Assembly (NCBI GenBank): GCA_964658305.1
Contig: OZ210885.1
Coordinates: 9,238,001 to 9,302,000 of the forward strand
DNA from: Leptogorgia sarmentosa
Taxonomy: Eukaryota
Direction of reading: 5' to 3'
Length of the DNA: 64,000 nt
The notes under the pieces are model-generated. The model did not search any database. It saw only the letters and a program-made list of their open reading frames with translations, and was not told where the DNA came from. Below, piece by piece: positions 1 to 64,000 of this stretch. Numbering within the stretch: position 1 is the first letter of the stretch; each line of letters starts with the position of its first letter. The translations under genes and the position numbers were made by a program.

Positions 1-508
1 CCTGTTGTCCATTGAAATCTGATCCAATATAAAAACTATAATAAAAACCCGGAGTACGTGGAAATTTCAAAAAGGTGTCCCAAGTGAAGCAATCACATCA
101 CTTTTCCTGATGCACTTGTCTTTATTAAGGATTAACTCGTTCTTGCATTTGAATCATTTTTGTAGTTATTCCAAATATCTTTTAGAAATTACGAAGTTGC
201 TTCAAACTCCAAAGGGCAGAAAATCGATCGTGCGCCGTTACCAAAGCTAGCTTTTTTACTCTTTGAATAGGCCAATACAGGGTGTCTTAAAAAAGTACCT
301 GTGATTCCGGTCTGCGGCAAATGTTTAGAACCTTCCTGCTTTGCTGTGATTGATCAATTTTATAAATTCTGAATAATTTTTGCACACATTTTTGGCAAAG
401 CGAATTTTTAACCGTTGAAATAAGCTCGGATATTTTTAACCGTTGAAATAAGCTTGAAATAAGCTTTTTAACCGAGCTGAAATAACTCGGATTATTTAAG
501 AAATAGAT

Positions 509-676
509 AACGAGTCGCGTGCCATTATGCTGTTATAATGCACGAGGGAAATGTTGTGAGAATACGAGAGAATCGCGTAAAACACGAGGCGTAGCCGAGT
601 GTTTTACGCGATTCTCGAGTATTCTCACAACATTGCCCGAGTGCAATTATAACAGCATAATGGCACGCGACGAGTT
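509..676 (+). repeat. Long imperfect palindrome, the core of a non-autonomous element extending to about 1002
   Basis: Arms GTCGCGTGCCATTATGCTGTTATAAT... and ...ATTATAACAGCATAATGGCACGCGAC around a central GGC-GTA-GCC; a further copy of the arm motif lies at about 928-958. Confidence 0.8.
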
Positions 677-1282
677 TTTCTATTTCTTTTATAATATAAG
701 AGAACATTAGCGCAACAAAAAACTTCGTTAGGAAGATCAAAATTACAATTCTCTTTACATGTAATCAAGCGTGTTCTCAAATGTTACCAAGCAGCAACAC
801 AGCTTAATTCCTTTACCTGAGTGAAAGCAAACAATTCAAGCGTTTTTTATGGATGTATTTTTAGTATATATGTATTTTTATTGTCTTTTTGTCAAACCAA
901 AGAGTCGCGGAAGAAATTTAGTAACTAGACGCGTGCATTACGCTGTTATAATGCACGCTCATTAGCCAATCACGTTGCAGATTTTACCCTGCTTATATTA
1001 TAATTTATTTTAAAACTTTGAGTCACATTTCGTTCTTAATACGTTACTTATTAATTGTAAATTATTCGTATTTAAATTTGACTCGAAGTACAGTAACTGT
1101 TTATCAAGTTTTTGAGCTTTGTAAAATTTCAACGACATTTTTAAAGCGAAATCGTTTCGTTGTCGTAGCTATTTTTGTATGTTTTAATACATATTTTTGA
1201 AACGTTTAGTTTGAATTGTGTATTTCACCATTCAGCACTTAAATTTCACTCTACAATATAATTATAACTCATATAATAAACA

Positions 1283-1428
1283 AATTACTTCATGTTTGAC
1301 TCGTTTGTACGATTTTTATTCACTCGTTGTGAAAGATTAAACTCACTCGTTCGCTGCGCTCACTCGTTCGATCTTTCACAACGTTCGTGAATAAAAATCG
1401 TACGCACTCGTCAACCATGAAGTAATCT
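1283..1428 (-). repeat. Imperfect palindrome / small non-autonomous element
   Basis: ATTACTTCATG...TACGATTTTTATTCAC...GTGAATAAAAATCGTA...CATGAAGTAAT with central GCTGCGC (GC-GCA-GC on the minus strand). Confidence 0.75.
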
Positions 1429-2595
1429 CTATTTATTACAGGCAGGCATTTTTGTAAGACGAGTCCAAGTTGTCTGATGATTACGATCAAAGAATACAGT
1501 AGCTCGGAATCATTAGCAATATCGTGTTAATGTCAAAATATCGATTCCGAAGACGCATGATACAGTACATACAAAACATACAACCTGAAACAACAGTCCC
1601 ATGCAATGCTAATAATGGACACATTTATACGATGTTTGCTTCTAACACCATGGTTCAAGGTCTTTTAATATGATACCGCGGGATTTTGCAAATCACGACT
1701 GAATCATGAAGGAATTTCGACATGGTCTCGTAGGATCAACCGTGTCTGGGGTTGTCGAATCGAGGATTTAAAATAGTTCATGAATTACGGACGATGAATG
1801 AGGTCAATATTGTTTCTTACATACCTTCCTGCGTTAATAAGATCCTACGTACGGTCCAAAAATACCATCATAAAAGTTGATTCAGAATTTAACGTTGAAC
1901 TCAAATGACAAATTTGAATTGAACTTCCCTACAAACGCAAAAAAATATGGTTTTTGCCTTTCGCTTATGGTTTTCGTGGTCACGAATTAATCGGTATTAC
2001 AGTGTTTTATCGTGTATAAAAATATAGGGAATATTGGCAAGCAGCCGGCATTATTTACTGTTGGAAAGTACTATATTCATTCAGCTTTTCCGAAAAGAGG
2101 CTATAATGCGAAAACTTTGAATCTCGAAACATTGAATCTTATTGTAACGTTATGTAGTCAGTAGGACTTTTGTTGTCTTTTCATGTTGTTATTCACAACC
2201 TGGCCACATATTGAAGTTTTAACCGTTTAACCGTTTATTACATCATCAAATTGAGTTAGAAAATCAATAAAATGTTGTTGTCCACAAATAGCAAAAGCTA
2301 ATCGTGGTGGACAGCAACTACACACATTCAGAATTAAAGATGATTTCAAAATTCATTAGTAAATACAAGCACTATTCATCACCAAAAGGCATACGATAGA
2401 AATACATTCACATATACACATCCGTATATATACATTTGAAGCATCAGAGATCACTTTTTTAATCAGAATAAACTTTTCCCATGCTTGTTTTTGCCAACAA
2501 CAACATGTGATAACCAGAAAGATTATGACAAGATCTCGAACGTCAAAGAAGAGCTGATAACACCATCAACACACAGCAAAGAAAGGTTCTACTTA

Positions 2596-3705
2596 CAGTA
2601 CCGTCCTCGAGTAACATACACTCGACTCGCGCGTAGCGAGTGCGCGCGAGTCACTCGCGAGTCGTTCGAGTACTCGTTTGACTCGCTACTCGCGAGTACG
2701 CGCAAATCATGTTGGCAAGAAATACTCGCTTCACTCGCAAAATAGATCACTTGCTGCACTCGCGAGTATTTCGAGCCTGCGAGTATAAAACCAGTAAAAA
2801 CACTAAAAACACTAAAAATCAATTTGTTAATGTAAATGTTTATGTAGACATAGGTACTCACCGCATCATCAGGTATAAACACACATGTAATAATCACAAA
2901 TAACCAATGCAGGCGGTTTTCTCGTATTCGGTCAAAACTCCGTTGTCCTTGTATTCGATCAGAAGTCCCTTCCACAAGTTTTGTCAGGTTTGATGGCCGT
3001 TTAGAGCAGAATTAATCACCGAATTTTGTATAGGTTATTTTTATCCAAAGGCAGAGCAACGCGTTTATTATTTGATTATTGTTATGAGTGCGAAGTTGAC
3101 ATGTTATGAATGCGAAGTTGACATGTTATGAATGCAAGTTGACATGTTATGAATGCGAAGTTGACATGTTATTAGCATAACAGTGATACAATGAGCGATG
3201 AATTTGCATTTGTTATTTGCGCTCAGTTGAGACATCCTCATTGTCGCGTTGCTCTGCCTTTGGATAAAAATAACCTATACAAAATTCGGTGATTCATTCT
3301 GCTCTAAACGGCCATCAAACCTGACAAAACTTATGGAAGGGACTTTTTATCGAATACAAGGAAAACGGAGTTTTGACCGCTGAATACGGGAAAATCGCCT
3401 GCGTTGGTTATTTGTGATTATTACATGTGTGTTTATACCTGATGACGGAGTGAGTACCTATGTCTACATAAACTTTACTTTAACAAATTGATTTTTAGTG
3501 TTTTTACCGATTTTATACTCGCACACTCGAAATACTCGCGAGTGCAGCGAGTGATCTACTTTGCGAGTGAAGCGAGTATTTCTTGCCAACATGATTTGCG
3601 CGTACTCGCGAGTAACGAGTCAAGCGAGTACTCGAACGACTCGCGAGTGACTCGCGCGCACTCGCTACGCGCGAGTCGAGTGTATGTTACTCGAGGACGG
3701 TACTG
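2596..3705. mobile_element. Foldback MITE, Tc1/mariner-pogo-like (TA TSD), about 470-bp inverted arms
   Basis: TA|CAGTACCGTCCTCGAG...CTCGAGGACGGTACTG|TA; the arms align over hundreds of bp; internal 22-bp tandem repeat at about 3085-3172. Confidence 0.85.
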
Positions 3706-3823
3706 TAAACGACACATTTGACATTTCGAGTAATGGCCCACCTTCCGGCGGCAATTTGTAATTAAGTAACTCCCAACGAAGGGCCTTCGCTCAAAACGTC
3801 GAATCTTCTGATGATCACACAGG

Positions 3824-4187
3824 CAGGGGCGAAATTTAAGGGGGGGGGGGGGGGGTTAGGGGAGGTGACTAACCCCCCCCCCCCCCCAATGCTTAACTTT
3901 CCAGGGCAAAGAGGGAGTTCGCAGGGCAAAACGAAATAAATATATATTCATTTGAAAAAAATTGATTATCAAGAGTTTTAAATTGCCATTAAAGTTTACA
4001 TGAAACGTTGTAGTCCTTGTAAGCCGACCCGCGGAAAAGACTTGGCACCGGGCACCTCCCCCCCCCCGGCCGCCAACAATTTTGGAATATTTTCTACGGT
4101 CTTGGTTATGTTGCAGTGTATTCCATTTTCTTGCAGGGCATTTTTGCCCATAACCTGCCCATTGAGAAGTTGCAAGTTTCGCCCCTG
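3824..4187 (+). mobile_element. hAT-type MITE (TIR CAGGGGCGAAA, 8-bp TSD CACACAGG)
   Basis: TIRs and an exact 8-bp TSD on both sides; an inverted homologous copy lies at 55594-55931. Confidence 0.9.
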
Positions 4188-4280
4188 CACACAGGCGGGA
4201 TGTTATGAAGATAAAACTTGCATGAATCTTGCAACATTTGGGGAAATTTTGTCGAGGCCTTTAATGTGTGTTATGCCAGG

Positions 4281-4613
4281 ATAAGCGTACGGGCTACATT
4301 TTTTCAGGGTGGCAGAAAGATCTTCGCCCGAATTTGAGGGTAGCGAATTTCACGAGGCTGGCCATGGTGGCGCCGAGCGAGAAATTTTTTAACTTTTACA
4401 ACCTCTGGTTTCAACCCCTGGCGATTTCAGAGTCCTAACTCCACTTTCTTGGTACGCTCGTTCAGGTGAACGACTGGAGCATTGTTGACATTACCTTATT
4501 CCTCAGATTTTTGCCCGAAATATGCTCAAAATCAGTGCCCGAATTTTCCAATTTGAATTTTTTTGGGGGGGGGGCAGTTGCCCCCCTTGCCCCACCCGCC
4601 TCGTACGCCTATG
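4281..4613. mobile_element. Degenerate MITE of the CATAGGCGTACG-TIR family
   Basis: ATAAGCGTACGGGC...CCTCGTACGCCTATG ends match the termini of the 53615-54747 element; TSD not clean. Confidence 0.55.
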
Positions 4614-4824
4614 CAAGGATCTTACAAGATCATTATTGAATGATAATACAATCTTGGCAAGAGCATGGCAAGATCTTGGATCATGGGTAATTGTGGCAAC
4701 AGAATGGGAAGATCCAGCAAAATCATGAAGATTTAGAAATACAGATACAAAAGGAGATAAAGATACAAAAGGAGAGAAACTACCCACAAAAAATGAAATC
4801 CTAATTTTAACATTATGTTGAAGT

Positions 4825-7800
4825 TGGGTTAATGTCTGAGTGCGATGACTGATTATCGACAACCAGCAAATTTTTTTTCCACTATCTACATATTAAATGA
4901 CACCACAAGGTTTGACATTTTGAACAACTGGCCGAACTGGGCTCCCTGTCAGGAAATATTGTGGGAGATGAGAGACACATGGGGTTATATACAATTGCAT
5001 TAAGTAGGTAATCTATATATGTAGGTGACTAAAATAAAAACCATATTGGAAAACCATTGACAACAAAGATGTTAATATGTTCACCCTCATAAAAATAATA
5101 TGTGCACTTTTCCTTAACTATCAACACTGATTCTCGATCAAGGAGCACCTCATGCTTGTCGATTCTGTTATCCGCTGGTAATACTGACCACATTCTGATG
5201 TTTGTTACTAGACAATTAACTTACCTTAATTTATTTTATAATCTCAGGAAACTAAATGTTCTAATTTGGCAGCCTTGATTCAGGTTGAAAATCAAGTTTT
5301 TCACACTATGTACTGTTGTTGGATGATGTCAACAGCTGAACCAATCACATTTCTATAAGGAGATAAGAAAATGGGGCAGAGCCAGTGTTAATTTTGACAA
5401 GAAATCAACAATTTCATTGATGTTTCATAGACCAACTAAATGTTGTGGTCTACTTTATTGTAACATATGACCCAAACTAAAAAATCAGTGCCCCCTCCCC
5501 TTGTTAATTCTCCCCCACCCCCCCCCCCCCATCTAAACTCTAAGATATTGGCAAAGTACAGGAATATATGATAAATGAGGTAATCAATGTGAGAATTATA
5601 TATACTGTAGCTACCATGTTTAAGACCTGATCATGACCAGGGATGGGAAGTAAAACACTTAATGTTCTTTGGCAGTATCTGTGACAGTTTGATTTTGTTT
5701 GGACAGTATTATATAACAACTGAGCAATAACAACCAACCATCTGCACAAATACAAGGTAAATCTACATGAACTTAAAGTTATTACTCAACAAGTGACTAT
5801 ATCTCGGTCGGTCAGAATGCTGGTCTGGAATCTCATGGTTACAATTCCTGACAGTCAGGTTTTATAGATTCAAACAGTTTATAAACTTATCATAAGCTAA
5901 CAAATCTGACAATGAAAATTAAAGTAAAATGTGCGAGAGGCAGGGGATTTTTCCAGTAAGTGGCAGAAAGAAATTCATGTCTAGCTTGACAGTTTATGTA
6001 CATGCAAAATGGAAATTAAGGAATGAAAAACATGTGGGCAAAAAACATGCATGATTTGTTTTGCAGTTTCAGGCCCAGTCATATTCTTTCTGCAATAAAA
6101 TTTGGATTTCACATTCAATGCATTAGTTTCAATCAGCAATTCAATCCATCCAGATTGAAATCAAAATCAAAATTGACTCAATCCAAAATGAGTTGTAACT
6201 CAATTCAGATTGATGTAGTCAAATCTAATCCAATCCCTTATTAGCCTTATGATTTCAAAACACAAATGAAATATGTAGATCTGATCTAAATCTGAGGTAA
6301 AAACACTCTAAATTCAATTGTGACACTTGAAATTTGCAGTGAAATATAACATCAGTATGTAAATCAATATGGTTTTATAGAACTTCACTCAATGTGAAAA
6401 TTTTTGAGGGGAGTTAATGTGTCTTAATATTGAGTAAAAATTATACACATGCTGGGACAGTTGCTGCAATGTATTAAAATGCTCCAAAATGTCTTTTTGT
6501 CAAATTTCTGGTTGTGTAGTTTTTATTTTTTGATGGGTGTTAAGTGTAAAATACATTTTTTTAATAGAGAAGCAAAATGCATGTAATATGGGGGTCACAT
6601 ATCGTTTCCCTGCTACTAAAATCTTGAAGGGAATGGTAATTTCATCAGCCCAGGAGATTGAAATCCTTGTAACATCAAAACATGATTGAATTCTTGTGGT
6701 ATAAAACAGCTATAAATATATGTAACACAAAACTTGTTTGCTGGGCAAATAATAGAATTGTCTTCACTATTTAACAAATTTATATTAAGCATAGTATAAT
6801 TGTACTGAAAGAATGTGGGTTAGCAGAGCAAAAGCTAGAGGTTTTGGTGGTGTTTTTAGAGCAAGTGAAGGCGCTGTGTAACAGGGAATGCTCTGGACTT
6901 ATGTGCCATGCTAGGAATCACCAGCTAGGTCACAAACTACTGATGCAATATACAACTTGATGCATGCTGTACTACAGTATAAAGTCAATGATGATAGGGT
7001 TAGAGTTTCTATATCATTTATTAATGTATGTCTGAACACAGCTCGGCTTAGTCACTGCCAAGAAATTTGTATGGAATGGGCTGGAATGCCTTAGAGAAGC
7101 TGTAGGAAAAATCATTAATGAAGGGGACAAAATTAGCCACTGAATTCACCAAAGTGTACAGTATATATTGTTATGAGCACCCTGTTTAATGAGAAGGTGA
7201 ATTTTGATAGACTTCTATCAGCCAACGTAATTGCTGATATTATTTCACTAATATTAAATCATGATTGTAACCCTGTCATATGAAATGCAGCTATAAATAT
7301 TTGTAAGCAAATCTTGCTTAATAAGCCATATTCCCCTCATGAGCAATTTCTATTAGCATTAGTAATATCAGTATTGAAAAATTCCGTGTTAACAGAGCGA
7401 AAACTTTTAGGTTTTGGTGGAGTTTTCAGCAAATAAATTCTGATAGGGATATAAATTCGCTTGAAATGGCGATCAATACAATCATGTATGGCAAAATATA
7501 AACGTACAGCATGAAGATTTAGCTTCCGGCTTTGGCCCTTCGCAGTTCGTTCATTATTTCGAGCATATTATACCTATTTGTAAACTTATTACGGTTGAAT
7601 ATATTTGTTCCGTCATTTGTGTCGTTCATGTCTAACGTATTTTCCTTCCAACGGGTATATTGCTTCCCTAACACACGGCATCTTCGCAGCTCTGTGACGG
7701 GAAATCCTACGGGAATTTCTTTGGTTTACTAGACATTTAAATCAAACTCACCTCCTTTGTTATCCCCTGCCCCACTTTCAATTATTCGTCAATGTAGTAT

Positions 7801-10800
7801 GATTGCGATTATATTGACAGAGAACGAAATACATGAAACTCACTGCTACAATAAAGCACAGAGTGGCTAAAATATTAAAACTCTGAGTGTAATCAGAACA
7901 TGGCTTGAGAAAAGGGGAAATCCCTTTCAATTTCCGGCAGATTAAAATTCAGCCTGCGAGAACTTGAGAATGCCTTGGAAAATAGTTTTAAATTCCTTGA
8001 ATTTTCCTTTAGTTTCTATCAATATGTCACTTCGATTTCTCTATCGTGCTACCATCAGACGTGAAAGTCAAACATATTTTATAACTATATTGTATACAAA
8101 GAGAAAATGACGGTAACACATCTATCTAAGGCTTAAAATGTCGCTAAATCATAAAATGTCCCCAGTGCCAGTGGATCGATTTTCGCCCTACTTGTCCGTC
8201 AAATGAAACTCCAAATTTACGCCATTTGAACAACCAATTGTACTATATTGTGTTGTCTTTAAGGCAAACACTTCTGTTCCCGAATATAATCTCCTTTGAG
8301 TTTCAAAACGAAAGCGGAATTAATCTTTAGGCTATGACATGGCAGATTCCTCGCTGTTGACCATGATATCTATTTCTACTACATAAGTATACGCCTCCCA
8401 TAATTATCAATTGCATTGAGGAGAGCACTTAATAACATGTCAGGCTACCTTGACGCCCGGGTGTTCCTCGGTAATTATCTTCGGAATAATATTTAATTTG
8501 AATATTTTAATACTCAATGCATTAGGTAATGTCGAGGGTGATCGGGGGACGATCGCCGCACGTTCCGAACAGTTTACGAACCCCGAGGTAGCCTGACCCT
8601 ATGTTATTAAGTGCTGTCCTTGCAGTTAAATGGTTCATTTCAAAACATTTTTGGACATAGCTAATAAAAAATAGGTACACAACGCTACATGTACTGCGCC
8701 CAGCTTACTTAGTTATAAAATTATATATGGCAAATTGCGCAAATACCGATTCATAAAACTTGAGGTTGTCCTAGTTACAGTTTTTCAGTACATGATATAA
8801 GTTTCGTGACTACCTCGCATTCTAGAATTCGCGCGACCATATCAAATTGCATAAGACTCGAAACATGACGACATATGATAACACATTAATTTTTATGTTA
8901 TTGCGTCTGTACAATAGCGACAGCGCTTTGCGATTGTTTGTGAAAAATGTGGCTTTCCACGGACCTAGTTTACCTTTTGTATGTACTTAAAACCATATTA
9001 TATACACAATATTCTGTTCATTCACGCAACATTGGTGTAGAAGACGGTAATATATATGATCCGTATACGCGTAGATACAAAACAGGATACTTTAGACTAT
9101 ATAAGATTTCCTTTGTTTTGTTTCACGCTCATCTAAATTGCACAAACTCGTTTTATTACAAAATACAAAATACAAGGTATTCTCCTGATTTCCTGGTGTT
9201 GAATGTTTCAACAATTCTGTATGACGAGGCGTCAAAACATTTGCATATATTGCATGATCACTGTGACACTGCCGACAGTCCAAGCATGTACAAATATGTC
9301 AATGCCGACACGCTCAAAGTATCGTAGGCATGAGGTTACACGTTGTGTGAGGATTTTAGTTGCAACTTATATTTATAATATTCAAGACGTATTAGATTTC
9401 AATAAATATATGCAATTAGAACGCATCCCTGTCTTGTCGTGTCCCAGCTATAAAATCATGTAAATGCATAATATCACCTCATTACTACCCTCATTACAAT
9501 CTCTAAATTTTTATCCTAACTACACCTGTCTACAGCATACAACTTAAACTTCATCTGATATACCAGAATATGATTTTTAATTTCTGCACATTCACTGCGG
9601 ATCAGTATAGATAGTATCGTGCAAAATATAACGCGAAACCTGCTCAGCATAAACAATTTTGTGTGGCATTCTTGATCGGTAATCCCTTCGATTTGTAAGC
9701 GTGGATTATACAGTCTTCCTATATTCTTGTTAGCATATTATAACCCAGCAAAAAATTGAGGAAGCTACAGCCCACTCTGGGCCATGGGCTCTGCTGCGCT
9801 TGTAGAAAATAGTTCCAATTTCTCGAATGATATTTTTAAAGACTTTGTATTCTAGTACCCTACATTGCAAAGGCATAGGAAAATATCCGCGAGTACACGC
9901 AGTCTGCATTCCGCAGTAATCGCATTGGCCGAGTCAAGCTAGGAAGGTTACATTTCGATCGAAATATTTTTAATACAGCAAATATCGTTTTATGTCATAA
10001 CGTACAGTCTTTACCGTGTAAAAGTACGAAACATAAAAGCGTAAAGATTTTTGTTCCATAACAATGATCTTCTAAGAATTTAATTGAGAAGAAGAACGCG
10101 TGGTGAACCCATGAGTAAACACACTGAATTGCAATCCATCTTGATAGGTCGTATTAATTATTATTCACATTTTCTGATGCCATACAATTTTATTTGTCAA
10201 ATGGAAACCACTTTCTTGTTTACTCATCCTAACTTAATGTGAAACAAATTTCATACGCAGATCTTGATCAACGTATTTTTCAAGTTAAATCCTCACTACA
10301 ATATCACTTGAGTGGCAAGCTAAAACATTACATCTGGCAAATATCTGTCTCAACGCGTCTTTGCGCACAATACCTAATCTCAATGGCTTTGAAGGTCAAG
10401 TATGCTTGATATTATTGTAGCTACGATCTTTTGATCAGTGATGTGAGATAAAGCAAAAGAGAAAAACGATGTATTAAATGTTTTGGTGATTGTAATAAAT
10501 GTAGTGGTGTCCAAAAGAATGAGGCCGTAGGTGTTATGGAAAATTCGCATTGGGAACATTTCTTTGAAGCCGCGACACACATGAAATGAAATAATGATAT
10601 TTGATACGAATTGTGTTTATAATGTGCTAGACTGACACAGCGAGCTAGCAACCGAAATGTTTTCAATTGCATGAAGCGCATAAAACGTCTTTAAGGCAAC
10701 ATGAATGCTCACTCCAATAGCTGCATTTAGGGATGGAAAATAACCACTCATTCAATGTCGTCTCTATCAATCACGTTATTCATTTATAAGTGGAACTGCT

Positions 10801-11453
10801 AAATCTTCTAGTCCGACTCATTTCCTAAGCCTAACCTCGACCTCCATAAGTCCATAAAGTTCCGCGTTTTTGTATCGCAGCTTTTCCAAGCCTGATTTAC
10901 GCCTTTTTTGTGGATATTATATTAATTTATAAAATTTACTGTCATTTCTCAGTAATTTCTTAGTACACACCCCACTTCGTTAATTCTTGAGATAGTAACT
11001 TCGAAGCCAAAAAATATACTAGTGTAGTATGCTACTCAAGTTCAGTGACCTGGTCTAGCAGAAACATTATCTGTATGTATATTAACTATAACTCTGTGTA
11101 TAGTAAATCTCAGTATGAGTCTATAAATCAGGATCAAGACCTTTCGGTGATTTCAACGAACAAAGGCAACTGATACTTGTAGGTGAATCAGCAGATATCT
11201 CACATCATAACAGTGAGAATATTTCAGCGCATATTATGAAATTTCACACTAATAATCAGTCATTATAGCTATAAGTGCATTATATAGGAGCGATATGTAA
11301 AAATTATGTTAGGTTAACCTTTTCAGTTTTAAAACCTACAATATTTTTGCAAATACTTCCAAATCATTCTGAGTCATGTCTCGTATTGCATATTTCAATA
11401 AATATGAGTAGACCTTGTCTGTGCTTTTGCCTTGTCTTATGGTTATGCAAGCT
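4825..11453 (+). repeat. Left arm of a large inverted segmental duplication (non-coding)
   Basis: Colinear reverse-complement match to 23302-34233; paired near-identical spurious ORFs 7532/31965, 8947/30098, 9203/29962, 10421/24111 and 11275/23300. Confidence 0.95.
8424..8615. mobile_element. Small palindromic MITE, also present in the right arm at about 30819-31013
   Basis: AGCACTTAATAACA(TAGG)GTCAGGCTAC...GTAGCCTGACCCTATGTTATTAAGTGCT inverted termini. Confidence 0.6.
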
Positions 11454-13731
11454 ATAACAATAACATGTGTAGGTATAGCATTATATAACACGCTGAAACG
11501 GGAAAATATTCAATTCGAATCCATACATTTATCCATCTTAGAATAATTCACATTTCTCGTATTGTATAGCATATTTTAAGATCATTTTGCACCACATTCC
11601 AAAGGCATTTGCGAGTGTACACAGTCTGCATTCCACAATAATCGCGTTGGCCAATTGACACTAGAAATATTATGTTTCTTACCTTTAATTATTTGAGTAT
11701 GTCTATCGCAACATTTTGAATAAATCTTTTCTTGTGCTATATCGTACGGTCTTTACGTTCAAGTACCAAACATAAAAGTGTAAAGACTTCTGTTCCCATA
11801 CCAAGACTTCATTTAGTTTCAAAACGAAAGCGGAAATAAATCATTAGGCCGTATACGAAAAATCTTGCTGACGTGCTCACTCTTGTTGCTGCATTCCCGG
11901 AAGTTGGATATCAGTCATTCTTGAGATACGCGTAAAATATGGAAAAGAACAGCGAGCCATGGGAAAAGAGTTGAAAGAAAAGCCAAGATTGAAGGCATCA
12001 TACATTAAATGTCTGTAGTCTGTACGGTATTGAAGTTCAAGATCGCACTGCTCTTTTGAGTCAGGTAATTATAGAACTTATTCAGCTGGGTTTTTTTTAT
12101 TATAAAGATATGTAATTGGACCTCTACATGGCGTTTTTGGTGGTTAATCCTGTGGTACTCGCAGGGTCTATAGGGACCGTTCATTGTTGAACTGATAATC
12201 AAAGAGTGCTATATTGGACTTTCCTTTGAATGATGTTTTAGGTATTTAGATCTGGTTTTATAGGTATGATCATGTATTGTGGGTATTAGGTTTTAGTTCT
12301 TTTTTTTATTTAGTCTGTCTAGGTGTTTAAAATGTCCAGCTAGTCCGTGTTGTAGTGTGTCGCCGTATGTTATAAATGACCAAAACACGATATCCGCGCA
12401 GGGCCTATATTATAAGACCGTCCTGCGAGGTGTTTTTTAGGAAGACACGCATATAACACAGATACACACATATACATATAAGTTTATACATTCCACGTGC
12501 ACGCAATTAAAAAAGTGAAAAATAAATTCTACAATTAATGTAGTGAATTAAAAACTGTAAAAGGTGAGAGAAAGGCATTGTGGATATGGTTGTAGGATGG
12601 TATCGTGGTATGGTTGTGGTATTTATTAATACCGGGGAAAAGATGAAACGAACCTTCTGTTCAGGCAATTCCTGTAGTAGCTACCTTCAGAGGAGTATGG
12701 CTGGTGAACAAGACAAGGAGTTACAATTAGTTGTATAACCGAACACATTTGTAACAGACCAGGGCACTTAGGGCATTGTGAATATATGTAGCTACGGATC
12801 CATTGGGGTGACAAGGATCATATGTGACGATTTCATTACTTTAATAAACTGTAACATTTTACATATATCGATGTTAAAATCGGTGAAACAAAAATCTCAG
12901 CGACATTGTTCAACTTGTCAACAACACACGAGGCATAAAAATAGATACGTCAAAAGTTCGAACTGGAATGCATTACGCAATATCAATTCAATTCATTCGT
13001 TGACTGTTGTTGAGATAAATACTATGATGAAACAAGTTAAAGATGTATCAAATTTTATTAATATCTCCCAGACACGCAATATAGCTTTTGAGGAAAATGT
13101 CCGCAACTATTTTCAAAGGGAAAGTCAGAAGAAACGGCTCGTAGATGTTTGTCGGACTAGACGGGTGGTCAGGGTGGAGCGTATATTGCTGGTTTGGATA
13201 CATTTATTGAGCTATTTGTCCGTTATCAATTTAGCTTTACAACTCAAATTTAACACCGACAGCCTTAAGGGTTGGGTGGACTAAGATGATGACTTTGAGA
13301 GAGAAAGGGCTAGACATCCAATAATTGTTTAGTACAGCTCGCATATCGTTTTACCGACATCGACATATATAAATTTCAATAAAAGTTAAAATTTATTAAA
13401 ATTCAATTGAAAATTCAATTCAATAAATGATGGTTTTGAAAATCTGTATTTCGCGAAAATTAATGCCCTTTTTCCATTTTTGGTCATCGAAGTCGCGAAA
13501 ATAAACTCTCGCTAAATATGGGTTTGACAAAATCGCGAAATTAAGTACGCGCGAAATTAAGTACGAATAAGGTAGTTTCTTGATAGCAGTGCATGGTAAT
13601 GCAAGATTTTAAAGTAATAAATTCCTCTGTACGTCATGGAATATATGCTCTAAAAATATATTTCTAGGTTTCGCTGAAATATAATCAACCATCTGAAGGG
13701 AAACTGATTGAAAATGTCATTTTCATTTTAG

Positions 13732-14014
13732 TTGTCTTTCAAGCCAGGAAATGATAACAACAGAAGGAGCAGTTACATACTTCCAAGTGTCAACATATGA
13801 CTGGTCATTCGATGATGGTCCGTTTGGCGAGATTGTTGGCATAAGCGATGCAAAGGAATGGGTAAAAAATGCAATGAGATCTTGCACCACATTCGTGAAA
13901 AGACCCAGGATGAATCGATTTATCCAAGACACCCTTGTTGGTTTGCCCAAAACTGACCACTGGCAAGGTTGCCTGAAAAGTAGGGTGGTGTGTTCCAACT
14001 ATAATAATTGTTAA
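13732..14014 (+). other. Possible terminal exon or pseudo-exon of an unidentified gene
   Basis: Pyrimidine-rich acceptor TTTTCATTTTAG followed by a protein-like open frame (YFQVSTYDWSFDDGPFGEIVG); family not recognised. Confidence 0.3.
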
Positions 14015-15324
14015 AGTTTATTTCAAACAAAACCATTCTTGGCTTTGTGTTCCAACTTCAAACTATGCCTGGTGACAGCTACCTACAATCTTGCTTGGGG
14101 GGGGGGGGTTACATCATTTTTATCCAAGATTGTCTTAAGACTCAGATTTAATTTCTCTTACCATCAATTCATATAAATCAAATGTACATTATTCTCAAGC
14201 ACTTAGTAGTGATAATAACACATTATTATTTTATATTATGATTATGTATAACAACATATCATCAATGAATAAGCAAATGCAAATTGTTATCGAAAAAAGG
14301 GACAATTAAAGACTGAAGTGAAGTACTGATTTAGTTGCTATAAATAACTTAAATTGGAAGAATATGTGGTATATTACACTGTAGGTGTATTATCTATGCA
14401 TCAGTATTCTTACTGTATAAATCAAATTTTTGTCAACTAAAAAATAGTGTTATGGAGAGTATTGTTTGATATTACTGTAGGGGTTGCTACAACAATTGTA
14501 GCATGTTTTAAATATGATAAATATCTACGTCAAAAGATTTATTTATCACTGATAAATGTGTTATTATATTGTTAACCTATTGCATAATATATGCATGCAG
14601 CTTAAAGACTAATAAAAGTCCAAGAACAAAGAAAAATTTAATTTCCAGTGTAACTTACATGTTATAATTAAACCAATAACATAAAGCCATGTTACTAGTT
14701 TAACTCTTGCATGAAGGTCAATTACCCCAATTCGTATATTATTTTTGTTTTTCTTCCTTTTTTACATGTTATATTAGAAAATAACCCTAAAAATCATTTC
14801 TAATTTTTCATATAATAGCAAGATTATTAGTATTAAGGTCGTTGTTCATTGTTCAAAACGTTTATCAGTGGAAAAGGCATTACCCTATACTGAGCACATT
14901 GGATGGGGCATACTTTAATACAAATTGATATAGATGAATGTGTTGTGTGAATTGTCATATTTACGTTAACAAATCTGCGGGGAAATTCAGGAAATAACAT
15001 TCAGCTTTTTTGTTACTTCCACTGGAAACTGATGATGTTGTTTGTAGCGTTAAAATAGTCAAAGGAGGGTTCAATATTGGAGTTTGCTAAGGCGAAAAGT
15101 TAATTTCTATTGCTTTGCTCTCAAAAATGTTTACTCGGCGACCCACGCCCCTGCCCAAGTAGAGAGTACCTAGTGCACTATCATGTAATAAATAGACGAA
15201 GGGGGAATGCCTGCAGGAATCGCTTTCATGTAATTTTCTACGCTAGCTCTATTTTCATGTAATACATCACTCTACACCTCCAATAACCAAAGCTTCGATA
15301 CGTCCCGGTGTATAACCCCTATTA

Positions 15325-15658
15325 TAGTATACACCCAACCATCGTCTATTACAAATGCTACATTCTGATTGGCTACTCAGCCGTCGTCTATTCTGTGATA
15401 GACCACGGTTCGCGAAAAAGCAAAGGAAAACAATATGGCTACTGCCGAAAACTCGCGTTTTCCTGAGGTTTCTGAAGAATTTTCTTGATACAAATAATTC
15501 TGGGTGTATACTAGAAACATGCGAGTTATTATACATTTAGTGTATACTAAAACAATTAGACAACTCGGCCTCGTTGTCTATCAGCGAATAGTCAACTCGG
15601 ACTTCGTCCTCGTTGACTATTCGCTCATAGACAACTTAACCTCGTTGTCTAATTGTTA
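15325..15658. mobile_element. Non-autonomous repeat with a terminal GA-mismatch hairpin; inverted copy at about 43382-43648
   Basis: Shared sequence (spurious ORF peptide LFCDRPRFAKKQRKTIWLL in both copies) and the AACAATTAGACAAC...GTTGTCTAATTGTT palindrome. Confidence 0.75.
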
Positions 15659-15912
15659 AATAGACAGCTTTAACAAACACAACGCGACTTCAAAGAGGAC
15701 GTGGAAATGGCGTGAGCACAACCATAAATGGCTGATTAGTAAAACTAAATACAACAGTATTAGAAGTTCGCTGATGTTTAGATAAAAAAACGGTAAAAAG
15801 TCTAGGTCTAGACGATTTGACGATTCCAGTCAAGACGAATTAGTGGGGGAAAAAACCCTTGCTCGAAACGTCGCAGCTGTTCGTTAAATTTAGTTGCTGA
15901 GTGTAATGATAT

Positions 15913-16215
15913 ATTTAACAATTAGATTACGAGCTCGAGATTTCTATGAGGTGATAGTTGATGAGGGCGAAGCCCGAATCATCTATCATCTCGTAGAAAT
16001 CGAGAGCGAGTAATCTAATTGTTTTAGTAGAATCAGAGATCAAACATGAAAATATTGCAAAAAATAATTTAAAACCGCGTCTCAGAAGACATTTTCTTGA
16101 ACGAAAATTCACATATTTTGCTACTCGCTATCTATCGAGGAATAGATAGCGAGTAGAGTAGCCAATCAAATTGCGGCATTTGCAATAGTATACGAGTATG
16201 ATTCTACTAATATCC
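15913..16215. mobile_element. Non-autonomous repeat with a GGC-GAA-GCC centred hairpin
   Basis: AAACAATTAGATTACGAGCTCGAG...GGGCGAAGCCC...TCGAGAGCGAGTAATCTAATTGTTT, followed by a GAGTAGCCAATCA module like that of the 15325 family. Confidence 0.65.
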
Positions 16216-16679
16216 ATTATAGTTATACAACTACACATGCTATACGAAAAATAAACTTCAGTGGCACTTCGTGCTCGTGTTCCCACTGAATTTCTCGTTT
16301 CTCCCAAACTAGCTTCCACGCTGTTTCTATAACTCTAAGATATATGGAAAAATTGCTTACTATTCCCTTTTTTAAATACACTTTTGAAAATAACAAAAAC
16401 AGTGTTGCGTTGTAGGGAAGGCATTTATATATTAATAGAGCTTTATTAACGACTTTTTAAACCACGATCAAACCACGAATTATATCTACAAGTTTTGCAC
16501 TTTGGACACATCGACTAAATAGAACATGTACAGCATACGTTTCCTTTCATTCGATAAAATTCTTTACAGAAGCTCATATAACTAGTAAAGGATACCCTCA
16601 TGCACCAAATATTTTTGTCAAGTCTTTTCTTGTACTTGTATGCAGCGAAGTCTAAGGTACGTCTATATTGTACGAATGT

Positions 16680-16820
16680 TCATTATGTGTGATGTACTCA
16701 GGTTCAGAATGTTATTGCGATATGTTACCATGAGTATATATCCACACCGGACAGGCTGAAAAATTGGCCTGGCCTCGGTGGGAATCGAACCCGCGACCTT
16801 TGTTTTGCTAGTCCATGCTA
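16680..16820 (-). mobile_element. tRNA-derived SINE fragment
   Basis: Minus strand reads GGTCGCGGGTTCGATTCCC (pol III B box) followed by a non-tRNA body; no acceptor stem. Confidence 0.55.
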
Positions 16821-18667
16821 TATAACGAATGAATTCAGCCGCACCGATATAAAGACACATGGAACTTACATTAGCTTTCTTTGTATTCGCATACATAAAA
16901 TATTTAAATGCGTTAGGTAGTTCAAACTGAAACGTTTTTACTCTTATTTTTCTCATTTCATGTAAAAAATTGTTTAACAATTAAAAACTTAGAAATTTAT
17001 CCCACCTCGATGGTTTCGTTAACAAGATTGAGTATTCCTCTTTAAAATAAAACCGTACGTGTGTTCCTGCAATATTTTTTCTGTCCGGACTCAACTATTA
17101 TGAACGCAGATGTATTCTCTGTTTCAATAGGGAGATTTATAATCGACAACTTTTGTTATAAATTAAACTACATAACTGTTTTGACATGACAATTAAAGTG
17201 TCAAAAACCAAATTTATTAATTCCACACACACACACACATAAGCACGTACGGAATTTTGTTTTGCGAAATTCAAGAAATAGTAGCTAATAGCCTAATATA
17301 AAACTGCTAATGAACAGATAGCCTTTTTAAAATGTTCCCCTTCAAAACCCCGAGTAATTTTAGTAAATTACGAAATAATAAACAATGTTAAAAAATAACA
17401 CCTACCAATGTTCGATCGTATTGTTCTTTATTTATACATGAACAGTCTTTGCATGCTTTTAATCATACATATAATTTCGAATGCCGCGCGCTCCGCTAGT
17501 TAGTGTAGAATTAATTTGGTAAAAGATATATAGCACGGGCAGAATATAATTTTAAAATTTTAATTAATGCTCAATATTAGTATTAGCAGAAATATGAAAT
17601 GAAAAACATTTGCCTTGGGGACTGTTTTCATAGTAAAAAAGCCTGTAATAGTAAAAAAAATGGAAGCGCACAAAAGCAGTTGCGTGCCATTATTGAGGCA
17701 AATATTGAATGTGTAAATATAAACAAAGGCAAGTAATATGCAGAAATTAACATACGCTCACAATATTTCAATAAAGAAACATCTATCTGGTGTAATAATT
17801 TTCTTTCCCCGAACATATAGGCAAAATACGTACTGGGGCCGATGCTGCATATTTTGGCTTCAAATTTCCAGTTGTGAGTATACCCTTCCAGTTTTGTCTC
17901 ACTTTGGGATCACTTCGCGGCTTGGTTACCAAGCACTGATCCAATTCTGACTCTAAACAGAAAATATTGTCTTTTTTTTTTCTTTCTGTTTTTCTAATCC
18001 AGGCCCAATCAGTAATTCTGACCCTAACAGCAAAATGCTGAGAAAAAAAATCTTGAAAAAAAAACAAACAAAATGAGAAATAAACAAAATGACAAAAAGC
18101 CAAAAAGCCAACACGCGATAATCGGACCTCCGTCGTCCGGGCGTAAGTCAGGGGCGAGGCCGGGTAAACGGCAATTTACTCCCGAGCAAAGGACAAAACA
18201 AACTGTGGACAAGAAAGAGGGAACAGAATGATTTTTCAACGAGCAAATCAATTTTATCAATAATATATCATCATATATTTCTTAAAATACAATTTTTGTT
18301 CTTTCAGTTTACAATTTTTCGCAGAGGTTCACAACGCCCCGCTGCGAAAGCCGCATTATCCAATCGGATTGCTTCATTTTTACGAATAAAAATGATCATT
18401 ATCAGACACATCGCAACTTGTTTCAATTTGTTCAAACTGAACGGTTGTTAATAACGTCCGTAGGGACATGACGTTGATATGATAGTTAAGTTCAGACTGT
18501 TATATTAAAGATTCAACTACGATATATTGGAGCATTCCATGCAGCTAAAAATTTACTGTATGGAGAGACATACCAAAAATTTGAAAACAAATATATATAT
18601 ATATATATACTCTACTAAGGGCGCTTTCCATTACAGTCGCTTTGCCATCTCGTAAAAGTAAGTTGTA

Positions 18668-19880
18668 CTACTTCAGAAACTCTCTGCTGTCGGAGCCTCG
18701 CCTGCCGTGGTCCAGTGGTTCCGGAGTTACCTATCCGATCGGACACAGTTGGTACGCATTGACTCGGTGCTGTCAGATCCATTACCAATCACACACGGAG
18801 TCCCACAGGGAGCGATTCTTCCGCCGCTCCTTTTTTGTATTTACATAAACGACCTACCTGGCGCTCCCCAATTCAGTCAGCTCGAGTCATATGTTGACGA
18901 CTCCAAAGTTCTACTATCGTTTCCTGTAAATGACGTCAATAACGCCAAGACCAAGCTTGAAAAAGATCTACGAAATGTAGCCTTCTGGTGCTGTAAAAAC
19001 GACTTGTTGATAAACCCCGACAAAACGAAGTTCATGCTGATTGGGACCAGGCAAATGATGAGTAAACATTCAGTTGATTTTACTGTTTCTTTCATGGGAA
19101 AGTCTCTCACTACTGTCGAATCGGCAAAAGACCCGGGAGTCTATATTGATGCGCATTTGACTTATGACACCCATATCTCTCATCTGGTCTCCTCCTGTCT
19201 GTCAAAACTAGTGCAGATCAATCGTACCAAACATAGTTTTGATAGAGAGACCTTACTATTAATTATTACATCTCTGGTATTCAGCAAATTGCTTTATTGT
19301 TCAACAGTTTGGGCAAACACATACTAAAAACCTTCAAAAGCTTCAACTCATCCAAAACTTTGCCTGTAAAATCATCACAGGTGGCCGCAAATATGACCAT
19401 GTGACGCCCTTACTCAAAGAACTAAACTGGCTCCCAGTCAGTGAGACACTTAAGTTTAGAGATGCGATTATGGCCTACAAATGTTTTAATAACTTAGCAC
19501 CTGATTATCTATGCTTTAAGTTAAAAAAAACGATCTTGTATTCACAATCGTAAAACTCGCAATAATGATAACTTGCAAATTCCTCTGTTTAAATAAGCAA
19601 GTGGCCAGAGAACCTTCTCTTATAGAGCGGTCTCTCTGTGGAACAGGCTCGATGTAGATTTAAAAAACTCTGCATCCGTGAAAGCTTTTAAAAAGCTTTA
19701 CTTGCAAAGACTCTTACAAGAATGAATGACTGTAGTATACTTGCATATGTTTTAGTAAATGGTTTATTGATAGAATTTAGAAACCTTATTTTATTTATAT
19801 TCATATATTAGTTTGTAATTTTGTAAATAGTTACTGAAAAGCCTTTATACGAGTAATTATTAAAGTATTACTTACTTATT
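18668..19880 (+). mobile_element. 5'-truncated, decayed non-LTR retrotransposon (CR1/L2-group reverse transcriptase)
   Basis: WFRSYLSDRTQ, GVPQGAIL and YVDD RT motifs; frameshift near 19325 before KLQLIQNFACKII...LNWLPV; short 3' UTR ending in TTAC-type repeats. Confidence 0.9.
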
Positions 19881-20071
19881 AATGTTGTACAGCGCGCACG
19901 CCAAGAAAGTTGAATAAAGCTCACTACAGCTTGTAAGCGTGTCCCCGCGGGCAAAATCAGACAAGGAATGCTAATATTCAACACCCTTAACGAAAAGTAA
20001 AACATGTTCGCTAAGCTCGCGCGGGCAAAGCGACATGAAGACATGAGACTGACCGGAAAGGTCATAGATTG

Positions 20072-22810
20072 TCAGGGAACTATCACGTATTCAAGTTCTT
20101 CACTACTTCCAGTTCCATTGCTAGTCATGTTTGGCGTAGAATGCTGTTGAAAATCTTTGTCTGGTTGTGCATGATGTTTCTCAACAGTCAAACTTTGATC
20201 ATTTGCAGCAATAGGAACTCTCTTTGATTTGTCAGGTTGTGCGTACGGCGATGGTTCTTCGTATCCACTTTGGGAATCTGGTATTTGCAGTAGATCTATA
20301 CGTGGTGATAAGACGTCGTCATAACCAGTATTTTCATTATTCTCAATATTTCTCTGGTTTGTTCCGACTGTTTTTCTTTTGAAGAGGATACACACTGTGG
20401 AAATAACTACTGCCACTACAACCACAGCCGCGACTACGATTCCAATGATGATGCCGATGTTGATCGATGAACTTGGTTTAACTGTATATGAAATATATTG
20501 AATTATTCTCTGGATCAAGTAGCTACTCTTGTTTCTCAGCTAACATCGCTTGATTTTGCATATTATAAAAATAGGGGCCTGTTGAGTGTTTCTGTTGCCG
20601 ATTTAGAGGAACTTTATTGAAAGTGATGGAACACGTGTAACATTCAATTGAAGCGATTAAAATTGGCAATTACAGAAAGAACGGTTAAGCTGCAGCCACT
20701 GTTGAATATCGTTAATTGGAATCGATTGTTTTTATGATCTGTGAACACTGGAATTGCAATCTAAAACTGTGTTTCGTAACTTGTGTTCTATAACGGCGAA
20801 AAGAATGTCAATTGAAAAACAGAACTATAAAGTGTGTTTTTGTGTATTCCGTAACATGGTATGCATTTCGTGTTAAATGATCCACTTTCCGACATGCGAG
20901 ATTCTACCTATCATTAGTTCAAGAATTATACAGGGTGTATGAAAATATCCCCTAAACTAACGAACGCACGAAATTTGTAAAAACGTTCAGGTAACCTTAG
21001 CACTCTCTGGTTCATCTATCACTGAGTTATTTGAAAATCTACCTTTTTTAGAGTAGGAAATTTGATGGTGGAATTGGAAAGCTCTTTAAAAATGACTTGC
21101 GCACAAATTACTGAGTATTTCTTAGCAGTGTCGCATAATTGGCGTTCTCTGTGGTCGTTGGAGCATTCTGGCCCGGGGACTCTTTCATCATGTCTCTACC
21201 ATTGTGTGACACCCGTTAAACAAAGACCTCAACAGGTAGTACCCGATATTTCTCAATTGAGAACATGGGTAATGCCCACGCTGGACTATCGTCTAAGTAG
21301 CCTGGCCTGGTAAATTATGAACAGTGATTGCCCGGGTCTATAATCATATGCATTTAGTCAGGCCAGAGTGGTGAGCAGCGAGCTCGATTTAGCTCAAGTG
21401 GTAAAGCACGCGGTGCGTGCGTTGCAGTTCTATAGTTCAAGCCCCAGTTCGACACATTTTTTCAGCGTTAGTGATGAAAACTTTTTTTTCCTCAATATTT
21501 TTCTGACCGTAATGGTCAGAGTTAGGATTCTAGGGTTTTGGTTTTGGATTAGTATATAGAAAAATGGTTTATATCTAACACTACTATAACTATATCAAGA
21601 GTAATACTGAAACGCCGACCAGCAATCTCAGGCGATAGTCTAGCGTGGGCATTACCCGTGTTCTCAATTGAGAAATATTGGGTACTACCCGTGAGGTCTT
21701 TGTTCAACGGCTGTGTATGACGTCCCCGTATTGAATCGTCAAAAACGCTTGGTATCTTCAAGGTTGTATCGACGCATCCGGACATGCAGGAGGCCATCAT
21801 ATTTACATTGGCATCATACTACATGCAATCACATTGTATTTCCAGATTTTTTTTAAACAAAACTTACCAACACAGGAGCCTTTACCATCTCCAAATAATC
21901 CTGGATTGCACGTGCACGTATATGATCCAATGTTGTTATCGCAAGTGGCATTCTGGTGACAAATAGATGTATTTTCACATTCGTCGATATCTAAACAAAC
22001 ATCGCTAACGCAATGTTAACGCCAACTAAAATACAGTAGTCTGGGATATCGGGCTACAAGGCCATGTTCTGCGAGGTTCTGGACCACAAAGTCAAACTCG
22101 TACTGAACTCATGGCAAGAACTTAAAATTTTGCTACATACTGCAGCATCAACGAGAGAATTTGAGATTTCAATACGACATCATTCAATGCGACTGTTTGG
22201 TTACTTTTAGAAAACGTCTGAGATGCTTGGGACCCAAAAAGAAAGAGCAATGCTTACAGCGAAGATCACATACGAGCTCTACTGAAGAAATCTAATGTCC
22301 AGGACTATCTACCTACAGGGGTATTTGACATGCTTTGCGTCTACGACATGGAATGCATGTCAGACATCATTGTTTTGTTCAGTTGATCAGTGAAAGTAAT
22401 TGCGATGGCGTTAAGTTCAGAAAAACTAGACGTCTGCATAGAAGGCCGTATTGAAGTAAGGGAGCTAATGTGTGCTGGCACTTATATGGTAGGATTATGT
22501 TGCTAATTTTCCCGAATAATATAACAATTTGTAGTTGTACTTAATGTACGTTTCCACTATATTTTAGTCATCACAGAATAGATTATTTACCCAGATCATT
22601 AAAGTACTCGGTGATTCCGCCATTGTCTGTATATTGCCTTGACATTTACAGCGATTTTTGTGAGCAGTATTTTGAAACAAAACTTACCAACACACGAATC
22701 TTTACCATCCCCAGATAAGCCCTGATTGCACGTGCATGTATATGATCCAAAGTTGTTATCACAAGTGGCATTCTGGTGACAGATAGATGTATTTTGACAT
22801 TCGTCGATAT
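20072..22810 (-). CDS. 3' exons of a type I membrane receptor with calcium-binding EGF repeats (exons 22810-22688, 21990-21868, 20481-20072)
   Basis: Two 123-bp phase-1 exons with AG/GT encode DIDECxNTSICHQNATCDNNxGSYTCTCNxGLxGDGKxSC; the last exon encodes a transmembrane helix (IGIIIGIVVAAVVVVAVVISTVCILF-KRK) and a Tyr-containing tail. 5' exons were not found. Confidence 0.85.
21213..21710. mobile_element. Intronic MITE-like element with about 90-bp inverted ends and an internal tRNA-like segment
   Basis: CCGTTAAACAAAGACCTC...CCCACGCTGGACTATCG vs CGATAGTCTAGCGTGGG...GAGGTCTTTGTTCAACGG; internal TAGCTCAAGTGGTAAAGCAC...GTTCAAGCC A/B-box-like segment. Confidence 0.6.
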
Positions 22811-24379
22811 CTAAACAAAGTTTTATAATTTGGAAATGACAACGCCCACTAAGTATTTGTCCGCATGCTAAATATATACGACTATAGCGTATTTTCTTAA
22901 ACATACACTTCGACTTTTGGCTTTTCCCGCAAAATCCATCACCATATCTCGAAAGTGCATTTTAGAATTAGTAAAAAGTGCATTGTTTCATTGCGAAATG
23001 TTGTTAAAATTAATGCGCAAAATATATTGTGCATGACAACAGGGGAATTTTTTCCATACATTTCCAATAATATAGGGGGAATTTTTTTACCACCTTTGAG
23101 CTGAAAATGGTGCAGATTTCCTCACATAATATCATTGTTGTCAATTTCCTGGACGGTGATTGGCTAAAAAGCTTCAACAACTGTGCAAATTAAACTTTAA
23201 TTTGCACAGTGTGCAAATTAAACTTAATTGCACGGTTTCGAGCCCGCGATACATTATAAAAACAAATATATAAACGCTTAAATCAACTTAAATCAACGCT
23301 TAAAGCTTGCATAACCATAAGACAAGGCAAAAGCACAGACAAGGTCTACTCATATTTATTGAAATATGCAATACGAGACATGACTCAGAATGATTTGGAA
23401 GTATTTGCAAAAATATTGTAGGTTTTAAAACTGAAAAGGTTAACCTAACATAATTTTTACATATCGCTCCTATGTAATGCACTGATATAATGACTGATTA
23501 TTAGTGTGAAATTTCATAATATGCGCTGAAATATTCTCACTGTTATGATGTGAGATATCTGCTGATTCACCTACAAGTATCAGTTGCCTTTGTTCGTGTA
23601 AATCCGGCACCGCAAGGTCTTGATCCTGATTCATAGATTCATAGATTTACTATACAAAGAGTTATAGTAAATGTACATACAGATAATGTTTCTGCCAGAC
23701 CAGGTCACTGAACTTGAGCAGCATACTATATTTTTACTATTTCGAAGTTACCATCTCAAGAAGGAACGAAGTGGGCTGTGTGCTAAGACACCCGCGAGAG
23801 TATTTAATGTGGAAATTGTAAGTTGGTTCGAATGATGAATTGGAATCACTGAGAAATGACTTTAAATTTGATAAATTTATATAATATGCACAACGCAGAC
23901 GTAAATCAGGGTTTAATCAGCTGCGATACAAAAATGCGGAACTTTATGGACTTATGAACCTCGAGGTAGGCTAAGTCGGACTAGAAGATTTAGCAGTTCC
24001 ACTTATAAATGAATAACGTGATTGATAGAGACGACATTGAATGAGTGGTTATTTTCCATCCCTAAGTGCAGCTATTGGAGTGAGCATTCATGTTGCCTTA
24101 AAGACGTTTTATGCGCTTCATGCAATGCAAAACATTTCGGTTGCTAGTTCGTTGTGTCAGTCTAGCACATTATAAACACAATTCGTATCAAATATCATTA
24201 TTTCATGTCATATGTGTCGCGGCTTCAAAGAAATGTTCCCAATGCGAATGTTCCATAACACCTACGGCCTCATTCTTTTGGACACCACTACATTTATTAC
24301 AATCACCAAATCATTTATTACATCGTTTTTCTGTTTTGCTTTATCTCACATCACTGAAAAGATCGTAGCTACAATAATA

Positions 24380-27300
24380 CTAGGTTACCCACAGGGTAGG
24401 AAATGCTGCCTTGGCGCAAGCTGTCGTCATCGAAAGTATTACAACTCAAAAATGATATCAATAAAAACAAATGGAATTATTATGAAAATTTTACAGAATG
24501 AGTTAGTTGGTGAAAGTTAAGTGTATATATTTATTATTGCAATATTGTAAGATCTAAACGGGAACAGTTGCGATAAAAACCGTATAAATATTACACTGTT
24601 CTTGTTTAGGTCTTTTTGCCTAACCGTTTTGTCGGTCTACTTGTATGAATCGACTTTAATAGGATTGAAATAGCTCTTTATAAACATAAAAATAGGTACA
24701 CAAAGTGTACATGTATCGGCGCCTATGTAGCTTGGTTACCAACGGTGATCAAATCTTATTTGTTTTCGGCTTTTCGATGCACGCACCTTATCTGTCCCTA
24801 ATACGCGATCTTGCATGTATAAAATGGTTTACTGCTGGCGAATAGCGCAAATACTAATTCCTTTTAAGACGTGAGGTTGTGGTGGTTAAAACGTGAGACG
24901 TATTCAATACTTGATATAAGCTTTCATGACTATCTCGCATTCCGGAATTCGCGCGATCATCTCAAATTGCGAAATTGACGACATGTGATATCGCATTTCA
25001 TGTTATTGCGTCTATTAAAATAGAGACAGCGCTTTGCGATAATGCGATTGTTTGTGAAAAATGTGGCTTTCTAAAAACCAAATTATCCTTTTCAAAACCA
25101 TATAATAATGATATATTTATATACAGTATATTCTGTCCATTCATGCAGCATTTGCCTAGTCGCTATGCGCGTAGGTTCAGAACAGAATACTTGAAACTAT
25201 ATATGATTTCGTTTGTTTTGTCTCGCGCTTAATAAACGCACAAACCCGTTTTATTACAAGCTACAGAATTTATTTTCCTGGGATTGAATGCTTCAACCAT
25301 TCTCTATGACGAAGCGTCAAAATATAGTAGATATTCCGTGATCACGATGACACCGCGGGCAGTCCAAACATGCATGTACAGAGTGTCAGTGCCAACACGC
25401 TAAAGTATCGTAGGGAAAATATACGCGCAATTGTGTGTTGTGTCAAGACATAAACCTTTTTCATAACCTTAAATATTCGCTGAGTTCAAGGTAATACAAT
25501 GCATAATTTGCGCGTCATGATATTTTTGCTTCGATGATTTAAATTCCATAGCAAACCTCTTTGATATCTTCAAAAGCAATCAGCAATGCGGTGCCAATGT
25601 ATAATTTGCGTCATGATTTTTTTGCGTATAAATTTCCCTAGTAAATAGTGTTGTAAAAACGTAAATGCTTAAAAATTAACACTTGCTGCGGCCATTATAT
25701 TTTCTTCTTATCTGGTTATTCATGCGAAATAAAATTCACGATCAAAGTGATCAAACGCATCACCACTCTTTAGCATTAGACATGTCACATCTTCATTTTG
25801 TAATATTTAGCCCGCAAGAACTTGTTTTGCCCTAGTGTTTTCCAGACACGCACAAACACACACACAACACGATAGCAATAATATCGACGAACTGTCATCG
25901 GTAACTTTGTGTTAAAACATGTGATCAGATTGGAATGGATTATAAAAAATATCCATGCGGCCGTGCCGGCCATTCGTATACTGTAGTCACTGTACGAAAC
26001 GGGACTGAAGAATTTACAGTTGAGCGAAGTCCTGCAAATGCGGGTCGAACACCCTAAATTTACTGGTACCGTCATGCAATGCGCCAATAGAAAATTTTGA
26101 TTTTGATCCACATGATAAAACTAGGTTACCCACAGGGTAGGAAATGCTGCCTTAGCGCAAGCTGTAGTCATCGAAAGTATTAGAACTGAAAAATGTTATC
26201 AATAAAAACAAATGGAATTATTATGAAAATTTTACAGAATGAGTTAGTTGGTGAAAGTTAAGTGTAATGTATATATTTATTATTGCAATATTGTAAGATC
26301 TATAACGGGAACAGTTGCGATAAAAACCGTATATACATTACACTGTTCCTGTTTTGGACTTTTTGCCTAACCGTTTTGTCGGCTTACTTGTATGAATCGA
26401 CTTTAATACGATTGAAGTGATATTAAAATCATCTCTGACAATAGACAATACGTAAATCTTTTGTAATAGCTCTTTATAAACATAAAAATAGGTACACAAA
26501 GTGTACATATATCTGCGCTTACCGGCTTGGTTACCAGCGGTGATCAAATCTTATTTATTTTCCGCTTTTCGATACACGCATCAAGACGCTAGGTTGTGCG
26601 TGGTTAAAACGTGAGACGTATTCAATACTTCATATAAGCTTTCATGACTATCTCGCACATCACAAATTGCGTAAGGAATTGAAACTTGACGACATATTGT
26701 GATATCGCATTTCATGTTATTGCGTCTTTAAAATAGAGACAACGCTTTGCGATATATAATGTGATTGTTTGTAAAAAATGTGGCTATCTAAAAACCAAAT
26801 TACCCTTTTCAAAACCATATAATAATGATATATTTATATACAGTATATTCTGTCCATTCATGTAGCATTTGCCTAGACACTATGCGCGTAGGTTCAAAAC
26901 AGAATACTTGAAACTATATATGATTTCGCTTGTTTTGTCTCGCGCAGTCGCGCTTAATAAACGCACAAACCCGTTTTATTACAAGCTACAAAATCTATTT
27001 TCCTGGGATTAAATGTTTCAACATTCTCTATGACGAAGCGTCAAAAAGTAGATATTCCGTGAGCACGATGACACCGCGGGCAGTCCAGTCAGTGCCGACA
27101 CGCTAAAGTATCGTAGGGAAAATATACACGCAATTGTGTCAAGATATAAACCTCTTTCATAACCTTAAATATTCGCTGTGTTCAACGTAAGACAATGCAT
27201 AATTTGCGTTATGATATTTTTGCTTCGATGATTTAAATTCCATAGCAAAAGTGTATTAGCCTTGAGCTTGGTTTTCCTGAAGGGAAACGGATACGAGTAA

Positions 27301-28729
27301 GTTGAAAAGAAAACTTTTATAATTTTAGCAAAAGTGAAAATTACAATTAGCATGAATTTTAAGACAGCTATACTACAGATTGACGATAAGATACGGTTAT
27401 GCTGTTCTAACTAAAATGTATGCCTCTTCTCATATTTTATTTGAACAGTGAGTACTACCAGCTTTCGCCCTTATTTAAATTATGAGATGCAGAATTTCGT
27501 CGAATTCTTATTCAATGCTTTCTAATTGAGCGATTATTCATATAAAACGAACATCAGCGACACTGATTTGAAAATCCCACGTTACTAGTGTACCGCCTGG
27601 TGGAACAATTTTACTGTCCTTCAACATCATAAAACAGTACTGATGATTTTTAGCAGCATGCAAATTGCGACTTGTAATGGTAGTGCAAGGCACAAAAATA
27701 GAAAATACAAATCATTCAGCATTTGAAGTCCAAGTACTTTAACAGTAATTTGTAATAAGAGGATTAATTTTTATAATCACCAACGGAATTTTCTGTGGAG
27801 ATAACAACCAGAAATTAAACACATGCATGACATGAAATCCATGCTCGACCGAGAAATACAAAATTTCAAACCTGTCCATCGAGAAATACAAATTTCAAAC
27901 CTGTCCACCGAGAAATACAAATTTAAAACCTGTCGACCGAGAAATACAAATTTAAAACCTGTCGACTTGTATTTGAAACCTGTCGACCGAGAAATACAAA
28001 TGTAAAACCTGTCGACTAATCATTAAAGGTCAACTGCATGTCGAACGTCGAAGGAAAAGAAATGATAGCGAGACCGCGTTGCACCACGACCGAGAAATAC
28101 AAAATTTAAAACCTGTCGACCAAGAAATACATATTGTTGCTGGGTATTAAATTGTTGCTGGGTATTAAATTGAATTGAAGAGAGTTGTTGCAGGTACCAA
28201 AATACAACTTGAGTCGGCAACCGGGGACTGACAAATCTCACCTTAGAACTGTTACAAAAATCAACCTAAAAATAAGAAAATAGTTAAATAGAACAGTGGT
28301 ATGTAAACTGTAATATTGTTAACAGTATTGGTGCCAGGACCTGTCGACCGAGAAATACAAATTTTAAAACCTGTCGACCGAGAAATACAAATTTGAAACC
28401 TGTGGACCGATTCTTCAACTGCATGTCGAACGTCGACGGAAAAGAAATGATAGCGAGACCGCGTTGCACGAAGGAAAAGAAATCATAGCGAGACCGCGTT
28501 GCACCACGGTTAGAATTTACAGTTGGGAAAAGTCCTGAAAATGCGGGTCGAACACCCTAAATTTACTGGTACCGTCATGCAATGCGCCAATAGAAAATTT
28601 TGATTTTGATCCACAAGACAAAATTAGGATCAGCTGCCTTGCTCGCTCGCTTCAGGCTCGCTCGCTGCGGCAGCAATTAGGATCTGCTGCCTTGCTCGCT
28701 CGCTTCAGGCTCGCTCGCTGCGGCAGCAA
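24380..28729 (-). mobile_element. Non-autonomous Helitron/Helentron-type rolling-circle element, two tandem units (24380-26120, 26121-28729)
   Basis: Absent from the left arm (empty site A|T at 10409/10410) and no TSD. The minus strand ends with hairpin TACCC-TGT-GGGTA then ACCTAG. Subterminal inverted TGCTGCC/GGCAGCA; 53-bp 5' stem-loop duplicated (28624-28676, 28677-28729). Confidence 0.85.
27845..28410. repeat. About 29-bp repeat clusters (CCTGTCGACCGAGAAATACAAATTTAAAA) inside the second Helitron unit
   Basis: Tandem copies at about 27845-28017, 28087-28128 and 28340-28410. Confidence 0.8.
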
Positions 28730-31253
28730 TCAAGCATACTTGACCTTCAAAGTCATTGAGATTAGCTATTGCGCGCAAAGACGCGTTGAGACAGATATTT
28801 GCCAGATGTAATGTTTTAGCTTGCCACTCAAGTGATATGCATGTAGTGAGGATTTAACTTGAAAAATACGTTGATCAAGATCTGCGTATGAAATTTGTTT
28901 CACATTAAGTTAGGATGAGTAAACAAGAAAGTGGTTTCCATTTGACAAATAAAATTGTATGGCATTAGAAAATGTGAATAACTAATTAATACGACCTATC
29001 AAGATGGATTGCAATTTAGTGTGTTTACTCATGGGTTCACCACGCTTTCTTCTTCTCAATTAAATTCATAGAAGATCATTATTATGGAACAAAAATCTTT
29101 ACGCTTTTATGTTTCGTACTTTTCCACGGTAAAGACTGTACGTTATGACACGAAACGATATTTGCTGTATTAAAAATATTTCGATCGAAATGTAACATTC
29201 CTAGCTTGACTCGGCCAATGCGATTACTGCGGAATGCAGACTGCGTGTACTCGCGGATATTTTCCTATGCCTTTGCAATATAGAGTAGAATACAGACTCT
29301 TTAAAAATATCATACGAGAAATTCGAACTATTTTCTACAAGCGCAGCAGAGCCGATGGCCCAGAGTGGGCTGTAGCTTCCTCAATTTTTTGCTGGGTTAT
29401 AATATGCTAACAAGAATATAGGAAGACTGTATAATCCACGCTTACAAATCGAAGGGATTACCGATCAAGAATGCCACACAAAATTGCTTATGCTGAGCAG
29501 GTTTCGCGTTATATTTTGCACGATACTATCTATACTGATCCGCAGTGAATGTGCAGAAATTAAAAATCATATTCTGGTATATCAGATGAAGTTTAAGTTG
29601 TATGCTGTAGACAGGTGTAGTTAGGATAAAAATTTAGAGATTGTAATGAGGGTAGTATCGCATAGCTCTTGGCTACCAGACTGTGATTAATCTCCAATTT
29701 GATTTTGAACCTCCAAGATTATATTTTAGAGCAGAGGTCTTAGTGAAATGTGGGCAACTGTGATGTGCTTAGTGAAATAAAGGCAGCAAAAGTCATAACT
29801 CTACCTGGATTTCACAAACTCGATTAATGTGGAATGCAGACTGTATGTGCTTGCGATTAGTTTTTGAAATATAGTAAAAAACCCTGAAATAAACCTTGGA
29901 TAAATATGGGAGATTTTCAAATGCAATGTTAAAGGTGACAGTTTTACGTGATGTTATGCATTTACATGATTTTATAGCTGGGACACGACAAGACAGGGGT
30001 GCGTTCTAATTGCATATATTTATTGAAATCTAATACGTCTTGAATATTATAAATATAAGTTGCAACTAAAATCCTCACACAACGTGTAACCTCATGCCTA
30101 CGATACTTTGAGCATGTCGGCATTGGCATATTTGTACATGCTTGGACTGTCGGCAGTGTCATAGTGATCACGCAATATATGCAAATGTTTTGACGCCTCG
30201 TTATACAGAATTGTTGAAACATTCAACACCAGGAAATCAGGAGAATACCTTGTATTTTGTATTTTGTAATAAAACCAGTTTGTGCAATTTAGATGAGCGT
30301 GAAACAAAACAAAGGAAATCTTATATAGTCTAAAGTATCCTGTTTTGTATCTACGCGTATACGGATCATATATATTAGCGTCTTCTACGCCAATGTTGCG
30401 TGAATGAACAGAATATGGTGTATATAATATGGTTTTAAGTACATACAAAAGGTAATCTAGGTCCGTGGAAAGCCACATTTTTCACAAACAATCGCAAAGC
30501 GCTGTCGCTATTGTACAGACGCAATAACATAAAAATTAATGTGTTATCATATGTCGTCATGTTTCGAGTCTTATGCAATTTGATATGGTCGCGCGAATTC
30601 TAGAATGCGAGGTAGTCACGAAACTTATATCATGTACTGAAAAACTGTAACTAGGACAACCTCAAGTTTTATGAATCGGTATTTGCGCAATTTGCCTATT
30701 TCATAGCCATTATATAATTTTATAAGTAAGCTGGGCGCAGTACATGTTGCGTTGTGTACCTATTTTTTATTAGCTATGTCCAAAAATGTTTTGAAATGAA
30801 CCATTTAATTGCAAGGACAGCACTTAATAACATAGGGTCAGGCTACCTCGGGGTTCGTAAACTGTTCGGAACGTGCGGCGATCGTCCCCCGATCACCCTC
30901 GACATTACCTAATGCATTGAGTATTAAAATATTCAAATTAAATATTATTCCGAAGATAATTACCGAGGAACACCCGAGCGTCAAAGTAGCCTGACCCTAT
31001 GTTATTAAGTGCTCTCCTCAATGCAATTGATAATTATGGGAGGCGTATACTTGTGTAGTAGAAATAGATATCATGGTCAACAGTGAGGAATCTGCCATGT
31101 CATAGCCTAAAGATTAATTTCCGCTTTCGTTTTGAAACTCAAAGGAGATTATATTCGGGAACAGAAGTGTTTGCCTGCACAATATAATATTAATATAGTA
31201 CAATTGGTGATTCAAATGGCGTAAATTTGGAGTTTCATTTGACGGACAAGTAG

Positions 31254-31506
31254 CATAGGCAGCCCAGTGATCTGGGGTTTTATTATGTTAACTAAGGTTG
31301 AATAGGGCTATTTCATCATCCTTAGTGGTTTATATGCGTGCGCCGACAATACGGTCACTCGCGTATGTAATTAATATTATAACTATTTATTACATACGCG
31401 AGTGACCGTATTGTCGGCGCACGCATATAAACAACTAAGGATGATGAAATAGCCCTATTCAACCTTAGTTAACATAATAAAACCCCAGATCACTGGGCTG
31501 CCTATG
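31254..31506. mobile_element. 253-bp near-perfect foldback MITE, CATAGG...CCTATG ends, 7-bp TSD CAAGTAG (P-superfamily-like)
   Basis: TSD at 31247-31253 and 31507-31513; single-copy empty site at 8188-8194 in the left arm. Confidence 0.9.
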
Positions 31507-34233
31507 CAAGTAGGGCGAAAATCGATCCACTGGCACTGGGGACATTTTATGATTTAGCGACATTTTAAGCCTTACATAGATGTGTTACCGTCATTTTCTC
31601 TTTGTATACAATATGGTTATAAAATATGTTTGACTTTCACGTCTGATGGTAGTACGATAGAGAAATCGAAGTGACATATTGATAGAAACTAAAGGAAAAT
31701 TCAAGGAATTTTAAAACTATTTTCCAAGGCATTCTCATCGCAGGCTGAATTTTAATCTGCCGGAAATTGAAAGGGATTTCCCCTTTTCTCAAGCCATGTT
31801 CTGATTACACTCAGAGTTTTAATATTTTAGCCAGTCTGTGCTTTATTGTAGCAGTGAGTTTCATGTATTTCGTTCTCTGTCAATATAATCGCAATCATAC
31901 TACATTGACGAATAATTGAAAGTGGGACAGGGAATAACCAAGGAGGTGAGTTTGATTTAAATGTCTAGTAAACCAAAGAAATTCCCGTAGGATTTCCCGT
32001 CACAGAGCTGCGAAGATGCCGTGTGTTAGGAAAGCAATATACCCGTTGAAAGGAAAATACGTTAGACATGAACGACACAAATGACGGAACAAATATATTC
32101 AATCGTAATAAGTTTACAAATAGGTATAATTTGCTCGAAATAATGAACGAACTGCGAAGGACCAAAGCCGGAAGCTAAATCTTCATGCTGTACGTTTATA
32201 TTTTGCCATACATGATTGTATTGATCGCCATTTCAAGCGTATTTATATCCCTATCAGAATTTATTTGCTGAAAACTCCACCAAAACCTAAAAGTTTTCGC
32301 TCTGTTAACACGGAATTTTTCAATACTGATATTACTAATGCTAATAGAAATTCCTCATGACAGGATATGGCTTACTAAGCAAGATTTGCTTACAAATATT
32401 TATAGCTGCATTTCATATGACAAGGTTACAATCATGATTTAATATTAGTGAAATAATATCAGCAATTACGTTGGCTGATAGAAGTCTATCAAAATTCACC
32501 TTCTCATTAAACAGGGTGCTCATAACAATATATACTGTACACTTTGGTGAATTCAGTGGCTAATTTTGTCCCCTTCATTAATGATTTTTCCTACAGCTTC
32601 TCTAAGGCATTCCAACCCATTCCATACAAATTTCTTGGCAGTGACTAAGCCAAGCTGTGTTCAGACATACATTAATAAATGATATAGAAACTCTAACCCT
32701 ATCATCATTGACTTTATACTGTAGTACAGCATGCATCAAGTTGTATATTGCATCAGTAGTTTGTGACCTAGCTGGTGATTCCTAGCATGGCACATAAGTC
32801 CAGAGCATTCCCTGTTACACAGCGCCTTCACTTGCTCTAAAAATACCACCAAAACCTCTAGCTTTTGCTCTGCTAACCCACATTCTTTCAGTACAATTAT
32901 ATTATGCTTAATATAAATTTATTAAATAGTGAAGACAATTCCAATAAGGGATTGGATTAGATTTGACTACATCATTCTGGATTGAGTCAATTTTGATTTT
33001 GATTTCAATCTGGAAGGATTGAATTGCTGATTGAAAATAATGCATTGAATGTGAAATCCTAATTTTATTGCAGAAAGAATATGACTGGGCCTGAAACTGC
33101 AAAACAAATCATGCATGTTTTTTGCCCACATGTTTTCATTCCTTAAATTCCAGTTTGCATGTACATAAACTGTCAAACTAGACACGAGTTTCTTTCTGCC
33201 ACTTACTGGAAAAATCCCCCCTGCCTCTCGCACATTTTACTTTAATTTTCATTGTTAGATTTGTTAGCTTATGATATAAGTTTTATAAACTGTTTGAATC
33301 TATAAAACCTGACTGTCAGGAATTGTAACTGTGAGATTCCAGACCAGCATTCTGACCGACCGAGGTATAGAAGTCACTTGTTGAGTAATAACTTTAAGTT
33401 CATGTAGATTTATCTTGTATTTGTGCAGATGGTTGGTTGTTATTGCTTAGTTGTTATATAATACTGTCCAAACAAAATCAAACTGCCACAGATACTGCCA
33501 AAGAACATTGAGTGTTTTAATTATTTCCCATCCCTGGGGGGGGGGGGAGGGGGAGGGAGAAGAAGGGGAGGGGGCACTGATTTTTTAGTTTGGGTCATGT
33601 TACAATAAAGTAGACCACAACATTTTGTTGGTCTATGAAACATCAATGAAATTGTTGGTTTCTTGTCAAAATTAACACTGGCTCTGCCCCATTTTCTTAT
33701 CTCCTTATAGAAATGTGATTGGTTCAGCTGTTGACATCATTGAACAACAATACAGAGTGTGAAAAATTTGATTTTCAACCTGAATAAAAGGCTGCCAAAT
33801 TAGAACATTTAGTTTCCTGAGATTATAAAATAAATTAAGGTAAGTTAATTGTCCAGTAACAAACTTCAGAATGTGGTCAGTATTACCAGCGGATAACAGA
33901 ATCGACAAGCATGAGGTGCTCCTTGATCGAGAATCAGTGTTGATAGTTAAGGAAAAGTGCACATATTATTTTCATGAGGGTGAACATATTAACATCTTTG
34001 TTGTCAATGGTTTTCCAATATGGTTTTTATTTTAGTCACCTACATATATAGATTACTTAATGCAATTGTATATAACCCCATGTGTCTCTCATCTCCCACA
34101 ATATTTCCTGACAAAGGGCCCAGTTGTTCAAAATGTCAAACCTTATTGTGGCATCATTTAATATGTAGATAGGGGGGGGGGGGGGGTTGCTGGTTGTCGA
34201 TAAGTTATTACATCGCACTCAGACACCCAATTT

Positions 34234-34818
34234 TATGGAATTTGATGACTGTCATAGGTGCTGTATTTCTATTATATTCGGTGCTTTTAACATTATATTC
34301 GGTGCTTTTGACATTATATTCGGTGCTTTTAACATTATATTCGGTGCTTTTAACATTATATTCGGTGCTTTTAACATTATATTCGGTGCTTTTAACATTA
34401 TATTCGGTGCTTTTAACATTATATTCGGTGCTTTATACATTATATTCGGTGCTTTATACATTATATTCGGTGCTTTATACATTATATTCGGTGCTTTATA
34501 CATTATGTTGGGTGCATTCGACATTATATTCGGTGATAGTGTCTTTATATTCGGTGCTTTCTTCTTCATGTGCAAAAACTTTATCTTCAATTTCCTTATC
34601 TTGTACCCAGTCTTTCAATTTTGGCGCGGACAGTAAAATATGTGTTACTAACATGAAGTAATATGCACAGAAGCAATAGAAAATTGCGGGCATCTATAAA
34701 CAATAAATGGTGGGAAACTAAAGCATGCTTTATTGCTTTTATACTTTTATAAATGCAGATTTATGCATATTTTTATTTGATGCTGTAACTTGTAATATAA
34801 ATGGAAAACATTTTGGAA
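34234..34818 (+). repeat. Left TIR (585 bp) with about 14 copies of the 21-bp unit ATTATATTCGGTGCTTTTAAC, ending inside the integrase CDS
   Basis: Reverse complement of 39098-39610; ends with ATGGAAAACATTTTGGAA. Confidence 0.92.
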
Positions 34819-36150
34819 AAGCTTAATCTCGGTTGTGTTACTGAAAACTTTTTAAGGGAGAAAATCACTCCAGATATAGTTTGCCATCTTTCCTCGTTTG
34901 AATTCAATCAGTTGGGGATGAACCACGCCAGCGACGTTATGGCTTTGCGAATTGAGTGCACCAAATACGGGACTGGGAAGCCAACAAGCAGACGTGATGA
35001 ATTTGGTAATCTTAGATACGAAATCCCAAAGAGCGTGCTTCAAAGCTATCTTCAAGAAGATTTTAAAATTTCAGAGATCGCAACAATGTTTTCCGTATCA
35101 GAGAGTACAATATATCGTAGAATGAGATCATACGGGCTAAGTAAATTAGAGTTTTCTGATATTTCTGACGAACAGTTAGACACCCACGTGCGGGGTATTG
35201 CAAACGATTTTCCATTTTGTGGGGAGATAATGATTAATCATCTTCTCAAGGGGAAAGGTGTTAAGGTGCAACGGATGAGATTACGCGATTCTATTCATCG
35301 AGTAGACGAATGTGGAGTTACAGAGAGAAAGAAAGGTAGATTGCACCGAAGAGTTTATAACGTCAAAGGTCCGAACCAACTTTGGCATGTGGATACCAAC
35401 CATAAATTGGTGCGTTGGAATTTCATCATTGTTGGAGGTATTGATGGATTTAGTCGTCTGCCTGTCATGTTGCAGTGCACAAATAACAACAAGGCTGATA
35501 CTCTTCTGTCATGTTTTGTTGAAGCTGTTTCTGGCTATGGTCTACCAAGCAGAGTCAGAACAGATAAAGGCCTAGAAAATGTTGCTATAGCAGATTACAT
35601 GATAGAAAAGAGGGGAAGTAATCGTGGTAGCATAATTACAGGACGTAGCACGCACAACCAACGAATCGAAAGGCTGTGGCGGGATGTATTCCAAGGCGTA
35701 TTGAGCTATTATTACCATTTATTCTATTTCCTAGAAGACCAGAATTTTCTTGATCCAATTAATATAAAGCATATTGCTGCATTGCATTATGTATATATGG
35801 ATGAAATTAATACGAAGCTTAAATTATGGCAAAGAGCATGGAGCAATCACCGTATGCGTTCTGTAAGGTCCAGTCCACTGAGGTTGTGGATTGCAGGTCA
35901 AATCCAAAATCCTGTTGGAGTTCAACTTTCAACGGATGAATTACAGTTTTTTGGAGTAGAAGGGCTTGAAGACAATGACAGAGAGGAAGATGAATCAGAT
36001 GACCGACCAATTTTTTCACCACCAATTCTCCAACTCACTGATAACTGCATAGCAGAACTCAACTCTATTACAGACAGTCAAAGTGACTACAATGTTGGTA
36101 AATACATGGTGGCACTTGAAATAATAGAGCAACATACAACTGGAAATTAA
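34801..36150 (+). CDS. DDE transposase/integrase (rve/IS3-like core) with N-terminal SAM-like and HTH domains, 449 aa
   Basis: Candidate catalytic motifs WHVDTNHKL, RVRTDKGLEN and NQRIERLWRD; HTH ISEIATMFSVSESTIYRRM; uninterrupted ORF. Confidence 0.92.
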   Translation: MENILEKLNLGCVTENFLREKITPDIVCHLSSFEFNQLGMNHASDVMALRIECTKYGTGKPTSRRDEFGNLRYEIPKSVLQSYLQEDFKISEIATMFSVSESTIYRRMRSYGLSKLEFSDISDEQLDTHVRGIANDFPFCGEIMINHLLKGKGVKVQRMRLRDSIHRVDECGVTERKKGRLHRRVYNVKGPNQLWHVDTNHKLVRWNFIIVGGIDGFSRLPVMLQCTNNNKADTLLSCFVEAVSGYGLPSRVRTDKGLENVAIADYMIEKRGSNRGSIITGRSTHNQRIERLWRDVFQGVLSYYYHLFYFLEDQNFLDPINIKHIAALHYVYMDEINTKLKLWQRAWSNHRMRSVRSSPLRLWIAGQIQNPVGVQLSTDELQFFGVEGLEDNDREEDESDDRPIFSPPILQLTDNCIAELNSITDSQSDYNVGKYMVALEIIEQHTTGN

Positions 36151-36481
36151 CTAATTTATGCTAATTTGAAAATGGATACAGATAGCATCACTGTGGTTTA
36201 CCTTAAAACTGGAACATAACTGGAATGCAAAAAATAGTGTGATAATGTTTTAACAAAAATGTGACCAAATGTTCTTGAATGTTCTGGAATTTTATCTTTA
36301 CAGCAGCTTTAATTGCCTAATTAAGGATGACATTAGTAACATAACCCCATTAGTAACATAACGAATTTGAATTGTGATAGTGAGTTACATTTAAGTGTTT
36401 TGATTTGCATTTACAGAATAGTTTTCTCACTTCATTGTTTACAAGAATCTACAATTGCTTTAATTAATGAAAAAGAAGAAA

Positions 36482-39115
36482 TCATGGATTTCCAAAATAT
36501 GCATTTAGGAATGCTTCATCAAACATTTCGAAGAGTTTTTCATCACATGGTAGTGGAATAGTTATGGATCCATGAGGCAGGGTCAAGACATTTATGCATG
36601 TATTTGCTGTAGGCAGAAATGATTTACTATATTCTTGGAATTGAATCGATGGTGAGATTCCAAACCCCAGTAGTGGCTCTTCATCTGTCGACGTTGCAAA
36701 CTGTAGAATGTGACCTAGTGTCACATCTCCTCGACGTCCACCTAGAATGTACAGTGTAGGTACTATATAGTATGTTCAATTATTTGTAATTATTCCTATA
36801 CATACAGATTCTGTTATTTCTGTACATTTAAATTATACATACCAGCAACGTCTTTAACATATTTGCAGAATCGAGAATAAACAGCACCCTCAAAACGTCT
36901 TCTGTTAGACCCATCTGGACTAAACTGCGGTGCTAACAGGGTATGTAGCTTACGTATTGTTAATACGGAAGGTGGAGTGTACTTGAAAACATCTTGCATT
37001 GATGGCATCTTTATACAAATCTAAAAGAAAGTTTAGTGGAGAGTTGTTTAGTAAACAGCTGTTCCACATTAATTAGATGAGTATCTCTTCAATTCCTTAG
37101 TAGATCTCAGATTCAGTGGCAAAAAAACAATACTCATTTTTATAAAGGAGTTGTACAGTGAACCTGGAATATCCCAACTTTCCTAAGACCTTGTCTTAGA
37201 TTTTCAATACAAGGTGATACGCTCATATTCGTATCAAAAATTGTAGAAACAACATCAGCTTCAATAAACTGTGGAAGCTTTCCATTTTGTAAAATGCTGA
37301 GGCCTACAAAAATGAAATCAAAGAATAAAATAATTAAAATTCGAAATTTTGTTATGAAAACAATTGCATTTAGTGACTGACACCACGTTCATCAATTTTG
37401 ATGCATTTTGCTTTGAAGAATAAAATCACATGTGAAAAAACATATTTGTCAAAATTGTTGTATACAAATGTTAAACAGGTTGAATGATACTGAAAGCATA
37501 CCTAATATAGTTCCAACAATTGTATATTCATCACTTAGAAGCTCCCTGAGACCTCTGTCAAAATACTTTTCCTTAATGTCCATTAGAATCAGTCGGAAAA
37601 ATTCCCTTCTAGGTCCACCATAATCCTCAGCTTGCTATAAATATAAGAATTTTTAACATTAGAAAATAGAAATTATATATTATAAATGTTAAACTTACTA
37701 ATCCAAAACGTCACATATTGAATGCTTTAAAAAGACAAAAAATCCTTTTTTAACTACTTTACCTCTCCATAAAATTGGATTTCTAATGTAAGCAAGGGAT
37801 TCTCTAATGCTCCAATTTCATCCAATGCAGTTTCTAACAAGTTGTTGCGATCCACATGTATATAATTTGTCTCCCCTTGTGGGCACTCATCTTCCCTTTC
37901 TATATCCAGCCTTCTCCCTTTCAGTATTTTCGACTGTAATGCACGAAGGATTTCTTTGTTGCTGTCTATATTGGTATTCTTGCACTGCTCTGAAACGTTT
38001 CTAACCATGTTATCAAGTTTATCCATATCCATTGGACCGTGCACGTAATCATCTTCTATTACAATAGGGCTGTTGATTACATCATTTATATCAGGATTTT
38101 CATCGCTGTCTATTGATTGTTGAACAATGTTGATTGATTGTTGTTCAGCACTACTGGTTTGCTCAAATATTTCCAATGAAGTAGTGGTTAGGTCACTATC
38201 ATTGTCAATGTCCACATGACCTGCACTGCTAACAGACTGAATTTGTCTTTGCTGCCTGAAATCAGATTCATCAGATGAATCTGAAGATAAAATGCCTGCT
38301 GTACAGGTGTAGAGATGACTACGCAATTCATTCAAAATAAACTCTTGGTTGCAGCCTTTCTTGCAGTTCTCTTTGACCTGCACATTGATATCAGGCTTAA
38401 TTGGAGTAGTTGAAAGATTTTTCTGAATTGGTCTAACATATATTTTACACTGACTGCCAACAGTTGCTTTGAGGCTACTAACAGACCATGGACAATCAAT
38501 GATGTGTAACTCTCTGCAGTTAGGCAAGCATCGCAACAACTCAAGCCCACCTGACTGACGAAGTTGAGGGAAGCCAATTGGTTCGCCGTGATCAGCCTTT
38601 TCCTCTGACATAATTCTATTAACAACTTCTTGAGCATTGTCACTCGCATCAAATTTGATTTTTTTCAATCCCAATCCGGCATTGCACAGTATTTCTTTTT
38701 CTATCGAATTTGGAATCTTTGTTTGCAGGCGATCAGCCAAACAAATCATTTGAACGGTCCATGTTCGCCCGCGACTTACCTTCCTTTTCCGTGAAGTTGC
38801 AGACGAATGGCGAGGATTGAAAAGCCTGGACCTCTCTGATGCAATCGAGGATAGGGATGGGCCAGCAGACGAATTTCCAGACAACTCTGTGTCCTCTGAA
38901 TTCAAGGTACATTGACCCGCAGTACATTGAGTAGACGCAGAATCAGCAGAAGCCCTACACCTCTGTCGAAGACGAATGCGATCTCCCATGGTGGATACTC
39001 CAAGACGTGTGAGTTCTCCATCAGACATTGCAATGACAATTTCTGGCTCAATACGTTCTTCAGCAAACCGATGTTTAAGTGTTCCAAGGCCGAGTACTTC
39101 CAAAATGTTTTCCAT
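36482..39115 (-). CDS. HECT E3 ubiquitin ligase (G2E3-like C-terminus) with N-terminal SAM and a C2HC zinc finger, about 687 aa; exons 39115-37763, 37634-37502, 37303-37164, 37020-36843, 36741-36482
   Basis: All four introns are GT-AG and phase-consistent. HECT motifs LEIQFYGE|QAEDYGGPRREFF and catalytic LPTANTC, ending AFLNAYFGNP. SAM-like LGVSTMGDRIRLR; finger CKKGC...HLYTC. Confidence 0.9.
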
Positions 39116-39610
39116 TTATATTACAAGTTACAGCATCAAATAAAATTACGCATAAATCATTCTGCATTTATAAAAGTATAAAAGCAATAAAGCATGCTTT
39201 AGGCCTTTAGTTTCCCGCCATTTATTGTTTATAGATGCCCGCAATTTTCTATTGCTTCTGTGCATATTACTTCATGTTAGTAACACATATTGTACTGTCC
39301 GCGCCAAAATTGGAAGACTGGGTACAAGATAAGGAAATTGAAGATAAAGTTTTTGCACATGAAGAAGAAAGCACCGAATATAAAGACACTATCAACGAAT
39401 ATAATGCCGAATGCACCCAACATAATGTATAAAGCACCGAATATAATGTCGAATGCACCCAACATAATGTATAAAGCACCGAATATAATGTATAAAGCAC
39501 CGAATATAATGTTAAAAGCACCGAATATAATGTTAAAAGCACCGAATATAATGTTAAAAGCACCGAATATAATAGAAATACAGCACCTATGACAGTCATG
39601 GCATTCCATA
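39098..39610 (-). repeat. Right TIR (513 bp) with about 10 copies of the 21-bp unit, ending inside the HECT gene CDS
   Basis: Reverse complement of the left TIR; the length difference is explained by four repeat units plus small indels. Confidence 0.92.
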
Positions 39611-39685
39611 TTTTTCGCTCTAAAATCAAACTATTTTGACTGTTGTGAACTCTTCGCAACAAAGACACACGGACGTGTTTTAAGC

Positions 39686-40650
39686 TTTTGGTATCTGCGA
39701 ACGCAGATACTATGCTATGATCTTTCAGCTGTTAGCTGTTAGCTGTTAGCTGTTAGCTGTTAGCTGTTAGCTTCTAGCCAATCAGCGACGAGCTTTTGCT
39801 TATAATTACGTAATGCAAGATGGCGGCGTTCGAGGAGTGAAGGCGATGTTCGATCGGATTTTTGCGAAAATGTGAAGTGCAGTGTTTAAGTACGACGCTT
39901 TAAGCAAACAATCTTGACTTTGCAGGTCCCTGTCAATGTGCAGTTGTAATTTAACAAAGGATTTGAAACGGCAGCGTGCTGTTTTATCGGCCTTTCGATT
40001 TGTAAATTGAAAATGCGTACAGAGCACACTGTCCAGATGGCCGACCCATGAACGGTTTTGTCACAGCACGCTATATAAAAACTGGATACATTCTGTTGAA
40101 GTAGCCTGTTCGCAGGTTAAATCTAATCATATTCAAGATGGCGGTCAAAATTGAAATAAGGCCAAAACGATATAATTAAATAATTTAATGACATTTACAT
40201 GTAATATTAGGTAATCCCACGATATTCAGTGTAAAGCCATAGTTTTATACATATTGGAGGCACAAAGAAATTTTTTTCCCAAGGAATTTCCTCGTATTTT
40301 CCACGAAAGAGTCGAAGGAGGAAGGTGAGAAATGCTGTATATGAGAACAGTCAACACTAACTAAACATCGCATATTTAATAAGACAGCATGCTGATTTAG
40401 GAAATCAGTTTGAGTATAGTTCTAGGTTTTAATGTTTTGTGCGTTGGGCTGTTAGCTTTGGGGTTCGATTAGTTTCATATTTAGGGTTAGCTTTAGTTTA
40501 TGTTCATTTATTGCTTGCAAACCAATACTTTAGCGGTAGATTTAAGCGCAACCTGGACTTTTTAGCATGTCCCATTGCGCTTTCCGACGACTCATCCGTC
40601 AGTTCTGCTTCACCATTCGCAGATACATGTGCGCTTTGCGAACCTATTTT
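39686..40650 (+). mobile_element. DINE-1/HINE-like non-autonomous Helentron
   Basis: Starts in a T-run with subTIR GTATCTGCGAA and an adjacent inverted GCAGATAC, then a (GCTGTTA)n microsatellite at about 39728-39771; 3' subTIR TTCGCAGATAC, a short hairpin and a T-run. Confidence 0.7.
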
Positions 40651-41690
40651 TTAATTTTGTACAAATATCAAACGAATAGATAAATTAAGTTGTCAAAATA
40701 GTGCTTTTTTTATGGTTTTTGTCCTTCGAAGTTTCTTGATCTTTTCCTTACAAACAACAACAACACGTAAATTAACTTATATAATATTCCTTAAAAATGT
40801 CAAAGTGTCAAAACAAGTGTGTTGATTTATTTAGGTAAATTTCATTCTGTTTAGTTCAATTAAAATTCCACTATATGAGTCTTCAACAACAACAAAGTTA
40901 ATGAATGCATAATAAATACACAATATATACTGTAAACTTTATGCCAAGATGCAATTTTGACTATAAGAACAAAATAGATGGAAGAGACCATATAATAAAT
41001 AATACAAACCTGGTATGAAGCACAAATAAAAAGCTTGTCTGCCACAATTTGTTCAATTCTGCATTTACTGTAACTACAGAACTAACTACACTGTAACTAC
41101 AGTACACTTTCAGAGCATTTGACATTGTTTAAAATTGAACTTGAACAGTAATATTAATTATATAATTAACTGTACTACTAATATTAATTGTATTGTTGTT
41201 TAGTCCTGATCAATATTATTTCTACTTTAGGAGCTTATTAAATATTAACTTATCACTTCACAGAGATTGAGAACAACTCTGACAAATTGTATCAGTACAG
41301 TAGAATCAAATACTGATTGATACTAAAATATTCTACAAGTGAACATACTTGGAAAATTTGGGCCAAATTCTTTAGAAAAATGCTCAATAGGAAAGACTAA
41401 CATATGCAGGGGAGCACATTCCAAAAATTTCTGGGGGGGTGCCAAGTTTTTGGGGACTGCATTTCATGGTTTAGTATCCTACATGCCCGCTCCATCATAT
41501 TCTCAAAAAATGCTAGTTTAAAGACTAGAATCTACAAAGGATTAAATGCGATAAACGCATTGGAGCCTTGATTGCTCCAATTTGTACATGCAATCAGAAA
41601 AAGACACATCAATAAGATTCGGAATATAGACTATTGCAATTTTGTAAGCATTTTTGTATCTGCATATTGCTATCGCGCTTGTTAAGTTAA

Positions 41691-42727
41691 GGTTACATCA
41701 CACCATGGAGCAGTACTTTGAGAAAATTTGCCATTGCACGCTCAGGTTTTGACGAATTTGTCTGAAATTTTGCACAGATATTGATAAATGTCTCGAGAAA
41801 CTACAATCGTTACCGCAGATCAGTACGCTTTAACAAAAAGCCGCACTGAGAGTTTTCCTAAATATACACACTATTTGCGCCGCGAGAATTAAGTAGCGCC
41901 GGTTTTATCCAAAAACCTCGCAAATGCCGTGTTTCTATTCCTAAGTGATGAAAGAAGAAAAATGTGTTCGCATTTGTTGACAGACATTTTACTTGCTTTG
42001 ATATAGAACATCAACGTTGATGTAGTGTTTTTGACAATACGAGGTTGAGGAAAATGCCTGTAAATAAGAAAGTACTTCATTAAATCGAAAACGCGAGCAC
42101 ATTTTTGCTGCACAGATATTGTTTAATGTCCTGTAAAAAATTGGGGAAAATTCGTTCAAACGCTGTCAACTTATTTTACTTTTTGTAGAGGAAATTTGCA
42201 ATATTTTCAATTGCTGTAAAAGACGGATTAATGTTTCGCGGGGTCTTGTCAGCCTCTCCACCCTCTTAATTAACACCTCCGGTATGGAACCAATCATAAT
42301 CGCGCGGTTTGGTATACCTTGTTAAGTTTTGACAAGGTGTTTTGGCATTGAAATTTGGGTAGAATACATGTAATGCTATACGAGAGACTCGTTTCTACAC
42401 TTCGCACCCTTTCTTTTAGACATGTCGCTATTCAGCACGCGAATAATGTTTGAGAAATATGCAGTGCTGTAACTAATATCGTATATTGCCCCAAACTCAG
42501 TACCAATTCACACCTTCAAATTATGGATAACACCTTGCGCTATGCCGGAATGACAGTATGTGTCTAAAACTTTCGCGCGCAATTTTTTATATCAGAAAAA
42601 AAGCATTTCTCTATATCTCCGTCGCATTTCAATATTTTGCGAAATATGATAGATACTTATGTCTATAATGTAACTGTGTAAAAACATAAAAAGTCAAAAA
42701 ATCAACTTTTCATAGTGTGGTGTAACC
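41691..42727. mobile_element. Non-autonomous Kolobok-like DNA transposon (TTAA TSD, GG...CC ends)
   Basis: TTAA|GGTTACATCACACCATG ... CATAGTGTGGTGTAACC|TTAA. Confidence 0.75.
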
Positions 42728-43381
42728 TTAAGTTTGTTACGTAACGACAAGATGGCGGCCGTGGAGGAGCGGAGGCGATGTTGCAATGTTTTTGCTAATA
42801 AAATGTGAAGTGTAGTGTTGAAATGCGAACGTTGGGGCAAACAATTTTGTCTTTCTAAGTCCTAGTAAATACACAATTGCAATTCTACAAAGTGTTTATA
42901 AGGCAGCGTGTTATTTCATCGAAGTAGAAGTTGCGATTCTGTAAACTTGATCTCGTAGTATTGCGGTTGTACTGCGCAATATAAATCTCAGCGTGTTATT
43001 TCGTCGAATTAGAAGTTGCGATTCTGTAAATTTATTCTCGCAGTATTGCGGTTGCATTGTGCAATATAAATCCCAGCAAATATCATATGCAATAACATGC
43101 AGTTTGAAAACGGCAGCATGTTATGTTAGAATGTTTGTACCGATAGAATATAAAGTGTAGTCTTCAAATACGAAAGTTTAGGCAATCAATTTTCACATAC
43201 TACATCTCAGTAAGTGCGCAATTGCAATTTAACACGATATAGACAGAATATGTTGTATATAAGTGGTTTTATACAAAGGGTAAACTTGGTCACTAGAAAG
43301 CCACATATTTCGCAAAGCAATCACAAGAAGCGACAACATAACCCCCCCACACACACACACCTAATGTGCGCCCCTGAATAT

Positions 43382-43648
43382 TTAACAATTAGACAACGAG
43401 GCAGAGTTGTCTATGAGCGAATAGTCAACGAGGCCGAGTTGTCTAATTGTTTTAGTATACACTCTATGCCCAGAATTGTTTATATGAAGAAAATTCTTCA
43501 GAAACCTCAGCAAAACGCGAGTTTTCTGCAGTAGCCATATTGTTTTCCTTTGCTTTTTCGCGAACCGTGGTCTATCACAGAATAGACAAACGGCTGAGTA
43601 GCCAATCAGAATGTAGCATTTGTAATAGACGATGGTTGGGTGTATACT
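43382..43648. mobile_element. Inverted, partly deleted copy of the 15325-15658 repeat
   Basis: Reverse-complement match including AACAATTAGACAACGAGG...GTTGTCTAATTGTT. Confidence 0.75.
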
Positions 43649-44293
43649 AAATGTAGATAGAAAATAGCAAAGAAAGGGGCTTATCAAATACCAGCATTTG
43701 CATTTCATTAATATTATGATTCTATTAATTATCAAATATATCATTTTAGATACTGATAAGTATAAATGCCTATTTCATTATCCCTACTTGACATTGCCAA
43801 ATTGCACGCGTGTTTGGCGAAATACCGTGAGTGCGAAGCACGAGAACAAGTGTAATTTCCTTTTAATATCATTGTAGTCAATTTCAGTGCAATTTCAATA
43901 TCAAACAAATGAAAATCCATCGTAAAATTATACGAGAAACAAAAATTTTACTGTAGTTTTACTTGTTTTTAAATTTACCGCTCGCATATCGCGGGCTCGA
44001 AGTGTGGTATTTGAAAAATTATTTACACACCTGTGTAATTAATGTTTAATTCTCACAGTTGTTGAAGCTTTTTTATGTGTATGGCAAACTTACCTATAAT
44101 CTAAATACCTTTCACTAATCAAATCTCGTACAACTTAATTGCATTGCGAAATTTTGTCGGAAATCGTCCAGTGTAACACCAGCTTTATCTCGATATCTTC
44201 GTAGAAACTTTGCACTATCCTTGGACCCCTTACTTACTGTTTTTAATGCTTCTTTTCCCATGGAAAATTCCATATTTAGCGTTGATCTCAAAG

Positions 44294-45767
44294 ATGAATC
44301 CAGTAAAAGCAGAAGCTAATGTTATAAGGATTTCTCGTCTGTTGGTAGACAAAGGAGGCGAAGCATTAAGAGCTGCTCTTCATGTTAAACATCCACCTGC
44401 AACTTTATCCACCGTATTGAATACAAATAAACCAGCCTTGAAGAAGATAAGATACAGTGTAATTAAAGCCTCGCAGTGGAACTTACTCTTTCCTGCTTCG
44501 GGGACACCAGATTCAAAACATTTTGATGTAACATTATTGACAATTCTTCTACGAAATATTTGTGGATTGCCTCCACCAGCGACTGGGTGGGATGTTATGC
44601 CTCCAACTAGCGATACTTCGATATCCGCGAATATTACGAGAATCAAAATCTTTAGAAACGACGTGTACGGTCATACAGCAAGTGCTCAGTTAGACGACAC
44701 TACATTTGAAACATTGTGGCAAGAAATTTCAAATTCTTTGGTGAAGCTAGGAATTCCTCAACAAGACATTGATGAACTGAAAGAAGCTCCTCTCAGTCCT
44801 GAAGAAGAAAGTTATGTTGAAAAATTGAAGGAATGGAAAGAACTGGAGAATGAAATCTTGTCAGAACTGGATGATATTGAAAGTGGTGAGAAAAAGCTTC
44901 GAAGTGAAATTCCTGCGTTACGAAAAGCCAATCAAATGACGAATTTCTCGCAAATCAACCGACTATCCAAGTTTAACTTTACTGGAAAGATCAAAGATCT
45001 AAGTGGAATGTTTCACGAAGGTACAAGAGTATGGCTTCTTGATGAGATCTCAAGATGGATGGATAAAGAATATCCAAAGGTTATGATTGTGACTGCAGGG
45101 CCTGGCATTGGGAAAAGTGTTTTGTCAGCAAGGATTTGTGAACTGTACAAAGAACTTGGTCAACTCGCCGCATGCCATTTCTGCGATTTTAGAAAGTCAG
45201 ATTTCAGAAATCCTCACATAATTCTACAGTCTCTTGCGAGTCAAATGTGCGAGAATGTTGAAGGATTTCGTGATAAACTGTCAGAAGTTCTTTGCTTTGA
45301 CCATTCTCGGGACTTGCAATCAAACGCTTTCCGTGTCCTTTTGAACGAACCACTTTTTAAACTGGACAGACACGATAAACCAATGTTGATCGTTGTTGAT
45401 GCTTTGGACGAGAGCAAGACTGATGACAAAAGTGAGTTTTTAGAGTTGATATCAGAACAGTTTTCGCAATTACCAGCATGGATTAAGATATTTATAACCA
45501 GTAGACCAGGGTTCAAAGTACGGAAGAAACTTTCACACATGAATCCTTTTGAAATCCTCCCTGATGACAAATGGCACAATTTCAAAGTCGTCTTTCCACA
45601 AGATATTGATGAATTGAAGAAACATCCTCTCAGCCCAAAAGAAGAAACATTTATTAGAAAGTTAAAAGAATGCAAACAAATTGAAGATCTTACCGCAAAC
45701 GTTGAAGAAACTGACAAATTATTAAGCGACATTGAGCAGTCAAAACTGTCTACAACTGGAGACAAAG
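44294..45767 (+). CDS. Exon 1: DZIP3-like HEPN domain plus truncated NACHT-like (NPHP3-N type) P-loop NTPase
   Basis: HEPN hallmarks FDVTLLTILLRNIC and RNDVYGH; Walker A GPGIGKS; Walker B LIVVDALDE; FITSRP; donor AAAG|GTATTT (phase 1). Confidence 0.85.
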
Positions 45768-45987
45768 GTATTTTTTTTTCACGTGTTCGAACTCATTATT
45801 TACTGTATCTTTAAATAAATTTAAGGCCAATGTTGGTTGCGCATAATTACATCCAAATGCAGTAAAAGTTCCGCTCATCACCTAAATGATGTGACGATGA
45901 AAAGATTCTTCGCTAGGGATCGGTGTAAGAATCCCAACAAATATGATTATTTTGCAAATAACTGCCTTTTTTATTAGTACAGGTAAT

Positions 45988-46135
45988 AGTATGGTTTCGA
46001 GTGCAATTTGGAATTAACATGCACGAGTGAGTTTTCCAAAGACCTCAAAGTAGCACGAGTCCAAAGGACGAGTGTTATTTGAGGTCTTTGGAAAACTCAC
46101 GAGTGTATGTTATCCAAATTGCACGAGAAACCATA
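45988..46135 (+). repeat. Intronic palindrome with three tandem GA mismatches
   Basis: TGGTTTC-GA-GTGCAATTTGGA...CAC-GA-GTCC-AAA-GGAC-GA-GTG...TCCAAATTGCAC-GA-GAAACCA. Confidence 0.8.
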
Positions 46136-46932
46136 CTTATTACCTGGTAATATTACCTATTAGCGAAATTTCAAAGCGAAATTTCACCGCCAGAGTTTTC
46201 TTGCTTAGTTTATTTCACATTTTACAGCGTTTACGGTTTTAAAATTCACCCAAACACGTAACTTTTGTTAGTCTTGTTTGAGATAAAGTTTTTTCCGTCA
46301 TAAGAAAAAGATAAAAGCTATATTTTCGACCCGCAGACAATTTTCACTTTGTTTAGCGCGGCCGCCATGTTTGTTTTGTTTTGAAGAAATCTGTAGCTTG
46401 AGCTCTAATTTGATTGGTTCAAAGTGGTAACAGAAAGTTGCACTGTGATTTGGGATTAACTGCACTGAATCGACCAATCACAGTCGAGTAATACTTTATA
46501 TGCAAAATATAAAAACGTTCGATACAAAATAAATATAAAACTATGCTATCCAAAATCTCAAAATTATTGTAATAGACAATAAGCCACAATTAGGCCAAGC
46601 GCAGATGGAAAACTTGGAGAAAAATTTACCAGCATCCTTCTCGGAAGGCTGATACTGAGCAAAATTAATTTTGGAGTATCAGGACTGCGTCGTCATAAAA
46701 CGTTGCTAAAAAAAATACTCTCGATTCTTCATATAATTCAATTGCTCGACCATACTTGATTTATTGCTCTGACAACCCAGCGGATTTAGGCACAAAAAAT
46801 TGGCGACATTGATTCGTAATCGAATACGCAACTGGATCTATTTTTTCTACATAATCGATTTTTAGAAAAACCTCTTCGCACGAATTTGAGCTAATTATTC
46901 AAGATTAACTATTCTATATTTATATTTTCTAG

Positions 46933-49195
46933 ATTTCCATAATTTAACTTCAGAATTCTCTCTCGTACATCCACACAAGAAAATTTGCCTTACAAATGAA
47001 CCGACAAACCTTGTGCAAATGTTTAAATTCCTTGGCGGTCTTACAAATAAAGTGGTTGAGCATTATTATACAAACCACTTAATTTCTTTCAATATCGAAT
47101 CTCCAAACGTAGCCGAGGAAAAATTCACTAAAGAATTACTAAATTCTATTTTTGACATCAAAGCTGTGTTCGCACAAACATTACATTCGCTAGATTTATT
47201 TCAGAGCTATCTTGAACGTCCAAGCGAGGAAACTGCTGGACCGTTGAAACTGTTACTTGATCGCAGAAAATATTCATGTACAAAACTTCTCTCACCAGGC
47301 GAAATTGACAGTTTCTTAGAGGCTTCGCGTTCACTTCTAATGACACATTCGCTCAACGGTAAAGAAAATAAAGAATCTCAGGATTTTGAAAATCAAAACT
47401 TGGATCTTGATTTGAATGCGCAACCAAACCGTAATTCTCCTCCTCTATCACCAAATTACAAGAGCAAGAAGAAAAAGGAAAACAAGAATTGGCGTGGAAA
47501 CATTGACCACGACGACGTTGCTCAAACTTATGATCACAATCCTGGAAGTACTTTACAGAAACCTGAAGATGATTTGGTACAAGGCTCCTTAAAAACAAAG
47601 ACGAAAACCAAAGTGCAAGATTTTGCATGTTTAGAAGAAGATTCTAATCGTCAACAATGTAAAAAAGGAAAGAAGCCCGAAAGAAAGATATTCAACGATA
47701 TCAATGTTCCGCAGATGGGAAAAGAATGTCAGGGAAAATGGATTCCTGGGCATATTGGAGATTCTCGTCCCGACAAAAAGATGAAGTATGAAAAGATGTC
47801 GCAAGAAAACGCGTTGAAAGGAAGGAATTCGCTCTATTTCTCGCAGCCATCAACTCGGATGATTTCCGCAAGAGTAACAGAACTGGAGGATGAAAACCTG
47901 TCTCTTAGAAAGCAACTGGCAGCATTGCAGTCCATAAACAAAGAGATCTTGTCAGAGCTTGGCGAAGTAACAGTTGAGAAGACGGCTAAAGAAAACGAAG
48001 AAAGAAAATCGGAGCACTTCCGTCACATATTTCAATCTCCCTCACAGGAAGATAAAAGATCGGCCATGCCCAACTCTCGAAAGCCCAGATCGAATGAGTT
48101 GGGCAACAACGGCGATCAAGGATACCTTGTTGCAAATGGTTCGTCAAGACCTCCGATCAGTTGTAATAAGGAGGCAGTACTAAATTCATCATCTGTCGAT
48201 GAAGCAGCTTCCTCTCGTGGTCACCTCGTCAATGGAGCCGAGGCCTTGGTGCCAGATAACAACCATGAACCAGGCGGGGTAGCGAATGTCCGAAATGACG
48301 AAAATGAAAGGACGTTCCAGGCAAGAAATCAGGAAAGCAATACTGTTAACGGCTTCGAGCAAACCGCAACGGTCCAAAATACAGCAAGTATCCAATCTAC
48401 AGAGAACTCCAGTGGCGGAGAGGGAAGTAGTCCATCAGGAAATGTCGAGGGAGCCCGCGATCAGGCGTCCGCATCCCAGCGTGGTTTGTCATTTTCGGTC
48501 CAGCAAGATGATTCTGGAAGAGAGTCCATATCATTGAGGAACATTCCACCCACATCAGTTGCAACAACCTTGTATAACAATTACAAGCTCCTTTTGCTAT
48601 CCCTTGCACAAAACCTTCTCTCCTCGGACGTCATGCTATTACAAGACTGGACGGCTCAGAATTTCTCAATCAATAACCCACGGAATGCCATGCACTGATA
48701 TTCTCTTTCAACTTGATGAAAAAGGAGTCATCAACGCTTCAGATTTACATCAACTCTCTGATTTCTTTGAATCCATTGTCAGATTTGATCTTGTGCATAT
48801 TATAGACGCATTTCTCCTTGGTGACTATGATCTACTTCGTCAAAGTCAAGCATCTAAAAAGCACGCTGCAAATCTGGTACAAAACCATGGACGTAGAGCC
48901 ATTACGAGGAATCCAGGTTTTCTAAATGCCATGAACAGCGGTCAATTTTCGATGAACACGAGCAGAAATCTGTCCAGAGCACCTGTAAACAGTGGAGTAC
49001 ATAATTCCCTGCCTTCGACTCAACCGCAATCTTCGAGAAGCTTCTCAGATACATCCAATTCAACACGCAGTTCTGTTAGGTCTCTGAGAAACCAATCCTC
49101 GGCATCTGAGCAGCAAAACCCCGGTAAACCAGCTGGTGGATTTAATTCAGTTAGAATGGCCGAGGTAACAGTTAATGCGGATGGTCCAGTTACAA
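46933..49195 (+). pseudogene. Exon 2: low-complexity/coiled-coil region plus death effector domain (DED), with a +1 (probably 4-bp) frameshift near 48690
   Basis: The phase-1 acceptor at 46932 is in frame with ORF 47013-48698. The DED N-half (YKLLLLSLAQNL) and C-half (DILFQLDEKGVI...IVRFDLV, RxDL motif) are in different frames. Donor ACAA|GTAAGT. Confidence 0.75.
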
Positions 49196-49872
49196 GTAAG
49201 TGTACCTGTAGTTTCTCATATTTTGATAGATTTTAAAACTTAGTTTCTCTAAAAACAATTTGATGAGTCTTGGCGACTTCGAGTTGTAACCAAAATTAAC
49301 CATATATGCATTATTTTTATTAACCATATATGCATATATGTACTGTTGTTTGTCTTATTAAGTTTTACCCCGCCTATCGAATCGCGTTGTTCTTTAACTG
49401 ATAGGTAATCCCTTCCAAAATCGTAACACTTATATACTTGAATTTACCAAACAAATACCTGTCACATTCTTGTGTTAAAATCCCAACCAAAATCCTCAAC
49501 CTGATCCCAATCCTGATCCTAATCTCATTCTAAAAATCTAAAAATAATATCAGCCCCTAGGCCCCCTATAAATCGTGATTCATGTGTACCAAACACTTTG
49601 TAAGGTCCACAAGCGTTATTTGATTTCTTTATCTGAATTGCCTTGATTAAACAAAGATATTGCGTGAAACAAAAATATTAAATACTATCAAGTTGCTATA
49701 TTGAAAGGGTATTAGCTACTTTCATTTTCACATGATTAATGACTCGAACTGTGTCGAAAGAAAGTCCACAATACTGGAATCTAGCTCTGTCCATTTTGCG
49801 TTGTTTTTTAATATTTCCATGAACTGCTACGTTCTGTTTATTGCTTCTCTAACTCCTTCTTTAAAAATATAG

Positions 49873-52694
49873 ACGAGAGAAGAACAACGTCAGGAAATGA
49901 TGGAACAAGGACAACTTCATCATCAGCAAATGGCGTACGTAATACTCGGGCAGTCGGTAACGGTGGTTCAAAACTTTCCAAGTTCCAACGTCCAGACAAT
50001 GAACGAAGCAACAGTCTCAACCGGGACCCAGACCGAGACGACAACTGGTTATGCAGTCATTACAAACGACATTGTTATGTCAAATTTGATTGTTGTGACA
50101 AGTTTTGGCCTTGTCATCGTTGTCATAACAACCAAAGCACGTGCGGTCGAAAGAAGCTGAAATCACGTGACACGAAGATGCTGAAGTGTGTATATTGTAA
50201 CAAAGTACAACAGGTAACCCACATTTTATGTCGTAGATAAAATTTGTAGGCGACGCCGAACTTGTTCCCAAAAATGATGATTATTTGTGCTAACTGACAA
50301 GGAGTATGAGATTAACAATCGTTTGCGTATTTATTTTCTGAAGTGAAGATTTTGCAATAATCAAATTTGGTATGATAAATATTATTAATAGAGAATGAAG
50401 AAATATCTATGAAATTTTTTTAGTTTGGTGAACATTGCTGCAATTGTGGTGCCAGATTTGCGCAGTATTATTGTGGAATGTGTAAACATTTGACTGGCAC
50501 CGATGATCATCCGTATCATTGTGAAAAGTGCGGAATCTGCAGGTATGTTTTAATTAGCATAATCGACATAATTAACACACTCTCTTTAGGTACACCAATT
50601 AGTCAATCGACCATAATATACATTATGATATATTCTCGGGCTTCATGAGTACCACTGCCTATATGTTTTACGAGAGTCGTAATAGAAAGCAATTACAAAT
50701 ACTCGAAACTTCTATGAGAACTATATAGCTCTGACAAAAATAAGGAATCGGGAATAAAGTGTGAGATATTAAGTTGTTTCAATCGAAAAATAGATTTCTA
50801 TCTGACTGCTAGGTCCCACTCAATTGAACCAACTATGAGTTGAATTTCACATATTCTATTCACTTTATGAATCAACCTTAGGAGGTAAAACAAGCGTTGA
50901 GTGAACAACAGATACAAGTTGGGAAATAATAGGTTTTTTGGCGGGAAATTGGTTGGGGAGTTTTTATAGGTGAAGAAATTAATGCAATGCAACATTTGTT
51001 TTATATCAGAATTCACGGAGATCGTTCGTTTCATTGTGATGTCTGTGGGGTTTGTTTGGATGTCCAACTTCGTGGAAACCACAAGTGTCGTGAAGGCTCC
51101 GCGCATGACGAGTGCTGCATTTGCTTAGAGGTACTGTTTCACTTTCAAATATGTTTCACTATGTCACTTTCATTTGTTGTATGAAGTTTTGGAAGTAATT
51201 AATCTACTATGGAAACGCCCTGTATTACGTTTTACTATATATGACCTTGCAAAACAGTTTAGTTTGAACCCCCGCCACCTACACACGTAAAAATATCACA
51301 ATTTGTATCGAATCTGTTGTGTTTGCACTGATTATCCCAGTTTGGAGAAAATAGTGTATAATTTTGAACAAGCTTGACGGGAATATCTGACATTGTGACT
51401 TGAATATCCCACATACACCACACCTGAATCACATGTTGTAGCTTCCGTTTTCGATACAAAACCTTTTGTTGCACTTTTTGAAAAGTGGTAACGCTTTTCT
51501 GGCAGTAATACAAAAAAGATACAACATGTGCAAGCTTCAGCTGACCGTACTTTCCACAATTCACGATATTTCGCAACCAATCTTCGCAAGTATACCAGGG
51601 ACCGGTTGTATAAAACTCTTAACTATCCGTTTCGTAGTTAAATGATAGTTAACTTTGAAATACGCGTTTCTGATTGCTCAATTTTCGCACTTAACTATAG
51701 TTAACTTTTACTACGTTTTTATACAAGCGGCCCCAGGACTCTTTCGTGTTTCAAAATTTTGTCTTATCGTCCACAACAGAACACGATTGCCTCTCAACTA
51801 TTGCTAAAACTAACCTACCCCTAAATAGAAAACTAATCCTATTCCCAAAGCTAACCATGACCCTAAAATCCCCTAAAACCTAACCCTAAATTTCGAAAAC
51901 CTTGTTTTGGTGGATGTTCGTTTGCGTAATCCCGTTCTTGGTCGAGTCTTTAAATATACACATGCATGCTCGTATTTTTATTGATCAATAAACTGCCTTT
52001 TTGTGCAGGATGCTTTCACTGGATGTCAAATTCTTCCTTGTTCTCATAAAGTGCACAAAGAATGTGCGACACAAATGATACGCAGCGGAATGTAAGTGTA
52101 TCTTCTATTTGAAGATTTAAGTAGAATTTGATCTAGCAGAGGGTAGCCGATAATTCTTCATTCCGATAACTACCGCGGATGTATCGAAAGAAACCCGAAT
52201 CGAATTTCAACACGCTATTACGCACAAATTTAGTCGTGAAGACAGTTTATCTTTTATAAAGGTGAATGACATACTTTTCAAACAATGAGGGAATGAAACG
52301 AAGCAAAAATATACGCGTGCGAAAATTGGACTTGTAAAAAAAACATCTAACTCCAACTCGCCCTTGTCTTTCCGCACTGTTGGAAATTGTGTTATAGGAA
52401 ACTTTAAGCGTAATCGTAACTAAAAGGAAAAGTTGACCACGTTCACAACTTAATTTCTATGTTGAAATTCAACTCAATTTTTTGGGGACCCGTGGTTGTA
52501 CGCCATGATTAAAGATCATAGAACCAGTGACCGACTTAATTATTGATTGAGTGATATGTGTTGATAGCTTTCATAGACACTAACTGCAGTATTTTCTATT
52601 TTTCAACAGCACACGCTGTCCAATCTGCCGGGAGAGTTTTGCTCACAAACTTGAGCGGCGACCACTGAGTTCACGAAAACGTCCTGGGAAATAA
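49873..52694 (+). CDS. Exons 3-7: Pirh2/RCHY1-like CHY, CTCHY and RING-H2 zinc fingers (49873-50213, 50424-50542, 51010-51130, 52009-52091, 52610-52694)
   Basis: CSHYKRHC...CCDKFWPCHRCH, YYCGMCKH...YHCEKCGICR, FHCDVCGVC, CCICLE|D...LPCSHKVHKEC...RCPICR; all junctions are GT-AG and phase-consistent. Confidence 0.92.
51599..51733. mobile_element. Intronic PIF/Harbinger-like MITE (3-bp TSD CAG)
   Basis: CAG|GGACCGGTTGTATAAAA...TTTTATACAAGCGGCCC|CAG. Confidence 0.6.
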
Positions 52695-53614
52695 CAACGT
52701 TTAACAGCCTACAGTGGCCGAGTTTTTCATTTCTATGTTTGTTTTGATGTGAATTTCTGAAGCTCGGCCAGGCTGTTCATTCCAGGATTGTAAGTATTTT
52801 GTTCCTACTATACTTATATGCAAAGTAAACAAGTGTGGAAAATACACTCTTCACGTTCACTGTTAGGGCAGCGTCACCGTGTTTTGCGCATTAATTAATT
52901 CGTTCTGTCTTAGCTGGACGAACTACGGATTTTCTTGAGCATGCGCATTGCTCCGAGACCTTGTTCACACAAATTAGTTATGGCCTCATATCACATGTTA
53001 ATGTAGCTTTCAAACGGGAAACAAACAGGAACGAATCCATACGTTAAATGTCTGTTACGATTGGCGTTCACACTATCGAACAAATATTTGTCCGGTGTCC
53101 GGCACTATACTATACGCTTAATCAAAAGTGTACGTATAGTATACGTACTGATAAAAAAACATACACGTATAGTTGATCTAAAGCTTTCATGTAATAGCTG
53201 GTCAAAACAAGCAATTATAGCTCGTCGAAAATTTGCATGTATACATTTGCCCGTATACCTGGTTCTATCTTTTATGCTATACTTTCATTATACTCGGAAA
53301 ATAAAGACTCCATTTCTGTTTTTCATTTTTATAGACCCAGTCGTTTACTTCAACTTGGTTGCTCTCAGTTTCACATTATTCTATTTTCATATTTTGGTTA
53401 GGTTTATTACTTTAATTTTAGTTAGTTTAAATTCTTTCATATTCTTGCTTTTGCATGCCCAGTTCACACGTCGAACTTTTCATGTACAGCTAACCAAACG
53501 AGCCCAGATAAAAAAAACTTAGCTCATTAACATTCATATTCAGCACATGGAAGCTCAACAATGAAAAGTACGATGTCTAAACAAGGTCTTGGCTTTGGAA
53601 AATGTGCTTGCATG

Positions 53615-54747
53615 CATAGGCGTACGAGGGGGTGGGGCTGGGGGGGCTGCAGCCCCCCCCAAATTTTTTGAGAATTCATCTATTCGGGCAAAAATTGTCG
53701 TGTCATTCGGGCAGCGACGGTCTGGTGATTAGATAAAATGTTGTTACGCTAGTAACTTTCTCTTTCTCTGTAAATCGTAATGAATATATTTAGCTCATAA
53801 TTGAAATGGCTATTGGGACGACATATTTCTTTTTATATCAATCTTCAAAGAAAAGCTTTTCATTTATAGTATTCTCAGACTATACAGGGTGTATCAAAAA
53901 GTTTACTCGCGAAAAATGTCTTTTAGGCCGAAGCGCACGCACCCCATTGCAAACCATTGGTATATCTAAGTAGTTTGAGCCCTTCGGATACATCCTACAC
54001 TAAACGTTTGCAGAAAACGACCATTTTACGACTACGAAAAGTGTTATAAAAAGCCGTAGTAAAAATGGCTTGCGCGAAAAAATGTGAGGCGAAAAATGCA
54101 ATTTGATTTGACAGCCTAAATCTATCGAACAAGTTTCATAAGTTATTCAAGTTTTGAGAAATTTGGTGCACGCTGAGACGAACGTGCGATGTCCGAAAAC
54201 TGGATTTTCCGCAATTTCTTCGCGTAATTACGTACCTTTGGGAATTAGCTTCCAATTTGCATTGGTAATTAATGCAAATATCCAATTATGCATAAATTAA
54301 TCGGTAATCACGCAGGAAAGAACGCAAAATCCAGTTTTCGGACATCGCACGTTCGTCTCAGCGTGCACCAAATTTCTCAAAACTTGAATAACTTATGAAA
54401 CTTGTTCGATAGATTTAGGCTGTCAAATCAAATTGCATTTTTCGCCTCACATTTTTTCGCGCAAGCCATTTTTACTACGGCTTTTTATAACACTTTTCGT
54501 AGTCGTAAAATGGTCGTTTTCTGCAAACTTTTAGTGTAGGATGTATCCGAAGGGCTCAAACTACTTAGATATACCAATGGTTTGCAATGGGGTGCGTGCG
54601 CTTCGGCCTAAAAGACATTTTTCGCGAGTAAACTTTTTTTTATACACCCTGTATAATATTATGATGACGTCACGAAATCTATGACGTCATGTAATTCGGG
54701 CAAATTCAGCCCAGCCCCCCCTAAAAAAATGTGCCCGTACGCCTATG
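53615..54747. mobile_element. MITE with CATAGGCGTACG TIRs and 8-bp TSD CTTGCATG (hAT- or P-like)
   Basis: Exact 12-bp TIR and exact 8-bp TSD; hosts the nested element at 53885-54651. Confidence 0.88.
53885..54651. mobile_element. Nested Tc1/mariner-like foldback MITE (TA TSD), about 330-bp near-perfect arms
   Basis: TA|CAGGGTGTAT...ATACACCCTG|TA; arms are almost identical. Confidence 0.9.
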
Positions 54748-55167
54748 CTTGCATGCAAAATTATGTTTGATCTCTTATTCTACTGAAATTAACAATTACA
54801 TTACGCGTGCTTGGTGAGCCGATCGTTGATTCGAGCATCGGTCGCACTCATCATAAGAGCCTCGAGCTCGCGTGAACTAACTAATAGACAGTTTTAGATC
54901 GGGGACGCGAACGTCAAAATGGCGTGGCATATCCATAGATGGACAAAGCACGCCATTTTAACGACGTTTTTGACGTCCACGTTCTCGACCTAAAACTGTC
55001 CGATCCAATACTTTGATTAGATTAATTCGTAGCTTCCTCTATATAAGCATGCTGATTTTTCAAGGCTTCACAATTCGCTCAAGACCTAAAAGGTATCAGG
55101 AAACAAAGCAGGCCCAGACAATATCTAGATATTGCTCCATATATATGGATTTAAAATACTTATTTCC

Positions 55168-55403
55168 ACAGGGTGTCCAAAAAAAGTCCCCTCTATTGAA
55201 ATCAGCTCTTCCGTTGTTAAACGTGCGTTGTTATGCCTTTGAGAATATAATTGAATGGTTCATGAACGACAGAAGTATTTATAACATCACGTGTTTGTGT
55301 TGCTGTTCGTCAGAAGCTAATTTAAATTTCCAGAGTTGCAATAACCCGAGATTTAACAACAGAGTGATTTCTATATAGACGGGAATTTTTTGGGGGACAC
55401 CCA
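55168..55403. mobile_element. Small degenerate CAGGGTGTCC-ended MITE
   Basis: CAGGGTGTCCAAAAAAAGTCCCCTCTAT...ATAGACGGGAATTTTTTGGGGGACACCCAG. Confidence 0.55.
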
Positions 55404-55593
55404 GTATATCTCTGCAACAATATAATTTTATTCAATAAAAAATTTAAACAATCAAGCTTTTGGCCTAGCCTTAAATGTCGTTTAGTTTCAAGTATTTGTC
55501 CGACGCTATCTCTATTTTATTGCGTCAATGATTTTGCTATCGGTAAAACTTTGTCCAAGACTATAAAGAGTAAGTAAGTTTTTCCAATGGATC

Positions 55594-55931
55594 CAGGGGC
55601 GAAACTTGCACCTTCTCAATGGGGGGGGGGGGGGTTATGGGCAAAAATGCCCTGCAAGAAAATCGAATACCCTGCAAGATAACCAGGACCGTAGGTAATA
55701 TTCCTAAATTGTTCACGAGCGGGGGGCAAAACTTTTCCGCGAGTAGGCTTACAAGCACAAAAACGTTTCATGTACACTTTAATGGCTATTTAAAACTCTT
55801 GATAGTCAATTTTTTTCAAATGAATATATATTTATTTCGTTTTGCCCTGCGAACTCCCTCTTTGCCCTGCAAAGTTAAGCATTGGGGGGGGGGGGGGGGG
55901 GTTACTAACCCCCCCTTAAATTTCGCCCCTG
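55594..55931 (-). mobile_element. hAT-type MITE, same family as 3824-4187 (8-bp TSD AATGGATC)
   Basis: CAGGGGCGAAA TIRs, exact 8-bp TSD and homologous interior. Confidence 0.9.
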
Positions 55932-58493
55932 AATGGATCCATGTAACACTGATCAGATTAATTCAAATATTCTACGATAAAATAGATTAATTTAAATATT
56001 CTACGATATTTTTATATTTTAAAATTATAATAGACCTTTGAATTGTTGCCATGTCACTCACACCAGTGTCAAAACAATGAATCGCAATGCAATCTGGGAA
56101 ACATGTTGGAATGTTAAATTTAACATCTGGGCTCAATCTGGGGAACATGTTGGAATATTAAATTTAAAGTATTCACATGCGTGGAAAGACCGTGTGATGT
56201 AAGAACTTCAAAGATCAATATATTAATCAATGGAAATATTATTAAAATATTATTATTAATAACAATTATCAGTTCCCGCTATATGTTCTTTGCATCAAAT
56301 CCCAATATGTATGGAAGTCGAAGGTTTTAAAAAGGACCGATAGCGGTGATCAATATGTTGGCAAATCTCTCATGTTAGACTGGGCATAATGTAGCTTTCT
56401 GCAACACTTTTCCCACAACATCTGCATGTTATTCTGAAAAGAAAACCGAGGGAACGTTTCTTTTCTTTGGTGTTAAGGTTCACTGAAGTAGGGTAATTTG
56501 AAAAGGTTCATGGACGTACGAGGCGGGTGATATATCCGCATTCAGATATTCATCACATGCAGTGTTTTATTTTGGGAAGATATACTTAATATTTTGTAAT
56601 AAAAATCCCTTCATGGTCAATTTGAAGAAATGTTAAACTGCTATGTTTGCCCAAGATTTTGCTCTGCTGAAATATTGAAAGGAAAAAATGTTGTTGGCCT
56701 TCAGCCAATTTTTTGTTGATTAGTACACATTTCGCTGAGATTATGAAGCTTGGAAAAAATAGTCGTCTTGATTAATCCATCAAAAAATATTAGTTAGGCT
56801 TTTTAAATGTAATCACTTCAAGCACCTCAAGTATACTGGGTTGTGTTTCATGTTTATGCATGGACAGAGAGAATCTGTGGGTAACTGTTGATGATACCAG
56901 GGTCCAGGGACGTAGCGAAGAAGGGATGCGGGGGGGGGGGGGGGGGGGGTGTCGCACCCCCCTCAATGTTGCCTCTGTCGGCAAGAGAAGAACAGCTGTC
57001 AAATTATGTCTGCACATTTTGAGGCCAGGGTGATGTGGGGAAAATATTTTGGGGGTCCAATACTCAAAAAAAAATTTTCTTGTGTTTTAATGCTATGATG
57101 TTCATCTTTGGTCAGTTATTAGGGCATGGTACCACTAAGATAAAAAAATGTTTGTCAAAGTTACTGTTGCCATGGTTACCATGTTAATTACCCCCCAGTG
57201 GTGAAAAATTGACATATTTGTAAACATGATATCTGAAGAAGTATGAATGATAAAAACCTAAAATAACTTTTGTTTAATAGTATAGCACATGCTCTTGGGG
57301 ATGAACTAGAACTATGGTGATTGAGGCAAAAATAATTTTTTTACGGACAAAATATTGAAAATAGATATTATTGGTATGGTACTGACTATCACAACTTTAA
57401 TGTTATACTAGATATTTTGATGATTCTAGTTCATCCCCAAGAGAATGCAACACAGAAGCTACACTGAAAGTTTGAATGAATAGGTTAAATACTTCTTGAG
57501 ATATCCTGCACGCAATTGGATTTTCGGTGTTTTGAGAAAAAGGCATTTAAAATTTTGACAAAGTTAAACGTTTAATAAATGCCTCATGATAACATGTTTG
57601 CATACAAAAATTATCCGTACACAAATGGTAATGATTTGGTAAGACAAATGAGATCATTTAGTACAAGTAGTATTTACCAGACGGTACATTCATGTATATT
57701 TCACTTAATGTACATGATATCATGTATTAATTCGGCTTTCAAATATCATGAATACTTTCGCCGCTGAAGTCCATGAGAGCATGTTTTTCATGAATTTTGC
57801 CTTCTCAAAGCTATTTCACTTCCTTCATTACACTGTAGCAACGAATTCTCCTGAAAATCACCGGTAAATATTGGTCAAAAACGTTGAAGCGTATGCGGAA
57901 ATTGACCAATATATTCAGTTTAGACACCGCCATTACAAAACCGTTGAAAAACGGTTGAATTCGGAATATTAAGTATATTTAAATTCAAACAACGACCGTA
58001 GTGTGACCGTAGTGTGACCGTAGTGTGACCGTAGTGCATTATGGGTAGATGTAGAAAATTTGGCGAGCTGATGTGGCCGGTGGGCAGAAAGAGGGAATTA
58101 GACTCCCCCCATACTTGAGCACTACGTCTGCCAAACATATCCGAACGCCAGTAGACACATACAACTTACATGTCTGAAGTAAAATTGCAAATATTTTTGG
58201 TGCTTCAAGACGATTTAACAATCAGCCTCCCAAACCACACAAGCACGACCAATTGTCGCTCTTTTACGTGGCATTATATCACGACGATTCTTTGCGTGAC
58301 AGGGATCGTGATCATGAGACTTTATGATGTCCTCACACAACTGCTTGAGGTTAAATCTTGGCGGTTTAGAGGTTCGTGCACGCTAGACATGCTTCGCGCA
58401 CAAAACGAACACCTTTTAAACCGCCATCTTGGCTCTGGCAGCGAGAATGGCAACTAGTCACCAGTACTATCCCGCGCAGACACGACCTTCGGA

Positions 58494-61093
58494 TAAGGCT
58501 GTCCACAAGATGCTCAGCAACTTTGGAGCAACTTCTACGATTTCAGGCAACTTTTCAAATTTCAGGCAACTTTTTTCTTTCGAGCAACTTCTTTTATTTT
58601 GAGGCAATAATCTAGTACATAATGAAAAAAACCAGCTGAAAACACAAGTTTACTGTTTACAGGTTCAATTTTCTTTTCCCCTTTTGGTATTTTTGCATAA
58701 TAAATATTTTAAAGTTTAAACTGCCACGATCAAAATCCAAAAAATAATGGTAGGCATGTTTTACTTCATCTTGCAAGCATATAGTGGATCCAACCATAAC
58801 ACAACCTAACCCTAACCAACCCTTATTTCCCCATCTTACCCTGGATCCAATTCAACCTTGCAAGACGAAGTACTTACCAAATAATACAATGGCGGACAAT
58901 GACACTTTACCAAGCTCGAGCAGTGACTCTGAGGAAAATCCAGAAGAAAATCAGTCAACCGAAGAAAATCCTTTAGAGACAGCAGCTGCAGCGGGTGCCA
59001 GACTGAGTACACCAGATAAGGCTGACATTTCCCGTAAAAGAAAAGTACAAACCAACCCCACTGGAAAGAAAAATGTCCGTGGCACTGTCGGTCCAAATGT
59101 GTCTGCTTGGGAGCGACTGAAGGAGTTTAAAGACGACTATCTCACCGTGGAATCGGGTAAGCTGAGATGTGATGCATGCAAAGAAACGATTTCTAAAAAG
59201 AAGAGCTCTGTGCAGAAGCACATTAAATCGCAAAAGCATATCAAATCAAAGGATATCATGAGGAAAAGCAAAATGAAAGATCAGAGCATCGTTGATCTCA
59301 TGGCAAGAAACAGTAGAGCAAAAGGATCTACATTACCCGAAGATATGAGACTCTATCGATATGAGCTTGTGGAAACTCTTCTAAAGGCGGGAATTCCACT
59401 TTCAAAAGCTGACGTGATGAGACCATTTCTCGAAAAACATGGGCATCGATTGACATCCCGCTCACATTTGACTGAATTTATTCCTTTGATTCTTAAGAAA
59501 GAGAAAGACACTGTTAAAGCTGAAATTGCTGCAAATGATAATTTTTCTGTAATTTTTGATGGCAGCACTAGGCTAGGGGAAGCGTTGGCTATTGTCGTGC
59601 GTTTTATTGACCAATGGAAAATCAAGCAAAGACTTGTTACATTAGAAGTTCTATCAAAGAGCCTTAATGCAGAACAACTTGCACAGCGCTTAATCCAATG
59701 TCTGGCTGTTGAGTATGCAATTAAACCGAATCAACTTCTGGCAGCAATGAGAGATGGTGCAGCGGTTAACGGGGCCGGGTTGCGTCAAGTTAATTTTTAC
59801 TTCCCCAACATTTTTGATGTGACATGTTTCTCTCACACAATTGATAACGTTGGTGAACACTTTCAATTTACAGTTCTAGAGACATTTTCAAGGTACTGGA
59901 ACACAATGTTTTCTCTTAGTCCAGCTGCCAGGTTACTATGGAAGACTAGAACAGGCACAGCAATGCTCCGTAAGTCGAATACTCGATGGTGGAGTCTTTG
60001 GGAAGTACTCAATCAGGTAGTGGAGTATTTTGGAGATGTGGAGCCTTTTCTAAGAGAAAATGATGTTTCTCCCGCATGTCGAACGAGGCTATTAGAATTG
60101 TTTGATGACCCAGTCAGTGTTCGTGACTTAGAACTTGAACTTGCAGCAATTATTGATGCTGGGAAGCACTTTGTTTCAGCGACATACTACCTTGAAGGGG
60201 ATGGGCCTTTAGTGTTTAGTTGCTATGAGCATTTGGCAGCTTTGGCTCATGCAATAGCCATCGATTCTTATCCAAACACTGAAGCAAAAGCTCGACAGTA
60301 TGCTGCTGGAAATGTGCCATTATACAATCAACTAATTGCACAAGCAAAGGCTTGCATTACCCCAGGATTTAGATTCTACCAACAAAAGTTCAGCAGGGAA
60401 TTTCATGCCACAGTCCGTGCATTCAAAGCTGCTCGATTATGCTGTCCAATGAAAGTGCAAGAACTGCACCCAGATGTAGCTTCGGTTCAGGAACTAAAGC
60501 AATTTGGATTTTTTACTGATGCTGCAATTGCCCAGCTTGTCGACGAACTTCCAAAGTATCTGGCCATTGCAGAAGGTGTAGAGATTGAAACGGAGGAAGG
60601 GAAAGTGAAGTGGTGGTCTGTTCATGAGAAGGCTCTTCCTAGCTGGTCAACAGCAGTTAAGAAGATCTTATTAGTCCAACCTAGTTCTGCTTCAGCTGAG
60701 CGGGTGTTCAGTTTGCTTCAGAATTCACTCAACAAACAGCAAGATGCTGCGCTGGAAGAAACTGTTGAGGTCTCAGTCATGCTAAGATATAACAAGCGAG
60801 ATGACTAATACATGCTCGCGAAAAGAACAGAGCAAACAGTATATTTTTGTTGTGACTAATTGTTGTGTTACTTGTTTTAGCAAGTTGAAAGCTTAAGCAT
60901 CATAAACAGTGACCAATTGGAAATTGTTGTTAATGTATTTAGGCAAAGTCGTGTGGTAATATTTGAAAACCAACAATAAAATATGGAGCAACTTTTGAGC
61001 AACTCTTAGATTTTTTTAGCAACTTTTGGGCAACTTTCTGGGAAATTTTCAGCAACTTTTTAAAAAATTTGGAGCATCTTGTGGACAGCCTTA
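58494..61093 (+). mobile_element. Full-length hAT-superfamily DNA transposon, 2600 bp, 22-bp perfect TIRs, 7-bp TSD CTTCGGA
   Basis: TAAGGCTGTCCACAAGATGCTC...GAGCATCTTGTGGACAGCCTTA; subterminal GCAACTTT repeats; intact transposase ORF. Confidence 0.92.
58889..60808 (+). CDS. hAT transposase with BED-like zinc finger (about 639 aa from the first ATG)
   Basis: CDAC...KHIKSQKH finger; FSVIFDGST, AMRDGA, CFSH, NTRWWS; C-terminal PSSASAERVFS motif. Confidence 0.93.
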   Translation: MADNDTLPSSSSDSEENPEENQSTEENPLETAAAAGARLSTPDKADISRKRKVQTNPTGKKNVRGTVGPNVSAWERLKEFKDDYLTVESGKLRCDACKETISKKKSSVQKHIKSQKHIKSKDIMRKSKMKDQSIVDLMARNSRAKGSTLPEDMRLYRYELVETLLKAGIPLSKADVMRPFLEKHGHRLTSRSHLTEFIPLILKKEKDTVKAEIAANDNFSVIFDGSTRLGEALAIVVRFIDQWKIKQRLVTLEVLSKSLNAEQLAQRLIQCLAVEYAIKPNQLLAAMRDGAAVNGAGLRQVNFYFPNIFDVTCFSHTIDNVGEHFQFTVLETFSRYWNTMFSLSPAARLLWKTRTGTAMLRKSNTRWWSLWEVLNQVVEYFGDVEPFLRENDVSPACRTRLLELFDDPVSVRDLELELAAIIDAGKHFVSATYYLEGDGPLVFSCYEHLAALAHAIAIDSYPNTEAKARQYAAGNVPLYNQLIAQAKACITPGFRFYQQKFSREFHATVRAFKAARLCCPMKVQELHPDVASVQELKQFGFFTDAAIAQLVDELPKYLAIAEGVEIETEEGKVKWWSVHEKALPSWSTAVKKILLVQPSSASAERVFSLLQNSLNKQQDAALEETVEVSVMLRYNKRDD

Positions 61094-62076
61094 CTTCGGA
61101 CCTCGAAAAATGTGAATAACTCGTTATTATGCACCAATATTACAATAAAACATTTTGGAAAAGATGAAGGTTTGTTCAAAGATAATAATGCCGTTACTTT
61201 TGAAAATTTGAAAACTTTGTATACGACCGCCCATTGACGTCACAGGCGCGGATCCAGACGGTGACGAAGGTGGCTCGAGCATCGGTCAGATTTTTCTTTC
61301 TCAGGAATTCCCGAGATTAACCGTTTTTGATAGTAGAAAAAATATTCTACGCGATTCTAATAATTGTATGTCAATTATTTGGCAGCAGCAAAAATAGGTC
61401 TATGGGAAGCAATTCAATCAAATACTGATTTCCTAATTATTCTTATGGACTCGTGTTCACAAGAAGGAAAAACGTCCAAAATACTTCCTTCTTCAATAGT
61501 ATAATCATTAATATGTATACGTTGAATTGTATGCTTTATACGCAGGCAAGTTTATGAAAAGATCGGGTGCTTAGGAATCATTCAATGAGCAAACCCAGAC
61601 TAAAATTTATCAGTGGAAATAATGCTGTTGATACAGATTAGAAAGACTGCGTCGTACGGAGTGACATGCGATCGTGGTCGGCCGGATTTGAACCTGCGCG
61701 GGAATTTCCTAACAGATTTCCACGACTACGTTGGCATTGCTATGTATTTCGACATGAATAAATCAAGAATTTTGAATATTTCAAGTTTATGGGTGTGACA
61801 ACACCGACCTCTCAATCTGCAGTCGAATTAACTGTTAACCTAGGTCAATTACCTACATATACCTTCACGGAAAGTATCAATTTTTTTATTGCCTCTGGTT
61901 TGTCAATTTTGCATTTAAATACAAACTCGTTCACGGCATGTGTCATCACGTGACTTCTTTCCGTCGACAACAGAATCTCCTCTCATCGAGTTGCAACGCC
62001 TGAGACATTACATATTAATCCAATATTTTTCTTCGTCAGTACAAAGTACATTAGAAAACATTTTGTTACCACCAAT

Positions 62077-62148
62077 GGCTTGCTGGTCTAGTGGTATAAT
62101 TCTCGCTTAGGGTGCGAGAGGTCACGGGTTCGATTCCCGTGCAAGCCC
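62077..62148 (+). tRNA. trnP: tRNA-Pro(AGG)
   Basis: Cloverleaf GGCTTGC...GCAAGCC, anticodon arm CTCGC-TTAGGGT-GCGAG, T loop GGTTCGATTCC. Confidence 0.9.
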
Positions 62149-62268
62149 TAGTTAATTAACCAAGTAAGACGTTCGGTTTTTTGAAAGCTTCCGTAATCCT
62201 TAGAAAACCTCGCGCAAAAAATTCGGTTACATTTACCGTCACGACGTCTGAATAACATCACACCAATA

Positions 62269-62342
62269 CGTCCCTGGTTGGATTCGAACCAACAACCTTT
62301 CGGTTAACAGCCGATCGCGCTAACCGATTGCGCCACAGAGAC
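62269..62342 (-). tRNA. trnN: tRNA-Asn(GTT)
   Basis: Minus strand GTCTCTGTGGCGCAATCGG...TCGG-CTGTTAA-CCGA...GGTTCGAATCC...CAGGGACG. Confidence 0.9.
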
Positions 62343-62724
62343 TGACTCCATTGAAAACCTTCCGAAAAGAAATATAAAAATAATGTATATTATTTTAGTA
62401 CGTTGCTACAACCAACCGCTTTCACGTTGTTCATTAATGAACATTCACATCCATCTACAACTGACCTACACATTCTCAGCGCTACACTCTGAAGAATAGA
62501 AACTTTCTATTTTGAGGTCTTTGCAAAACTCACTCGTGCAAGTTAATTCCAAATTCCACTCGAAACCATTCTATTAGCAATACTTATTTTTTTTCCAAAC
62601 GTAGTGAAATGGTGGAAAGATATGAAACTTGAACTAAAATATATAGAATGCTACCTACCTGTGCAGGAACATGCCTGAATTTGCCTGAAGCAACATTTTA
62701 CCTCCAGATAAGGGCGTCAACTTT

Positions 62725-62795
62725 GCGTTGGTGGTTCAGTGGTAGAATTCTCGCCTGCCACCCTTGAGACCGGGGTTTGATTCACAGCAAACGCA
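62725..62795 (+). pseudogene. Degenerate tRNA-Gly(GCC)
   Basis: Canonical Gly 5' half GCGTTGGTGGTTCAGTGGTAGAATTCTCGCCTGCCAC, but a broken anticodon stem and T loop GTTTGAT. Confidence 0.75.
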
Positions 62796-62878
62796 AATGT
62801 TTTCATTTTGTTGCATTTCAATTGCAACTCGAGAAAAAATGTGGGTTCGTAAGACAGACATGATCTCGAAATTGTAAC

Positions 62879-62952
62879 TCCCATGTGGTCTAGTGGTTAG
62901 GATCTGGCGTTTTCACCGCCATGGCTCGGGTTCGATTCCCGCGGCGTGGGAA
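62879..62952 (+). tRNA. trnE: tRNA-Glu(TTC), with a 2-nt insertion near the T/acceptor junction
   Basis: TCCCATGTGGTCTAGTGGTTAGGAT, anticodon loop TTTTCAC, GGTTCGATTCC, 3' CGTGGGAA. Confidence 0.75.
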
Positions 62953-63427
62953 TTTTTTCTGACAATTTCTATTTGGAACAGTTTGTCTTCACATCCCCAA
63001 ACTCGCCCGAGACTGGGATTAGATTCCCGGCAAACGCAGAATATTTTCATTCTGACGAATTTAAATTTCAAATGCAATACGAGAAAAACGTAGATTTGTA
63101 ATTTCTAATAATTTTATCCAGGAAAGTAAAATTAATATTTTCTGATATCACCGTCATTTATGAAAACTATTTGATAGCCGCAAACTATTTGACTGTGGAC
63201 AGAGTTTTTGCATTGGTTTATAAATTTTTGATTTTTACTCTTTATAATTTTATTGGGAATATGAACTTTTAACAGAATATCCCTTTAGGAATTAATTTTA
63301 CAAGCTCCCCTTCGCATTAATTTCGCTCTTGGATCAATTTGTTTCAATTAACTCTGGATTAAAAAAGGAAGGCGGAAGAGAAAGGTAATAAAATTCGCAG
63401 CATTTTAAAATATTCAAATGTCAAAAT

Positions 63428-63499
63428 AGGTTCTGCCGAGACTTGAACTCAGATCGCTGGATTCAAAGTCCAAAGTGCTAACCATTACACCACAGAACC
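63428..63499 (-). tRNA. trnQ: tRNA-Gln(TTG)
   Basis: Minus strand GGTTCTGTGGTGTAATGGTTAGCAC-TTTGGA-CTTTGAA-TCCAG...GAGTTCAAGTCTC...CAGAACCT. Confidence 0.85.
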
Positions 63500-63627
63500 T
63501 TAACACAATCTTGACAAAGTTTCCCAATTCTTTAACGTTTCTTCCTTTGTTGTACACCAAAAGGAACACTCTTCAATGGCGGACGTGGATATTTACTGAA
63601 CACGAATCATGCATCCAACCTGTTAAA

Positions 63628-63709
63628 AGTAGCGTGGCCGAGTGGTCTAAGGCGCTGGTCTCAAGCACCAGTCATTTCGATGACGTGGGTTCCAATCCCA
63701 CCGCTGCCA
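63628..63709 (+). tRNA. trnL: tRNA-Leu(CAA), possibly degenerate
   Basis: Class II cloverleaf with long variable arm; anticodon arm CTGGT-CTCAAGC-ACCAG; first pair A-C and T loop TTCCAAT are non-canonical. Confidence 0.7.
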
Positions 63710-64000
63710 ATTTTTCGTTGTTCATGGCTGTATTCGTTTATTGAGCTAGTATAAGTTTTGCAAGCTGAAGCCTTTGAACCAAATATGGAAAAACTCGTAA
63801 TTATATCCATGATAGAACAAGAGTAAAATTAATTTAGTGATATTTTATGATATCATCCTCCTTTGCCCAATTGATTCCCACAAACTATTTCATGATGGAC
63901 AGACTTTTTGCATTGGTTTCCAAATTCTTGATTATTTTTCAATCGTTTCTAATTTCCTTGGTTAAAGAACTTCTATAACACAGCCCACAGGATCGCTTTT

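What the first reader, a model, noticed from the sequence alone, without database searches (positions are those of the whole stretch)
34234..39610. DNA transposon pairing a SAM-integrase with its own intron-containing SAM-HECT ubiquitin ligase
Seen in sequence: long TIRs enclose exactly two convergent intact genes, a DDE integrase and a five-exon HECT ligase with the catalytic Cys motif PTANTC. Both proteins begin with a SAM-like domain (MENILEKLNLG...F..E.I.P.IV...LGM and MENILEVLGLG...F..E.I.P.IV...LGVSTMGDRIRLR). Established: SAM domains mediate homo- and hetero-oligomerisation, HECT domains are ubiquitin ligases, and TAY...RTA ends with a two-gene layout are described for IS3EU. Inference: the ligase is a dedicated partner that docks on the transposase via SAM-SAM contacts, either to control its turnover or to ubiquitinate chromatin or host silencing factors. 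I cannot tell from the sequence whether this pairing is already catalogued.
Basis: partly seen in the sequence, partly recalled or inferred. Interest (0 to 1): 0.9.

Follow-up and report, generated by a model that had tools for sequence, protein, structure and literature searches.

The report
Transposon carrying a stripped-down ubiquitin ligase
This is an intact jumping gene of a known kind (IS3EU) that, like its relatives in many animals, carries a second gene for a ubiquitin-ligase-type protein, here lacking the usual docking site for its partner enzyme and starting with the same kind of binding module as the transposase, which likely lets it latch onto and control the transposase.

Summary
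Observation confirmed. 34234-39610 is an IS3EU/GingerRoot DNA transposon (TATGG..CCATA, 585/513-bp TIRs) with an intact DD34E transposase and a convergent five-exon, 687-aa SAM-Ubl-ZnF-HECT gene. Both N-termini fold as SAM. The HECT gene belongs to the element: it lies inside 9 of 10 related elements with both ends found, 7 of 9 with perfect 6-bp TSDs, and is conserved like the transposase. This scan noted the IS3EU-HECT pairing before on other DNA (sea urchin, sponge-like, fungal windows); I found it in no paper, but could not see Repbase. Three additions. (1) The pairing does not need SAM: all ten complete relatives lack it in both genes; SAM transposases form one branch. (2) The TIRs here run through both start codons and six codons, which inflates the likeness; the two SAMs are otherwise separately conserved classes, and only the ligase SAM keeps the End-Helix glycine. 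(3) The HECT keeps its catalytic Cys but lacks about 70 residues where the E2-binding subdomain lies. Best reading (0.45, inferred): the ligase docks on its own transposase and tags it for removal. This copy has no TSD; its flanks come from different sites.

The parts
34234..34818 (+). Left TIR (TATGG end), running through the transposase ATG and first six codons
34271..34560 (+). Subterminal tandem array, 21-bp unit, 13.8 copies (likely transposase binding sites; inferred)
34801..36150 (+). Transposase, 449 aa: SAM (1-55), two HTH-type helical domains (about 72-180), integrase-type core (185-370) with D198, D255, E290
34801..34965 (+). Transposase SAM domain; End-Helix glycine not conserved in this class
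37763..39115 (-). HECT gene exon 1 (451 codons): SAM 1-55, ubiquitin-like domain about 118-235, C2HC zinc finger about 246-272, acidic linker, start of HECT N-lobe
38951..39115 (-). Ligase SAM domain with invariant End-Helix G-D-R motif
37502..37634 (-). HECT gene exon 2 (DYGGPRREFF motif)
37164..37303 (-). HECT gene exon 3; spans the place where about 70 residues of the E2-binding small subdomain are missing
36843..37020 (-). HECT gene exon 4 (start of C-lobe)
36482..36741 (-). HECT gene exon 5 with catalytic Cys650 (codon 36598-36596) and stop
   Evidence: (Pfam HECT E 3.5e-8)
39098..39610 (-). Right TIR (CCATA end), running through the HECT gene ATG and first six codons; holds 8.5 copies of the 21-bp unit at 39396-39573
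33000..34233 (.). Left flank: a host repeat into which the element inserted; a second, uninterrupted copy lies at 4833-6163 (-) and continues with sequence unlike the element's right flank

Best explanation
This is an intact IS3EU/GingerRoot cut-and-paste transposon whose second gene, a shortened HECT-type ubiquitin ligase, is a standing part of the element and likely docks on the element's own transposase through a one-way SAM-SAM contact to tag it for removal. Shown: the two intact genes, their TIR-enclosed convergent layout, SAM folds on both proteins, the co-travel of the two genes across families, the kept catalytic Cys and the missing N-lobe segment. Inferred: (a) promoters in the two near-identical TIRs would fire both genes together; (b) the ligase SAM, with an intact basic End-Helix and acidic Mid-Loop, would self-assemble, and the transposase SAM, lacking the End-Helix glycine, would act as a Mid-Loop-only cap that anchors the ligase on the transpososome; (c) with the E2-binding subdomain gone, ubiquitin would have to reach Cys650 by another route, probably an E2 or host E3 recruited by the ubiquitin-like domain or zinc finger; (d) ubiquitylation would strip the transposase off the strand-transfer product for gap repair and keep its level low. 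The transposase SAM probably arose by copying the 5' end of the ligase gene across the TIR, replacing an older helical N-terminal domain.
For: Selection: HECT exon 5 dN 0.40-0.45 with synonymous sites saturated against 5 loci, like the transposase (0.34-0.46); domains 62-96% vs linkers 28-67% identical in five near relatives; Cys motif in 113 of 120. SAM fold on both: tankyrase SAM Z 9.0, rmsd 2.5, 59 aligned (transposase) and Z 9.2, rmsd 2.2, 59 aligned (relative P0264). SAM found in 109 of 120 transposase hits and 55 of 69 ligase hits. End-Helix Gly in 100% of ligase SAMs, replaced by S/A/R in transposase SAMs; a Mid-Loop-only SAM capping a SAM polymer is known for Mae/Yan (PMC9499636, passages). 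TIR covers both ATGs. A ligase-type SAM half-exon lies upstream of HECT exons in a lineage whose transposase gave no SAM hit (L055, L056, L060), which fits SAM being on the ligase first.
Against: The pairing works without SAM: no SAM hit in either gene of the 10 complete relatives. Presumed partner SAMs are no more alike than non-partners (ranks 17-34 of 51 for five pairs), so there is no sequence sign of pair-specific matching. The transposase SAM's Mid-Loop is only weakly acidic (mean -1.5 vs -3.9 for the ligase SAM), so the ligase SAM may prefer itself or host SAMs. The missing E2-binding subdomain leaves ligase activity itself in doubt. Eight of the ten complete relatives come from one assembly, and contig-length matches give no positions. 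The tree has no outgroup, so the order of SAM gain is not fixed.
Confidence: 0.45

Rival explanations
1. The ligase is aimed at host proteins: its SAM binds host SAM proteins or polymers (for example chromatin silencers or antiviral factors) and ubiquitylates them to lift silencing, while the transposase SAM leads the transposase to the same chromatin or helps it oligomerise.
For: The ligase SAM is the canonical one and its closest solved relatives are host polymer-forming SAMs (Bicc1, ANKS6, tankyrase); fungal IS3EU carry TET/JBP genes proposed to counter silencing (PMC12730594, abstract and passages); the gene persists in SAM-less elements.
Against: Does not by itself explain why a homologous SAM sits on the transposase in the same clade and is conserved at 47-67%; no host target is indicated by any result.
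Confidence: 0.28
2. The transposase SAM is a by-product of TIR extension that copied the ligase gene's 5' end; it was kept as a folding or self-association module, and the two proteins interact through other surfaces or not at all.
For: The TIR demonstrably reaches into both coding starts in this family; SAM-less transposases have another helical domain in the same place; no pair-specific SAM likeness.
Against: The transposase SAM has its own strongly conserved surface motifs (K-I-T-P-D 76-95%, L-R, E-C), which suggests a specific binding partner; in 7 of 7 SAM-less elements measured the TIR stops 53-162 bp before the transposase ATG, and sister SAM families do not share starts, so copying into coding DNA is not routine.
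Confidence: 0.15
3. The protein is not a working ligase in the usual sense: lacking the E2 site, it uses its Cys as a ubiquitin acceptor, relay or decoy that depends on a host E3, or acts as a ubiquitin-binding scaffold that shields the transposase.
For: DxGG-to-Cys distance 196 here and at most 205 in 96 of 111 relatives, against about 289 in AREL1; 110 vs 180 residues between two anchors shared with E6AP; only short helices in that part of the model; the small subdomain hosts the E2-binding site (PMC3077247, passages).
Against: Catalytic Cys motif kept in 113 of 120; both lobes otherwise intact (Z 19.5, rmsd 3.4, 263 aligned to Rsp5); adaptor-anchored E2 is known for Smurf2 (PDB title 1zvd).
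Confidence: 0.1
4. The HECT gene is a one-off captured host gene riding neutrally in this copy.
For: One of ten complete relatives (L053) and 13 of 33 loci with long downstream flanks show no convergent HECT.
Against: Same position and orientation across many transposase branches, multi-copy co-location, purifying selection.
Confidence: 0.02

Closest known systems
IS3EU/GingerRoot superfamily (Repbase IS3EU; PMC10045372 passages and supplement part 12; PMC6839031 passages and section 21; PMC12730594 passages), nearest entries IS3EU-1_SK, IS3EU-3_CGi, IS3EU-6_CGi
   Same: TA..TA (TAYGG..CCRTA) ends, integrase-type DDE core without HHCC, 6-bp TSD in relatives; the core is 80 of 107 residues identical to IS3EU-1_SK1p (counted by eye) and shares the DTNHKL motif with the two oyster entries.
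   Different: None of the passages read mentions a HECT gene or SAM domain (0 occurrences of HECT in PMC10045372, PMC12730594, PMC6839031, PMC11934779 main texts); TIRs here are 513-585 bp against 100-150 bp for clubmoss GingerRoot; fungal IS3EU are described with TET/JBP and alpha-kinase genes instead. Repbase entries themselves, which may annotate the second protein, could not be seen.
Canonical HECT E3 ligases (E6AP, NEDD4/Rsp5, AREL1, UBR5)
   Same: Two-lobed HECT fold, DxGG..EFF motif, catalytic Cys in P-x-A-x-T-C.
   Different: About 70 residues of the N-lobe small (E2-binding) subdomain and about 18 more residues upstream are absent; N-terminal SAM, ubiquitin-like and C2HC finger domains; transposon-borne.
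Maize MuDR (mudrA/mudrB) two-gene layout (recalled, from no call)
   Same: Two convergent genes transcribed inward from promoters in long, near-identical TIRs.
   Different: Unrelated transposase; MURB is not a ubiquitin ligase; no shared SAM.
Mae/Yan SAM capping system (PMC9499636, passages)
   Same: A SAM lacking a functional End-Helix uses only its Mid-Loop to bind a polymer-forming SAM: the pattern inferred for the transposase and ligase SAMs.
   Different: Host transcription factors; analogy only.

Membership tests
IS3EU/GingerRoot | IS3EU-type DDE transposase | tested here: met
   Pfam rva_4 E 1.9e-75; D198/D255 in 70 of 70 and E290 in 69 of 70 aligned; 80 of 107 identical to Repbase IS3EU-1_SK1p core by eye
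IS3EU/GingerRoot | TA..TA (TAYGG..CCRTA) termini with TIRs | tested here: met
   TATGG..CCATA; definition
IS3EU/GingerRoot | TSD, usually 6 bp | tested here: inconclusive
   No TSD at this copy, but left and right flanks come from different sites, so none can be read; 7 of 9 assessable relatives have a perfect 6-bp TSD
IS3EU/GingerRoot | No HHCC zinc-binding domain upstream of the core | tested here: met
   N-terminus is SAM plus HTH-type helices; feature
Canonical HECT E3 ligase | Bilobal HECT fold | tested here: met
   Model of relative P0264: UBR5 Z 21.4, rmsd 3.4, 273 aligned; Rsp5 Z 19.5, rmsd 3.4, 263 aligned; Foldseek E 7.8e-11 to Smurf2
Canonical HECT E3 ligase | Catalytic Cys in the C-lobe | tested here: met
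   Cys650 in PTANTC; motif in 113 of 120 relatives
Canonical HECT E3 ligase | N-lobe small subdomain that hosts the E2-binding site | tested here: not met
   110 vs 180 residues between anchors shared with E6AP; no beta hairpin in model residues 478-535; SAM-less relative L042 has about 80 residues where this protein has about 7. Filed as a HECT-derived variant, not a canonical member
Canonical HECT E3 ligase | Ubiquitin thioester formation and transfer | not testable with these tools
   needs a bench assay
SAM domain | Five-helix SAM fold at both N-termini | tested here: met
   Five helices, pLDDT 79-97; best SAM matches Z 9.0 and 9.2 among many SAM entries
SAM domain | Pfam SAM score above the curated cut-off | tested here: inconclusive
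   Window ligase SAM_1 17.8 bits (cut-off 23); window transposase no hit; relatives pass: P0159 26.3, P0127 25.6, transposase P0099 SAM_2 27
Head-to-tail polymer-forming SAM | End-Helix Gly at the base of helix 5 with basic surround (ligase SAM) | tested here: met
   G 100%, D 96%, R 100%; mean charge +2.4; feature
Head-to-tail polymer-forming SAM | End-Helix Gly (transposase SAM) | tested here: not met
   S 36%, A 15%, R 11% at that column

The most novel reading that the evidence does not exclude
IS3EU transposons run their own ubiquitin module, and this clade has evolved a minimal HECT enzyme that has shed the E2-binding subdomain yet stays active through a new ubiquitin-delivery route (its ubiquitin-like domain and zinc finger recruiting an E2 or a host E3), polymerises through SAM and is anchored by a capping SAM that the transposase gained by TIR-mediated copying: a transposon-encoded machine for dismantling its own transpososome.
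Probability: 0.2. Interest if true: 0.85.

Novelty: new variant of a known kind. Interest (0 to 1): 0.62.

Why it matters
How eukaryotic transpososomes are taken apart after integration, and why many DNA transposons carry ubiquitin-system enzymes, are open questions; a compact 5.4-kb two-gene element with both genes intact makes them testable with one Cys mutant and one SAM mutant. A conserved HECT family that keeps its catalytic Cys but lacks the E2-binding subdomain would be of interest to ubiquitin enzymologists whether or not it acts on the transposase. It also means that many 'uncharacterised HECT' genes in coral, mollusc and hemichordate annotations are probably transposon cargo, not host gene-family expansions.

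Tried and rejected
No whole genome is held, so copy number in this genome could not be counted. Complex prediction of the two SAM domains gave no answer (scores 0.28 and 0.25, mark 0.34; alignments were not used); it is no evidence either way. No RNA holder was listed, so expression and splicing were not checked against RNA of this organism. Viral contigs: 68 pattern matches, none a relative. Hits in prokaryote genome bins (13 loci) were treated as host contamination (L082 has spliced exons), not as bacterial elements. Alternative inner ends at TGACTGTCA or TAGG were considered; none gives a TSD, and relatives and loose ends at 39610 support TATGG..CCATA. Concerted evolution of partner SAMs was tested and not found outside the TIR-covered six codons. 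Exact dN/dS could not be computed because synonymous sites are saturated. The 'bits' column is invalid (a query file had been overwritten); it was recomputed and is not used. Pfam and PDB sequence searches with single internal exons of SAM-less relatives found nothing useful. The careful tree did not finish; the quick tree was used. The deep profile search of cluster representatives never ran. Paper searches that found no description of IS3EU with HECT or SAM; one of two hits was 'trophectoderm' and the other was not opened. Kojima 2019 (Genes Genet Syst) is not held, and Repbase/Dfam entries cannot be searched here.
Full report
Observation. The element runs from TATGG at 34234 to CCATA at 39610; the end pattern occurs only at these two places in the window. 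Inverted homology spans 585 bp on the left and 513 bp on the right and contains 13.8 and 8.5 copies of a 21-bp unit. The + strand holds a 449-aa ORF (34801-36150) scoring 253 bits on Pfam rva_4, with D198 and D255 in 70 of 70 and E290 in 69 of 70 aligned relatives; its model matches retroviral integrases and IS21/Tn7-type transposases. The - strand holds five exons joined by four GT-AG introns into 687 codons without a stop; the product aligns to full-length relative P0264 at 47% with no gap at any junction. One run covers the interior with two contigs and no differences.

Ends and flanks. There is no TSD (CAATTT left, TTTTTC right). The left flank is a host repeat with a second copy at 4833-6163 (-) that carries on with sequence unlike the element's right flank, and contigs of two runs show the same uninterrupted form. 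The flanks thus come from different sites, by an adjacent deletion or recombination between two copies (inference). Four contigs of one run leave the sequence at 39610 with differing tails, which fits other insertions ending there. The TIRs are identical through both ATGs and 18 coding bases (MENILE). In the 7 SAM-less complete relatives measured, TIR homology stops 53-162 bp before the transposase ATG, and sister SAM families have different starts on the two proteins, so the shared first six residues are peculiar to this family.

Family. Complete IS3EU families have TA..TA ends and usually 6-bp TSDs and form one lineage with GingerRoot (PMC10045372, passages); fungal ones end TAYGG..CCRTA (PMC12730594, passages). 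In the supplement of PMC10045372 (part 12 of 18) the core of IS3EU-1_SK1p is 80 of 107 residues identical to this transposase by my count, and two oyster entries share the DTNHKL motif. The element is an IS3EU of a clade already in Repbase.

Is the HECT gene part of the element? Of 93 loci fetched with a transposase alignment, 33 have at least 3 kb downstream of the core; 15 of 33 show a convergent HECT hit at my 12-bit threshold, five more of one family (L051, L054, L055, L056, L060) show HECT exons below it, seen in translation for three and by near-identity for two, one (L066) has HECT-like pieces upstream, and 12 show none; some of these are visibly interrupted or frameshifted. Ten loci have both TAYGG..CCRTA ends; 9 of 10 hold the HECT gene inside, the exception being a 4.2-kb element (L053); 7 of 9 with both flanks have a perfect 6-bp TSD. 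Eight of the ten come from one assembly but fall on several branches of the tree. For SAM-bearing families, where no second complete locus was available, contig lengths serve as a proxy: all 6 distinct lengths in one SAM-HECT cluster recur among 12 in a SAM-transposase cluster, and three lengths in the nearest sister transposase cluster match HECT hits; a 5388-bp contig holds near-identical copies of both window proteins. Near-identical HECT copies lie on four chromosomes of a mussel (6 members). HECT exon 5 has dN 0.40-0.45 against five loci with synonymous sites saturated, like the transposase, and domains are better conserved than linkers. The gene is a selected, standing passenger.

SAM domains. 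Both N-termini fold as five-helix bundles whose best matches are SAM domains (Z 9.0 and 9.2 to tankyrase SAM); Pfam scores for the window's own proteins are below cut-off but relatives pass. With profiles built from subsets of the same hits, 109 of 120 transposase hits and 55 of 69 ligase hits carry SAM; the transposase misses are all short, N-terminally truncated calls. SAM transposases lie on one side of a branch with 99% SH-aLRT support (35 rows: 30 SAM, 2 contigs that begin inside the gene, 3 unlabelled; quick tree of 103 rows using 83 of 93 loci, midpoint root). All ten complete relatives lack SAM in both genes; their transposases start with another helical domain. So the partnership does not depend on SAM. 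The two SAMs are separate classes (mean scores 143 and 148 within, 76 between), and five presumed partner pairs rank only 17-34 of 51; the window's pair ranks 3 of 51, helped by the TIR-covered residues. The ligase class keeps G-D-R at the base of helix 5 (G 100%), the transposase class does not. SAM-SAM binding usually joins an acidic Mid-Loop to a basic End-Helix with such a glycine, and Mae, lacking a functional End-Helix, caps Yan polymers (PMC9499636, passages). This suggests a polymer-forming ligase SAM and a capping transposase SAM; against it, the transposase Mid-Loop is only weakly acidic (-1.5 vs -3.9). A ligase-type SAM half-exon upstream of HECT exons in a lineage without a detected transposase SAM (L055, L056, L060) hints that SAM was on the ligase first; the link of that exon to the gene is inferred, and a split transposase SAM exon could have been missed.

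The ligase. The model of P0264 shows SAM (1-62), a ubiquitin-like fold (114-237; Z 7.4, rmsd 2.6, 79 aligned to the TBK1 ULD, a middling score), a C2HC finger and a HECT domain (Z 21.4 to UBR5). The catalytic motif is present in 113 of 120 relatives. But the domain is short: 196 residues from DxGG to Cys here, at most 205 in 96 of 111 relatives and none over 260, against about 289 in AREL1 (counted). Between two anchors shared with E6AP the family has 110 residues and E6AP 180; the model has only short helices there; SAM-less relative L042 has about 80 residues where this protein has about 7. The small N-lobe subdomain, with helices and a beta hairpin, hosts the E2-binding site (PMC3077247, passages). 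I infer that it has been deleted. The short form also occurs in HECT relatives without SAM, so the deletion is not tied to SAM. The ESM Atlas lists such domains as HECT clusters of molluscs, chordates and one basidiomycete set.

Mechanism. Most likely (0.45) the ligase acts on its own transposase, docked by SAM, to clear it from the integration product and limit its level; Kapitonov's 2012 talk already proposed that conserved host-derived proteins in DNA transposons regulate transposition (PMC3520738, passage). Rivals: a host-directed anti-silencing ligase (0.28), a transposase SAM that is a by-product of TIR copying (0.15), a non-canonical decoy or relay (0.10), neutral capture (0.02). The steps from SAM to binding, substrate and outcome are all inference.

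Novelty. Searches for IS3EU with HECT or ubiquitin, for HECT with transposon terms, and for SAM with transposase found no description; PMC11934779 (passages) says IS3EU structure and function are largely unexplored; PMC4455052, PMC6431247, PMC3627910 and bioRxiv 2021.09.26.461848 (passages) and the one GingerRoot supplement file held do not mention HECT. Repbase records and Kojima 2019 were not visible and may. This scan has noted IS3EU with HECT in at least four other windows. What this window adds is SAM on both proteins with asymmetric surfaces, TIRs that include both gene starts, and the loss of the E2-binding subdomain. Verdict: new variant of a known kind, interest 0.62.

Noticed in passing
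window 44177-45814 (+): 545-codon open frame with HEPN_DZIP3 (E 4e-51) and NPHP3_N/NACHT domains, an NLR-like immune gene.
   Followed up: partly
window 58754-60808 (+): 684-codon open frame of a hAT transposase with dimerisation domain, apparently intact.
   Followed up: partly
window 31253-31507: Near-perfect palindrome, 124-bp arms 98% complementary with a 7-nt loop; MITE-like.
   Followed up: no
window 46890-49236 (+): Two long overlapping open frames (602 and 232 codons); the first has no Pfam hit at E 0.01.
   Followed up: partly
window 18662-19327 (+): Reverse transcriptase fragment of a non-LTR element.
   Followed up: partly
window 39700-40200 and 42737-43234: Very high-copy repeat right of the element with a 7-bp tandem (AGCTGTT) and related copies at 42.7-43.2 kb.
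   Followed up: no
proteins P0268-P0347: Many short-HECT relatives called as single 600-690-aa open frames, without SAM but with a different N-terminus; probably intronless ligase genes of other transposon families whose transposases were not identified.
   Followed up: partly
L074:7284-13897: The IS3EU element sits inside a second element with TGTGACAGTC ends; L034 shows similar TGTGAC ends around an IS3EU copy.
   Followed up: no
L082, L081, L083-L093: Animal-type IS3EU sequences, one complete with spliced HECT exons, inside bacterial and archaeal genome bins: host contamination of those bins.
   Followed up: partly
L066:1-9100: HECT-like pieces on both strands upstream of an IS3EU transposase, a different layout.
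   Followed up: no
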